In this document: in pieces, positions 1 through 64,000 of the stretch
Layout of the letters: the number at the start of each line of letters is the position of its first letter
Position numbering within the stretch: the stretch's first letter is position 1
Assembly (NCBI GenBank): GCA_051313645.2
Contig: JBNRSN020000001.1
Coordinates: forward strand, 174,158,001-174,222,000
DNA: 64,000 nucleotides
Reading direction: 5' to 3'
DNA from: Centroscyllium fabricii
Lineage: Eukaryota
The notes under the pieces: model-generated
Seen by the model: the letters and a program-made list of their open reading frames with translations, nothing else
What the model was told of the DNA's origin: nothing
The model's database searches: none
Made by a program: the position numbers and the translations under genes

Positions 1-2289
1 GCAGAGTGGAGGGAACAGGGAATAGGCAGCAATCCGTAATGAGAGGAGCCAAGGTTATGGACATGGAGAAAGAACCTGGTTTTGGGATTCTGAAATCAAG
101 ACTCGACTCCACGGTCTCCTAATCTAACTAATTGTTTCCCAGGACCGTAACTGAAATTCCTTGTATCTTTCCGACATTCTTTGCTCCCTTTTTATATTAT
201 TCAGGTTTTTCAAATCCAAGCCACCTAATTACTGATTCCCGACTTATCTTATTTTGAAATCATCTTTGCTGTTCAACTTCGGCGTCCTATTTTATGGACC
301 TTGGTCTGTCACCTTGGTTTCTTAATTTAAAAAATAGTTTCATTTAGAAGCTTGCAAGGAACTGTCTGAATTCACTCATTGAAGGCAAGAAAAGCTCCTT
401 TAGAACAAAGTAAACACCCATATGTGATACTGTATTATTAAAATTATATGAAGTCATTTGCATATTTGAGGTGGATTATTCAATTCAAAGCATGTCATCA
501 AAAACAGTATTTTGTTTAAATTGTTGAATTCTTGATCATTAAATGGATTGGGGGATACACATCAGCTGGTCTAAACGCTTTAATTTAAATGACTGAAAAT
601 CTGGGGTTTTATCTACCGTAGACACGACTGAAGCTTTTAATCTTGCATGTGGAATTTTATGCTTTCGTGGTTTTTTCTCATTTCTCTTTGCTCCCCTCCC
701 CTGATTTAATAGGAACTTTACTATGAACAATGACACATACAGTGTTACAATTGGAATGGTTAGTAACACAGTGCTCCCTTTCTTGGTGCAAGAGGCTGGC
801 TTCTCTTTCAGTTTTAAGTCTACTGCTTTCTTCATTGAAGTGATCATGCATGACTCTATCCCTGCGGCATTTCCTCAGGAAAGCCTGTTGCACTGTGCTC
901 CCTGATATTAACCAGCATATCCTGCTGACATATGTGAAAATGGATGCCAAGACAACATCAAAACAATGTTTATTGTCTCTCTCTTAATGTATTCTTCTTC
1001 TCTTACAAATTGGCAATTGTTTTTAAGAGTGGAGTGCAGGTTTAAATATATTTTGCGTGGAGTGGGAAGAAAGGTTTTAATGGACCTGACTGATGGTGTA
1101 TACTTGTGCATAGTGTAGCCTTTTCCCTTTGGAAATGGTTTCTTCCCTTTTTTCAAAATGATCTTGGGTGTCTGATGTACAGTCAAAACATAGAGGAGAT
1201 GACGGGCGCCTGCCAATGCCAAGTGGATGCTAAAAGGTATGTGACAGCAGTCTGCAGTGACTCGGCCGCATACCTTCAGTCCTTCATGTGCTGTTGCCTT
1301 CCGACGTTCTAACCAAGATTAAGAACTCTTCTGGGAAGAATTGTATCTGCAAATCTTCATCTTCCTGGTTCATTTTCAATTAATTTTTTAATTTTCTATA
1401 ATTGAAAATGAGTTTTTCCATTCCCTTATTATTTTTAATCATTTTCCTTTCTCTTGTTTACTTAAATAATTTTCCCACTACAGGATGTAACTTGATTTCA
1501 TGATTTTTTTTCACGGGTCTGTTTCAGTGATATAGCCCTGCTAGCACACCCTGAATATAATAACACAAAGCTGACTGATGGCATACCTCATTAAGCTTCA
1601 TATTTGTCGGTTTCCTTTATTGCTGCAGCTGGTTAATTGGCCATAGTGAAGCCCAGCCGAAGATGTTTTGTGGCAATGTACTGGTCACTGTGTGGTCAAT
1701 GCAAAAACAAAACTCATGAAGGGTCTTGAAGTACAGAAAGTGCTGTCGGTTGATAAATGTTGGTCGGGCTACTGGGAGAACTCCCTTGCTCTTGTTGAAT
1801 ATTTGCATTCTCTCCAACTAAATATTTACATTCTCTCCAATTTAAATGACAATTGACTAGTCTGTAAATGTCATCTAAACTTTGAACTACAAGCTTTAAT
1901 TCACTCTTGGGTATTTAAAGGGTATATTTAAGGTATACATTTTCTCCAACATTGTCTACCTTTTACCAAGTTGGTCATGCAAGCTCTGCTTGTGATTGGC
2001 TTAAAGATAACTTAATGGTGACGTGCACTTTGGTGTAAGTGGTTTTCTCTAAGCAGGAGTTTATTGGCTTATGTATTAAATTTTACATTACCCACATTTC
2101 CATTAGGCATTAACTTAGCTCTCAAAAGGAAATATAACATTGGCTGTATATTATATCAGGCATTAATTTGATTGAAAGTTTATGGCGTTGACTTATAACA
2201 TTGGAGTCCACTTAAGACTTTTCTGTTGGTGATCCTGAAATTAAATCTGTTCAATAAATGTTTGTTTATTTTTGGCCTCGTTAAAAACT

Positions 2290-2640
2290 TATTTTTTCAA
2301 AAATTAAAATTTTTGTTTAAAAAATGTAATTTTACAAATTAAAAAAAAAAAAGTTTTACTATGTTTTTGGGGGTGATCTCAATTCATATATTTGACAGGC
2401 CTTCCTGTCAAATGTATGAAGGGAGATTCCCTTCTGTGATTGGCTCCCCTTGGCCCACATGATCCCAGGGACACTGGGAATTACCCGCGCCTCTGGGATA
2501 CCTGGGCCCTGCGCACCGGCAGTCTGGAGAGGCCCAGCAGAGGAACTCTGTGCCTCCCAGGAGCCCTCGGGTAAGGGCGCAGATTTTTCCAGATCGCAGC
2601 CCTCCGCCCGCGGGATGCCTGCAATCGGAAAATCTGGGCC
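2290..2640. mobile_element. Partial PIF/Harbinger-like MITE
   Basis: Ends GGAAAATCTGGGCC|aat; GC-rich arm abutting an AT-rich core; internal hairpin atttgacagg-cctt-cctgtcaaat; same end style as the other GGG..CCC elements here. Confidence 0.45.
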
Positions 2641-5600
2641 AATGTTCATGGTGCCATCCTGGTTGAAATCACTCTAAACTCAGCTCAGGCTAGCAGTTGA
2701 ACTGAGGACCTGCTGGTCTGTATGGCGCAGTAACATACTGACTTTACCAACTGTGCAGTTGAGGGGACATCTTGCTGACTTGGCTTTGGAACCAGCTTTT
2801 CAAAAGATTGTGCAACTTTTTTCCTGTTAACTATAATACAGTGGAACTCCCAATACCCACTACAATTGAGGGAATCTCCACCTGGCCGACAATGGAGAGT
2901 CCTAAATTTTGATTCTGCATCTGTTGCACCAGTACTCTAGGTACAGATTAAAGAACAATACAGATACAAAGAAAAAAATTATGTATTTTATTCACTAACT
3001 AACAAAGAGAGGTGCAATATAAATAAAGATGCTCTGCAATTAGGCAATGCATTGTGCAAGGCTTTACTCTGCAAAATTTCTGGTGGATGATCAGGTTCGC
3101 AGACTTGGCAATTCCACTATTGGGTAAAATTGATTTAAACAATGTTGGTTTTCTTCCCTAATTGAAAGGATATTCAGGTGCTCCTAGGTCACTGACAATA
3201 CTGCTTTACAGCCAACTGCAAGAAGATGATGCATATATATGTCCAGTCAACTCGGCCACGTATGCATTATCTACTGTTACAAGATGGCGGCGACAGCAGT
3301 GGTCCGAGAGTAGTGCACCTGCCCATTTGGGTGGGGAAGGTGTTTGTGTGGAGTGAACAAGAGTGAAATTAGAAGGCATACAGTTGTGTTTCTGGAGGCT
3401 GTAAAGAGATCACAGTTTGTAAAGTATTAAATACAGTGTTGGATGTGAGTCAATTTCATGTTTGTAATATTTGTAACCAATCTATCAGCAACACCTATAC
3501 TGATAACTAATGCTATTTAGAAAATCTGAGCTCTGCCTACCAGATGAATGACTTCACAAACTGGGACATTTATGCAGTTTAATTGGTGTGTATTGGGAAT
3601 TCTTGCACTTTGGTTACATCTGAGAAGCTGAAGCTGTTTTTTATAAGTAGTACAGGAATTTGCTGTGCAATAAAATTTTGCTGAGAACAGTAGGGATCTT
3701 CATAAAACTAGCTGAAAGAATAAAACATATTGCCACCACAGCTTCAGTTTAAACATATCCATTATGATGGAAAGTATATGTGAATCTACTTTTAAATGTT
3801 TCTACCTATTGAAAGGTCCAAATATTAGTGTATCTCGGTTGAAATGCTGATGACATTCAAATTATCTTGGCACAACTCAGTAAGATAGGTCCAACACTGC
3901 AGTTTTCCATGTAAGTAACAAACATTTACAGTGGGTAAATCAATTCAAAAATTTAAGTGGTGGAACTTGTAAAAAAGCCATCTATGATGTGGAATGTTGT
4001 GACTTGTATTTTATTCCTGCGCCACAATCTTTTTCCTCATCAATGAAGTGATTATCCACTCAATTGCTGTCTTTTCCTTAAAATCCAAGAATAATAATAG
4101 CAGATGGCGCTTTATATACCTGAATTAGATTTCTAATGGTACAGATCTTAAAGAGTAATTAAGAAAATAAACTGAAGTTTGCCAAGTAGTGATGTTGTGA
4201 TCCAGATGGTGGCAAGACCTTTCACTAGGTTATCTTCAGTCTTGTTTTTAGATCTTGTCAATAGTGTCTCTGTGGTTTGGGATACTGCTGGATTTGCAAA
4301 GGTTGAGAGAAACACTGGGTCACAGATGGTGAGGAAAGTGCCGCATGTAATCTCTGTGTTATAAAAGGAACACAGTTGCAAGGTCATCATGATTCAAGTC
4401 AATCTTCAAAAAAGTTTAGAATTCTTACAAATTTAGAGTTAAGTATGGAAACAAATTTCACCAACCTCCTCCTTCCTGGTTGATACTTAGACTTTCTGAA
4501 GTAGCCATTTGAGTGCAATGGAAAGAGAAGTTAAGAAGAAGAAACCAATACAGTTGCATGGAATGCACTGTTTTAAGGATTACTTGTCCAGCATGTATCT
4601 TGAACTAATGTCTGCAATAGATATAGCCTGCTGATCATAAAAAAAAACTGGAAGTATAGAAGAGATCTCTGCGCATCTGAAAAGATAAGTCAGGTTAAAA
4701 TTTCAGGTGTAAATTCTTTCTTGATGCACACCTTGCAGTTTAAGGATTTAATTTATGTAAAATGTATTTCACATTAAAGTAAAGGCCAAGAGGCATAAAA
4801 ATATTTAGCATTGTGCTGGAACAACACAGAAGATTCTACAGGGCTAATTATAGTTTAATGAACAAGGAGCAAGTGCCTAGTTTTTAGTAGTGGCACATTG
4901 GGACCATGTGTCTCAATTATTTCAATTAATGTTAATGATTATTTAGAAGATCACAAAACCACTTTTGTGGTAAAATCTGCACTTGGTGTCTTACAGTAAT
5001 GTATTGTGCAGTAAGTGGAAGATTAATAAAAATTATTCTGTGTTGTGTTTGTATCTTTCTACACAAGTACATAAAATAATAAATCCGCAGAGACTGAGAG
5101 TAACTTCGAGGACTTTACTGGTTAACTGGAACTATGGCACTGCACGATACAAATCGATACGCGTCTGTTATATACACTCACAACTAAGGATGTACATCCG
5201 CAAAACAAAGTAGTCCCTTAAATATGGTATACATTACATTCTGCAATATGCTAAGGTTCTTGCTGCTCTGGATTCCACCTCATTTATACTGCAGGGCAGC
5301 AGTTGAGAAATAATTGCACATGCAAGCTTGTGCATATGCAGTTACTTAATAGCAACAAGCATGACTCATTTTTGGCTGTGGACCTTCCCTGAAGTCTTGG
5401 GAACATCTGTTTGGGCCAGCACTTGCAAAATGATATTGCTAGACCGTGTGGGCAGCCTGCACTTACAAAAAATGGCATCCAGTGCAATTGAAGATGACGC
5501 TGGTAGGACTGCTTCTTCAAGATGAATCTGAGAATCACTTTGTGAAGAGATTCTGTGCTCCTGTGGGCCAGTAGCGTAGCTTTACTTGTATTGCAATGCA

Positions 5601-6589
5601 GTTATAATTGGCAGCGATGCAATAAATAGAGGGGAAAAGTGAGCTTATGAGGAGGCAAACGTTTTTGCTAGTTACTCTAGATGGAATCTGATTGGCAGCA
5701 AGCCATGGTACCCCACAAAATTATGCCCATCTCATTCACATTAGTTTTCAATCAGTATGCTGTTTGCCTAGTTTATAAAGGGAGTAATCAATGCAAGACT
5801 AAACCTTGCAATATAATGTTTACATTTTAAATGGTTATGCTCCACTCCTATTTTGCATGTGTATACTATTTCAATGGTACCTGAATCCAATTTGAAAATT
5901 GTTATTACAGTACCATGTGTACTTAATTTTGGGAGTTGCAGTGTAGAATTTACAGAAAATAGAATAAATATTGACACTTGTTTATTATGGAGCTCATCAT
6001 GGCAAGGTCTATTAATGCTAGGAATGGAACACTTCAGATCTGGAACCTTTATCAGCACCAGATCTAGGATAGAGAAGGAAGATGTCTGCAGAATTTGGAC
6101 AGCTGGCAGATAATTAGGATATGAAATTCAGTCCTGAGACGATCCACTTAACAACTCGGTCAATAAAATTGAGGCTGTGACCATACATAAAGAGTTGCAA
6201 CAGTTAGGGGTGAAAATAAATGGCGATGTCAGAAGTGTTGAAGATGATTCTTTCCTCTGGAGATAGGTTTGCTCCTGATAGACCTTACATGGTCTGTGCA
6301 AGGAAAAAGCTGTATTATGAGCTGAGCATTCTTTTCCAGCTTATTTGCTGCCTTGCATTCTTAAATGCTCTAATTTGAAACATCCAATCCCTGAGTTCAG
6401 TAATTATGTTTGTACACTAGGACAAAGATGGATGAAAAAGTTGAGAGTAATAGGGGCGAATCATTCATTTTATAAAAAAAAAAGCTTGTCCCAATCTGTC
6501 ACCAGGGCGCGACAAAACCGCTTGCCCGGGGCAAGCAAAATGCGCCAAAGGGCAAGCAAATGAAAGGATGTATTTCACATCGATGATGG

Positions 6590-7001
6590 AGGCCACGGGA
6601 GTGGGGTGGGGCGGGTGCGCTTTGGCCGATGGGTTTTGAACTCTGCCACAACTGCCCGAGCTTGGCCAATCACAGCCCCGCAGTTTTCTCGCGTTCCCTC
6701 TCGCACTCCGGTGTTTGGTGGGTTTGAAGCGCTGTGCCCCGCCCCCCTGCCCGTGCTCGGCCAACAATAGCTCGGCGCCACAACACACCAGCGTCTCGCA
6801 GCAGCTCGAACCGAGCAGGAAAGCGAGGGCGACGAACTGGAAAAGCAGAAGCTATTCTACGGGGACAAGTCTCGCTTCATTCCCGTCGCCCCCCCCCCCG
6901 CCGCCCCAAACACCACACCCTACCGTCCCTCCTCATGAAAAGGAGAAAATCAAAGGCTGCAAAAAAGAAAGAACTGAGAAAAAGATGAACCGATGGTGAG
7001 T
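6590..7001 (+). promoter_or_regulatory. Captured CpG-rich promoter plus candidate first exon ending in ATG|GTGAGT
   Basis: GC boxes (GGGGCGGG ~6608, CCCCGCCC ~6737), CCAAT box GGCCAATCAC ~6664, high CpG density, near-consensus donor CGATG|GTGAGT at 6995/6996. Confidence 0.55.
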
Positions 7002-7067
7002 GAAGGGACTGGGATAAGGTGACAGCGAGCTTCCTCTCAGGGACACCGACACCCAGAGGCTGAATCC

Positions 7068-7128
7068 AGGGACACTGACTCCAAGAGACCAAATCCTGGG
7101 ACACTGACTCCAAGAGACCAAATCTTGG
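7068..7128. repeat. 29-bp tandem duplication inside the captured segment
   Basis: GGGACACTGACTCCAAGAGACCAAATCCT x2, with a degenerate third copy upstream. Confidence 0.8.
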
Positions 7129-7553
7129 TGGGGATTGGTGGGGATTGGAGGAGGCGGCGTGTTAATCAGGGGACGGGGCAACAACCGGGTTAGGTGGAGC
7201 GGGCTGGTGGCACGTGGCAAGAGTGGGTCGGTGCTGTTGACATGCTGAGGGGAGAGAAAAAACCAGAGCGGCTTCTGAGAAGAAAAATACCCAACAATCT
7301 AAAGCAAGGGAGTTGACTTTAGGGCAGCCGGCAAGTTTGGGCTGGATAGCTGGCCCGCGTCCAGATGTGCTGCACGGTGTGCACAGCTGGTGAGAAGCTG
7401 CCTGGAAGAGCTTTGCATTTTAGCTTGTGGTTTCCCGCCCATTAATCTGTGATCAGTGCCATCCATCCTTCCTGCGGACCTGCCTTAGACAGCATTGTTC
7501 AATCAATTATAAAATCTTTATAATTACTCGGGGGGGAAAATATATATAAAAGA

Positions 7554-7694
7554 ATGGTGGGGGAATGGAAGTGAAGGAGAAGCCGAGACCCAGTCCCGAC
7601 TATTTGATGCAGCTGATGAAGGACAAGAAGCTGATGTCGAGCCTGCCCAACTTTTGCAGCATCTTCACGGACCTGGAGCGGCTGCTGGACGAAG
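7554..7694 (+). pseudogene. QKI: Captured QKI (quaking, STAR family) coding exon 1, QUA1 region; 1-nt deletion after MVG
   Basis: ATGGTGGGGGA-ATGGAAGTG... gives MVG(E)/[43 protein letters not shown], versus [50 protein letters not shown]. It ends GAAG|gtaggc at the native exon-1 donor (141 nt = 142-1). No KH-domain exons were found in the window. Confidence 0.9.
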
Positions 7695-8632
7695 GTAGGC
7701 GAGGAGAGAGCGAGAGTGAGGGTGCCCGCGGCCTGCAGAGGCTTCACAGGAAGTTTGGTAAATGAGGGAAGAATGTTCAGAGTAGAGAGAGAGGGAGAGA
7801 CCCTGGCAGAGAGGGGCAGAAACCGGGCCAATGCAACTAAAGGCACAATCACAATCTATGGCTTTATATTGAAGCACTTTAATAAAAATGTAAAATCTTT
7901 ATTTATTTCTTTAAAAATTTCGGGCAAGTGAAATTTGTGTCCGGGCAAGTGTTTTAGAAATCCACTTGCCCGACTGGACAAGTGAAACATTTTTTTTTGA
8001 ATCACCCTGTGTCATTGTTGCCAACTCCAATTGTCTGCAACATCTATTTCTGTATAGTGATTGTAGTTTTATTGGCAAGCCATGGGGAAAACTGATCCCT
8101 TGTACCTGGTCTCCATGCAGTGGACTTTTGAACTGAATGGAAATGGTCTAGTCCAACCTTTCCAGTGTTTGAGACATGGCTGGGCTATCAGTTAACAACT
8201 ATAACTGGAAGGATATCGAGGTGTGTGAAACTATCAGTAGAACCTTTTCTCCGGACAGGGCTGTCAGAACGCTCTCTTGTGCAGAAATTTAAATTTAGAG
8301 TTAATGATCACTATCTCGCTGAAGCAGGCGGTCAGCTATGGAATATCTGTTGAGGACTTTTAAAGTTGGTTTTTATTGCCAATTTAAAAACTAGTGTTTT
8401 TCAGTTTTTATTTTTAACATCAAAATGGGGAGAAAATTGGGGGAAAATAAGAGCCCAACAAATGGTAAATTTGCAGACAATCAGTAAAAATAGATTTTTA
8501 TTGTGAACATTGCTAAAATATAGTATACATTGCTAAAATATAGTATAAAAGGTACAAGTGTGTTTCAATGCAATAGGTTTCCATGATCACAAAATACTGT
8601 AACTATTTTAGCAGTGAAATACATTCATTGTA

Positions 8633-9093
8633 CAGGTTGAGCACCGTTACCCGAAAATCGGCAACTTCGAATGTCCAGCAATAATTTCCCCGACTGCCCT
8701 GCGCATGCGCAAAATGGCCACCACGATCGATGCTTTGGCAAATGATCTGCGCATGTGCCGCCGAACGGCGAGCGCATGCGCAGATCATTCACAATGGCCA
8801 AGCCGATCCTGAGCCGAGTCTCCCCGAGCCTGGCCGCTGCGAGCCACCCCGAGCCGCTTCGAGCCTCCCGAGCCTGGCCGCTGCGAGTCTCCGAGCCGCT
8901 GCGAGTCTCCCCGATCTGGGTCTCCCCAAACGATAAGCGCATGCGCAGACCACTCAAAATGGTCACCGGCCTTTCGCGGTGGCCATTTTGAATGGTCTGC
9001 GCCTGCGCTCGCCGAAGCTTCAATCGTTCGAGATTTTCACTTTCCTGGCATGGGCCTGGTCCCGCCCGTGCCGGATTAATGGTGCTTAACCAG
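8633..9093. mobile_element. Tigger/pogo-type MITE (family T1)
   Basis: TA|CAGGTTGAGCACCGTTA ... TAATGGTGCTTAACCAG|TA; internal GCGCATGCGC motifs and short tandem repeats (gagcctggccgctgcgag); inverted relative of 41211-41641. Confidence 0.8.
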
Positions 9094-9254
9094 TATTTGT
9101 AAATAGACTCCATTGTAAAATGTTGACTGCTAAAAATGTATGCTTAAAGTAGCACATCACCAGCATAACATTGTAAAGCGCAAATATTTTTTCATATTTC
9201 AATTGATGCTAAAATTAGATTTTTCAGTATGTGCTATGGACCGTATTCTGTACT

Positions 9255-9935
9255 GGTTCTATGCGGAAGGTTGTGGGTTCAAGTCCCACTCCAGAGACTT
9301 GAGCACAAAAATCTAGGCTGATATACCTGGGATGGCAGGAATGACGTATGAGGAGAGATTGGGTCGATTGGGCTTGTACTCGCTGGAGTTTAGAAGAATG
9401 AGAGGAGATCTCATTGAAACTTATAAAATTCTAACCGGACTGGACAGACTAGATGCAGGAAGGATGTTCCCGATGGTCGGGGAGACCAGAACCAGGGGTC
9501 ACAGTCTAAGGATAAGGGGCAAGCCATTTAGGACTGAGATGAGTAGGAATTTCTTCACCCAGCGAGTGGTGAACCTGTGGAATTCTCTACCACAAAAGGC
9601 AGTTGAGGCCAATTCATTAAATATATTCAAGAAGGCGTTGGATATATTTCTTAAGGCTAAAGGGATCAAGGGATATGGGGAGAAGGCAGGGACTGGGTAC
9701 TGAACTTGCATGATCAGCCATGTTCTCATTGAATGGTGGAGCAGGCTCGAGGTGCTGAATGGCCTATTCCTGCTCCTATCTTCTATGTTACTCCAGTGTA
9801 GTGTTGAGGGAGTGCTGCACTGTTGGAAGTGCTGTCTTTTGGATGAGGCATTAAAGCCGAGGCCTTTGCTGCGCGCTCAGGCGGACGTAAACTATCCCAT
9901 GGCACTATTTCGAAGAAGAACAGAGGAGTTATCCC
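9255..9935 (+). mobile_element. SacSINE1-like (DeuSINE) tRNA-derived SINE interrupted by a CR1 insertion
   Basis: B-box GGTTCAAGTCC and head up to ctaggctga (~9321); resumes at ~9790 actccagtgtagtgttgagggagtgctgcac. Confidence 0.65.
9322..9790 (+). mobile_element. 5'-truncated CR1 (HER1-like) LINE 3' end
   Basis: ORF 9332-9703 YEERLGRLGLYSLEFRRMRGDLIETYKI...FFTQRVVNLWNSLP (CR1 ORF2 C-terminus); tail cctattcctgctcctatcttctatgtt. Confidence 0.9.
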
Positions 9936-9959
9936 TCAAACAACTCACCAACAGATTAC

Positions 9960-10066
9960 AATAGCAAAATACTGGAAATCTGGAATAACAGCAGAAAACG
10001 CTGGAAAACCTCGGCAGGCCAGGCAGCATCAGTGGAGAAAGAAACCCCGTTAATGTTTCAGGTCAA
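9960..10066 (-). mobile_element. Penelope-like element 3' terminus (family B), short remnant
   Basis: gcaaaatactggaaatctggaa...gctggaaaacctcggcaggccaggcagcatc...gttaatgtttcaggtc, homologous to the termini at 33848 and 38162. Confidence 0.6.
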
Positions 10067-10129
10067 AGCAGGAAATGGAACAGAACTCATTTATAATTAG
10101 CCCTGTTAAAAAAAAAACTTCAATTATTT

Positions 10130-10617
10130 TGTTCAAAAACTTAGAAAAATTATTTAAATTTAAAAAAAAAATGTATTTAATGTTTTACTGTGTTTTTGGG
10201 GTGATTTCCATTCACATTTTTAAAATGAGTTAAAACTCCAATAAATTTAATATTTTAAACAAAGATTTTTTACGGGGCTAAAAATAAACTTTTTCTTAAA
10301 TGATTGAAAATTAAAAAAATAAACTTTTTTCCAACTCTTATGCTGGTAAAAACGGGCCTTTTGCCTTGCACCTGCTTTTACCAGGCATAAGATTTCTAAG
10401 GATTTTCTCCTGGCGGAGGTTCTCCAGAAAGCGGAACTATCCGCCCGCAGCGGCCCTTCTCTGGGGCAGGCGTCCGACCTGTCAAGAGCATTCTTGACAG
10501 ATCGAAAATGTCGGTTTTCAGTGCATACGCTTCGCATGCCTGAAACCGGCATTTCCGATGTCCCTACGGGTGTGTACACAGCTCGTACACACCCGTTGGG
10601 ATCGGATTATACGGCCC
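10130..10617. mobile_element. PIF/Harbinger-like MITE (partial); inverted relative at 27335-27460
   Basis: Ends GGATTATACGGCCC|att; 10530-10617 is reverse-complement-similar to 27335-27425 (tacacacccgtagggacattggaaatgccggtttcaggcatg). Confidence 0.5.
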
Positions 10618-12322
10618 ATTATTTTACTTTTTGTCAATTTTCTTGCCTGCATCTCATTAATTGTTTTGTTTTATTGCAAAGATTTCACATGCTTTCTGAA
10701 ATCATGCCCAAGTGGCCTTTGTTTGTGAGCCCAGATATTATGAGTCAGGCTGTTTGATCACGAGAGTATCAGTGACATCACTTCATGTTCACAAGCATGC
10801 ACTTTCCAGCCAGGGTCTCTGGATGACTATCGGAAGAGTTATAATTTTCCCTGTACCTAACAAAGAGGCACTGAAGCCAATTTTAACTTTCCTCTGGTAA
10901 TGTGACTGATTGTCACAGACCAAGAATTAATCCCAGGACCTTCTGGTCTCTGCAGTTCAGCTACGTGCTGCCTTTGCCAACTGACCTTTGGGGGAGCTTT
11001 TCATTTCTTGGTTGAACTTTGGTACTTACGACTAAACTGCATACTGTCATTTTGCAAGCCAACTTTTAAGTGTCTGCAGCTTAATTTTCATATGGTGTTG
11101 ATTTCAAGAATGATTAATTTTCTGAGTGCGAGGTAGTCAACTAGATGTATCTTTTTTTGCTATTCGTTCACTTAAAACAGTGTAGTCTCTCACTGAGTCA
11201 ATTAGATTATGTCTTTGTGATCACCCGTGGGGCAATCTAATGGATTTTGCTGTCATTAATACAGATTGTTGAATACAGATGGAGTTTTAGTGTCCAGTGA
11301 GCTCATCTTGCATCATTTTGCAGGGTTTAGATCATTGCTAAAAGCCTTTGAATAGAAATCAGAGTTTAAGCAGCTGTCTGATTCTAGCATTCTAGATTGG
11401 TGTTGCTGCTAGGGTTTTAAGTTTCAAATTCTACTGGTGATTTATCAGAACAAACATACTATAAATAAAATCTCGAATTGAGAGTCCTATTGGGGATGAT
11501 CCTGACTACCAATAATTATGTTCTATGCTGAACTGATTCTGAAATGTAGTTTAATTTTTTGTTTTGTTTGACTGCTACAAGCAGGGTTCCCACCTTATTG
11601 AATTCTCCCCCCCACCCCATAACCTGCCCACGGTATTGCAGTACATCACTTTCTGCTGGTTGTATTTTGTTAAATAAGTACACTGTTTAATATATTGATT
11701 GAAAATATCAACTATTCGAATCAACATGAAGATTTGAATGATAAATCCTGCTCATGTGTGACACTGAATTTTACCAGCTGAAAGAGAAATAGAGGGATAG
11801 ATTTTAAGCTTGGAGATCCTAAAACAGAAAAAAGTGTTGAACATCAATTGATTTCTATACCATGTGCCATTTGTTGATTTATAGCATTGATTCTTGCAGA
11901 AATCTGCAAAAGATGTCCTCTGCAGATATATAGCAATGTTTTCCTTTGGTAACAGACACTGTCTTTCAGAATTTAGGATGGGGATCCCTGGGAGAACATC
12001 TGTATTTGAAGGGATCACTGGGAGTTTATCAATACCTACTGCTTAGACACATGTGCAGAGTATAGATGGCACTTTTTACAACTTAACACGAATTGTTGTC
12101 CCACTTATTTAGCCATCTAGCCATCAATTGATGAATCCAAATGTATTTTACAGTAGGTTTGTGACAGTTTGGTGGTTATTTTGAGCAATCATTTTCGTTA
12201 TCGCCTTAAGAGATGACCACTGTAGTTGAGTTCTCACAACTATCTGATACTTGTGCATTTATTATGAGAAATAATACACTGCAAAACAAACAATCCTTTT
12301 TATTTTAAACAATGTTATAGTA

Positions 12323-12903
12323 CAGGTACACAATCCCTTATCCGCAACTCCGAAAACCAAAAGGTTTTTCGGAGTGTCACATGACCCGAGTTGTGTCAAA
12401 CAAGGATGAGGATTTTAATTTCAAGATGTTGCTGGACCTGAACAATGGGCTGAATGGTGTCCTACTAAGTGTTAATCATGTCTTGCTTGGAACAAAAGCT
12501 TCCAGCTTTCAACCCTCAATTTGCCCTTCATTAATTTTGAACTGGTTCTATTTTCGTGGCATCATTTGAATGAATGTTCGAATTGACTTTTTTTGGGCAC
12601 TGTTTTAGTATTGTATACCTGTATAGGGTTTCCTCTCAGGCCAAAGAAAATATTTAATCCTCTGATGATAGATATTAGCCTTGTGGGATGTTGGATGCCT
12701 CATGGCTTTGTTCTGCAGCACTTCCAGAGCTTGAGTGGTTCCCTTGTGTTATTTATGAAAGAAGCAGATGAAGAGCCGTTTTGTGCCTGCGCATTGGGCC
12801 GCCAACAAACTACTGCACATGCGCACTGGGCACCATTCCGAAAACCGAAAAAATCCGAGACGCGTCCGGCCCCAAGGGTTTCATATAAACGATTGTGTAC
12901 CTG
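12323..12903. mobile_element. Tigger/pogo-type MITE (family T2), copy 1
   Basis: TA|CAGGTACACAATCCCTTATCCG ... GATTGTGTACCTG|TA. Confidence 0.8.
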
Positions 12904-13333
12904 TATTTAGGATTCCACTTTGCGTCTGTCACTTTGCAAGACTGATGTCTGCTATGCCTGAGACTTTTGTCAACATGCTAGGCTATTGGAGAGTTATTCA
13001 CAAATAGCTACAGACAAAAGCAAGCAGTATAAGCAAGATATTGAAGCATGGAATAAAGCAACCGATGTCTAAGTGAAGTTTGCAAGGGGCTAATTAATCA
13101 AACAGATCAGTCAGACAAGTTCCTGTAAATCCTTACCCAACCCATGATGGACTTCTAAAAAGGAAATAACCAATCTTGTTCTTCAATGAAAACTGAAAAC
13201 AATTTTAGTAAGTATTATGTAATGCTAATGTATGCCTTTGTAAGCTCATGGAGCCTAATTTATTTACACGTGTCATGGCAAGATAAACTGAACTGCTGGT
13301 ACATGAAATGTGCTGTCCTTTGACAAATAGGTA

Positions 13334-14220
13334 CAGGTACACAATCCGTTATCCGAAACCCTTGGGACCGGACGGCTCTAGGATTTCGGATTTTTTCAGT
13401 TTTCAGAATGGTGCCCCACTCGGAGATGCCCGGCCACTGCACACATGTTGGGCTGAATTTTGCCGGCACTCAGACGGCGGGTTTGGAGGCGGGTCCGCTG
13501 CCAAAATCAAAAAGATTGACAGCGGACTGGTATCCCGCTCTGAATCGGCCTCGACAGCGGGCCGGTATTTCGCTCTGAACGCGTCTCCTTAACAACGGGC
13601 CGATATTTCGCTCTGAACCCGTCTCCTTAACAACGGGCTGGTATCCCGCTCTGAACCCAACTCCTTGACAGTTTCCCCAAGTGCAGTTTCTACCTGTGCT
13701 TTGCAGACACGGCACTAAGCGGTGTACCATGCAATTGTGCTTGTTAGGGGGGCGGTGTTTAAAGCAATCAAATCCCTATTTTCTCAGCTCCAAAGCATTT
13801 TGCCAAGTTTTCTACGAGGTTCCTGTTGCTCAGGGATCATGCCAGGTAAGTATGTCGTGCTCTAAACAACTCTGCATTTCTTTCAATAGGTGACCGCTGC
13901 AAAAGTGGTTTAAATTCTGCCATTTTACAGTTGGTCAGTTTCCAAACTCAGAAGCGTAGATCACATGCGCATTGCCGTGTTGGCGTCCCAGTGCGCAGGC
14001 TGAAACGGTAGGAGATTGTGGGCTCGGGGAGGAATTGGACCCGCGGGTCCATTTTGTAAAATGGTTATGCTGTTCAATCTTAATTTAACTTTTATGACTC
14101 GATTATAATGAATTAGCTTTCAAAACGGGTCAGGTTTGGCACAATTTGGGTCATGTGACGCTCCGAAAAAAACTTGAGGTTTTCGGTTTTCGGAGTTGCG
14201 GATAAAGGATTGTGTGCCTG
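13334..14220. mobile_element. Tigger/pogo-type MITE (family T2), copy 2, inverted relative to copy 1
   Basis: TA|CAGGTACACAATCCGTTATCCG ... CGGATAAAGGATTGTGTGCCTG|TA; internal ~35-40-bp tandem repeats at 13525-13670. Confidence 0.8.
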
Positions 14221-14371
14221 TACTGCCTTTAAAGGTTGGCTGAACAGTATCACAGCATTTACAAGCTATAAGCATACAGGTATGTGGATTATTACAGGAG
14301 GTGTTTGAGCAATGTAAATATACACCATTGGGCTTTGCCAATTTTGACACAATTTTAGCCCACAATTGAAG

Positions 14372-14812
14372 AAAGAACTTGTATTTATGTAGTGCCTTTC
14401 ACGACCTCGGAGTCTCCCTTTGCACATCATAGCCAATTAAGTATTTTTGAAGTGTACTCACAGTTGTAATATAAGGAACTGCAGCAGCCAATTTGCATGC
14501 AGCAGGGTCCCACAAACAGCAATGCGATAAGTAACCAGATAATCTGTTTTTAGTGATGTTGGTTGAGGGATAAATATTGATCAGAACATTTGAAGAACAT
14601 TCCTGCACTGTGAATAGTGCCATGGGATCTTTTATGCTCACTTGAGAAGGCAGATGGGGCCCTCAGTTTAACGTATCATCCTAAAGGCAGCACCTCTGAC
14701 CGTGCAGCATGCCTTCCATATTACATTGAAGTGTCAGCCGAGATTATGCGCTCAAGTCTCTGGTGTGACCTTCTGACTCGGGCAAGCACTACCACTGAGC
14801 CAAGGCTGACAT
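14372..14812 (-). mobile_element. SacSINE1-like DeuSINE
   Basis: L2-type tail (gaaagaacttgtatttatgtagtgcctttcac) and body homologous to 28720-29165 and to the SINE at 9255-9935. Confidence 0.7.
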
Positions 14813-17109
14813 CTGGCAATAGTCATTTGATATGTTCCATTCACCGAGCACCTTTAAATTAATTGATTTATTTTTGATCAAGAGCACTTTTCTTGTAGCC
14901 CTACTATCAATATATTAACATTTCAACAACTTTGTCCATTTCAAAGAGGTACTGTTTCAGTAACCCAGACATTTTGTCTACTGTATGACCTCCGTTTTGA
15001 GTGGGTGTTTGCTATTCTAGGCTAACTGGGAAAAAAAGAAGCTGTGGACAATAAGATTTTTGTCACAATGATCATCAGGTTTATTATGTAAATCAGCACA
15101 AATTAGCATGATAGTTTTAATCTCTTAGGGGAAAAAAGGTGCTTCATTGGCAACTTCGAAGATGTTCCAGGTCTCATGATCTACAGTCACTGAACAATAA
15201 ATGAACAACTGGAAAATAAAACTCAAGAATTTCTCCAGTTGTACTGAAGAATAGCTTTCTTAATGACTGAAGAGAAATGCTATCTATATAATGTACACAT
15301 TAATATTGAAAGCAGAAGTGTGTACAACTTTTGCCATATAGTAAAATCCTATTTGTGTATGCCAGAAGTCACAGCTAAATCCAAAGAAGTAAAGGAAGTA
15401 GAGAAAAGTAAGTAGGGTATTGTGGTATTGTTCATTTTTCCCTTTTGTAGTAGGTTATTTAATTAGTAGAACTCTTCTGTAATTAACACTGGCACATTTG
15501 ACCACTGACGTCGATATTGACTATTCAGATATGTCAGTTGTTTTCGGTAAGGTGTGGCTGGTTGGACTGCTCTGATTTATAGAAAGTGGGTTAATATTTG
15601 CTGGAGTGTGGGGACCTTTATGTTGTTCCCTGTACTGCATTTTTGTACAGGAGCAGTTTCAGTGGACCAAATAATTCTTGGCTTTTCTTGACCTGAAGAC
15701 AAAAGTGACAATTTTACTGAAATAAACCAATTGTAGCAATATAACAATATTTCACGTTAAAGGCCATTTGGTGAGGTCCGAGGCTATAGCTCCAGAACCA
15801 ATGATGGTCCCTGCTGTGTAAATGCATTTTGTGTCACAAATCAAAACGTTAACTAGGAACTTTTGGGGAGGAAGGGTGCTTTATTGCCATTTTAGGCATT
15901 TTTACAGTCAAGTAACTGATTCTTTCACATGTACTGTGCTTACTGGTCTCTTTAACCAGTGATTTTCTTTATAACGGCTGGTTAATTATGAGAATGCTTG
16001 TGATAAACTTAAAAACTTTTGGTCACATCTTTTAACCAACCTGAAATCTTAATTTGATTTCCAGTTTACAATAGCATCCTATTTATTTTAAAATGCTTGC
16101 ATAGGCACGTTGTTGATCCTGGTTGGGCACTGGTAGTGGTCATGAGTTGTGATCCACTTCGGGAATAGACAAAAGTGACAGGGGTGCCAGCTCGATGTTG
16201 GATAAAAGCACTTGAGGGGAGTAATGAAATGAAGACCAGTAACCTCGGTGTGCATTCATCTCCACCTCCATCTACCTTTTCCCCTCTGCAGCTGCTCCAA
16301 TTCAAGGTAGTGTCAAAAGTCTCCTCAAACCTTTTCGACCAAGCTTTGTTACCCCTTCCAATCTCCATCTCCACGGTTTGGCATCAGTTTTCCTGACTAT
16401 ACACACATTTATGAAACGACTTGGGACTCCTCTCCCTCCTCTCTTTCCTCCCCCCCCCCCCCCCCCCCCCCCCACCACCACGTTAAAAATGTTAAATAAA
16501 TGCAAGTTTGTGTTACTGCATTATGGGCCAAAAAGGGTAGAGATTGTATCTTCAGAAATATGTGGTACAAGAAAAACAATGATTGAATCAGAGTCTAAAG
16601 CAAGTAATATTTACATAAATATCACCAAGAAATATCCAAATTAAAAAGCAGAGCCAGCAGGACTGAAGCAGAAATAACCATCCGAGTGGATTTTGTGTAA
16701 TCATTTTCCTGGTACTGTATGCGGGGAATCCCTTGCAAATTTTGGCTTACTTCAGCAGTTCTAGATCTCGGACACCAGCACAATCTCAGAATTTCTAGGT
16801 TAAAAATGTTGTGATTGAGGAAATTAATAAAGCAAATTGTAGCCATTGGTGAGTATTTCTTTGATTATATGGAAACTAAATCAAACTAAAGTAGGATTTA
16901 AAAAAAATGTTTTGAACTTTAATAGATTTTACCTACTACCAATTCTCAGCACAGTCCCTTAACTGAAGATGAAGCAACTGTTACAGACCCATACAAAAAC
17001 ACTGGCTATAAATCCCATAGAAGGGGTATTGATTCATCAGATTCATGTACATTTTTAGATACTGAATGTTTTAATACACTCTTTTTAAACTGGAATGTAC
17101 AAAAGAGTT

Positions 17110-17335
17110 CCTTCACCTCCTCATTGGCAACTGTGCTTTCAACCTCCTAGATCTTATGCTCTGGAGTTCTCGGTGTAACCACTTACCACCTCCCTCACCT
17201 CCTTTTAAGACCCTCCTTAAAACCCAGCTCTTGATTTTGGTCACCCCTCCTAATATCTCTTTCTACAGCTCAGTACTATTGTTTTGATTACACCTCTGAA
17301 ATGCCTTGGGTGTTTTCTATATTAAAGGTGCTATG
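17110..17335 (+). mobile_element. Degenerate L2 LINE 3' end
   Basis: ...ccttttaagaccctccttaaaacccagctcttga...gccttggg...attaaaggtgctatgt, a typical L2 tail. Confidence 0.5.
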
Positions 17336-18254
17336 TGCTATTAAAGGGGTCTGTTGTTGAACGGCAAAGCATAAATCCAGCCCTTACAAGAATTGTGAAA
17401 CAAATACATTTTCTGGTCATCCCTGGAATTCTGAAGTAAAAATTAATTTAGTAGAAAAACAGAGGTTATTTGTGCATCTGTACAAGAGATTAACACTCCA
17501 CTGTGGCATGGAGCCATAGCACACAGCACAATAATAATCTGTGGCACTAGAATTCCCAGATTGAACATTAGAAATAATTTAAGTTCCTGTATTGTCTCAT
17601 ATGCTGCCAGAGAACAGTTCTGGAATTCCACAGCCTCCATACATGTTACTGCTAAAATCATGATGGAATAGAAGCGGATGAGTATTCCCAAGTTTTTGTT
17701 GGTTTTTGTTCCTTACCCTGCAGGATCAAGGTAATGTCAGAAAGCAAGGCTGAACCCTATCCAGGATTTGCAAGTTTAAATTCCAAAATCTAGATGCACA
17801 ATAAATATTCAGGATTGCAAACTCTAGTCCTTGGGAATCTCCGAACTACAAAAAGACAGCATCAGATACTTCGAAATAAAACAGTAGTACATAGCATTTC
17901 TAAATATTTTTAAAAAGTACCCATAAATTTAAACACTTGTGCAATATCCAACAGTTAAGTGGCATTATCAGGGGCCAACTGTCACCTTGCTCTGACTAAT
18001 TGACTACAAGCTGGACTGAAAAAGGCATCCATGGGAAGAGTTACATAATAAAAGTACAAAGAAAATTATTTCATGGGTTACATCATCGATGCAAGTGGTA
18101 CATACTGTAATGCAAATGTCCATAATTTTCTTAAAATGATTACCTACATGCATGTCCTTGACTTGGACAGGTTGGCAAGAAATTACTTTCTATACTCTCC
18201 GATGAAAATCACACAAATAAAGATAGTGAAATAAATCACATGCTCATTTTACTG

Positions 18255-18490
18255 TGTGGTAATCACGTATAACCACTGTATATAGTTGCCGGTTTACCTG
18301 TGTAGTATTGTAGGCCAGGTCAGCCACACCCCTAACTCCTCCCCTCAGGTCGGAGTATATAGGTGAGGCTGCCCTGCCCCCGCTCATTCTTCACCTTGAC
18401 CTCATCAGGAGACCAGCTCCATTCTTAGTTAATAAAAGCCTGTAGTTTAGGTAACTACTCGTCTTTGTGTGATTAACTGACGATACGTCA
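18255..18490 (+). mobile_element. Solo LTR related to the Gypsy element at 54058-56258
   Basis: TG...CA ends, flanks TACTG/TAATG (5-bp TSD, 1 mismatch), TATA-like gtatata, and tcttagttaataaaagcct matching tctttgttaataaaagcct in the other LTR. Confidence 0.65.
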
Positions 18491-18659
18491 TAATGTAAAA
18501 GTGTTCAACAGAAAAACAAATTAAAAACTGCAAAAGTCTTCACATTCAAGATTCTGATGTTCGCCATTTTCTCCTTCTCCCAAAACTGAACTATTTATTA
18601 ACCAAGAGGTTAAACATTTACAAGACCTGTCAATACTGAGAGAATTGTTATCTTAGGAC

Positions 18660-18878
18660 CATCTCACACACATACTCATGGGCAATTTTTAGTATCTCCA
18701 ATTCACCTAACCTGCATATCTTTGGGTGGTGGGAGGAAACCGGAGTACCCGGAGGAAACCCACACGAACACGGGGAGAACATGCAAACTCCACGCAGAGG
18801 TGTTCCGGGCCAAGCAGGATTCGAACCCAGGAGCTCCTTATTGCGAGGCAGCAGTGCTAACCACTGCGCCATCGTGTC
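18660..18878 (-). mobile_element. HE1/V-SINE (tRNA-derived), 5' portion
   Basis: A box TGGCGCAGTGG and B box GGTTCGAATCC on the minus strand; V-domain tttgcatgttctccccgtgttcgtgtgggtttcctccggg. Confidence 0.85.
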
Positions 18879-21059
18879 AGCACTTAAGACAACAATATTG
18901 ATTTTAAAACTGAGAATGACAAGGAAGGTTGTAGCAGAGAAATTGTAGGTTTGAACTGCGAGAACAGCTGTATATCAGGCATGCTTTTTTTTAGATCCTA
19001 TTCAGAGTCTGAGGGAATCTTCCCAGTTATAGTCTTGGATTAAGAATTGAGTTCTTCAGTGGAAATGAAGTGTTTGGCACAAAAGAAGAAACTGAGTTTC
19101 TTGAAAGCAATTTTAGCAGCGGCCTGATTCTTGGAGGGCTCATAAAATTGTCTATCACTCTTCTCCAAATATTCGAAATATCCAATTTTTAGATGGAGGT
19201 GTGGCAGGGACCAGTAGTTTAATTATTAAAATTAAATTGTTAAGTGTATTCACGCCTTTCTTTGGCTTAGCGTCCAATTTCTTCCTTGTGCTTCCTCTGT
19301 GAAGTGCCTTGGGAAGGTTTTTTACATTAAAGGTGCTTTATGAATGGAAGTTGTTTTCCAAATGATGATTGTGGGCTGGCAGAGTTTTGTTCACTCTTTT
19401 GCCAAGCTGGATTATTGACGTACCCTCTTATGGTCTCTTCTCACACTGTGTTTCCAACTTTGAAAGGGAGAGGAGGGTAAATTAATATATTTTTTTCAAT
19501 ATCCCAATTTTAAGTTGCATTTCCACTTGCATAGAACTCTTTTTTTTGGCTCTTTAAAGATTGTGACCTTGTTGCTTAAATTATTAAATGTGGCTGCTCG
19601 AATGCTGTGAACTCCCATGGTACTAGGGGGAAAAATACTTCACATGAATGTCATGGGAGGCATCAAAGTGCTCTTTGTACTCCAGAGTTGCTGTGTGGAA
19701 AGTGATTGTTAAAAATGTATGTGGAATATACAAGGAAAAACTTTGAAGCTGTAATACTAAACTTGGTCAGTTCTATTCTGAATATTTCAGGGCAAAATAT
19801 GAAGGAAATTGCACATTTGCTTTTTAATTTTTTATCAGTTATTTTTAGATTTCAAAGTTGACTATTAAAGCACAATTTGTGAAGCATTTTACACGAAGGG
19901 AATTTAGATTTACATCCATGCTCTAGATCAAAACATGGATTTAGAAGTGCATCTGTGGTGACATTCCCATGCAAATAAAATATACAGGATGGTATAAGGT
20001 TTGAAAATATCAATGCTGTATTTATTTTTTGAGACATATTTACAAATTCAGTGCAATTTATAAAAAAAAAAAAAAAAAGCTGCTTGTACAGAGACAATCT
20101 TGAATGTTTCCATAATGATGTAACTGATTTAGTAATGTTGATGGATTTTTTTTTTGAAGATGTCAATTATTATATGAATCAAACTGTTGTGATTAAGTGT
20201 ATTGATAGTTAATACAAATGCTTAAACTGTTAAAACAACAAAAAATCTGTAGTTTTTTATTATAATAAATATTACTGGTTTGATTGGGGATACAGAAGTA
20301 CCCTGTACAAGCAGTTCAGTTTGTTTTAGCAGGCTATCTGTTTGACCTCAAGTTTCAAATGTAAATATCATCCAGTGTGCAGATATTCATGTGATGCTTT
20401 TTTGTTCTTTTGAAAAAGATGACATTTGTGCTGATGCCAAATTAGCTTGCTGCCAATTTTACATTAGAGGTGTAATGGTCTAGCAAGCTGGTTAAAATAA
20501 AATCTCAGTTTAATTCTTTTGGAATGGTGCCATATTCTCAAGGACAAAACAATATTTTTAAAACTGGCCAGTGAATGTAAAATTAGGAGGCGTAAGGGGG
20601 AAAAAATTGTCATCTGTCCAAGATTAATCAATATAAATGTCATGAATGCTACATTTCTAAATCCATGTTTTAATTAATTAAGGAAAAAGTACTGTACAAT
20701 ACAAAGCAGAGTTCTGTTTGTAATGTGTAAAATCACAACATTGAATAATTCCAGTGTTTACAGTCTAACATTTTAGGAATAGGTTATATGAATATAATGC
20801 ATTATCTTGGCTAGATTTTTACTTCAGTGTTGATGCTGCCACTTTTTGGCATTATCACATTGCAGTTGATGACAGCAGGTAATATGTTACTACCTGTATT
20901 AACATACATGAATATTTATGCAGCTGTTTGCAAGAAATGGGTATCATCAACCAGGCCTTGCTACTGCAGGTCATTCTGGGTTCTTATGACTAGGGTTCTA
21001 CCAGAAAATCTAAAACACACCGAAGTACCTCAATTTATGTTTGATTACAGAAACTAATA

Positions 21060-21588
21060 CAGGTACACAATCCCTTATCTGCAACTCCAAAAACCGAAAA
21101 GCTCCAAAAACCGAAGTTTTTCTTCAATTTATTTAAGAAAAAAATGATTTAAGCTGCAGCAGAAAAAACACGTTCCTACCGCGATTTCGTGCTGTTGATG
21201 CCGTGCTGAGGAAAAAAACGGCTCATCTCCTCCTGCAAACGGCCGGTCTCCCTCCTGCAAACGGCCGGTCTCCCTCCTGCAAACGGCCGGTCTCCCTCCT
21301 GCAAACGGCCGGTCTCTCCCTCCTGCAAATGGCCGGTCTCCCCCCCCCCCCCCCCCTGCAAGCGGCCGGTCTCCCTCCTGCAAACGGTCCGTCTCCCCCC
21401 CCCGTCCCCCCCCCCCCCCCTGCAAGCGGCCGGTCTCTCCCGCTTCAAACGACCGATATGCCGTTCCCCAACCGCGAGCTGGGCCGGAAACACGGAAAAG
21501 CGCATGCGCACTGGGGCCAACTCTCAAAACCGTATTTAACCGAAACCCGCCCGGTCCCGAGGTTTTCGGATAAAGGGTTGTGTACCTG
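21060..21588. mobile_element. Tigger/pogo-type MITE (family T2), copy 3, with internal ~23-bp minisatellite
   Basis: TA|CAGGTACACAATCCCTTATC ... GATAAAGGGTTGTGTACCTG|TA; (cctcctgcaaacggccggtctc)n at 21228-21440. Confidence 0.85.
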
Positions 21589-21913
21589 TACAACTATCAT
21601 CCTAATTACTTCAAAATTTGTTGTAAATTTCACTATTGTGTTTAACATAAGGTTGCTGATGCTAGTGTCGACATGTTCAGGAAATCCAAATTTGTTACAA
21701 TTGTAAATTAGTGTTTAGGTCATGGGTTCATAACCAATATTGTGACTTCAGAAATATTGAAATGTCATAATATTGCCAATTAATAGTTTATCACGGAGGT
21801 CTACAACATCTGATTGCCAGTGAGCACTTTTGCGAGAGGAAAGGAGTTTATTAAAAGAAAGAAGGTTAACAAATAAATGACATACAGCAGAGCAAGGCTT
21901 AACTGAAATACAT

Positions 21914-22019
21914 AATGTGGAGGTGCCGGTGTTGGACTGGGGTGGACAAATGCAAGAAGTCACACAACACCAGATTATAGTCCAACGGTTTTATTTTAAA
22001 TCACAAGCTTTCGGAGCGT
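21914..22019 (-). mobile_element. Penelope-like 3' terminal insertion (family A), no inverted arm
   Basis: Same terminus as 23692/26619/27646/57135; TSD CTGAAATACAT (11 bp). Confidence 0.75.
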
Positions 22020-22559
22020 CTGAAATACATTGACTGCAATGTACGTTTTACAGGGCAAGTCTCTTTTTGTTTACCTGGGGTGGAAAAGACCTCCAACGAA
22101 CTTGCTCAAGGTCTCCAGATTCTTCAGTTGTCATGGCATTGTTTTCAGAAAATTTGAATATTTTCATTTAGATTCAATGAATTCTTTTACACAAGCTTTA
22201 AAAAGAAACCCAGCAATTTATGTGCATTAGTTTAAGTTGCAGCTTACAGACCGTCCTTTTGTAAAACTTCAGGCCTTCACTGCTTGTTCTTAAATCCTGT
22301 TTGCTACATTGCTTCCAGTCACTCTAGAAGTTGTGTGTATTGCATTTGCCACAGATTATTTTATGGCAAAGTATGTGTAATATTGAAATGTACAATTAAA
22401 AGAGAGAGACTAGGATATTGAACAAATTGCATATGAGCAGAGGAAAATGTTGGATAGGGGAAAAACAGCTGTCCCATACAGTTGTGCCTTATACATCACT
22501 TGGAGAGACTCTTGACCCCTGAGATTAAAAAAAAGTTTCCTGGGAGAGACAAAAAAAAG

Positions 22560-23560
22560 TTAAGGGTCAATTTGGAAAAGAAAATCTGGCAAATTCCTCT
22601 CCGATCCCTCTAGGTGATCAACACTAATCCAGGAAAGCACATTGACCATAAATTATATTATTTGGTATTTGCTTGATGTGATCTCCGCCCCAGCCAGGAA
22701 CCAGTCCAGCTCTCTGAAGACACACACTACACAAGCCGGCAACCTGTTCCATAGGTCGACTATGGGAAAAGAAGAACCACTTAACTTTGAATCTATTCCT
22801 TCCCTAGTGTAATTTATACACGTGACTCCTGGTCTCCACCAACCTATCTGATTGAAATTATTTGTGCGCATACACATAATCCAAACCCTTCATTATTTTA
22901 GAGACCTCTATCACCCACCACATGTGTCGACTGAAGCTGGACAAATTATTCTAAATGAGGTCTAACCATTTTTTCTTTGTACAAGGCCTTGGTATGTTTT
23001 GTTTCACAATGGATAGTCCTGTGAATGCAGTCCAGCACCGTTTACTTTAGCTATAGCTTTACGGCATTGGCCGTGATTCTTTAGAGAGTTCTGAACTACA
23101 GGCTTTAGTTCTGTACCTTGTAGTATGTGAGTAAGCTTAGCACTAGTCATGTCCACCTGGAAAACACTGCACTTCTCCAAGATAAATACCATTTGCCAAA
23201 TGTGGTACCATTCCTACAACACCTCAATCTATTTGTTGTAGTTTAGTCTCCTACACAGTCCTAACACTTGCACAAATCTTAGTATTACCTGTAAACTTGC
23301 AGATCATTCCCCAATCCCTAACATAGATAGTAAAGCGCAAAGGCCCGAACACCAACCCTGTGGGACACCACTGGTAAGTGGTCTCAAAGGAGTCCTGCAG
23401 CCATTGATGACTTTCTGCCTATGGCATGCAGTCAATTCCTACTTTATCCACTAACAGCGATCCACTAATTCCACAAGATTCTATCTTGTAGTGAGGTATC
23501 TTATTTAATGCTTTCTCAAAATCCAGGTAAGATGTCATCTATCCACTCCTCCATTAACCT
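22560..23560 (-). mobile_element. Old, degenerate CR1 ORF2 fragment
   Basis: Minus-strand peptide remnants VDLWNRLPACVV..ELDWFL and HGQCRKAIAKVN; GVPQG-like stretch near 23360. Confidence 0.6.
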
Positions 23561-23691
23561 GGTGAATTCTTCATGAGGGTAACTAACTATTGTTGCATCT
23601 AGTTTAACTTCCAAGTCCAAAGTTTGTGTCAAATCAACTATCATAGCTTTTCAAATAATATGAATTTGTGGAGCTGTCTCTGATAATATCT

Positions 23692-24040
23692 ATGATGTGG
23701 AGGTGCCGGTGTTGGACTGGGGTGGACAAATGCAAGAAGTCACACAACACCAGATTATAGTCCAACAGTTTTATTTTAAATCACAAGCTTTCGGAGTTTT
23801 TGCCCCTTCGTCAGGTGAAAGAGAGAGACTGACTTGAAGAACGCACATATGGAACGAATATATGTGTGCTCTGTCTAGCTCTGCTAAGGTGAGATGTGGG
23901 CGAGATCGGATTTCTCCCTTCTATGTGCGTTCTTCAAGTCAGTCTCTCTCTTTCACCTGACGAAGGGGCAAAAGCTCCGAAAGCTTATGATTTAAAATAA
24001 AACTGTTGGACTATAATCTGGTGTTGTGTGACTTCTTGCA
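23692..24040. mobile_element. Fold-back Penelope-like insertion (family A) with hammerhead motifs on both strands
   Basis: 119-bp inverted arms (23731-23849 / 23922-24040, 2 mismatches), 39-nt unpaired tail, 13-bp TSD TCTGATAATATCT. Confidence 0.85.
23953..23990 (+). ncRNA. Minimal type I hammerhead ribozyme motif (mirror copy on minus strand 23781-23818)
   Basis: TCAC-CTGACGA-A-GGGGC-AAAA-GCTCC-GAAA-GCT-T-(G/A)TGA: conserved core, stem II, palindromic AGCT stem III, stem I TCAC/GTGA (perfect in the minus copy). Confidence 0.7.
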
Positions 24041-24404
24041 TCTGATAATATCTGGCATTGTAGGACTCAAATTTAGCTCGATGATAATAGAGTAGATGGC
24101 TGATTTTATTTTTAAATCAAAGATGTAGCAATGAGGGGCTATAGATTGTGTTAAAGCTTAACATTACAAACACTGACAATTTCTGTTGTTTTTTTTCCGA
24201 GCTTGAAATCTGCCCCTTCTATTTTTGGTTTAACAAGCTAACCTAGAAACCTAATTAGAATGTGTTGATACTGCAGTGATGGGCCCTGAGACGCAAACTT
24301 TGGTAGAAAGGCATGAATTGTTGAACTTTTACAGATACGATGAGGCATGGACCTTGTATAATTATGATGGAATATAAACACTAAAGATGAAGCAATTTTT
24401 AAGA

Positions 24405-25062
24405 ACATAAACATAAGATCATAAAAAATAGGTGCAGGGATAGGCCACTTGGCCCCTCGAGCCTGCTCTGCCATTCAATAAGATCATGTCTGATCTAGGG
24501 CTCAAAGCCACTTCCCAGCTCACTCTAACCTTTCACTCCCTTATCTTGCAAACATTTGTCTGTCCCCACTTTAAAGTATTTAATGACCCAGCCTCCACAT
24601 CTCTCTGGGGGCAGAGAATTCCACAAATTTACGACCCTCAGCGAAGAAGTTCCTCCTCATCTCAGTTCTAAAAGGGCAACCCTTAGTTTATTCTAAAACT
24701 ATGCCCCCAAGTTCTAGATTTTCCCCATGAGGGGAAACACCCTCTCTGCATCTACCCTGTTGAGCCCCCTCAGCATCTTGTATGTTTCGATAAGATCACC
24801 TCTCATTCATCTAAATTCCAATGAGTATAGGCCCAGCCTGCTCAACCTTTCCTCATAAGTCAACCCCCTCATCTCTGGAATTAACCTAGTGAATCGTCTC
24901 TGAACTGTCTCCAATGCAAGTATATCCTTCCTTAAATAAGGAGACCAAAACTGTACGCAGCACTCGAGGTGTGGTCTCACCAATACCCTGTACAGTTCTA
25001 GCAGGACTTCCCAGCTTTTATACTCCAACCCCCTTGAAATAGAGGCCAACATTCCATTTGCC
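24405..25062 (-). mobile_element. CR1 LINE 3' fragment
   Basis: ORF 24807-25052 LLELYRVLVRPHLECCVQFWSPYLRKDILALETVQRRFTRLIP; CR1 tail at 24405-24490. Confidence 0.9.
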
Positions 25063-25065
25063 TTG

Positions 25066-25310
25066 TTGTGGCATAGTGGTTAGCACTGTTGCCTTGCAGC
25101 ACCAGAGACCCGGGTTCAAATCCGGCCTCGGGTACTATCTGTGTGGAGTTTGCACATTTTCCCCGTGTCTGCGTGGCTTTCCTCCGGGTGCTCCGGTTTC
25201 CTCCCACAGTCCAAAGATGTGCGGGTTAGGTTGATTGGCCAGGATAAATTGACCCTTAGTGTTAGGGGGATTAAATATGTGGGGTTACAGGCTAGGGTGG
25301 ATATGTGTAG
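25066..25310 (+). mobile_element. HE1/V-SINE
   Basis: GTGGCATAGTGGTTAGCAC (A box), GGTTCAAATCC (B box), V-domain. Confidence 0.85.
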
Positions 25311-25609
25311 GTGCAGGCTGGATATGTGGTCTTTGAGATATTTATCCTGGGGGGGGGGAGGGGAGCGACTCGGTGGGCCGGGCAGCATTGGAAGCAAGCA
25401 CATCAAACATAGGAAACAAAATCTGTCTGTTGCAAGGTAGTAACATATTGGAGTTGCAATTATATTCATTAGTAGTTTAGAACTAATACATCTCCCATTG
25501 AGTTGCTTATGGTGAGTTAGAATTACTATTTGGGTCGGGGGTGGGGTGGGTGCACATTTCCAGGAAAATGTTAATTAGATAGCTTTGTTTCAGAAATAAC
25601 GGCCCAAAC

Positions 25610-26340
25610 ATTAGCCTCGGAGGCTTCCTGCGCGTGTATGCCTCCGAGGTCCACTTACCCTGCGCTCCTGCCGTTTTCCAATTCTGCGATGTGAAGTCCC
25701 GATTTGGAGTGTTGCTTCAGGCTCCAGGCGCCGTGCTGAGGCAACTCAGCGACGTAGTTTGTGCGAGAGCTCGCGTGGGACCACGTGGTCCACGGGGAGC
25801 CAATGAATGGAAGGAATCCTCCAGTCATAACTTTAACAGAGAGATCTGTGTAAGTTATGAAAAGGAAGAGCCTCAAAAACACATTAAACAGTAAAATAAA
25901 TGTTTAAAACCCCACATTTTTTAACATTACTCTAACATAAATTACTGATTTTAAACAAAAAATAAAATTTTTGAAATTTAAGAAGTTTTTAACTGCCCTA
26001 AAAATACTTACCTGTCTTTAAAGTTTAAAAATATTAAAAACCTGTTGAAAATGACATGCATTCTATAAAATAAAGACTTACCTGCTAAAAAGGGGTTATT
26101 ATGGCTGATATTTTCAGGCGTAAAATCTTCAATACTTACCCCGATTTAAAAATAAACCTGAAAAAAATCAGAAGTGCACTGTGCACCTCCTGGTGCGCAG
26201 GCCAACGCGATTCAGCTCGCGACCCCCCGCTGGCCGCCTTCGGAATTGCAGGTTTCCCAGGGAAATGGTGTCCATTTGCAATTCCAGGGCCGTACGCGTG
26301 AGTACCCACTGCGGCCCTGCGGTCATCGGAATTTCTGTCC
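25610..26340. mobile_element. PIF/Harbinger-like MITE
   Basis: CpG-rich arms flanking an AT-rich core; ends cggcccaaacatt... and ...ggaatttctgtccc|aat. Confidence 0.5.
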
Positions 26341-26618
26341 CAATATTTTTGGGATGGATACTGTAATTTAAGACATGATGTGTGGTAAGTGTCACATGCT
26401 TGGGAGGAAAAGTGATTTTGAAACCATGGTTCTCAAAGCTCTCTGCTACTGGGGTTTTCCTTGCATCATGTCTGGGTCTGTTGTAGACTAATTGATAGAG
26501 ATTGATTATTATGATTAGTCAACACTCCATTGTCGTTTCATGCAAATATCAGAATGGTACAAGGTAAACTAGATGGACCTTGGTCTTTTCTTGTCTAGCA
26601 ATTTCTATGTTCCTATGA

Positions 26619-26808
26619 TTGTAAGAAGTCATTCAACACCAGGTTATAGTCCAACAGTTTTATTTGAAATCACAAGCTTTCGGAGCGCTGAGGAAGGAGC
26701 AGCGCTCCGAAAGCTTGTGATTTCAAATAAAACTGTTGGACTATAACCTGGTGTTGAGTGACTTCTTACAATTGTCCACCCCAGTCCAACACCGGCACCT
26801 CCACATCA
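26619..26808. mobile_element. Fold-back Penelope-like insertion (family A) in the tail of a CR1-like remnant
   Basis: ~72-bp inverted arms, ~36-nt tail, TSD TATGTTCCTATGA (13 bp), core CTGAGGA-A-GGAGC-AGC-GCTCC-GAAAGCTTGTGA at 26688-26720. Confidence 0.85.
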
Positions 26809-27645
26809 TATGTTCCTATGAGTGAATTTAGAAAAAAGTTTGTGGAGATTACGAGAGGTCATAAATTAACTGATTGGTTTCTGGAAAATAAATAAATGTT
26901 TTCTTTACCCATTGCAGATTGATGAATGAAGAAGTAAATAAATACCACAGTTAAATTTAGTACATTTCTGCCTTTAATAAAGGGCAACAGCTTTACCTTT
27001 ACTTGTCATCTTTTTGGGGTTGAAGTTTTATAGTAACAAATTAAGAAAAGATCAAGATAATTAACATTTTTGCTTTTTTTAAAATCAAATATCTATAGAA
27101 CAGTACCTAATATTACTAAAATGTTCCACTTAAATACATATGTTTAAATCAATACTTTTATGATTAACTTCCTTCCAACCTTGAATAATAGTACAGTCCT
27201 TCCAGAAGTTGCTATTTGCTGATGTGAACCGCGCTTATTTTTCAGTTCTGAGTATAATCGTAACTAAAAGAAAAGTAGCCACTAATACCACTGAGGACAC
27301 GCACCGGTTGTGAGGAAAAAGCGTGCGTTTATAAGGGTCCGTATTTTCCGATGCCTACGGGCTGTGTACGCGCTGTGTACACACCCGTAGGGACATTGGA
27401 AATGCCGGTTTCAGGCATGTGAAGCGCCTGCCCTGGAGAAAGGCCACTGAAAGCCCGTAGAAATCTTTGCTTTCAAAATGATGTCAAAAAGTTGGAGTTC
27501 ATGTTTGTCCTGGTGTTTTGTGTTGAATAAGTTCGAATTACCCTAAAAATAATTTCTCTCTCGTAATTTGTCATTGGAGGGAATGGGGTTCACAAAACAT
27601 GCTGATTGTTTTGTGAATGGCCAGTCTTGCTGTCAATCAATTTCT

Positions 27646-27790
27646 ATGATGTGGAGGTGCCGGTGTTGGACTGGGGTGGACAAATGTAAGAAGTCACACA
27701 ACACCAGGTTATAGTCCAACAGTTTTATTTGAAATCACAAGCTTTCGGAGCGTTGCTCCTTCATCACCAGATGTTGTGTGACTTCTTGCA
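27646..27790. mobile_element. Penelope-like insertion (family A) with short inverted arm
   Basis: TSD T(C/T)AATCAATTTCT (13 bp); ~20-bp inverted end tgttgtgtgacttcttgca. Confidence 0.8.
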
Positions 27791-28719
27791 TTAATCAATT
27801 TCTAGAAACTGGTGTATGCTGGGATTTGGAGGCTGCTACCCTGTTAAGTCGTTGAAGTCGATATGTATCTCTAGGATTCTGTATGACCTCTTGGCTCATG
27901 TTGGGTGATCTGGCTAGAGGCATTTTTTCAGCCACAAATGCTTTGAAGAGTTGAATTTGATCATTTTCTTGTAAATTTTATATTTTTAAAATTTCCATTA
28001 TGTTGCAAACCTTATTTTCAGTTTAGTGGATAACTCAAGGTGATAGTCAGGAAATTTTTCAAGCAATATTTTGTGATTTGATTGGTTTGCTTTTTTAATT
28101 CCTAGCTATTACTGACCATTTTTGATATTTTTACAAACTAAGATTGCTGCTTTTTATTCCTACTTACTGATGGGTACATTTCTTACGTGTTCAGTTGTGA
28201 GTTGTTGCTGGTTGATTAACATAACATTTGAGCCAATTGAGCAAGTTTGATGCCCACGTGTGATTTACAAAATGCATGCATTTTTCTATAATTCCATTTA
28301 AGACCCCAAAGTCATTTTGCTAAGTAAACACAAGGTCAGACCAATCGGAGGTTAATTGTTTGAATAGAGAACTTTATAGGTTGGAATGTTCTTGTCAGCT
28401 TTTGGTTGCAGTTCAGAAGCATCAGTATCAAAATGTGGCATTTGTGTGCACAGGAGCTTTATAGAAAATAGTTATACACAGTGCGGTACATCACACTTTG
28501 TTATACTTTTTGAAAAAGAATCTTAAAATGTTGTGCCTCTGAGCTAAAGCCTGAAAGTGAACATTTTAATTTGCAAAGTTATCTGACGAAACAAACTGAG
28601 TAACCCGAGGCTCTGTTTCTTAAAAATGTGTTGTTTTGCTAAAAGGACACATCCATTTTTGTGGGAAAGTAATGCAATGTGCAATACATCGCCTAACAGC
28701 ATTCATACAATTCAAAGAG

Positions 28720-29165
28720 AAAACTTTGATTTATACCTATATAGCGTCTTTCACATCCACAGGATATTCTCAAGTGCTTCACAGCCAGCACAGTACTTTG
28801 AAGTGTAGTCACTGTTTTAATGTTGGCAAACATGGCTGCCAATTTTGTGCAGCAAGGTTCCACAACAGCAATGAGAAAAACCACCAAATTATCTGTTTGT
28901 GGTGTTGGTTAGGTATAAACCTTGGACAGGACATGGGAGGGACTCTTCCTGATCCTCTTTGAATCATGCTGTGGGATCTTTTATGCCCATCTGATGGGAC
29001 TTCAGTTTAATGTCTTATCTGAAAATGCAACTTCTGACAGTTCAACCAGCACTCCTTCAGTACTGAAGTGTCAGTCAGGTTCAATCATGTGTTCAGATCT
29101 CTTAAATGGGGCCTTAACCTTCTGACTCCGGTGAGAATGCTGTCACTGAGGCAAGGCTAACACAC
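28720..29165 (-). mobile_element. SacSINE1-like DeuSINE
   Basis: Collinear with 14372-14812 (tail, Deu-type body, tRNA-like head). Confidence 0.7.
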
Positions 29166-29611
29166 TGAACTTATCATGAGCAATGCCACAGGGAGCTAAT
29201 ATTAATAAAATATCAGTAGAAATGTCACTAACTGATGGGTTACTGCTGTGAGGAGTATTGTGTGTGGTCAATACTTGTTTTTTTAGCTTTTTCATTTCTT
29301 AGGTAATTGTAAGGGATCCAACTGCATGACTTTGCAGTGATAGAATTTATTTTATTGACTCATCTAGAGCAAAAGTGGAAATTTTGCATGCTGTAACCTT
29401 GTACAGGTTGAAGTTCGTTAATCCGGCAGGGTCGGGACCAGGCCCGTGCCGGAATACTGAAAAACCCGAACGAATGAAGCTGTTCCGAGCGCATGCGCGG
29501 ACCATTCAAAATGGCCGCGCACATGCGCAGAACATTGGAAATGGCTGCAGCACGCACAGACCAGTGCAGGTGGCCGCAGCGCGCGGGTGGAGGCAGAGCA
29601 CAGAGCTGTAG

Positions 29612-30572
29612 TGTTACCTATAACTAGTTTTTCAGCCTTAGGGTGGGCGGAACAATTGTCCAGAACCAAGACTATTTTACAATTTGAGTCAAGGCCAACA
29701 CTTTCGCAATGTGCCTGTGACTCTGGCACAAAATGCTTCACATACCACTGAAGAAAAATTTCACTCGTCATCCATCCTTTCTTATTCCCCCGATAAATGC
29801 CGGGAAGTTGCTAACACCCTTGAAAGCACGTGGGTTCACACTTTTTCCGATCATGAGCAGTTTGCACCTATGAGTTCCGGCAGCATTACTGCAGCCAAGT
29901 ACAGTTACTCTCGCCTTGGAACCCTTCACACCGGATGGTGCCTCCTCAGTGTCTGCAGCCAATGTTCTCTTTGGCATGCATTTCCAATACAGAGCTGTTT
30001 CGTCCACATTGTAAACTTGTTCAGGTGATAATCTCTCAGCTGCAACTTACCTGGCGAATTCATCCACAAATGCCGTGGCTGCTTCTGTGTCTGCACTTTT
30101 CTTCTCAACGCACACGCGGTACAAGCTAATGCCGTGCCTCTTTTTAAATCTGTGCAGCCAGCCAACAGAATATTCAAAATCGTCTTGAATGTTGAATTCT
30201 CTGTGGGATATCTTCGCCTGTGCTATGATCATCTCTCCAGAAATGCAGCCTGACTCCACAGTGTGAAACTGCTTGAACCACTGCATGAGAGCACACTCCA
30301 CGTCAGCTTGCTTGCCTTCCCGTAATGTCTTGCGTGATGTGATCACCGTTTTACTTTCTGTGTCAGTGAAGAACTTTCTAATTTTATCTTTGTTTTTTAA
30401 TATCGTGCACAGTAGATGAGCCAACACTGTACTGCTCGCACAAGGCTCTTAGTGATGTTCTGCTGTCCAGTTTTTTCAATAACTCAACCTTTTGCAACAA
30501 CGTTAATGACACACGCTTACGCTTCCCAGGATTACCACAGGTATCACCACCTGCTGACCTCTTAGGTGCCAT
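29612..30572 (-). pseudogene. Tigger/Jerky-like transposase (CENP-B-type HTH domains + DDE_1), frameshifted and C-terminally deleted
   Basis: MAPKRS..KRKRVSLTLLQKVELLKKLD..YSVGSSTVHDIKK / ALMQWF..ISGEMIIAQAK..SVGWLHRFKKRHGI / VYNVDETALYWK..RVTVLGCSNAAGTH / MTSEIFLQWY..VLVLDNCSAHP; two frameshifts, one stop, third catalytic Asp region missing. Confidence 0.92.
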
Positions 30573-30659
30573 TTGGAAGGGTAAATTATAGGCCGAAATA
30601 ACCACAATAAATTGGGTTAGAAATCGTGCAGGACCACTGAAGATGCTTCAGTGATATGA

Positions 30660-32695
30660 CTCTCTGCTGGATGGAGCTCTCTCTCTCTCTGCTGGATGGA
30701 GAGCTCTCTCTGTGCTGGATGGAGAGCTCTCTCTGTGCTGGATGGAGCTCTCTCTCTGTGCTGGATGGAGCTCTCTCTCTGTGCTGGATGGAGCTCTCTC
30801 TCTGTGCTGGATGGAGCTCTCTCTGTGCTGGATGGAGCTCTCTCTCTGCTGGATGGAGCTCTCTCTCTCTCTCTGTGCTGGATGGAGCTCTCTCTCTCTG
30901 TGCTGGATGGAGCTCTCTCTCTCTGTGCTGGATGGAGCTCTCTCTCTCTGCTGGATGGAGCTCTCTCTCTCTGCTGGATGGAGCTCTCTCTCTCTGCTGG
31001 ATGGAGCTCTCTCTCTCTGCTGGATGGAGCTCTCTCTCTCTGCTGGATGGAGCTCTCTCTCTGCTGGATGGAGCTCCCTCTCTGCTGGATGGAGAGCTCT
31101 CTCTGCTGGATGGAGAGCTCTCTCTGCTGGATGAAGCTCTCTCTCTGTGCTGGATGGAGAGCTCTCTCTGCGCTGGATGGAGAGCTCTCTGCTGGATGGA
31201 GCTCTCTCTCTCTCTGCTGGATGGAGCTCTCTCTCTCTGTGCTGGATGGAGCTCTCTCTCTGTGCTGGATGGAGCTCTCTCTCTCTGTGCTGGATGGAGC
31301 TCTCTCTCTCTGTGCTGGATGGAGCTCTCTCTCTCTGTGCTGGATGGAGCTCTCTCTCTCTGTGCTGGATGGAGCTCTCTCTCTCTGTGCTGGATGGAGC
31401 TCTCTCTCTCTGTGCTGGATGGATCTCTCTCTCTGTGCTGGATGGAGCTCTCCCTCTCTGCTGGATGGAGCTCTCTGTGCTGGATGGAGAGCTCTCTCTG
31501 TGCTGGATGAAGCTCTCTCTCTGTGCTGGATGAAGCTCTCTCTCTGTGCTGGATGGAGAGCTCTCTCTGTGCTGGATGGAGCTCTCTCTCTCTGTGCTGG
31601 ATGGAGCTCTCTCTCTCTCTGCTGGATGGAGCTCTCTCTCTCTGCTGGATGGAGCTCTCTCTCTCTGCTGGATGGAGCTCTCTCTCTCTGCTGGATGGAG
31701 CTCTCTCTGTGCTGGATGGAGCGCTCTCTCTCTCTCTGTGCTGGATGGAGCGCTCTCTCTCTGTGCTGGATGGAGCTCTCTGTGCTGGATGGAGCTCTCT
31801 GTGCTGGATGGAGCTCTCTGTGCTGGATGGAGCTCTCTGTGCTGGATGGAGCTCTCTGTGCTGGATGGAGCTCTCTCTCTGTGCTGGATGGAGCTCTCTC
31901 TCTGTGCTGGATGGAGCTCTCTCTCTGTGCTGGATGGAGCTCTCTCTGTGCTGGATGGAGCTATCTCTGTGCTGGATGGAGCTCTCTCTGTGCTGGATGG
32001 AGCTCTCTCTGTGCTGGATGGAGCTCTCTCTGTGCTGGATGGAGCTCTCTCTCTGCTGGATGGAGCTCTCTCTCTGCTGGATGGAGCTCTCTCTGTGCTG
32101 GATGGAGCTCTCTCTCTGTGCTGGATGGAGCTCTCTCTCTGTGCTGGATGGAGCTCTCTCTCTGTGCTGGATGGAGCTCTCTCTCTGTGCTGGATGGAGC
32201 TCTCTCTCTGTGCTGGATGGAGCTCTCTCTCTGTGCTGGATGGAGCTCTCCCTCTCTGCTGGATGGAGCTCTCTGTGCTGGATGGAGGGCTCTCTCTGTG
32301 CTGGATGAAGCTCTCTCTCTGTGCTGGATGAAGCTCTCTCTCTGTGCTGGATGGAGAGCTCTCTCTGTGCTGGATGGAGAGCTCTCTCTGTGCTGGATGG
32401 AGAGCTCTCTCTGCTGGATGGAGAGCTCTCTCTGTGCTGGATGGGGAGCTCTCTCTCTCTCTGTGCTGGATGGAGCTCTCTCTCTCTCTGTGCTGGATGG
32501 AGCTCTCTCTCTCTCTGTGCTGGATGGAGCTCTCTCTCTGTGCTGGATGGAGAGCTCTCTCTGTGCTGGATGGAGCTCTCTCTCTCTCTGTGCTGGATGG
32601 AGCTCTCTCTCTCTCTCTCTGTGCTGAATGGAGCTCTCTCTCTCTCTCTGTGCTGGATGGAGCTCTCTCTCTCTCTCTGCTGGATGGAGCTCTGC
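30660..32695. repeat. ~2-kb minisatellite (GCTGGATGGAGC(TC)nTGT)n, unit ~19-30 bp
   Basis: Directly visible tandem array with a variable (TC)n tract, upstream of the transposase start inside the Tigger element. Confidence 0.98.
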
Positions 32696-33847
32696 AGTTT
32701 GGGGTAAAGCACTCCACGTGGATGGGGCACTCTGCAAGATGGAGCTCTGTAGCTCGCCGGTAAAGTAGTCTGTGAGGCCTCAGCGGATTGGAGCACTCTG
32801 GGGACATGCCCCAGAAGGTCAGGCATCGTTGTGGACACACCCCAGGTCGGGTGCAGTTGCAGCCACGCCGTCTGGACACACACCGGATGTTCGGGTGCTG
32901 CTGAAGCCACGCCATCGGGACACACCCCAGAAGTTCGGGTGCGGCTGAAGCCACGCTGTCGGGACCAGTGCGCATTCGGGAAAGGCCCCGGGAGCGAGCC
33001 CGGTCCAACACTTCACGAGGCCCGAGCTTCATGTCAGGTACGGGGTGTTTTGTAAAGTGCAGGAAGCGTCGAAGAGCGCCGCTGCGCAGGCCAGTCGGGG
33101 ATTGTGGACGGTGAGGAGCACCAGTGCGCATGCGCCTACCACTCGGGGATATCTGTGCCGCACGTCTGAAGCTGCCGGTTTTTCGGGTGCCGGATTAACG
33201 AACTTCAACCTGTATTGTGGTTATATGCTTTAAGTGGTTTTTCCAAAACAGCTCTGTCGTATACTTTATTTACCTCATGCACACGGGACAACTATCAAGT
33301 ACCAATTTATCTCATTGGTGTGGAACTCTTTATAGCCCATGTTGTGTGTGCCAGTTATAGTGTGTGGAATTTTGATAAAATTAAATATAAACATTTTAAT
33401 GAGAATTATTGAAAGAACAACTGCTTTAATCTCATTATATAGTTGTATCGTGTTTCTGCAGAGGCCAGAGCCTGTATATTGGGATTAAAGCACTTACCCT
33501 TTCAATGATTCTCAGGGAAATTTACATTATATTCTTCTACTACATCTATGTGACTTGGGCACAGTAGTGTATTAGCAATGGTACTACACTGGTAGGTTTT
33601 GAGTTAAAATCCCATGTAAAATTGAATTCAATAGTTGATGAGCTGCCAGGCCATACACAACGTTTTCTAAGGATGAATTGAGACTTTTAAATTTACGTAC
33701 CTGCCTTTTGCTTTCTGCACGTGTGAGATATAAAACTTATATTTATTTGGTGTCCTGGCATCTGAGTTGGTCAGGTGCAAGTGTGACATTGAGGTGTGAC
33801 GATGTACATTAAATGAAAGTTTTTATATGTACTAATGGACTTCGCAT

Positions 33848-35245
33848 AAATAAAAACAGAAAATGCTGGAAATACTCAGCATGTCGGGCAGCATCTGTAG
33901 CGAGAGAAATAGAGTTAGTGGGGGGGGATTTTCCTCGGGCCGTGAGGGCGGGTTTACAGCGGGGCGTGGGGGGTAAAATCGCAAATCCGCTGGGCGGGAA
34001 GCCACCCCGCCGGATCCCCGCCGATTTCCGATTTTCCTCGGGCGGGTTTTGCCGCCCCGAATGTTTCCCGCTGGTCGCCGGCGGGGATGCAGATTGAGGT
34101 CGTTGAGGGCACTTAATTGGATGGGTAATCCTATTTTAAGGGCCCTGAGCTATTTTGACCCCCTTCCCACCCAAAACCCGCCTGGTAGGAACCCCATCGT
34201 AAAAAAGGTGGTGGGCACCCAGTCGACTGGGTGTCTGCCAACTTCAAGGCATGGGCACAGCACCCACACAGCAGCTTGCTAGCCTTCACCATGCTGGAGG
34301 TGCAGCTGCCACCCAAGGGTGGAAGACGTCAGAGCCCCAAAACAAAGAAATCACTCGCCTTTAAATCCCTGCTATTCATACAGAGATCGGCATGCTGCGC
34401 TGTCTGTGAGCCAAGCTGTCAATCACCCAGGGGATCAGTTTCTGTTTACATTCCATTGAAACCACAAACAAACAGTAAGTGAGTTCAACTGTTGTTTTGT
34501 AGTTTTAGTGTTCCCTTTCATAATGTGACTCACAAAGGCTATATCAACATGGAAACAAAGGAACCATTTGAGCACTGACTATTCAGGCCTGTCAATCAAC
34601 AGCCCGCCCCACTCAAACTGTGAATGAAAAGGGCTGAGTTCCCACCCAATAGTGTGTATTGGAAGCCCAGCAGACCTGCCGGGATTTAATTGGCCACTTG
34701 AGCCAAAATCGTTCGGGCCTCCCAGGTCCTTGGGCGGGTGGGACAGAAAGCTGACCCGCCCAAAACCCGACAGCTTCCCACACCTTTAAAAAAAATTACC
34801 TCCAATGTTTCAGATCGATGACCCTTCATCAGAACTGGAAAAAGTGTTGGAGATGTAACCGGTTTTTAAGCAAGGCAAAAGGAGATGGTAATGGAACAAG
34901 TTAAGAAACAAAAGATGACTCTTGCCCCATTACCTTTTGCCTTGCACCATCATCCCTTTTGTCTCTTAATCTCTCCTGCCTTCCATCCTATCACAGACCC
35001 TCCCTTTTGTCCTTTCCTCCCCTCCCCCCTCCCCCCTCCCCCCTCCCCCCTCTCCCCTCTCCCTGCCCCTACACTTGCTTAAAAACCTGTTACATCTCCA
35101 ACTTTTTCGAGTTCTAACAAAGGGTCATCGACCTGAAATGTTAACTCTGTTTCTCTCTCCACAGATGCTGCCTGACCTGCTGAATATTTCCAGCATCTTC
35201 TGTTTTTATTTCAGATTTCCAGCATCTGCAGTATTTTGCTTTTGT
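33848..35245. mobile_element. Fold-back Penelope-like insertion (family B), left arm interrupted by a MITE
   Basis: Left arm 33848-33919 + 34804-34920 is inverted relative to 34925-35210; ~35-nt unpaired tail; flanks aatggacttcgc / aatagacttctc (imperfect ~12-bp TSD). Confidence 0.75.
33920..34803. mobile_element. PIF/Harbinger-like MITE inserted in the Penelope terminus
   Basis: GGGGGGGGATTTT ... AAAATTACCTCC; GGCGGG subterminal motifs; flanks AGT/AAT restore gagttaatgtttcag when it is removed. Confidence 0.65.
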
Positions 35246-35689
35246 AATAGACTTCTCCTGCTGCTCACAGTAAGTCAGATGATATAGTTATAATGACAGC
35301 ATTTTACTATATTACATACAATGTAATATTCTGCTCCTATGGTGGAGCTGCATTTAATGTGACCTATGCCCTTAAAGCCACACGGTCTAATTGCCTGAGC
35401 TCACTTAGAGTTTAATTACTGTTTGGTGAGTAAAATGTACAGATTGGAAGACACTTGTAAAGTTCTGACTAAGTCTGGAAATACATTCTGAAATGATATA
35501 CTGATTGTCTCTTTCCCTCATATAAGAGCAATTAAACTGAGTAATTGTATCTGTGGTCTTAAAGGGATAGGCCACCTTATACGCAGAACCACTTATAATC
35601 TGCTTCTGAGAAAATGCCACAGGAGGCCTGCAAGTAAGTATATATCTGTCTGTCTGTCCATCTTCATCTATTCCCCTGGTGAACCATTC

Positions 35690-37325
35690 AAGATTATCAT
35701 GAAGGATTTTCCATATCACCAGATAAGTGAGGAAAGTAATTAGGCTCCTAATCCATCCATCTAGAATTGCAGCATTCAATTTGTTCATCAGAGAATGCGG
35801 AGTCAGGGGACAAGTAGCAGAATGGATTGCTGGCTGGCTTCAGGACAGAAAGCAGAGAGTAGGAGTAAAGGGAAGGTATTCATAGTGGCAGAAGATGGGT
35901 AATGGTGTTCCATAAGGATCAGTGTTGGGACCACTACTGTTCACAATTTACATTACTGAGTTAGACTTTGGAATCAAAAACATAATTTTTAAATTTGTAG
36001 ATGATACCAAATTTGGGGGGGGGGGGGGATAGTCAATACTGAGGAGGACTGCAACAAATTACAGGAGAACATTAATAAACTTGCAGAATGGGCAAATAAT
36101 TGGCAAATGAAGTTCAACACAGGTAAATGTGAGGTATTACATTTTGGTGGGAAGAATAGGGAGGTCACTTATTACAGCACTTGGAGGGTCCTAGTCTAGG
36201 TGGGGTAGAGGAGCAAAGGAATCTCTGAATACAAATACACAAATCACTGAAAGTTGCAACACTGGTTAGCAAGGGCATTAAAATGCAAACCAAGCACGAG
36301 GGTTTATTTCCAGAGGGATAGAAATGAAAAATAGGGAAGTTATGCTAAACCTGTATCGAACCTTGGTTAGACCACACTTGGAGCACTGCATGCAGTTCTG
36401 GTCACCATATTAGAAAAACAATATAGAGGCACTGGAGAGGGTGCAGAGACGATTTACAAGGATGATACCAGAAAGGCCCGGTATACCTATCAGGAAAGGA
36501 TGAACAGGCTGGGTCTCTCTTTTGAAAAGAGAAGGCTGAGGGGTGACCTAATAGAGGTCTTTATAATTATGAAAGGTTAAAATAGAGTGGATACAGAGAG
36601 AATGTTTCCACTTGTGGGGAAGAGCATAACTAGAGGCCATCAATATAAGATAGTCACCAAGCAATCCAATAGGGAATTCCGAAGAAACCTCTTTACATAA
36701 AGAGTGGTGAGAATGTGGAACTCGCTACCACAGGGAGTAGTTGAAGCAAATAGTATCGATGCATTTAAGGGGAGGCTAGACAAGCATATGAGGGAAAAGG
36801 GAATAGTGGGTTATGGTGATAGATTTAGATAGTAACATAGAAACATAGAAGATAGGAGCAGGAGTAGGCCATTCGGCCCTTCGAGCCTACTCCGCCATTC
36901 AACGAGATCATGGCTGATCATCCAAACCCAGCACCCCGTCCCTGCCTTGTCCCCATATCCCTTGATCCCTATCGAGCCTGCACCGACACATATCCCACCC
37001 TAACCCCACATCTTCAATCCCCTAACACGAAGGGTCAATTTATCCTGGCCAATCAACCTAACCCGCATATCTTTGGACTGTGGGAGGAAACCGGAGCACC
37101 CGGAGGAAACCCACGCAGACACGGGGAGAATGTGCAAACTCCACACAGATAGTACCCGAGGCCGGATTTGAACCCGGGTCTCTAGTGCTGTAAGGCAACA
37201 GTGTTAACCACTATGCCACCGTGCCGCCCAGAGTTGAGGAAAGATGGGAGGAAGTTTGTGTGGAGCAAAATTGGCGGCATGGACTGGTTGGACCGAATGA
37301 CCTGTTTCGGTGCCATATATCCTAT
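35690..37325 (+). mobile_element. CR1 LINE ORF2 3' half (degenerate), interrupted by an HE1 SINE
   Basis: RT remnants (gv.*GSVLGPLLFTIYI; KFVDDTK; WQMKFNT.KC; LYRTLVRPHLEHC.QFWSP) and CR1 tail at 37270-37325. Confidence 0.85.
36833..37229 (-). mobile_element. Full-length HE1/V-SINE
   Basis: Head GGGCGGCACGGTGGCATAGTGG, B box, V-domain, CR1-derived tail with (CTATGTTT)n. Confidence 0.9.
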
Positions 37326-38161
37326 GGATTCCACGGTTTTTACCATAACTACTTAATCTGGGGGTCTATTCCACATAATCTTTCTCTGTGAAGATGAACT
37401 TCCTGGTAACAATCCTAAATTTGATTTTTGACTAACTTTGAACCTGTGGTTCATAGAATTACAAAGAATATATGGCACAGAAACAGGACATTTGGCCCAA
37501 CCATTCAGTTCCTTGTGCTACTCTTCCAATTTAATTAAAAGTAGTATTCTGGATTTACCTTTTTCATACTGTTCATAACTTGCATAAGATCACCTTTTGG
37601 ATGTTTCTTTTCAAATCTGAAGAACCAAATTACTCCAGTCTTTCCTCACAACTCAGACCTCTAACACTAGGGTTCAGTCTAGTGGTTCTTTGTTGCACTA
37701 ACTCCCATGCCTGAATGTCTCCCTTCTGTCTTACTGGGCACTATATTCACAGTGTGTTGTGGTCTGACTAAAATATTGTGCAGTTTGATCATAATTACTT
37801 CTGGCTTGTATTCTACTTTTTTTGACTGTATAGTTCAACATTCTATTGGCTTTATTGATCAGCTGCTCTCCATTGGTTAGACATGTTTAGCGTCTAGTCC
37901 ATCAAAATTCCTAGGTCTCTTTCAACTTCATCCATAACATTTTCAACAACATTTATGGAGCACCTATGTTGCTTATTTACCCTTCCTGTGTGCTGTACTT
38001 TACACATCTGTATTTACATGTCGTCTCCAAAATAGTTGCAAACGTAAGACAGGATGCACCGTTTTTCTATATGTATAGTTAAACTTCAATTTGGCTTCAC
38101 TGCAAATGTGATAAATGGATGGCACTTTGTTTGGATATGAAGCTAATTAAGTTTCAATATT

Positions 38162-39172
38162 AAATAAAAACAGAAGTTGCTGGAAATACTCAGCAGGGCA
38201 GGCAGCATCTGTAGAGAGAGAAACAATTAATGTTTCAGGTCGGTGACCCTTCGTCAGAACTGGAAAAAGTTGGAGATGGTACAGGTTTTTAAGGCATTGG
38301 AGGGGAGGAAATAACAAAAGGGAGGGTCTGTGATGGGGTGGAAGGCAGGAGAGATTAAAAGACAAAAGGGATGATGGTGCAAGGCAAAAGGAGATGGTAA
38401 TGGGACAAGTTAAGAAACAAAAGATGACTCCAGATGAAATGTAAATGGCAATGGCAGATTGATTATCAGCTGCCATGTGAGAAGACAAATGAGGGGCAGA
38501 GGTCATGGTCTGAAATTGTTGAACTCAATGTTGAGTCCAGAAGGCTGTAACGTGCCAAATCGAAAGATGAGGTGCTGTTCCTTGAGCTTACGTTGAGCTT
38601 CATTGGAACAGTGTAAGAGGCTGAGGACGGAGAGGTCAAAGTGGGAATGGAGTGGAGAATTGAAGTGACAGGTGACCGGACACTCAGTCACCCTTATGGG
38701 CTGAATGGAGATGTTCCGCAAAGCGGTCACCCAATCTGCGTTTGCTCTTCCCAGTGTAGAGGAGATCACACCGTGAGCAGTGAATACAGTGTACTAAATT
38801 GCAAGAAGCACAAGTAAATCGCTGTTTCACCTGGAAAGGGATGTTTGGGGTCTTGGACAGTGGGAAGGGAGGAGGTTAAAGGGCAGGTGTTGCATCTCCT
38901 GTGCTTGCACAGGAAGGGGAAGGGTTGTTGGTGATACAGGAGTGGACCAGGGTGTTGCGGAGAGAGCGGCTCCTTCGGATTACTGAAAGGGGAGGTGAGG
39001 GGAAGATGTGTTTGGTGGTGGGATCACGCTGGAAATGGCAGAGGATGCTACGTTGAATGTGGAGGCTGGTGGGGTGAAAGGTGAGGATAAGGGGAACCCT
39101 ATCGTGGTTCCGGGAGGGAGGGGAAGGGGTGAGAGCAGAAGTGCAGGAAATAGAATGGACATGGTCAAAGGC
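38162..39172 (-). mobile_element. Penelope-like element 3' part with GIY-YIG endonuclease remnant and hammerhead motif
   Basis: Minus-strand DRVPLILTFHP, LVHCIHCSRCDLLYTGKSKRRLGDRFAEH (GIY-YIG-like), PVTCHFNS..H, GTLQPSGLN; AGTT-CTGACGA-A-GGGTC-ACC-GACCT-GAAACAT-T-AATT at 38225-38261. Confidence 0.88.
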
Positions 39173-39414
39173 CGTTACAGTATTCATGGGAGAACTTATT
39201 GCAGCACAGAATTGCCTCCTTGTTCCACTAACAGCAACTGAGCAAAAGAGGAATTTTCATGACCACTTGGTTGGAACCTTTTCACAATAGTAACCACTGA
39301 GTGAAACCACTACCCTAGAAAAAATTGTACCTAATCTTAATTAGCTACAATTTGAAATATCATTCTCATCAATAAAAAATGGATATTTGTTCTTTCCACA
39401 ATTCTTCTCTTCCC

Positions 39415-39980
39415 AATAAGAACATAAGAAATAGGAGCAAGAGTAGGCCATTTGATTCCTTTGAGCCTGTTCCGCCATTCAGTAAGATCATGGCTGATCT
39501 TCTACCTCATCTCCGCTATCCCCATATCCCTTGATTCCCTTAATATTCAAAAATCTATCGATCCCCTGGTTCTAGACTCCCCAGCCAGGGGAAACATCCT
39601 CCCTGCATCTACCCTGTCAAGCCCTGTAAGAATGTTGTATGTTTCAATGAGATCACCTCTCATTCTTCTATACTCTAGAGAATATAGGCCTAATCTACTC
39701 GATCTCTCCTCGTAGGACAATCCCCCCATCCCAGGAACCAGTCTGGTGAACCTTCATGGCAAGTATATCCTTCCTTAGGTAAGGAGGCCAAAAGTGTACA
39801 CCATAATCCAGGTGTGGTCTCGCCAGGGCCCTATATAGTTGCAGTAAGACGTCTTTATTCAAATCCTCTTTTAATAAAGGCCAACATACCATTTGCTTTC
39901 CTAATTGCTTGCTGTACCTACATGTTAACTTTCAGTGATTCTTCTGCAAGGATACGCAGGTCCCTCTGAACACCAGCATT
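39415..39980 (-). mobile_element. CR1 LINE 3' fragment
   Basis: ORFs LLQLYRALARPHLDYGVHFW.PYLRKD and YEERSSRLGLYSLEYRRMRGDLIETY; CR1 tail. Confidence 0.9.
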
Positions 39981-41110
39981 TATTGCCCAACCCTAGTTGT
40001 CCTTCAGAAGGTGGTGGTGAGTTGCCTTCTTGAACCGCCACAGTCTATGTGGTGAAGGTATTCCCACAGTGCTGTTGGGTAGGGAATTCCAGGACTTTGA
40101 CCCAGCGATGATGAAGGACGACAATATATTTTCAAGTCAGCATGGTGTGTGACTTCGAGAGGAACTTGGAGGTGGTGGTGTTCCCATGCGCCTACTGCCC
40201 TTGACCACCGAGTTGGTAGAGATGCTGTCGAAGAAGCCTTGGCGGATTGCTGCAGTGCATCTTGTAGATGACGCACACAGCAGCCACATTGCACCAGTGG
40301 TGGCGGGAGTGAATGTTTAAAGTTGTAGATGAGGTGCCAATCAAGTGGACTGCTTTATCTTGGATGGCATTGAGCTTCGACTGTTGTTGGAGCTGCACTC
40401 ATCCAGGCAAGTGGAAAGTATTCCATCACACTCCTAACTTGTGTCTTTTATAGGTGACAGAAAGGCTTTGGGGTGTCAGGAGGTGAGTCACTCATCACAG
40501 AATACCCAACCTCTGACCTGCTCTTGTAGCCACCGTATTTATGTGGCTTATCCAGTTAATTGTCTGGTCAATGGAAACCCCCAGGATGTTGGTGGGGGAT
40601 TAGATGATTGTAATGCCATTGAATGTCAAGTGGATATGGTTAGACACTCTTGTTGGAGATGGTCATTGCCTGGCACTCGTGTGGCATGAGTGTTACTTGT
40701 CATCAGCCCAAGCCTGGATATTGTCCAGGCCTTGCTGCATGTGGGCACGGACTGCTTCATTATCTGAGGAATTGCGAATGGAACTGAACAAGATGCAATC
40801 GTCAGCGAACAGCTGAACTTATGATGGAGGGAAAGTCATTGATGAAGCAGCTGAAGATGGTTGGGCCTAGGACACTGCCCTGAGGAGCTCCTACAGCGAT
40901 GTCCTGGGGCTGAGATGATTGGCCTCCAGCAACCACAACCATCTTCCTTTGTGCTAGGTATGACTCCAGCCAGTGGAGAGTTTTTACCCCGATTCCCATT
41001 GACTTCACTTTTGCTGGGGCTCCTTGGTGCCACATTCTGTCAAATGCTACCTTGATGTCACTCTCCGCTCACCTCACGTCTGGAATTCAGCTCTTTTGTC
41101 CATGTTTGAT
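39980..41110 (-). mobile_element. Second CR1-clade LINE family, 3' fragment
   Basis: TLHWLESYLAQRKMVVV..GAPQGSVLGPTIFSCFIND; KLNAIQDKAVHLIG; its 3' terminus type also appears at 47425-47630 (+). Confidence 0.85.
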
Positions 41111-41210
41111 GGATAATATTAATACATAATACATATTCACAGTGGATATTCTAACTTCACAGTGGATATTCTAACCAACTCAAAGAAAAACAGTAAACAT
41201 AATGTCTGTA

Positions 41211-41641
41211 CATGTTGAACACCGTTATACTGGCACGGGCGGGACTAGACCCGGGCTGGTATAGCGAAAAAACCGGAAGAATGAAGCTGGCTAGTGCGCG
41301 CGCACCATTCAAAATGGCCACGCGCATGCGCAGATCATGCGAAATGGCCGTCGCAAAGTTTTGAATGATCTGCGCATGCGCCGCCGAATGGCGAGCGCAT
41401 GCGCCGATCATGCGAAATGGCCGTCGCAAAGTTCGGCGCATGCACAGATCATTCAAAACTTCCGGTGGCCATTTTGAATGATCTGCACATGCGCTCGCTG
41501 TACGGCGGCGCATGCGCAGATCATTCGCCGCAGCATCGATCGTGGCAGCCATTTTGCGCATGCGCAGGGCAGTCGGGTGATTTATGCTGGACAACTGAAG
41601 TTGTCGGCTTTCCGGTTACCGGATAAACGGTGTTCAACCTG
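41211..41641. mobile_element. Tigger/pogo-type MITE (family T1)
   Basis: TA|CATGTTGAACACCGTTAT ... ATAAACGGTGTTCAACCTG|TA; five exact GCGCATGCGC motifs. Confidence 0.85.
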
Positions 41642-44600
41642 TACTAAGTTATTTTGTAGAAAACTTTCAGTATGCAATATTCTTGTAGTCTTTCAGACAA
41701 AGAACTGCCCTCTTTGAGAGAATCTCAACTCAGTGGTTTGAGCAGTTATCAACTCAAAACAAAAGGAGCTGCTCATCATACACATAACTGAACAAATCAC
41801 GTTCTATATATTTGTTTGATTGTGACTTAGCTGCTCCCCAGAAGCTTTTTGCAGCTTTGGAGACCATGAAGAAGCCATGATAACATTACAACCCATGACC
41901 GGTGACCCATCGGCTACTGAAATACTGGTAGGAGCCTGTCATTAATGTTCAATTTGTGCTGCCCTTGGAAGATTTGCTGAGGTCAGAGTGGGGGGCTCAT
42001 CAGTGTGGCAAAGTCTTGATCTGGCATATGTTCCAGTCGGAAGCCCACCGTAAAGAAAATCAAGTCTTTTGACTGAGTTAAACAGACTGCTATAAAGCTT
42101 CATTTTTGCCCATTTACTTTGTAATAGTTTTAACTGGAGGTCTGTTCAACAAAGCTAGATTCAAATTCTCTAAACCTACAGGTGAAAAGTATAATGCAAT
42201 TTACTGTAATGCTGGTTGGAAGCAATTGAATAAATGTCACAGTACTGTTCTGTTTTTGGGTCTGCACTGGGGGTTTGCACCTCCTTCTGTTGCATGTTCC
42301 TGAGGGTTTGTTTAAAAGTGCACTTTATTCACCATTCCACCGAACCTCATAAGATGAGAACAAACAAATCCAGGATACACTGTCTGCAAAAACCAATATT
42401 TTTCAAAAGCTTTATGTCAGTCAACCTGTTTTGAGTTGACAATTTTTAAGATACCTTATTTAATATCTGCCCATTAATGATGGATGCTTAGTGTAATAAG
42501 TAGTTATTCTGAGATTGAACTTTTTCCTTTGGCTTGAAATGTTGACATCCCCTTGAGAAAGCAGTAATCTCTAATTAGTGAAAACCCCCCATCTTTGGTA
42601 CTTTTGAGCATGCTTCAGAGTGCATAGAACCAGTAGACTAAATTGGGCACATTTGTCAGTTTCAATACCCACAGAATTGGTGCTTCCCATGAGTGAAATT
42701 TAAAAAAAGTTGTATGCTTGTTAAATAACGCTTAACAGGTGCCAGTAACATGTTGCCAAAATTCTGTCAAATGCTATAAAGCTCCAACAGGAGCAGTGCA
42801 CAAACAGAAGGAACCAGATATTTCATCAGCAGTGAATAATTTCCACAGTCTTTGACTTGTGGGAAATTCTCATCATAATTAGCAGGCTTGGAGTCTTTGT
42901 ACGGTGAGATTCCGAGTCTCCCTGTAGCAAGTCCGGCTCTATTTAGTAAAGCAAGTTTTACTTTACAACAGTAGATAGGAGCATTTTGCAGATTGCAACA
43001 ATGTATGGTATGCCACATATCCTCAAATAAAGTGTCAAATGAAAAAGCTGGTTGTTAAGCCTTGGTGAGTGTTAGCAGCAGTGTCATACTGAATAGGAAT
43101 AAAAAATCAGTAACCACTGAGGGATGATTTTTCACAACTTTCTTTAGTTTTAATCTTGATAACGGAAGCATTTCTATTTATTTATGTGGAGATAGTAAAA
43201 TGGCTCAGCTCCATGTCAACAATAGCCAAAGCGATAGAAAAGTCTAGCAGCATCACACTTGATTAGTTAGCAAGTAAGAAAGTTTGCTGTGGTACCCCTG
43301 TCCTGATAACAAAAATGTACTGTGCTGTGACATTGAGTGTATGCAGCTGAGCTATTTAGATCTCTCTACAGAACACTGTTTCAGTACAGAATGAAGAGTA
43401 TTGGAAGAAATGTTGTACTTGAATATTTTATGCAAAATTGTGTAAGGAATTGTTCTAATCCAGATACAGGAGCACCTCTGAAGGACTCAATGAAAAGCTG
43501 TCATTCTTTAGAATTCTTTTGCAAGCAATGAATAGCTGAAAATGTAGATAAACTAACAACAATGTATAAACATTCATGTGTCCAGTTTCAACAATCCTCT
43601 CGCAATGCAGCACAAGTACACTTGGAAGCTGTTTATCCAGACACCATTTATCCATATTGAGCAGCTAACTGAACTGACTTGATATTAGAGTATGCATTGT
43701 GCATATAATCATTTCATTCTAATGAGTTTCCGTGCTCAATTAATATTCTTTAATGGAGTACAATGTTAGAATGCAGTCAGATAGCTTAATTATTCACCTA
43801 TCTGAGTAAAGTGTTTCCTGAACTGTTTCTATATCTGAAATACACCCATTGTGTTTTGCTTTGGTTTGTTTATGAGCGCTTACTTTGAGTGTGTCTGTTT
43901 TGTACTAAGTTAAATTAGGCACTAATTTGATTAATTTCGATTGTTCACTTTTATTTTTGGTTGGGGGTTTGAGCTAAATAGGAATGCTTTTGAACAAAAC
44001 ATCAACTTTGTTCTTCTATCAAGACCTTCAAAGCAATAATTGGCAGTCATATAAACAATACACTAAGACATTTTGTTATAGGAAATAGGACTTTTAAGCC
44101 CTCCAACCCCAACCGTTTACACCCCCTTGTGCTGTTTTTCTATGTTCTTGAAGGGAGTATCCTAGTTAGTGCTGTATAAAATTATGACGACACAGTTAGG
44201 TCAAAAGTTCAATCCTATTTAACAGAATATTATATTTCCTAATATGAAAAACAAAAACTGCTTTATTCTGAGGGACAAGCTTATATATTGAACCAAAGCA
44301 TTGTTAATATCATGGTTATGATGACCTTTTGACCTGGTCAAGGCTTGTTTGGCTTCTACAGAGATACAACAGTTGAAGCTTTGGTTTGATGAAGTGTCTG
44401 GAGAGTGCTGCTGTATTTTATTACTCCCAGAACTGTCTTCTCAAATATACAGCCATTGCAAAACATGCACTTGAGATGGGAAAGAAATTAAGATTTACTT
44501 AGTTATATCATTACCTGTATTATGTATATATATTTTATCTCAAATGTGTAAATTCCTGATACAACAAAAGTAGATTTTTGGATTCTAATCCATTATAGTA

Positions 44601-44800
44601 GCTTAATTGATTAATTGTATACAGAACTTGCATTATTATTTTGAAGTTGAGGGTAGTCATTTTTATTTAAGTTTAATGCATTTGTTTGTTTCGTGGAGGC
44701 TGCTTTTGCAGTGAAGGCTGCACCTTCTCCAGCACATGATTTTGGGTTTCGCCAGTCTTATTCCATGGCTACAAAGATTGTGTGTGGCTCTTGGAAACAT

Positions 44801-45385
44801 GGGCCCGGATTTTGTGATGGGTGTGGCTGCATACTCTGAGTATGCCGCCACACCTCCCTTGAAATCCACCGCAAGTTCTGGATTTTGCACATGTGGAACT
44901 TATGGTCTGTCAACGTACGCAGGGCCTGTTTACATCAGCGTAAGGGGATACCTCCGGCATGTTTTAAGCATTTTCGTCTCGGAAATCATGCACATACACT
45001 GTATCAAATGAGTTTTCAATGTTTCTGCAAATGTGAGTTTTAATTATGAAAATTACCAAAAAATAATTTTTTTAGTGAAGTGGTGGAACGAAGCTAATTA
45101 GGAATTAAATTCCAATTCTGTAAATTGTAATTAAATCTGATTTTAGGATTCCATTAAATCTGATTACGGGATTCCCTTCTATAATGTAAAATCGAATTCT
45201 GTTTTCTGACTGGAGGACCAGGCCCATGTGAACCCAGGTACGCTTTTGCACGGGTTGCGTCCCTGGGATCCGTGGGCCATTATGCTGCCCTCTGCCTCGC
45301 AACGGCAGACTGCATTTTCGCAGGAGGCCCGCCATCAGGTAGGTGCATATTCCTTTCGTTCGCCTCCGACCACAATTTTTGGCCC
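44801..45385. mobile_element. PIF/Harbinger-like MITE
   Basis: GGGCCCGGATTTTGTG ... CACAATTTTTGGCCC; GC-rich arms, AT-rich core. Confidence 0.6.
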
Positions 45386-45789
45386 ATTAACATTAGTGCA
45401 GGAGGTGTCCCTGTTTTCGTTGGGGCAGTGGAGAGAGCACTTTGCCTTGCAATCTTCACTGTGTTTTTGCAACTTATTTTGTATCTTCTCTTGGTAGCTC
45501 CTCCATGGTGTACCTTCCCTGGCTGAGAGCTGCCTGGAAACCTGCTCCAGGCCTCCAACAACACTGCTGTGTAACAAGCTTTTCTATTTTCTCCCTCCCT
45601 CTCTGTTTTTCTTCCATTGCTTTGGGAAGGCCACTGATCGCCACAGTTTAGATTGAGAATTTGCAGCATTGTCATTCCATTGGTCCATGCTATAGTTCGA
45701 GCGCTGTGTGACCTGGAAGTCTTCTATTTTGGTAATCTTAAGCTTTTAAAAAAAATGTTCAGTTATCTACCGTTGTCATTCTCCTCATG

Positions 45790-47040
45790 TGGCAAACAGT
45801 GATGATGATACCAATCGACTGCAACAGGACATAGAAACAAACGCTAGCAGAATGGGCGTACAAGTGGCAGATGGAATTTAATACGGAGAAATGTGAGGTG
45901 ATGCATTTTGGCAGAAGGAACAGATAGAGGCAATATACACTTAATGGCACAGTTTTAAAGAGTGCACAGGGACAGAGGGACCTGGGAGTTAATGTGCATA
46001 GGTCCCTGAAGGTGGCAGGACATAATGAGAGAGTGTTTAGCAAACCATATGGGATTTTGGGCTTCATGCACAGAAGATAGGAGGAGGAGTAGGCCATTCG
46101 GCCCTTCGAGTCTGCTCCACCATTTTTGATGAGATCATGGCTGATCATCCAAACCCAGCACCCCCCTCCTACCCTCTCCCCATATCGCCCGACACCCCCA
46201 ACTCTAAGAACTATATCACACACACATACTCATGGGAAATTTTTAGTATCTCCAATTCACCTAACCTGCATGTCTTTGGGTGGTCGAGGAAGCCGGAGTA
46301 CCCGGAGGAAACCCACACGAACACGGGGAGAACATGCAAACTCCACGCAGAGGTCCCGGGCCAAGCAGGATTCGAACCCAGGAGCTCCTTATTGCGAGGC
46401 AGCAGTGCTAACCACTGCGCCACCATGTCGTCATAAATAGAGGTATTGAGAACAGCAGTAGAGAAGTTATGCTGAACCTTTATAAAGCGCTGGTTAGGCC
46501 ACGACTGGAATATTGCGTCCAGTTCTGGTCTCCACACTTGAGGAAGAATGTGAAGACCCTTGAGAGGGTGCAGAGGAGATTTACCGGAATGGTTCCCCAG
46601 GGTTGGGAGATCTTTGCTACAAGGACAAGTTGGAGAAACTGGATTTGTTTTCATTAGAGTAAAGGAGGTTGAGAGGTGATTTGATAGAGGTGTACAAGAT
46701 TATGATTGGTTTCAATAGGCTAGACCGAGAGAGGCTGTTTCCACTAGTTGATGGTACAAGGACTAGGGGACACCGATTTAAGGTTTTGGGCAAGCGATAC
46801 AGGGGGGATGTGAGGAAAAACTTTTATATGCAGCGAGTGGTGAGGACCTGGAACTCGCTGCCGACGGAAGTGGAAATGATCAATGTTTTCAAAGTGAAAC
46901 TGGATATGCACGTGAGGGAAATAAACTTGTAGGGCTTCGGGGATAGAGCGGGGGAATGGGACTGACTGGATTGCTCTACAGAGAGCTGGAGCAGACATGA
47001 TGGGCCGAATGGCCTCCTGTGCCATTATGAATCGATGACT
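45790..47040 (+). mobile_element. CR1 LINE 3' part with an HE1 SINE inserted (46070-46430, minus)
   Basis: MLNLYKALVRPRLEYCVQFWSP; RGDLIEVYKIM...QRVVRTWNSLP; tail gggccgaatggcctcctgtgcc. Confidence 0.9.
46070..46430 (-). mobile_element. HE1/V-SINE
   Basis: Same head as 18660-18878 plus a CR1-derived tail. Confidence 0.88.
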
Positions 47041-48605
47041 CTCAAATTTTGTTGTTTCAAAATAATAGTATATTTAAGATTGCATTTCAGATGACGAGTT
47101 AAAATTTGTGCTTTTTTTTAGTAGAGTTTTGGATTTTGAACTGCATACTTGTTTTACAAATGACATTGACCTTCGGTTTGGATTATTGGTGATGCAGAGT
47201 GGAGTTCAGCACCAAAGGCTAATATCAGTCCATGCTTTATGATCTGTCTTTGCTACCAAAACGTAAAGGCTTGAGGATGCTCTTAGTGATTCAAATAGAT
47301 GTGATGTCCAGAGGATTTTTCAGAAGGTGTTTGAGCAAGTTCTTGAAGATTAAGATGTATTGAATAGCAAGTGGGACTCAAAATTGACTTGACAATAGAA
47401 AATAAGGCAATCAATAGATTAAACTCAGCTGGTTCACTAATGTCCCTTAGGGAAGGCAACCTGCCATCCTTTCCTGGTCTGGCCGATGTTGGACTCCAGT
47501 CCCACACTAATGTGATTGACTGTTACTTGCTCTCTGCAGTGACCTTGGAAGCCACTCCATCTGGTAACTAGAGGTGGGCTTTATTTGCCGGTCTTGCCAG
47601 CAATGCCCAAATCCTGAGAATGAATAATAAAATAAATATAAGACTGTTTCTAGAAATGTAGTGCAGTATGTTTGAGTGGCAATGTGTAATCCTATGAAGT
47701 GGATGAATTCTGACATTCTAAGCACTGCTATCCAGAAAAACCTAATTAGCAAAACCATCCTTTTTTTCCCCCTTTTTCCTGAAAGTTTACATCAAGGCTG
47801 TAACTTCATAATACAATATATCTTCATTGTAATTAGTGCTTCTAGTTCCAGACTTGGTTTCTAATACACTGAGTTGGGAAAAATGGGGAAGGGGGGTCAG
47901 GAGGAAGCAAAAGCATAGTTAAAGATCAGGATGATTTTGAATGCAGAGACAAAGGTCCTGAATGGGACTGTTCGAGGGCAGGTAAAGGTGGCTGAAGGAC
48001 CAAGTTGTAGAAAGTAGCTGAGAAAATGACATTTGTTGTTGGAGGCACAATTGAGGGAGAACATAATCCAAATGTTTTAATTAATTAAAGTCACAGATGA
48101 TGAATGCAGGTTATTGAATGAACTGACCATAAGATTGGAGGACACGAGCATAAAATATATAAGCCAGAGAAAGTAAATGTCCATCGGAAACAAAATTCTA
48201 ACATATTACCGATACGCTAAGTAGACACTCCAAAATTATTAGGCATTTTCTTTTAAAAGTGCTGGGTGTATATCTGATTAAGAAACTGGATGATACAGGG
48301 ATAAATTCCGGTGATCAAATACAGGCAACTGGAGTGCTGTTAAGACCAAAAGAATGCAAACTGGTCAGGATTGAATACTATATTAGATTGATATCCTGAA
48401 AAAATGTTTTGTTGTATTGCTTTCAGAGGTCAGTAAAAATGTTGGGATTCCCCTCTTGTTAAGTTTTTTCTGTGGTCACTTGCCTCTCAAAGTTCCATAT
48501 GTATAGAACATTCATGACCATATATTGAACATGTGGAGTTGATGGGCTTGACTGCCCTTTTGCCATTCTTTTCTTCAGCAAATGGTGCTGCCACTTTATA
48601 ATATA

Positions 48606-49269
48606 GGGCCAGAATTTCCTGGCAAAATAACGAGATAAAGGTGTACGCCATTTGTGTGTAAAAGACATTTTAGCTATTTGTGGTGAGTAAGAGATACGCC
48701 ATGAGTTGCAAATCGTCACAAATTGTTGGACGTTAGCCGTTAGGCTTGCAAAAACAGGATCTCACTGTCAATCTCGCCATGAGTTTCAAGAAATTGCTGG
48801 ATTTGCACCATAAGGACAAATTAAACTCGCTAACATTGTAAGGACCCTTTACATTGAGATTTATGTTCCTGCAATGCTACTCAACCTCGGAGGCTCAAGA
48901 AAGGAACAGTTGAAACCGTGGAGTCTCACTCCAGCAGGTAGTAAATTGTTACTAGATTTGTTAAATTTTACATTTTTTCTTTTTCTTCCTTTCCTCTCAA
49001 ATTGATCTTTCTTTTCCTCTTTTTATTTCTCTTTCTGTACCTAATTCAACGCTAATTCACCCTATTTCCTTCTTCGTTGTTGCTCTGTTTCTTTCTTAAA
49101 TCTCATTGATTAAGGAGCTAGATTGCTGGACCCATCATTCACCCAAGGTCCCAGATGCCCTGTTGACCTCGCACTTCTAACAATTTGTGGTGCAAAATTG
49201 ATTGGCGCTGAAGGGTGAGGAAAAAATCTAACTCACTGCAAGATGCCCCACTCCAGCAAATTCTGGGCC
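48606..49269. mobile_element. PIF/Harbinger-like MITE
   Basis: TIRs GGGCCAGAATTTCC / GGCCCAGAATTTGC. Confidence 0.6.
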
Positions 49270-49689
49270 ACTGAGCTCCCACTGGAAAGCTCCTGCCTTC
49301 GCAGCCAGTGCTGTAATATAAACAAGGCAGCTTACAATTTCTGCTTCTGAAAATATAAAAATCACCTCACAAAGTGGTTTTACCCCCTTCTGGAAATAAA
49401 GAACTGACATTGGCATATATAAATGACCACCTCCAGCAGCTGGAGCTGCCAGATGAACCAATTTGTTCTGGCTTAGGATGGGTTTAGGTCTCGACCAGCA
49501 CTGAAGAAGGCCCATGACCTGAGCACAACTTGTGAATGCAACTTCTGGGCAACAGTACGTAGGTAACTTGTGTGTTCACACTTCCAATGTGACTGCTTCC
49601 ACTCTATGTAAACCTTGTTTTATAAACGACGTTGGCATCCTATGAAGGGCCCATCGAGGCACTCGTCCCTGCCACCTTACGAGCAGCAA

Positions 49690-50020
49690 CCCCAACTGTC
49701 CCATCCTACTCTCTGGCTGACCTTCCCACCCTGCGCGCCCACTGGGGGCAAATCTTGCCCATCCAACTCGTATCTCCCCGCCCTCACCCAGCGCTGACCC
49801 TGTGGACGCCAGCAGTGGGGCAGCCAGCACCGACCCCCCCCCATCCGCACCTCCCTCCAGAATGTCCGTTCAATTGCGAACAAAGCCCTTGCCATCCATG
49901 AGCATATTGTGGATGATTGCATCGACATCATGGCCCTGACGGAAACTTGGTTAAGGAGTGATGACACCTTACCCTTAAATGAAGCCTCCCCGCCTGGCTA
50001 TACCTTCCACCACCTGCCCC
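49690..50020 (+). mobile_element. L2-clade LINE fragment (APE endonuclease N-terminus)
   Basis: SLQNVRSIANKALAIHEHIVDDCIDIMALTETWLRSDD..PPGYTFHH at 49852-50020. Confidence 0.8.
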
Positions 50021-50204
50021 AGGTAATTTTTCTAACTGCTCTTTATCACACCTTGGATGAGAGATAATCACAGCAATCAAAGGTGTGAATGGTGTCCAAA
50101 CAGGTAAGTCAGGAAAATAATTCCATCAAAGAACAATGAGGTGGGGTCTGTATGAAAAACAAAAAACAAACAAAAAGCAATAAAAAATGAAATTAAAAAA
50201 ACAT

Positions 50205-50475
50205 TTTTTGCTGGAAATCACAGCAGGTCCAGCCACATCTGTGTAGAGAGAACAAGCCAACGATGACTCGAGTCTGGATCACTCTACGCCAGGTGGGGTT
50301 ACATGTAGCGTGACATGAACCCAAGATCCGGGTTGAGGCCGTCCTCATGAGTGCGGAACTTGGCTGTCAGTTTCTGCTCGATGATTTTGCGTTGTCATAT
50401 CTCTCGAAGGCCGCATTGGAGAATGCTTACCCGAAGATTGGATGCTGAATGTCCTTGACTGCTGAAGTGTTTCCA
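50205..50475 (-). mobile_element. Penelope-like element C-terminal fragment (third family)
   Basis: KHFSSQGHSASNLRVSIL..QRKIIEQKLTAKFRTHEDGLNPDLGFMSRY; terminus resembles family B. Confidence 0.75.
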
Positions 50476-50489
50476 CCTTTTTTTAAATA

Positions 50490-51790
50490 GTGGGGTTACA
50501 TTAGCTGCCATCCAATCCATGGGAACTATTCCAGAGTATAGAATTTTGGAAGTTTAAAGCCCTAGTTATTCGATTCACCAGGACTCCAGCCCCAGCATGG
50601 TTCAAGTGAAGCCTGTCCAAACGGAACAGCTCCCTATTATCCCAGTACTGGTGCCAGTGCCCCACAAATCGAAATCCATTTCTCCCACACCAGTCTTTGA
50701 GCCACTTGTTCATTTCTCTGATCTTATTTACCCTATGCAAATTCACTCGTGGCTCAGGTAGTAATCTAGAGATTTGTGTTTCTGCTTTTTAATTTAGCCC
50801 CGAGCTGTTCATACTCCCTCAGCAGAACCTCTTTTTGTCCTACCTATGTCATTGGTACCTATGTGGACCATGACAACTGGATCCTCCCCCCTCCCACTGC
50901 AAGTTTCTCTCCAGCCCAGAGGAGATGTCCTTAACCCTGGCACCGGGCAGGCAACACAACCTTCAGCGCACTCTCTGTCGGCTGCAGAGAACAGTATCTA
51001 TCCCACTAACTAACTATACTGTCCCCATCACTACAACATTTCTTTTCACTCCCTCCCCCCCCCCCCCCCCACCCCACCTGAATGGCTCCCTGTACCATGG
51101 TGCTGTGGTCAGATTGTTCATCCTCCCTGCAGTCCCTGCCCGAGTCCACACAAGGAGCAAGAATCTCGTACTTATTAGACAAGGGCTGAGGCTCCTCCAT
51201 CACTGCCTCCTGGATCCCAATTCCTGCCTCGCTTGTCACACCACCCTGTCCCTGACCATGGGCCAAATTGGAAATCATTACTCTAGTGGGTGTGACTGCC
51301 TCTTGGAACTTCGTGTCCAGGTAACGCTCCCACTCCCTAATGTGTCGCAGAGTCCGAAGCTTGGATTCCAACTCATCAACTCCGAGCCGAGGTTCCTCGA
51401 GCAACTAACATTTGCTGCAGATGTGGTTGCCGTGGACCTCAATGGTGTCCACCAGCTCCCACATGCAACAACAACACATTGCCTGGTCTCCAATCTTAAT
51501 TCATTTAATTAGTTAGTTTTAAAAATTTGGAACACTTATATCTTTTGATCTACATTAAGGCACGTAAATGTAGACGCCCAAGTTAGGGGAACAAAGCGAG
51601 AAATAGAGAAATACTCACCAACCAATCAATTATCTGCTTTCTGGTGACATCACACTTCGATTACTTTTTACTTATTACACTCACTGCCTGGTTTCCCGCT
51701 GTTTAAATACCGCCTCCAATTAGGTCGGCGCTGCCTGGTCTCCCGCTGTTTTAAGTCCCACCGCCGCTGATACCGACTCCAATTTAGCAC
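50490..51790 (-). mobile_element. CR1 5' region with ORF1 (zinc finger/leucine zipper + SGNH esterase), ORF2 largely deleted
   Basis: CSMWE..HICSKC..VDELESKLRTLRHI; GDSIV; CLPGARVKD; VHIGTNDIG; NKWLKDWCGRNGFRFVGHW..DRLHLN. Confidence 0.85.
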
Positions 51791-53138
51791 ATTACTGTGC
51801 ATGTTAGAAATTATGGTTACGGCTACAGATATATCTCATTCGCTTTTAATAAAATTTCGTTCAGACTAGACTTTGTGCGGATTGCAACCAACGTCAACTA
51901 GGAAAGCAGCTGATTATTTAAAATATTTTTAAATATTCAAGTTTCTGTACCATATATGTTTTGTAGGTTTGTGTGTACACAATTTCAGGTATGTATATAG
52001 ATACACTTTCAGTAGAAAGGGGGCAGTGTACCTGGAAACCTCAGTACTGCACGTATTTGTTGGTGAAATGATGCTTTCTCCAAACAGGATGATTATTTGA
52101 AGTGATTGCTAATCCCAACATAAACAACTTGCAAAGCAGGAATGCTGGGTTATCTGGGGAAAATAATACTTAACCGGAAATGGAGGAATGTTCAGTTTGT
52201 TTCGTTCGCTGAAATTATATCCGTTCTCAGTTACTCTGATGATGGTGAACAGGAAGTGAGAATATTTGTCACTAGGTGTGGCATCTTGTTGGAAGTTGAA
52301 ATCATTCTGCACAGTATGCTCTGCTTTTTTGTGTGAATTTTTATTTTAAAGACACAAAAAATGATTGCCTTTTTAGTGGCCCAGTGGTTAAATGTGGTAC
52401 ATTGTGTGATATTGAGGCAGAGAGATGTGCGGTTGCTGGTCTGTGCTGAGTTCACAATCTCAGTCGGTTCAGTGATGAGGTGGAAAATTAAATTTTGAAT
52501 CTGTTATTTATTGTTTGCTCTTTTTGGATCCCACCACCTTTTATTTAAAACTGGGACCTTCAAACTTAGAATTTGTAACATTAAGTAATCTGTTACAACC
52601 GATTTAGTTAATTTAAATAAATTTTGCTATATTGGGATGGGAGGAGGAGTACAAAGAATTTTTAGCAGAGGAAAGTGTGTTTAGCTAGAAGTCAGGCTAG
52701 CTCCCATTTGATCTAAAATCCATGTCTTTAGACAATGGCACAGGCAGAGGGCTGCAGCCACACATGACCATGCTCCTGTCCTCCAGTCTTTTTAATTTAA
52801 TTCAGAGTTTACCGTCTCCATCTCTCAATTTCTGCATAACTGAATTTCGTTTTGGACATGGGTGACACTTGGCAAAACAGTATTGATGGGATTTAATTGA
52901 AGTGCAGGGCTGTGGACAATTTTAAACTCAAAATGCAAAGATAGCTCCTCCATCTAGAAAGGCCTGCCTTTGCGGTCCATATAATTATTTTTGTATTATG
53001 ATGAGTAAGATGAAGCTTCACTAGAATTTGTCCAAGAATTGTGATGAGTGAATTTAAGAAAAAGAATTTAAGAAAACTATATCCTCCACAATCTAGGAGA
53101 TCTTATCCTCTTCAGAAGTACCCTGATCTGGTCTCGGA

Positions 53139-53540
53139 TAGAAACATAGAAACATAGAAACTAGGATCAGGAGTAGGCCATTCGGCCCTTCGAGCCTGCG
53201 CCGCCACTCAATGAGATCATGGCCGATCATCCAAACCCAGTACCCCGCCCCTGCCCTCCCCCCATATCCCTCGATCCCTATCGAGCCTGCACCGACACAT
53301 ATCCCACCCTATCCCCGTAACCCCACATATTCAATCCCCCTAACACTAAGGGTCAATTTATCCTGGCCAATCAACCTAACCCGCACATCTTTGGACTGTG
53401 GGAGGAAACCGGAGCACCCGGAGGAAACCCACGCAGACACGGGGAGAATGTGCAAACTCCACACAGATAGTACCCGAGGCTGGATTTGAACCCGGGTCTC
53501 CAGTGCTGTGAGGCAACCGTGCTAACCACTGTGCCACCTA
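53139..53540 (-). mobile_element. Full-length HE1/V-SINE
   Basis: Near-identical to 36833-37229; (CTATGTTT)n tail. Confidence 0.9.
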
Positions 53541-54057
53541 GCAAGCTTCGCATCTAGATAATTCATACCTTTTTAATTGTGTAGGGATTAGGGAGTTCAA
53601 TCATTTTATAATTTGCAGAGGAATAACCAATTGCTCTACTTAATAATAAAAGAAAAATCTTTTATCTTGGCGAGTCACCAAAGGTAGAATAATCTATTAC
53701 AAGAACTCTGGAGTCTCGACTAAAGAGCATTTTGATTTCCACAAAATGCAGCAGATCTAACCTGCTTTATTCATGCTCTTAGAATTTCCTTAACATATTG
53801 CCTCAATTAACAAAATCCTTAGGCATGGGGCCAGTTTGGTATTTGTGACTATTTCAAGCAACAGTGTTGACTCTGACTACTTTAGTGGTGTCAGCCTGCT
53901 TGTCCAACATCAAGTTGTGAATTAGCCAGAACTTTCTCCAGTTCAACTTTGGGAAAAGCCAAGTCATCTAATTCAGCTCCCAAGAATTCCATATCTTTGC
54001 CTCTGACTCCATTTTCCTTCTGCAGCTGCTGGCTCAGTGAACCAGACAGTATGTACC

Positions 54058-56258
54058 TGAGATAACTCAATTAGGACTGAAGCGAGTTTCTTAATAAAGA
54101 GGCTTTTATTAACAAAGAACTGAACCGTACGCCCGATGAGCCTGCCTAGTACAAAAGACCAGTGGGCGGAGCGTACTCCTTTATACTAGCACCCAGAGGC
54201 GGGGTCAGCCGGGAGAGGTCCTCACAGAAAGATAAAGGCATTAACAGATATATAACAAGAGATATACAATAACAGTACAGTGTGAACCACACCAAAAGGT
54301 TCATCACATTCACCCCTTCCTTAAAAACAAGTCCTGCGGGGTGAGTATCAGCACTGTGTTATAAGTCTCTGTGGAGGTTTAATAGTCCGAACAGATCGGC
54401 GAGGCAGTGTCAGTTCTGGCGAAGAAGCAGGAGTAGCTGTAATCTGAGAAGACGCTGACGGGGCTCCCGACGTGAACAGAGACTCCACTGGTGGAAGAAG
54501 TACCTCAGGCACGAGCAGAGCTGGTGGAGGTGTAGCAGCCCCCGGAAGAGCAGGCTGAACAAAGCAATGAGCTCCATCGTGCTTCGGAAGTGATGAGGGC
54601 CCCGATGTGGTGTGCGCAGGTGAATGAAAAGACGGCCCTTGTTGTGAAAATGTGACCTGGGAGGGCAAGGGCTTGTGGCGCGCAAACACCAGAATGCTGA
54701 ATTGCCCCGGAGTTGCCTGTTGCTGCTGCCAGGACCAGTAGAGTTGCTCCTGAGCTGCCTGTTGCTGCTGGCAGGATCGGTAGAGTTGACTGGATCAAAG
54801 ATGGTGGCACCCCGGTTTAGACGGGGCCGGCGCTGCCAGGATCAAAGATGGCGCCCACGTTTCACGACAAACCGGCGATGAAGATGCCCGCGCCCCCAAA
54901 GATGGCGGAGCGCGGGAAACTACCAAGGAAGAAGGCGCCTGTGTCCCCAAAGATGGCGGAGCGCAGGAAACGACGATGGCGGGCCGCCGCTGAGGTAGGG
55001 TGGGTGTCGATTGTTGCGATGTCTGCGAGGGCCGCAATTTCGGCGAGTTCTGCGAGGGCCGCGATTTCTGCGAGGGTCGCTGTCGGGGCGCGCTAGGTAC
55101 CTGAGGCCACTCTGTGGCGTGGACATCGCAGGCCACTGCCATTTTCCGGGCTGATTCCGGGGCCGATCGGCAGACCTTTGCAAAATGGCCCTTATTGCCA
55201 CATCTGGAGCATGAAGATACCTTCGCTGGGCAGGAGCTTCGTGGATGGCGTTTCCGGCCGCAAAATAAGCATTTTGGAGGCGCTGGCGGTCTAGATGGTG
55301 TCGTGGCCGCAACGGTTGGCGTCGAACGGGAGTCCCAAGGCCCAGGTGACACCGCGTGGGAGCCGTGCCTCGTGTACGAATCTAGGCTCCGGAGGGCCCC
55401 GTCCACCGCGTTGGAATGTTTCACCGCCTCATTAAGGGATAAGTTATCCTGCTCGAGCAGGCGGGTGCGGGCTGGGGCCGATCTGATGCCTGCCACGTAG
55501 GCATCGCGGATGTGGAGGTCCATTTGCTCCTGGGTGTTAACAGGGGCGCATCCGCAGCGCAGAACGAGAGCTTGAAGAGCCTCCAGGTACACCTCATTCG
55601 ACTCACCATGCTGTTGCCGCCGTGTGGCGAGGAGATGGCGAGCATAGACCACGTTGACTGGCTGGAGATATCGAGCCTTCAGCAGCTCCATTGCTGCATC
55701 GTATTCCGTGGCATTCTTAATTAGGGAATACACCCCGCCACTCACGCAGGAGTCCAGGACTCTTCTCTTGTGCGCATCGCTGACTCCGGCCACGACAAGT
55801 TACGACTCGAAACAGCTTAGCCAGTGTTCAAAATCATTCGACGCGTTCGGTGCCTGGGGGTTTCAGAATGGTCTCCCACCTCTCCGATGCTGCTGGCTGC
55901 TGATTTTCATTCTGCTGCTGATTTTCGTTCTGCAAGGCGCCCTGCTGCTGTTGGCTCATTTTAAAATCTTTGTTAATAAAATTGAGACACCTCAATTACC
56001 ACTGAAGTGAGTTTCTTAATAAAGAGGCTTTTATTAACAAAGAACTGAACCGTATGCCCGATGAGTCCGCCTAGTACAAAAGACTAGTGGGCGGAGCGTA
56101 CTCCTTTATACTAGCACCCAGAGGCGGGGTCAGCCAAGAGAAGTCCTCACAGAAAGATAAAGGCATTAACAGATATATAACAAGATATATACAAACACAT
56201 TAAACAGAACTATATACAATAACAGTACAGTGTGAACCACACCAAAAGGTTCATCACA
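54058..56258 (-). mobile_element. Non-autonomous Gypsy (Mag-like) LTR retrotransposon, gag only
   Basis: LTRs 54058-54308 and 55983-56258 (TG..CA), 5-bp TSD GTACC, PPT AAGGAAGGGGTGAA before the 3' LTR, integrase C-terminal tail RRSVRTIKPPQRL, pol otherwise absent. Confidence 0.92.
54795..55860 (-). pseudogene. Mag-type gag with two zinc knuckles; in-frame stop near the N-terminus
   Basis: FEHWLSCFES*..YARHLLATRRQQHGES..IRDAYVAGI..RTRLLE; CLFCGRKRHPRSSC and CSRCGNKGHFAKVC. Confidence 0.85.
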
Positions 56259-57134
56259 GTACCTTGGTGTCATATTTGACTCTCAGTTCCATATCCTGTC
56301 TGTTGGCAAGAGTGCTTATTCCTACCTCACCACCAATGAAATCTATACTTTGCTTGCCTCCAGGCTCAACTGCTCCCAGCTGCCCTCGCCCACCTCCTGT
56401 TTCCACCTTCAATTAACTGCAACTCATGCAAAACTCTGTTGCCCACATCCTGTCCCACACTTAAGCCCCATTCATCTAAACTTTGTCCTCAATCTTGCAG
56501 TCTCAATGCATCAAATTCAAAATTGTCATCCCAAATATTTCACCGTTATTTTTATAACCTCTCCCAGACCTATGTCCCAGATGTGCTCTTTTGTCTTCTG
56601 ACTTGAGCCTCCTTCAGCTCCACCATCAGTAGGACCTACAGTTCATTCAACCTACTTTCTGGAACTCCCTCTCTAAACCCCTTTGCCTTACTATTTCTCT
56701 TTCTTTCCATCCTTTCGCCACCCCCATCACCTTTAAAGGCCTCCTCAAATCCTATCCCTTCAAACTTGCATTCCTTGAACAGAAATTCCTTGCTTTTCTT
56801 TCCCGTTCCCCAGATGTATATTTTCAATTGGCCACTCTGCAGACTGTACTAATGTGATCAGTGCTGTGCTTTGGTCAATTCAACAAATCAATTCAACAAA
56901 GGTTTGTAAGAACCACAATATAAGGGCCATTAGAAGAAAGTACTGCCATTTTTAAATTGTAATTTATTTGCTTATGATTTAGAACAGTACAGCAGGACTT
57001 GGTTAAAGTACGTTACAGTATTTTGAAGCATGTGCAGTGTTAAATCACATTTGTGTCATCACACAGAAGATTTGCTTACCTCTACTTTTGATTCCTGGCT
57101 AAAGCTATGACTCGAAATCTGTTCCAGTTAGTTT

Positions 57135-57333
57135 ATGATGTGGAGGTGCCGTTGGACTGGGGTGGACAAATGTAATAAGTCACACAACACCAGGCATAGT
57201 CACAACAGTTTTATTTGAAATCACAAGCTTTCAGAGCATAGCTCCTTCGTCTGATGAAGGAGCAACGCTCCGAAAGCTTGTGATTTTAGATAAAACTGTT
57301 GGACTATAACCTGGTGTTGTGTGACTTCTTGCA
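57135..57333. mobile_element. Fold-back Penelope-like insertion (family A)
   Basis: ~80-bp inverted arms; CTGATGA-A-GGAGC-AAC-GCTCC-GAAAGCTTGTGA at 57251-57283; flanks ccagttagttt / ctagttagatt. Confidence 0.8.
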
Positions 57334-60243
57334 CTAGTTAGATTAAAAGAACATTATCTAAAACTTGGAGACTGCAGAGTAGTTTTTCATAAGCTTCTGA
57401 TCATTGTCTATGGAATTTGGGTAGCCTAATGAGCAGTTGAGGAAACTGATTAGGTAGTCAGTATTTTGATATAATGTACAGCAATTTTTTTAAATAAACA
57501 AATGTTATTTTTGCCGCCTTCCAAAAAACCCCACCTCTCCTGATGGTGGCGAACCACATTTGGGTTGCCGCTACACCTTGCACAAATTGTCATTTGGTAG
57601 TTTATCATGTGCGAGTCCAGACAGTAAATATATTTAACAGTGGGACACCACAGCTGAGACCCAATTCTATCCAGCAACATCTGCAAGTGCACTAATGAGG
57701 ACTCATCGGATAATGGTCAGGAAAGACACTTTTATTTCTTCCATTCCTAAGCTAGAGACCGGGGCCAATTTCACCACCCTAGCTGAGACCTGCTTGGTCA
57801 GCAGAGACTGCAAGTTGATTTGGGGCATTCCTGGTCTGTATGGGCACTTTAATATTTGTGGTGTACCTCTGGCACTTAAGCGGAGACATGACCGTTCTAA
57901 GTGCTGCTCTTTTTTAAATTGTGCTTGTGTGCTGTCTGCCTCGAGAGGACCAAACAAGAGACCTGTATTTTCACGGAGGTGTGGAGTTCACCTGCTTCGT
58001 TTTATAGTGTTGACAGCAGGGGTACTGCACACCTGCTGCCAACAGACACTAATAATGTAAAAGCCCAGATGACTCTGCTCCATACTGTGTGGTGCCTTTA
58101 CCAACGAGACCACTGGGCGAGTCTAGAAATAAATTGTTATTTGTATGGTATTGTTGAAGACTCACAGGATCTTTCTCGTATATTTTTGGTATGAAAAGTC
58201 TGAACACGTTCCTATACCTTTTTTTGGTTATGTAAATCCTAAGCTGTTTCAATTAATAGCTGACTGAATTTAACTTCAAAGAAAAGTCAATTCCATGGTA
58301 AAATGTTGCATTGACAGAGTAGTTTTACTATAGAGACTGTTTAATAACTGAATTTCAAATTTGCACCATATCCCGTTTTAAATATTAACGTGTATGCACA
58401 ATTTTAGTCACAATATTGTCATAGAATGAATTTATAATTGCTGTAATTTCCCTCAAATGAAAAAGAAATTCTCATTTTGCTTGGAAACTGAATGGAATGA
58501 GGTTTCACATCATATAAACTGTTGCATCAGCACAGTTTAAAAAATACTTACATTTTGTTTGTGGGTAGTAAACATTTGTTGAATGTGAAAATGCTCCTCT
58601 GATTTGGTTAGGGGTATTTGAAAGAAAATTGTTATCCAACAGAGTGTAGAACTGCAAAGGCAACCTGTCATCCATTATATTGGATTGGGCTAAGTGTCTG
58701 CCAGTAAATTGAGCAGTTTTGCATCGGGTGAAGATAAGCCATCTGTGCAAGCCAGGCTTATGGTTGTATAATTTACCATCCTAAATTAAACTGGTTTTAG
58801 TACTGTTTATAACACAAGAATGGATCAAGTGGGATAAATCTGCATTGTGCTGCTGAAGAGTACCAGCACATGGAGGTCGAAGAGACTAAAGTAGCAGTAA
58901 ACTACACCTATAAATCCCTGTAAAAGCTGCCTACTATTACTGTATAATGCCATCCAGAATCATCTTAGAGAAGAGGAGAGTGAGCCTAGCAGAGCTTGAT
59001 GTGGTGCAGCCAAAACTGATAGATGGCTAAGTTGATTGTGTACCAGGTACTCAAGATTGTGCCACGTGGACTTTTGGGAATGAAGATGGAGCTGCATCAG
59101 GGAAAGAGCAGTGATGGGAGATGTTGACTGTTTTGTTAGTGATAAGTATGGATGTAACGGAGTGGTTGAACAACTGAACAGCTGCAACGGTATGATGATG
59201 TATAAAGGGCCGAAGGCTAGGTACGCAGTTGGGAGTTAGAGAATGCAGTGGTGAATGACTTGGGAGAGTTTGTTTCTCCTAGGGTTGGATGCAGAAGAAA
59301 GTGGGGTTGAGAAAGGGTCGGGGATGTAAGTGTGTGGGCCACAAAGAAGTGTTTGCTGTTTGCCTCGTTAGTGCTCGAGACTACGGGAGATGGCGCGGTT
59401 GAGGGGGTGGCTGGAAATATGGATGGGAGAGTTTATATTGAAGGGGAGGGTTAGAAAGGATGAGACTGGTGAATTCAGAGGAGAGGGAGGTCAAGAGGAG
59501 CCGAGATGAAGACTACAAACACCTACAAACACCAAGGATGAGCAATTACTTGCTGGAGAGGCCAAAGAAGAATAAAGGGGGATATGTTGGAGGAAATGGG
59601 GTTATGGCATAATAATGTAAATTAATCATTTGAAGATGCTAATAAACTAAATGTGACATTTGCACAAAAGGAATTTGAATATCTACAGCCGTACGTATAT
59701 TTGGATTATTGTTTATGACGGTTACTAATGAGGAGGTTTTAATAATTTGCCGCATTTTACTATTGCAGAAATAGTATGAATTCTAGCTTTGGTGGAAGGA
59801 AGGCACAAGATTTGCACGTCTGGACAGACTTTGCGAAAAAGAATGAAAATTCTTGAAATTCTGAGGAACTGTAACGAACTTGATCATCAATCTCAGCACA
59901 ATAACCTATTTGAAGAAAAAAAAATTGTGTGCAACACTACAGATCTCAAACTAACTGCAGAAGTTTGCTTGCCTAGTTTCAGCAATGAACAAATAGTTTT
60001 TCTTGGCAGTTTCAATTTTTAATTTACACTTGAAAACTTGTCTTTCTTGCACATGCAATAGAGGCAGTTTTTAAAAACAAAGTTTACTGGCACGTGAATA
60101 AAATTGAGGAATTGTAGTCTGTTCAGATTGAGGAATATTTTCATTTCAGACAAATAACATTGTTCAAGATTACTAAGCCATCTAACGTTAGCTTGTCTTT
60201 GAAAATTTGTGTATTCTAATATCTTTACATGTTTTTTTTGTAG

Positions 60244-60300
60244 GGTCGTCATGTCAAAACAGGTCAACTGGCAGCCATTAAAGTTATGGATGTTACAGAG
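60244..60300 (+). CDS. MAP4K4: Internal coding exon (exon 3 equivalent) of a GCK-IV/Ste20 kinase (MAP4K4 most likely; TNIK/MINK1 possible)
   Basis: ttttttttgtag|GGTCGT...ACAGAG|gtgagt; 57 nt, phase 0-0; translates GRHVKTGQLAAIKVMDVTE (kinase subdomain II with catalytic Lys). VTE matches MAP4K4/MINK1 (human TNIK has VTG). The very long upstream intron favours MAP4K4 over MINK1. I did not find the preceding exon (GNGTYGQVYK) in the window. Confidence 0.9.
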
Positions 60301-61759
60301 GTGAGTCAACATGTCATTTCTATTTAATAGTTCCAATACTACGTTGCACTTGAGTTATTTAGCTTGTCTCATTGTTTTAATAGCACACAATGGAAAATAA
60401 TCCAAATTTTGTATGCAACATTGTGACTTAATATGCTACATCATTGTTTAATCTAGCTTTATCAGGGGGTTGATATTCTACTGAACACCATAGAAAGGGC
60501 TCAATTGGACAGCTAGCAAATGCAAAAGAAATAAAAGTTGATGCAATATTAATGATAAAATGCTCCAGTGCAGTTAGTCTGTGCAATAGCCCAACACATA
60601 CAAAGTATCAGGAAAATATTGGGCCATAATATATGGTGGGTAATAATGGCAACTAACCGTGTTCGCCATTCTTAACCCTTTGAAACTGACCGCAACTTCA
60701 GGACGTAGCGCATGCACAACTGAATGCAGAAATCATGAAGTTGCGGTCAGTCATTCACTGCTCTGACATTGGCTGGCTGCATAGTTGGCAATCCGTGTAA
60801 TCAGTGAAACTGATGAAAACTTGGGCTTTTCCACAGTAATATTGCTGTTAAATACCTCATTAAATGTTAGACTTTGTTGGATTAGGGGTAACTAGGGTTT
60901 TAACATCATATTGACTGCTAAACAAAGGTTATGGCCCTGAAAAAATAATTACAATTTTGTGAAGCGTCAAATTTCTACCATTGTGATAAAAAATTATGCT
61001 TGCATTTATCTAGTGCCTTTCGCAACCTCCGGACATCCCAAAGTGCTTTACAGTCAATGAAGTACTTTGAGCACAGCAAGGACCCACAAACAAAAAGTTT
61101 GAGACTTGCTTTGGATCCCAGATAATCTTAGACTTCAGGCATGGCAGGAATTGCTGGATTGTGCATCATTATTTAATGAAATAGCAATCGAGTTAAATTT
61201 ATTGCTTTTTACCTCTTCTGCATATGCTTGTAGCAAATTGTATATTTTGATACCGCATGCAATATAGTGAACATGGTTGACTGTTAATTGTACTTTTTCA
61301 GTCTGTTTTTATAAACAAATTTTATTTTTGTCAGTTAATTTTCTAACATAGTTTACTTATTTCAGTATTCGACAAAATACACTTCTGCAAAATGTACTTT
61401 TATAGTCTTCCTGTAAATGCCAACTAGATAGGGTTAGTAGCATTAAGTGACTTGTATAGAAATTTTGGAGCCGGTTTGTGAATTTTGACAACCCAGTTGA
61501 CAGGAAATGTTTCTTGTCGATAATAGTCGCTTGAGTTCCTGACTTTTGTTTTTGTGGTCATCCACAAAAAACTGGAAAATGTAACTGACAGACGTCAGTG
61601 GATAACAGGAAAACATAACATTTTTATCCTTTTTGTCAAGAAGTTTGAAGGATGATATTTAACAACTGTGTTCTGACCTTTAAGAAGTCTCCAGCTATGA
61701 AGAGAACATCAATTTGCCCTTATTTGGTGTTCAATGTAAATACACTTCAGAAGTGAAAA

Positions 61760-63260
61760 TAACGAGATGCCAAAAGGCGGGAAAAGAGTTGAGGGTGGTG
61801 ACTGAAGGCATCATCAAAGAAATTATTTTTGAAGGATGGGAAAAGGTTTAGGGAGAGAGTTTGAGTGTGTGGCCAAGGTGTCTGAAGGTGTGTACAACAA
61901 ACCACAACAGTTTGTATTTATATAGCACTTTTAATGTAGTAAAACGACCCAAAGTGCTTCACAGGAGTATTAAAAGACAGAGTAGTCAAAAATGCAAAGT
62001 CAGAGCAGTAGAAGGCTCATAGAGGAACATAGGGCTAAAGGGGGTTGCAGGGATGGGGGCGAGGCAAGAGCATGGAGGGACTTGTAGATGAGGATAAGAA
62101 TTTTGAAATGAATGTGTTGAGAAATAGGGAGCCAGTAAAGGTTGGGGAGTGCAGGACAGTTCATGTTGATAAGAGTTTTGGGCGTTGTAGTTGGTGGAAC
62201 ATGGGTGCTGTCAAGTTGAGTGTTGTGATAATCAAGTCTTGGAGATGACAAAGATGTGGATTTTGTTTCAGCAGTATTGATGGCGAGGCGGAATAAAAGG
62301 TGTGTAATGATGTGGAGGTAGAAATAGGTCGTCTTGGTGATGGTTAAGGTATGGAGTTTGAACCTCAGCTTGAGGTCAAAGAGGGCACGAGGTGTGCATG
62401 CCATCAGGCTCAGCCTAAATGAGTTACCAGATAAAGGAATGGAAGTAGGGACCAAGGTGCAGAGTTTTCAGTATGCCAACAGGATCGCTTTGGTCTAGGA
62501 CCAAAATTCAAGGAAGTTTTGGTCCATCCAAGATTTGTTGTTGGTTAAGCAGTCAGAAAGCATAGTTGTGATCAAAGAATTGAGGGTGGTCTCAAAAGTA
62601 AACTGGAGTGCTATTAGCATGCATGTGAAATCTGACCCATGCCTTTGAATGATGTTGCAAAGGAACAACATGCACATGAGGAAAAGAAGAGGTTGAAGTC
62701 CAAGAGGGATATGGGGGTCGTGGTAATATATATATGGAAGGGCATGGCTGGCAGAGAAAGGACTTCACAGTGGGCACATGCTGCTGAGGAAGCTGAGCAT
62801 ACAGTCTCAATCTTTGAATTAAAGAAATGCAACTGCTCTTTACATTCGGTGTTGGGAGTGAAGATGGGGAAGCAGAGGGAGCGGTTTGTCATTGAGAAGA
62901 GTATTGAGTTGTTCTTGCCTTCCAGAATAATCCTGGAATAGTGGGAGGATTTGGACGAGGAGTGAGGGGTGTGTTATTCCTTTGGATGATTGATGCTGCT
63001 GTAGCAGTGAAGAATCAGATTAGTTGCCTGCCAGGTGTGCTTCAGCCTGCAGCCCTCAGCTTTAAGGGTGTAGAGATGAGAATTATAATGTAGGAACGAT
63101 GAAGATTAGAGACACAGGAGGGCTTGGAGTGCACAGGGGCATCAAAGGCAGCGGGAAGGGATTATTGAGCAGGTCGCGTGCAGTAGATATGTTCAGGTGG
63201 GTGGATGTCCAGCAGGGAGGAAGTTGAGTGTTTGAGGTTGTTGGAAAATGAGCTGAGGGA
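61760..63260 (-). mobile_element. Degenerate L2 LINE
   Basis: ITKTTYFYLHII..SPRLDYHN..LYWLPISQHIHFKILILIYKSLH; DCLTNNKSWMDQNFL. Confidence 0.75.
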
Positions 63261-63965
63261 TAGTTTTAATAGGCATCTAAATTTTTTCTTGTATTGTCGG
63301 TGTCCTCTAAATAAAGGCTTCATTTGTTGATGCAATTCAGAGAAATACTGAATAAGTAAAGTGTGCCAAAGGAGTAATGCACACAGCAGTGTTAATACTT
63401 TGGTTTTTGTTTTAGAGCACACATTTACATAAATATTGAGGTCGAAAAACTGCATTCTCTTTGGACTTCCAAAGCAAAAATGTTGGTATCGCTGATGTGA
63501 AAATGATTATAATCTCCTCTGTCCTCTTCTTTCAACCTCCAATACCTTTTTGCTTGAGCTATGCTACCGTACAGCTAGCCACGAGGAGGCATACAGGACC
63601 GCTTTTGTGATGACTCCTAGTTCTTCCCCATACAAGGGTATCTGACATCTGCTTTGTACCACCTTCCAACAACATCAACAACTTGTCTTTATATAGTGAA
63701 AGGTCCCAAGGTGCTTCACTTCCCACCATACAATACCATACATTGGGAATTTGGTAAAGGGACTTCAGCTTGAATCCTTCCTTGCATAGTACAGGTATTG
63801 TGTTGATGCTCCAACATACTCTGCCACTGAACTGACATGCACAAAATTATGAGAATCTTAAATATTCTCAGCTCTCTTGATCCAAGATACAATGATCTAT
63901 ATTTACTACATCATTTTATATTCCTTTAGACTTTATTTTTATTATTTAATTTTTTTTATAAGCCA

Positions 63966-64000
63966 AACTAATGAGTTGCTTTCCATTTCCTGCTTTTTTC
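63966..64000 (+). other. Probable branch point and polypyrimidine tract of the next host exon (AG would lie just beyond the window)
   Basis: aaactaat (branch-point-like) followed by ttgctttccatttcctgcttttttc at the window end, 3.7 kb after the kinase exon. Confidence 0.4.

Follow-up and report, generated by a model that had tools for sequence, protein, structure and literature searches.

A fold-back insertion with a hammerhead motif on either strand, probably a dead-on-arrival copy of a Penelope-like element

The insertion at positions 23692-24040 folds back on itself and carries a hammerhead ribozyme motif on either strand; the question it raises is whether such a hairpin is a genetic unit in its own right or a by-product of the way in which another element inserts. 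It is studied here within the window, the whole 64-kb stretch of DNA that was analysed. The insertion is called element B and its siblings in the window A, C, D and E. It is read below as a dead-on-arrival insertion of an endonuclease-positive Penelope-like element (PLE), with a probability of about 0.88.

Structure of element B

Element B and its target-site duplication (TSD) are made up of the following parts.

23679..23691, no strand, left copy of the TSD, 13 bp, 77% A+T; the two 13-mers are identical, organisms C and E have one copy, at the orthologous site without the insertion
23692..23730, minus strand, unpaired 39-nt tail (3' extension) of the main pseudo-LTR (pLTR) copy; common to five of five window copies
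23731..23849, minus strand, left arm, the 3' part of the main pLTR copy; the element's sense is the minus strand
23850..23921, minus strand, 72-nt loop, the main copy's family sequence from further upstream; the 5' truncation point is 23921
23922..24040, plus strand, right arm, an inverted, more truncated and tail-less pLTR copy that stops at the tail base, as placed by arm pairing and sibling alignment
24041..24053, no strand, right copy of the TSD, 13 bp, identical to the left 13-mer

The geometry given in the first-pass annotation is exact: arms of 119 bp with two mismatches, a 72-nt loop, a 39-nt tail and a 13-bp TSD. Pairing inward from 23731 and 24040, the mismatches fall at 23784/23987 and 23797/23974. 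The plus strand has a folding energy of -241.3 kcal/mol (z = -29.5), and none of 100 shuffles folds equally well. The tail is 69% A+C on the element's sense strand and its end is the element's 3' terminus. Element B is made up of a high-copy family's final 230 nt (loop, arm and tail) and of an inverted 119-nt copy that does not include the tail.

Empty site and age

Contigs from four of the 21 listed runs were aligned to 22750-24420. X1 (49,345 contigs aligned to the locus) and X3 (45,353) are from organism A and from the same study, X1 possibly being the source sample; X6 (3,413) is from organism C and X17 (2,681) from organism E, which makes two organisms and two studies.

Contig 29 of X6 carries 23582-23678 as its letters 394-489 and 24041-24418 as its letters 12-393; the two segments are contiguous, with a single target copy. 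Contig 15 of X17 covers 23491-23691 and 24083-24402, with 28 letters between them as against 29 in the window. Both contigs have far more than 31 letters on either side of the empty site, and their flanks differ from the window by approximately 4-5% (in X6, 22 other letters and 13 gaps over 475). Since the empty site has one target copy in organisms C and E, the 13-bp duplication is a true TSD. Element B is a young, lineage-specific insertion which is missing from these two organisms.

Near-perfect hairpins assemble poorly, and the inverted arm could be a false duplication introduced by the assembly. No listed contig spans element B; the X1 contigs that enter it from the two flanks reach in by only 21 and 19 letters, which falls short of the 31-letter bridging rule. 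However, these contigs enter on both sides with zero differences, as does one X3 contig on the left side. The two mismatches between the arms, the asymmetric tail and the exact TSD, borne out by empty sites in two organisms, also speak against a false duplication, and four siblings obey the same end rules. An assembly artefact is consequently the most improbable of the explanations considered, with a chance close to nil.

Sibling copies and family-wide ends

Four siblings were found by blastn of element B against the 64-kb window.

21912..22019, minus strand, sibling A, approximately 108 bp, tail present, no inverted arm, 11-bp TSD; truncated inside stem II
26618..26809, plus strand, sibling C, its main copy cut short at C3; inverted arm 73 bp long with 1 mismatch, 9-nt loop, TSD 11-13 bp
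27646..27792, minus strand, sibling D, its main copy cut short at U4; inverted arm 21 bp long with 1 mismatch, 12-bp TSD
57135..57333, minus strand, sibling E, older; arms of approximately 80 and 83 bp that meet in the hammerhead core, no loop

The TSD of sibling E (11-12 bp) has decayed and has 2 mismatches; in the alignment of this copy, an indel pair counted as mismatches accounts for part of its 16 differing columns. A 6-kb stretch (21900-27800) holds four of the five family copies. Siblings C and D form an inverted pair of 122 bp at 97%, 834 nt apart.

The tail end is the same in all five window copies, while the 5' ends differ. TSDs are 11-13 bp long and 64-83% A+T in each of the five, and an adjacent inverted, 5'-truncated copy is present in four. 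In these four fold-backs the inverted arm always stops within 2 nt of the tail base; the tail is found on one end only and measures 37-39 nt (36 in sibling E, after a 3-nt deletion). A longer copy of the family was sought in the 64-kb window and none was found.

The first-pass annotation had asked whether loop and arm length recur, as expected of a family, or vary, as expected of an insertion by-product. They vary. The 72-nt loop is absent from all four siblings in the window, the inverted arms measure none, 73, 21 and approximately 80-83 bp, and many junctions are seen elsewhere.

Hammerhead motifs

A complete hammerhead string had been described in each arm. The core and the palindrome are indeed present in both; the string as a whole is intact in neither. 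Both arms have the CUGANGA/GAAA core, an extra A after A9 and the G10.1-C11.1 pair, and stem III is in each case the loopless AGCT palindrome that had been reported.

23781..23818, minus strand, minimal type I hammerhead of the main copy; C3 at 23814, stem I of 4 bp intact, stem II down to 4 bp
23953..23990, plus strand, minimal type I hammerhead of the inverted copy; C3 at 23957, stem II of 5 bp, first stem I pair broken

The minus strand motif has lost its fifth stem II pair (23797 is T); by hammerhead numbering, its predicted cut would fall between 23785 and 23784. On the plus strand, ATGA is found in place of GTGA (23987 is A), which turns the core-adjacent stem I pair into a C-A mismatch. 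Both damaging changes are private to element B, being absent from the other window copies. The strand that a host pre-mRNA would carry is the plus strand, with the broken stem I. Hammerheads with U at position 17, as here, cleave more slowly than those with C or A.

A minimal-hammerhead descriptor gave four matches in the 64 kb, all of them in this family, compared with an average of 0.095 and no more than 1 per shuffle in 200 dinucleotide shuffles; it is a post hoc descriptor, written once the motif had already been seen. When stem I was required to be at least 4 bp, two matches were obtained in the 64 kb and none in all 200 shuffles. An Rfam scan of 20000-28000 at E <= 5 gave no hammerhead match. 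Three other Rfam matches in this region were rejected, as all score under their gathering thresholds. A weak U6-like match is located at 24297-24401 (plus strand; 21.2 bits against a gathering threshold of 44, E 0.096), 250 nt from element B; it is either a decayed pseudogene or a chance match.

Among the window arms that reach the sites concerned, GAAA is kept in eight of eight and AGCT in eight of eight; position 7 varies between C, G and T among family copies. The kept core letters reflect descent from active parents and not selection on these copies.

The claim that the hairpin masks the ribozyme stands up in the fold: the pairing probability of stem II is below 1e-6 in the folded ensemble, and forcing stem II within the hairpin costs 27.4 kcal/mol on the plus strand and 24.6 kcal/mol on the minus strand. 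On either strand, read from the sequence, the hammerhead-bearing arm is transcribed after its own complement; it therefore meets a ready partner while it is being made. Minimal hammerheads need a dimer, and with the two motifs on opposite strands none can form in cis. By nearest-neighbour energy, computed without tertiary terms, a double hammerhead reaches -14.3 kcal/mol and two monomers -16.8 kcal/mol. The masked ribozyme holds as geometry; any function of the two motifs is unlikely.

Every main copy in the window runs past the predicted cut site, so the templates were uncut there. Cervera and de la Pena (PMC4209133) report that such minimal motifs are inactive as monomers and that dimer activity is low in vitro. 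Frangieh et al. (PMC11167929) report that the hammerhead of an Anolis PLE cut only in the presence of protein, was dispensable for insertion and produced no read ends at its cut site.

Copies and junctions at other loci

Among the loose ends listed, position 23692 is where contigs pile up: at least 455 in X3, at least 44 in X6 and at least 76 in X17. The flanks at these ends are unrelated to each other and AT-rich (agreement 0.35-0.39). In X17, the listed loose ends show a second preferred end at 23735 (at least 40 contigs) and its mirror at 24036 (at least 30). Summed depth in X1 is approximately 9 million in the tail bin and approximately 11 in the flanks, a ratio that is not a copy number.

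Further copies of the loop sequence occur at other loci in organism A, and contigs there diverge at 23863 and 23900. Since it recurs with other continuations, the loop is ordinary upstream sequence of the family. The bin 23870-23925, within which most of the loop lies, has a depth of 0 in organisms C and E.

In all, 391 joints were tabulated. Among the 15 listed, 14 are skips from left arm to right arm at differing coordinates and one is a tail repeat; nine of the 14 skips cluster from 23824-23828 to 23945-23950, just upstream of hammerhead stem I, so that the listed junctions are not evenly distributed. The clustered skips turn 7-14 nt upstream of the hammerhead core, and some reach 15-60 times the single-locus depth in X1. 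The listed skips are indicative only, as their sides are 21-28 letters long at 82% likeness and a third of the X1 contigs fit two places. Element B's own junction (23921/23922) differs from the clustered skips; the table gives departures from the reference only, and the recurrence of that junction lies outside such counts. The tail repeat is a joint from 23725 to 23692, in which a 34-nt tail segment is tandemly repeated with 6 letters between (nine contigs in X1, seven in X3).

These joints bear on a different origin, in which element B would propagate itself as a non-autonomous fold-back unit of a retrozyme-like or MITE-like kind; it would be transcribed, its RNA would be processed by the hammerheads, and PLE proteins would insert it again. 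The clustering of nine of the 14 skips among the 15 joints listed, of 391, may indicate that a recurrent class of short hairpins exists, and the cores look intact in both arms of an insertion that is young and has a TSD. PLE pLTRs can mobilise other sequence in trans (PMC3846280), and animal retrozymes have been proposed as PLE derivatives (bioRxiv 2026.07.22.740005). However, element B's junction is outside the clustered class, and none of the four siblings has its loop or its arm length. Transcription reaches each hammerhead only after its complement, and the motif ends up buried. The two are also placed head to head on opposite strands, while those of retrozymes are same-strand tandems (PMC7229834; bioRxiv 2026.07.22.740005). 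The retrozyme-like unit suggested by the first-pass annotation is not supported, as neither of the two retrozyme features examined, tandem same-strand monomers and a fixed unit, is found in element B. Such a propagating unit is very unlikely.

Probable assignment to Penelope-like elements

PLE insertions are described as 5'-truncated copies, often with an adjacent inverted copy and with a 30-40-bp tail on one end (PMC8557442, PMC3846280, PMC8969392). The first-pass annotation had pointed to this group, and the features it named (a minimal type I hammerhead, an inverted 5'-truncated repeat, a short tail and a TSD) are all present. Five of six hallmarks of endonuclease-positive PLEs are found at the locus and among its siblings: a TSD with an empty site, a fixed 3' and variable 5' end, the inverted copy, the tail and the hammerhead.

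No RT or GIY-YIG sequence or ORF of element B's own family was seen in the window; membership in the PLEs consequently rests on non-coding hallmarks. A single metagenome match (L001) to a 19-nt tail pattern was set aside as chance: it lies in a long ORF on a GC-rich contig of bacterial type which has no blastn similarity to the window.

A second family and other repeats in the window

The window contains a second PLE-like family and a number of other mobile elements.

38190-39256, minus strand, 3' fragment of the second PLE-like family; broken ORF, CxxC-like stretch, hammerhead-like core (C3 at 38257)
34808-35138, a further copy of the second family, likewise folded back, with arms of 67 bp (88%) at 34808-34874 and 35074-35138
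29421-30647, minus strand, broken pogo/Tigger-type transposase; CENP-B_N, HTH_Tnp_Tc5 and DDE_1

The ORF remnant of the second family has a weak GIY-YIG match (E 0.017, below the Pfam cut-off), and an Atlas search with the same remnant gave no supporting match (best score 0.80). In this family a hammerhead of the same layout as in element B is joined to a GIY-YIG-like remnant, which favours the PLE reading of element B. A CxxC linker would point to the Neptune clade (PMC8557442). The second family is folded back as well, which suggests that folding back belongs to the insertion process and not to one unit. An internal inversion junction is found within its stretch at 34808-35200, and shorter pieces lie at 33848-33917 and 9955-10064.

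A tandem array of 23-25-nt units at approximately 30610-32700 adjoins the pogo/Tigger-type transposase. At 54058-56202, direct repeats of 220 nt (93%) flank a minus strand frame of 334 aa with a CCHC-like stretch; this looks like a deleted LTR retrotransposon and has no Pfam match. SINE-like, near-identical repeats (95-97%) are located at 25068-25291, 37019-37220 and 53314-53538, and also at 18698-18878 and 46251-46429. Many LINE 3' fragments are present in the window, with RVT_1 at 40805-41068 and 36005-36196.

Formation of the inverted arm

The protein of PAc (Anolis carolinensis Poseidon) cuts and extends both strands and prefers AT-rich DNA; its two start sites flank the tail, one of them lying 111-118 nt after the stem II start (PMC11167929). 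By analogy with this and other published PLE biochemistry, a GIY-YIG/RT protein would nick both strands of an AT-rich target, 11-13 bp apart. cDNA synthesis would begin at two internal start sites bounding the tail, one nick priming at the tail end and the second at the tail base. The two products would stop early, at 230 and 119 nt, and would then be joined head to head. The two-nick priming step in this scheme is drawn from another species and possibly from another clade. The hammerheads would be passengers from the parent pLTR, already with one mutation each and locked in the hairpin on either strand; they are most likely inactive at this locus.

A narrower version has two-ended priming carried out by a dimeric PLE RT, with the arms sometimes taken from different RNA templates and the uncleaved hammerhead acting as the main stop to synthesis. 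Six of the nine arm ends in the window fall between C3 and stem II, nine of the 14 listed skips at other loci turn 7-14 nt upstream of the core, and the inverted-arm alleles of siblings D and E hint at templates from different subfamilies. This version is tentative and rather unlikely to hold in full. A narrow check of the literature on twin priming in Penelope and on PLE structures since 2024 found no such statement. At the junction of sibling D (27764-27772), approximately 8 scrambled letters are the antisense of an A/B-type allele and not of D's main arm; they are possibly a sign of a second template.

Alternatively, within the same PLE by-product, the first cDNA could have folded back and primed synthesis on itself to give the inverted arm, after which the endonuclease would have resolved the hairpin at the base of the tail; a second nick would then have had no part in priming. 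The junction of sibling C, with a 3-nt inverted microhomology and a 9-nt loop, fits such a snap-back. The two arms of sibling C share three alleles that are absent from other copies, and both differences between the arms of element B are private. Self-priming and endonuclease-mediated resolution are the explanations given in PMC3846280 and PMC8557442, and Arkhipova et al. 2013 favour self-priming for inverted junctions. On the other hand, PAc extends both strands from two start sites that define the tail (PMC11167929). A polymorphic site is G in sibling A, in element B and in the inverted arms of D and E, and A in C and in the main arms of D and E; such a difference between inverted and main arms is not predicted by copying of the first strand. 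This discordance rests on two copies, D and E, the second of which is decayed. Self-priming is a plausible route, although its odds are below even.

Element B is a clean example of how PLEs integrate: its empty site is verified, its two outer ends are fixed and its junction varies. A family-wide comparison of arm haplotypes could tell two-nick priming from self-priming.

Host gene setting

7565..7692, plus strand, first coding exon of a Quaking/QKI-type STAR gene, GT donor at 7693; Pfam STAR_dimer, E 2.4e-14

This exon also matches Quaking chains in PDB (E 1.5e-17). From the ATG at 7554, which is one base off the coding frame, reading ends at a stop codon, and an in-frame ATG is found at 7565; translation may truly start downstream, or one base may be wrong or deleted. 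Among 260 plus strand frames of at least 45 aa after 7692, none matches STAR or KH; the search passed over 12 frames of the tandem array and could miss a short exon.

Element B is approximately 16 kb downstream of the exon. The intronic setting proposed earlier agrees with this: the insertion is most likely located about 16 kb into a long first intron of the QKI-type gene. The tail-bearing copy is antisense to the gene, which is presumably transcribed through element B.

Long near-perfect intronic duplexes are generic ADAR substrates. With a near-perfect duplex of 119 bp some 16 kb downstream of the first exon's splice donor, the hairpin might have been co-opted to regulate the QKI-type gene, either as an ADAR or Dicer substrate or as a conditional ribozyme, with effects on splicing, circularisation or termination. 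Co-option is nonetheless scarcely probable. The element is absent from organisms C and E and so is not conserved; stem I of the sense-strand ribozyme is broken; and the same intron has many other inverted pairs, such as siblings C and D. Metazoan minimal hammerheads are described as inactive as monomers and low in activity as dimers (PMC4209133), and that of PAc needed protein (PMC11167929). None of the 21 listed runs is recorded as RNA, and three that may be RNA contain 0.05-0.09 of the sequence words; A-to-G counts from contigs of a high-copy repeat have no bearing on editing. In the pre-mRNA of the QKI-type gene, element B is probably neutral and one of several repeat-derived inverted pairs.

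Comparison with known systems

The layout of element B has already been described in papers from 2013 on, and the element is one young, probably neutral copy. A retrozyme or a regulatory reading would matter far more if it were true; the evidence points away from both.

Element B resembles the complex PLE insertions described in PMC3846280 and PMC8557442 in its head-to-head inverted copy, its one-ended tail (37-39 nt in this family), its strong 5' truncation and the hammerhead in its pLTR. Its family also shares with them a short TSD, which is 11-13 bp here and 8-10 bp in the Adineta examples of these papers. Unlike the complex insertions as described there, element B has the last 230 nt only, with no ORF and no direct tandem pLTR; consequently, the whole insertion is one hairpin.

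With the metazoan PLE hammerheads of PMC4209133, element B has in common the CUGANGA/GAAA core, the extra nucleotide between 9 and 10.1, the G10.1-C11.1 pair and the palindromic 15.2-16.2; a 4-bp helix I is shared by the minus strand copy only. Helix II is 4-5 bp in element B and 7-8 bp in the Schistosoma families covered by that paper. In contrast to those hammerheads, each copy in element B has one damaging change, and position 17 is U. Hammerhead pairs 100-700 bp apart on opposite strands have already been reported in the same source.

Like PAc (PMC11167929), element B has an AC-rich 3' end, 115 nt past the stem II start in element B and 111-118 nt past it in PAc. It also resembles PAc in having a tail bounded by two fixed ends and in AT-rich targets, a likeness by description. 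The ORF of PAc begins at stem II in the account given there, whereas element B has no ATG at this place.

Animal non-LTR retrozymes (PMC7229834; bioRxiv 2026.07.22.740005) are likewise short and non-coding, carry a type I hammerhead, are related to PLEs and have a TSD of more than 4 bp. According to the same two sources, they consist of head-to-tail monomers of fixed length with ribozymes on the same strand, release circular RNAs and accumulate as linear and circular forms of 170-400 nt. Element B is instead an inverted pair of variable length, with masked ribozymes on opposite strands.
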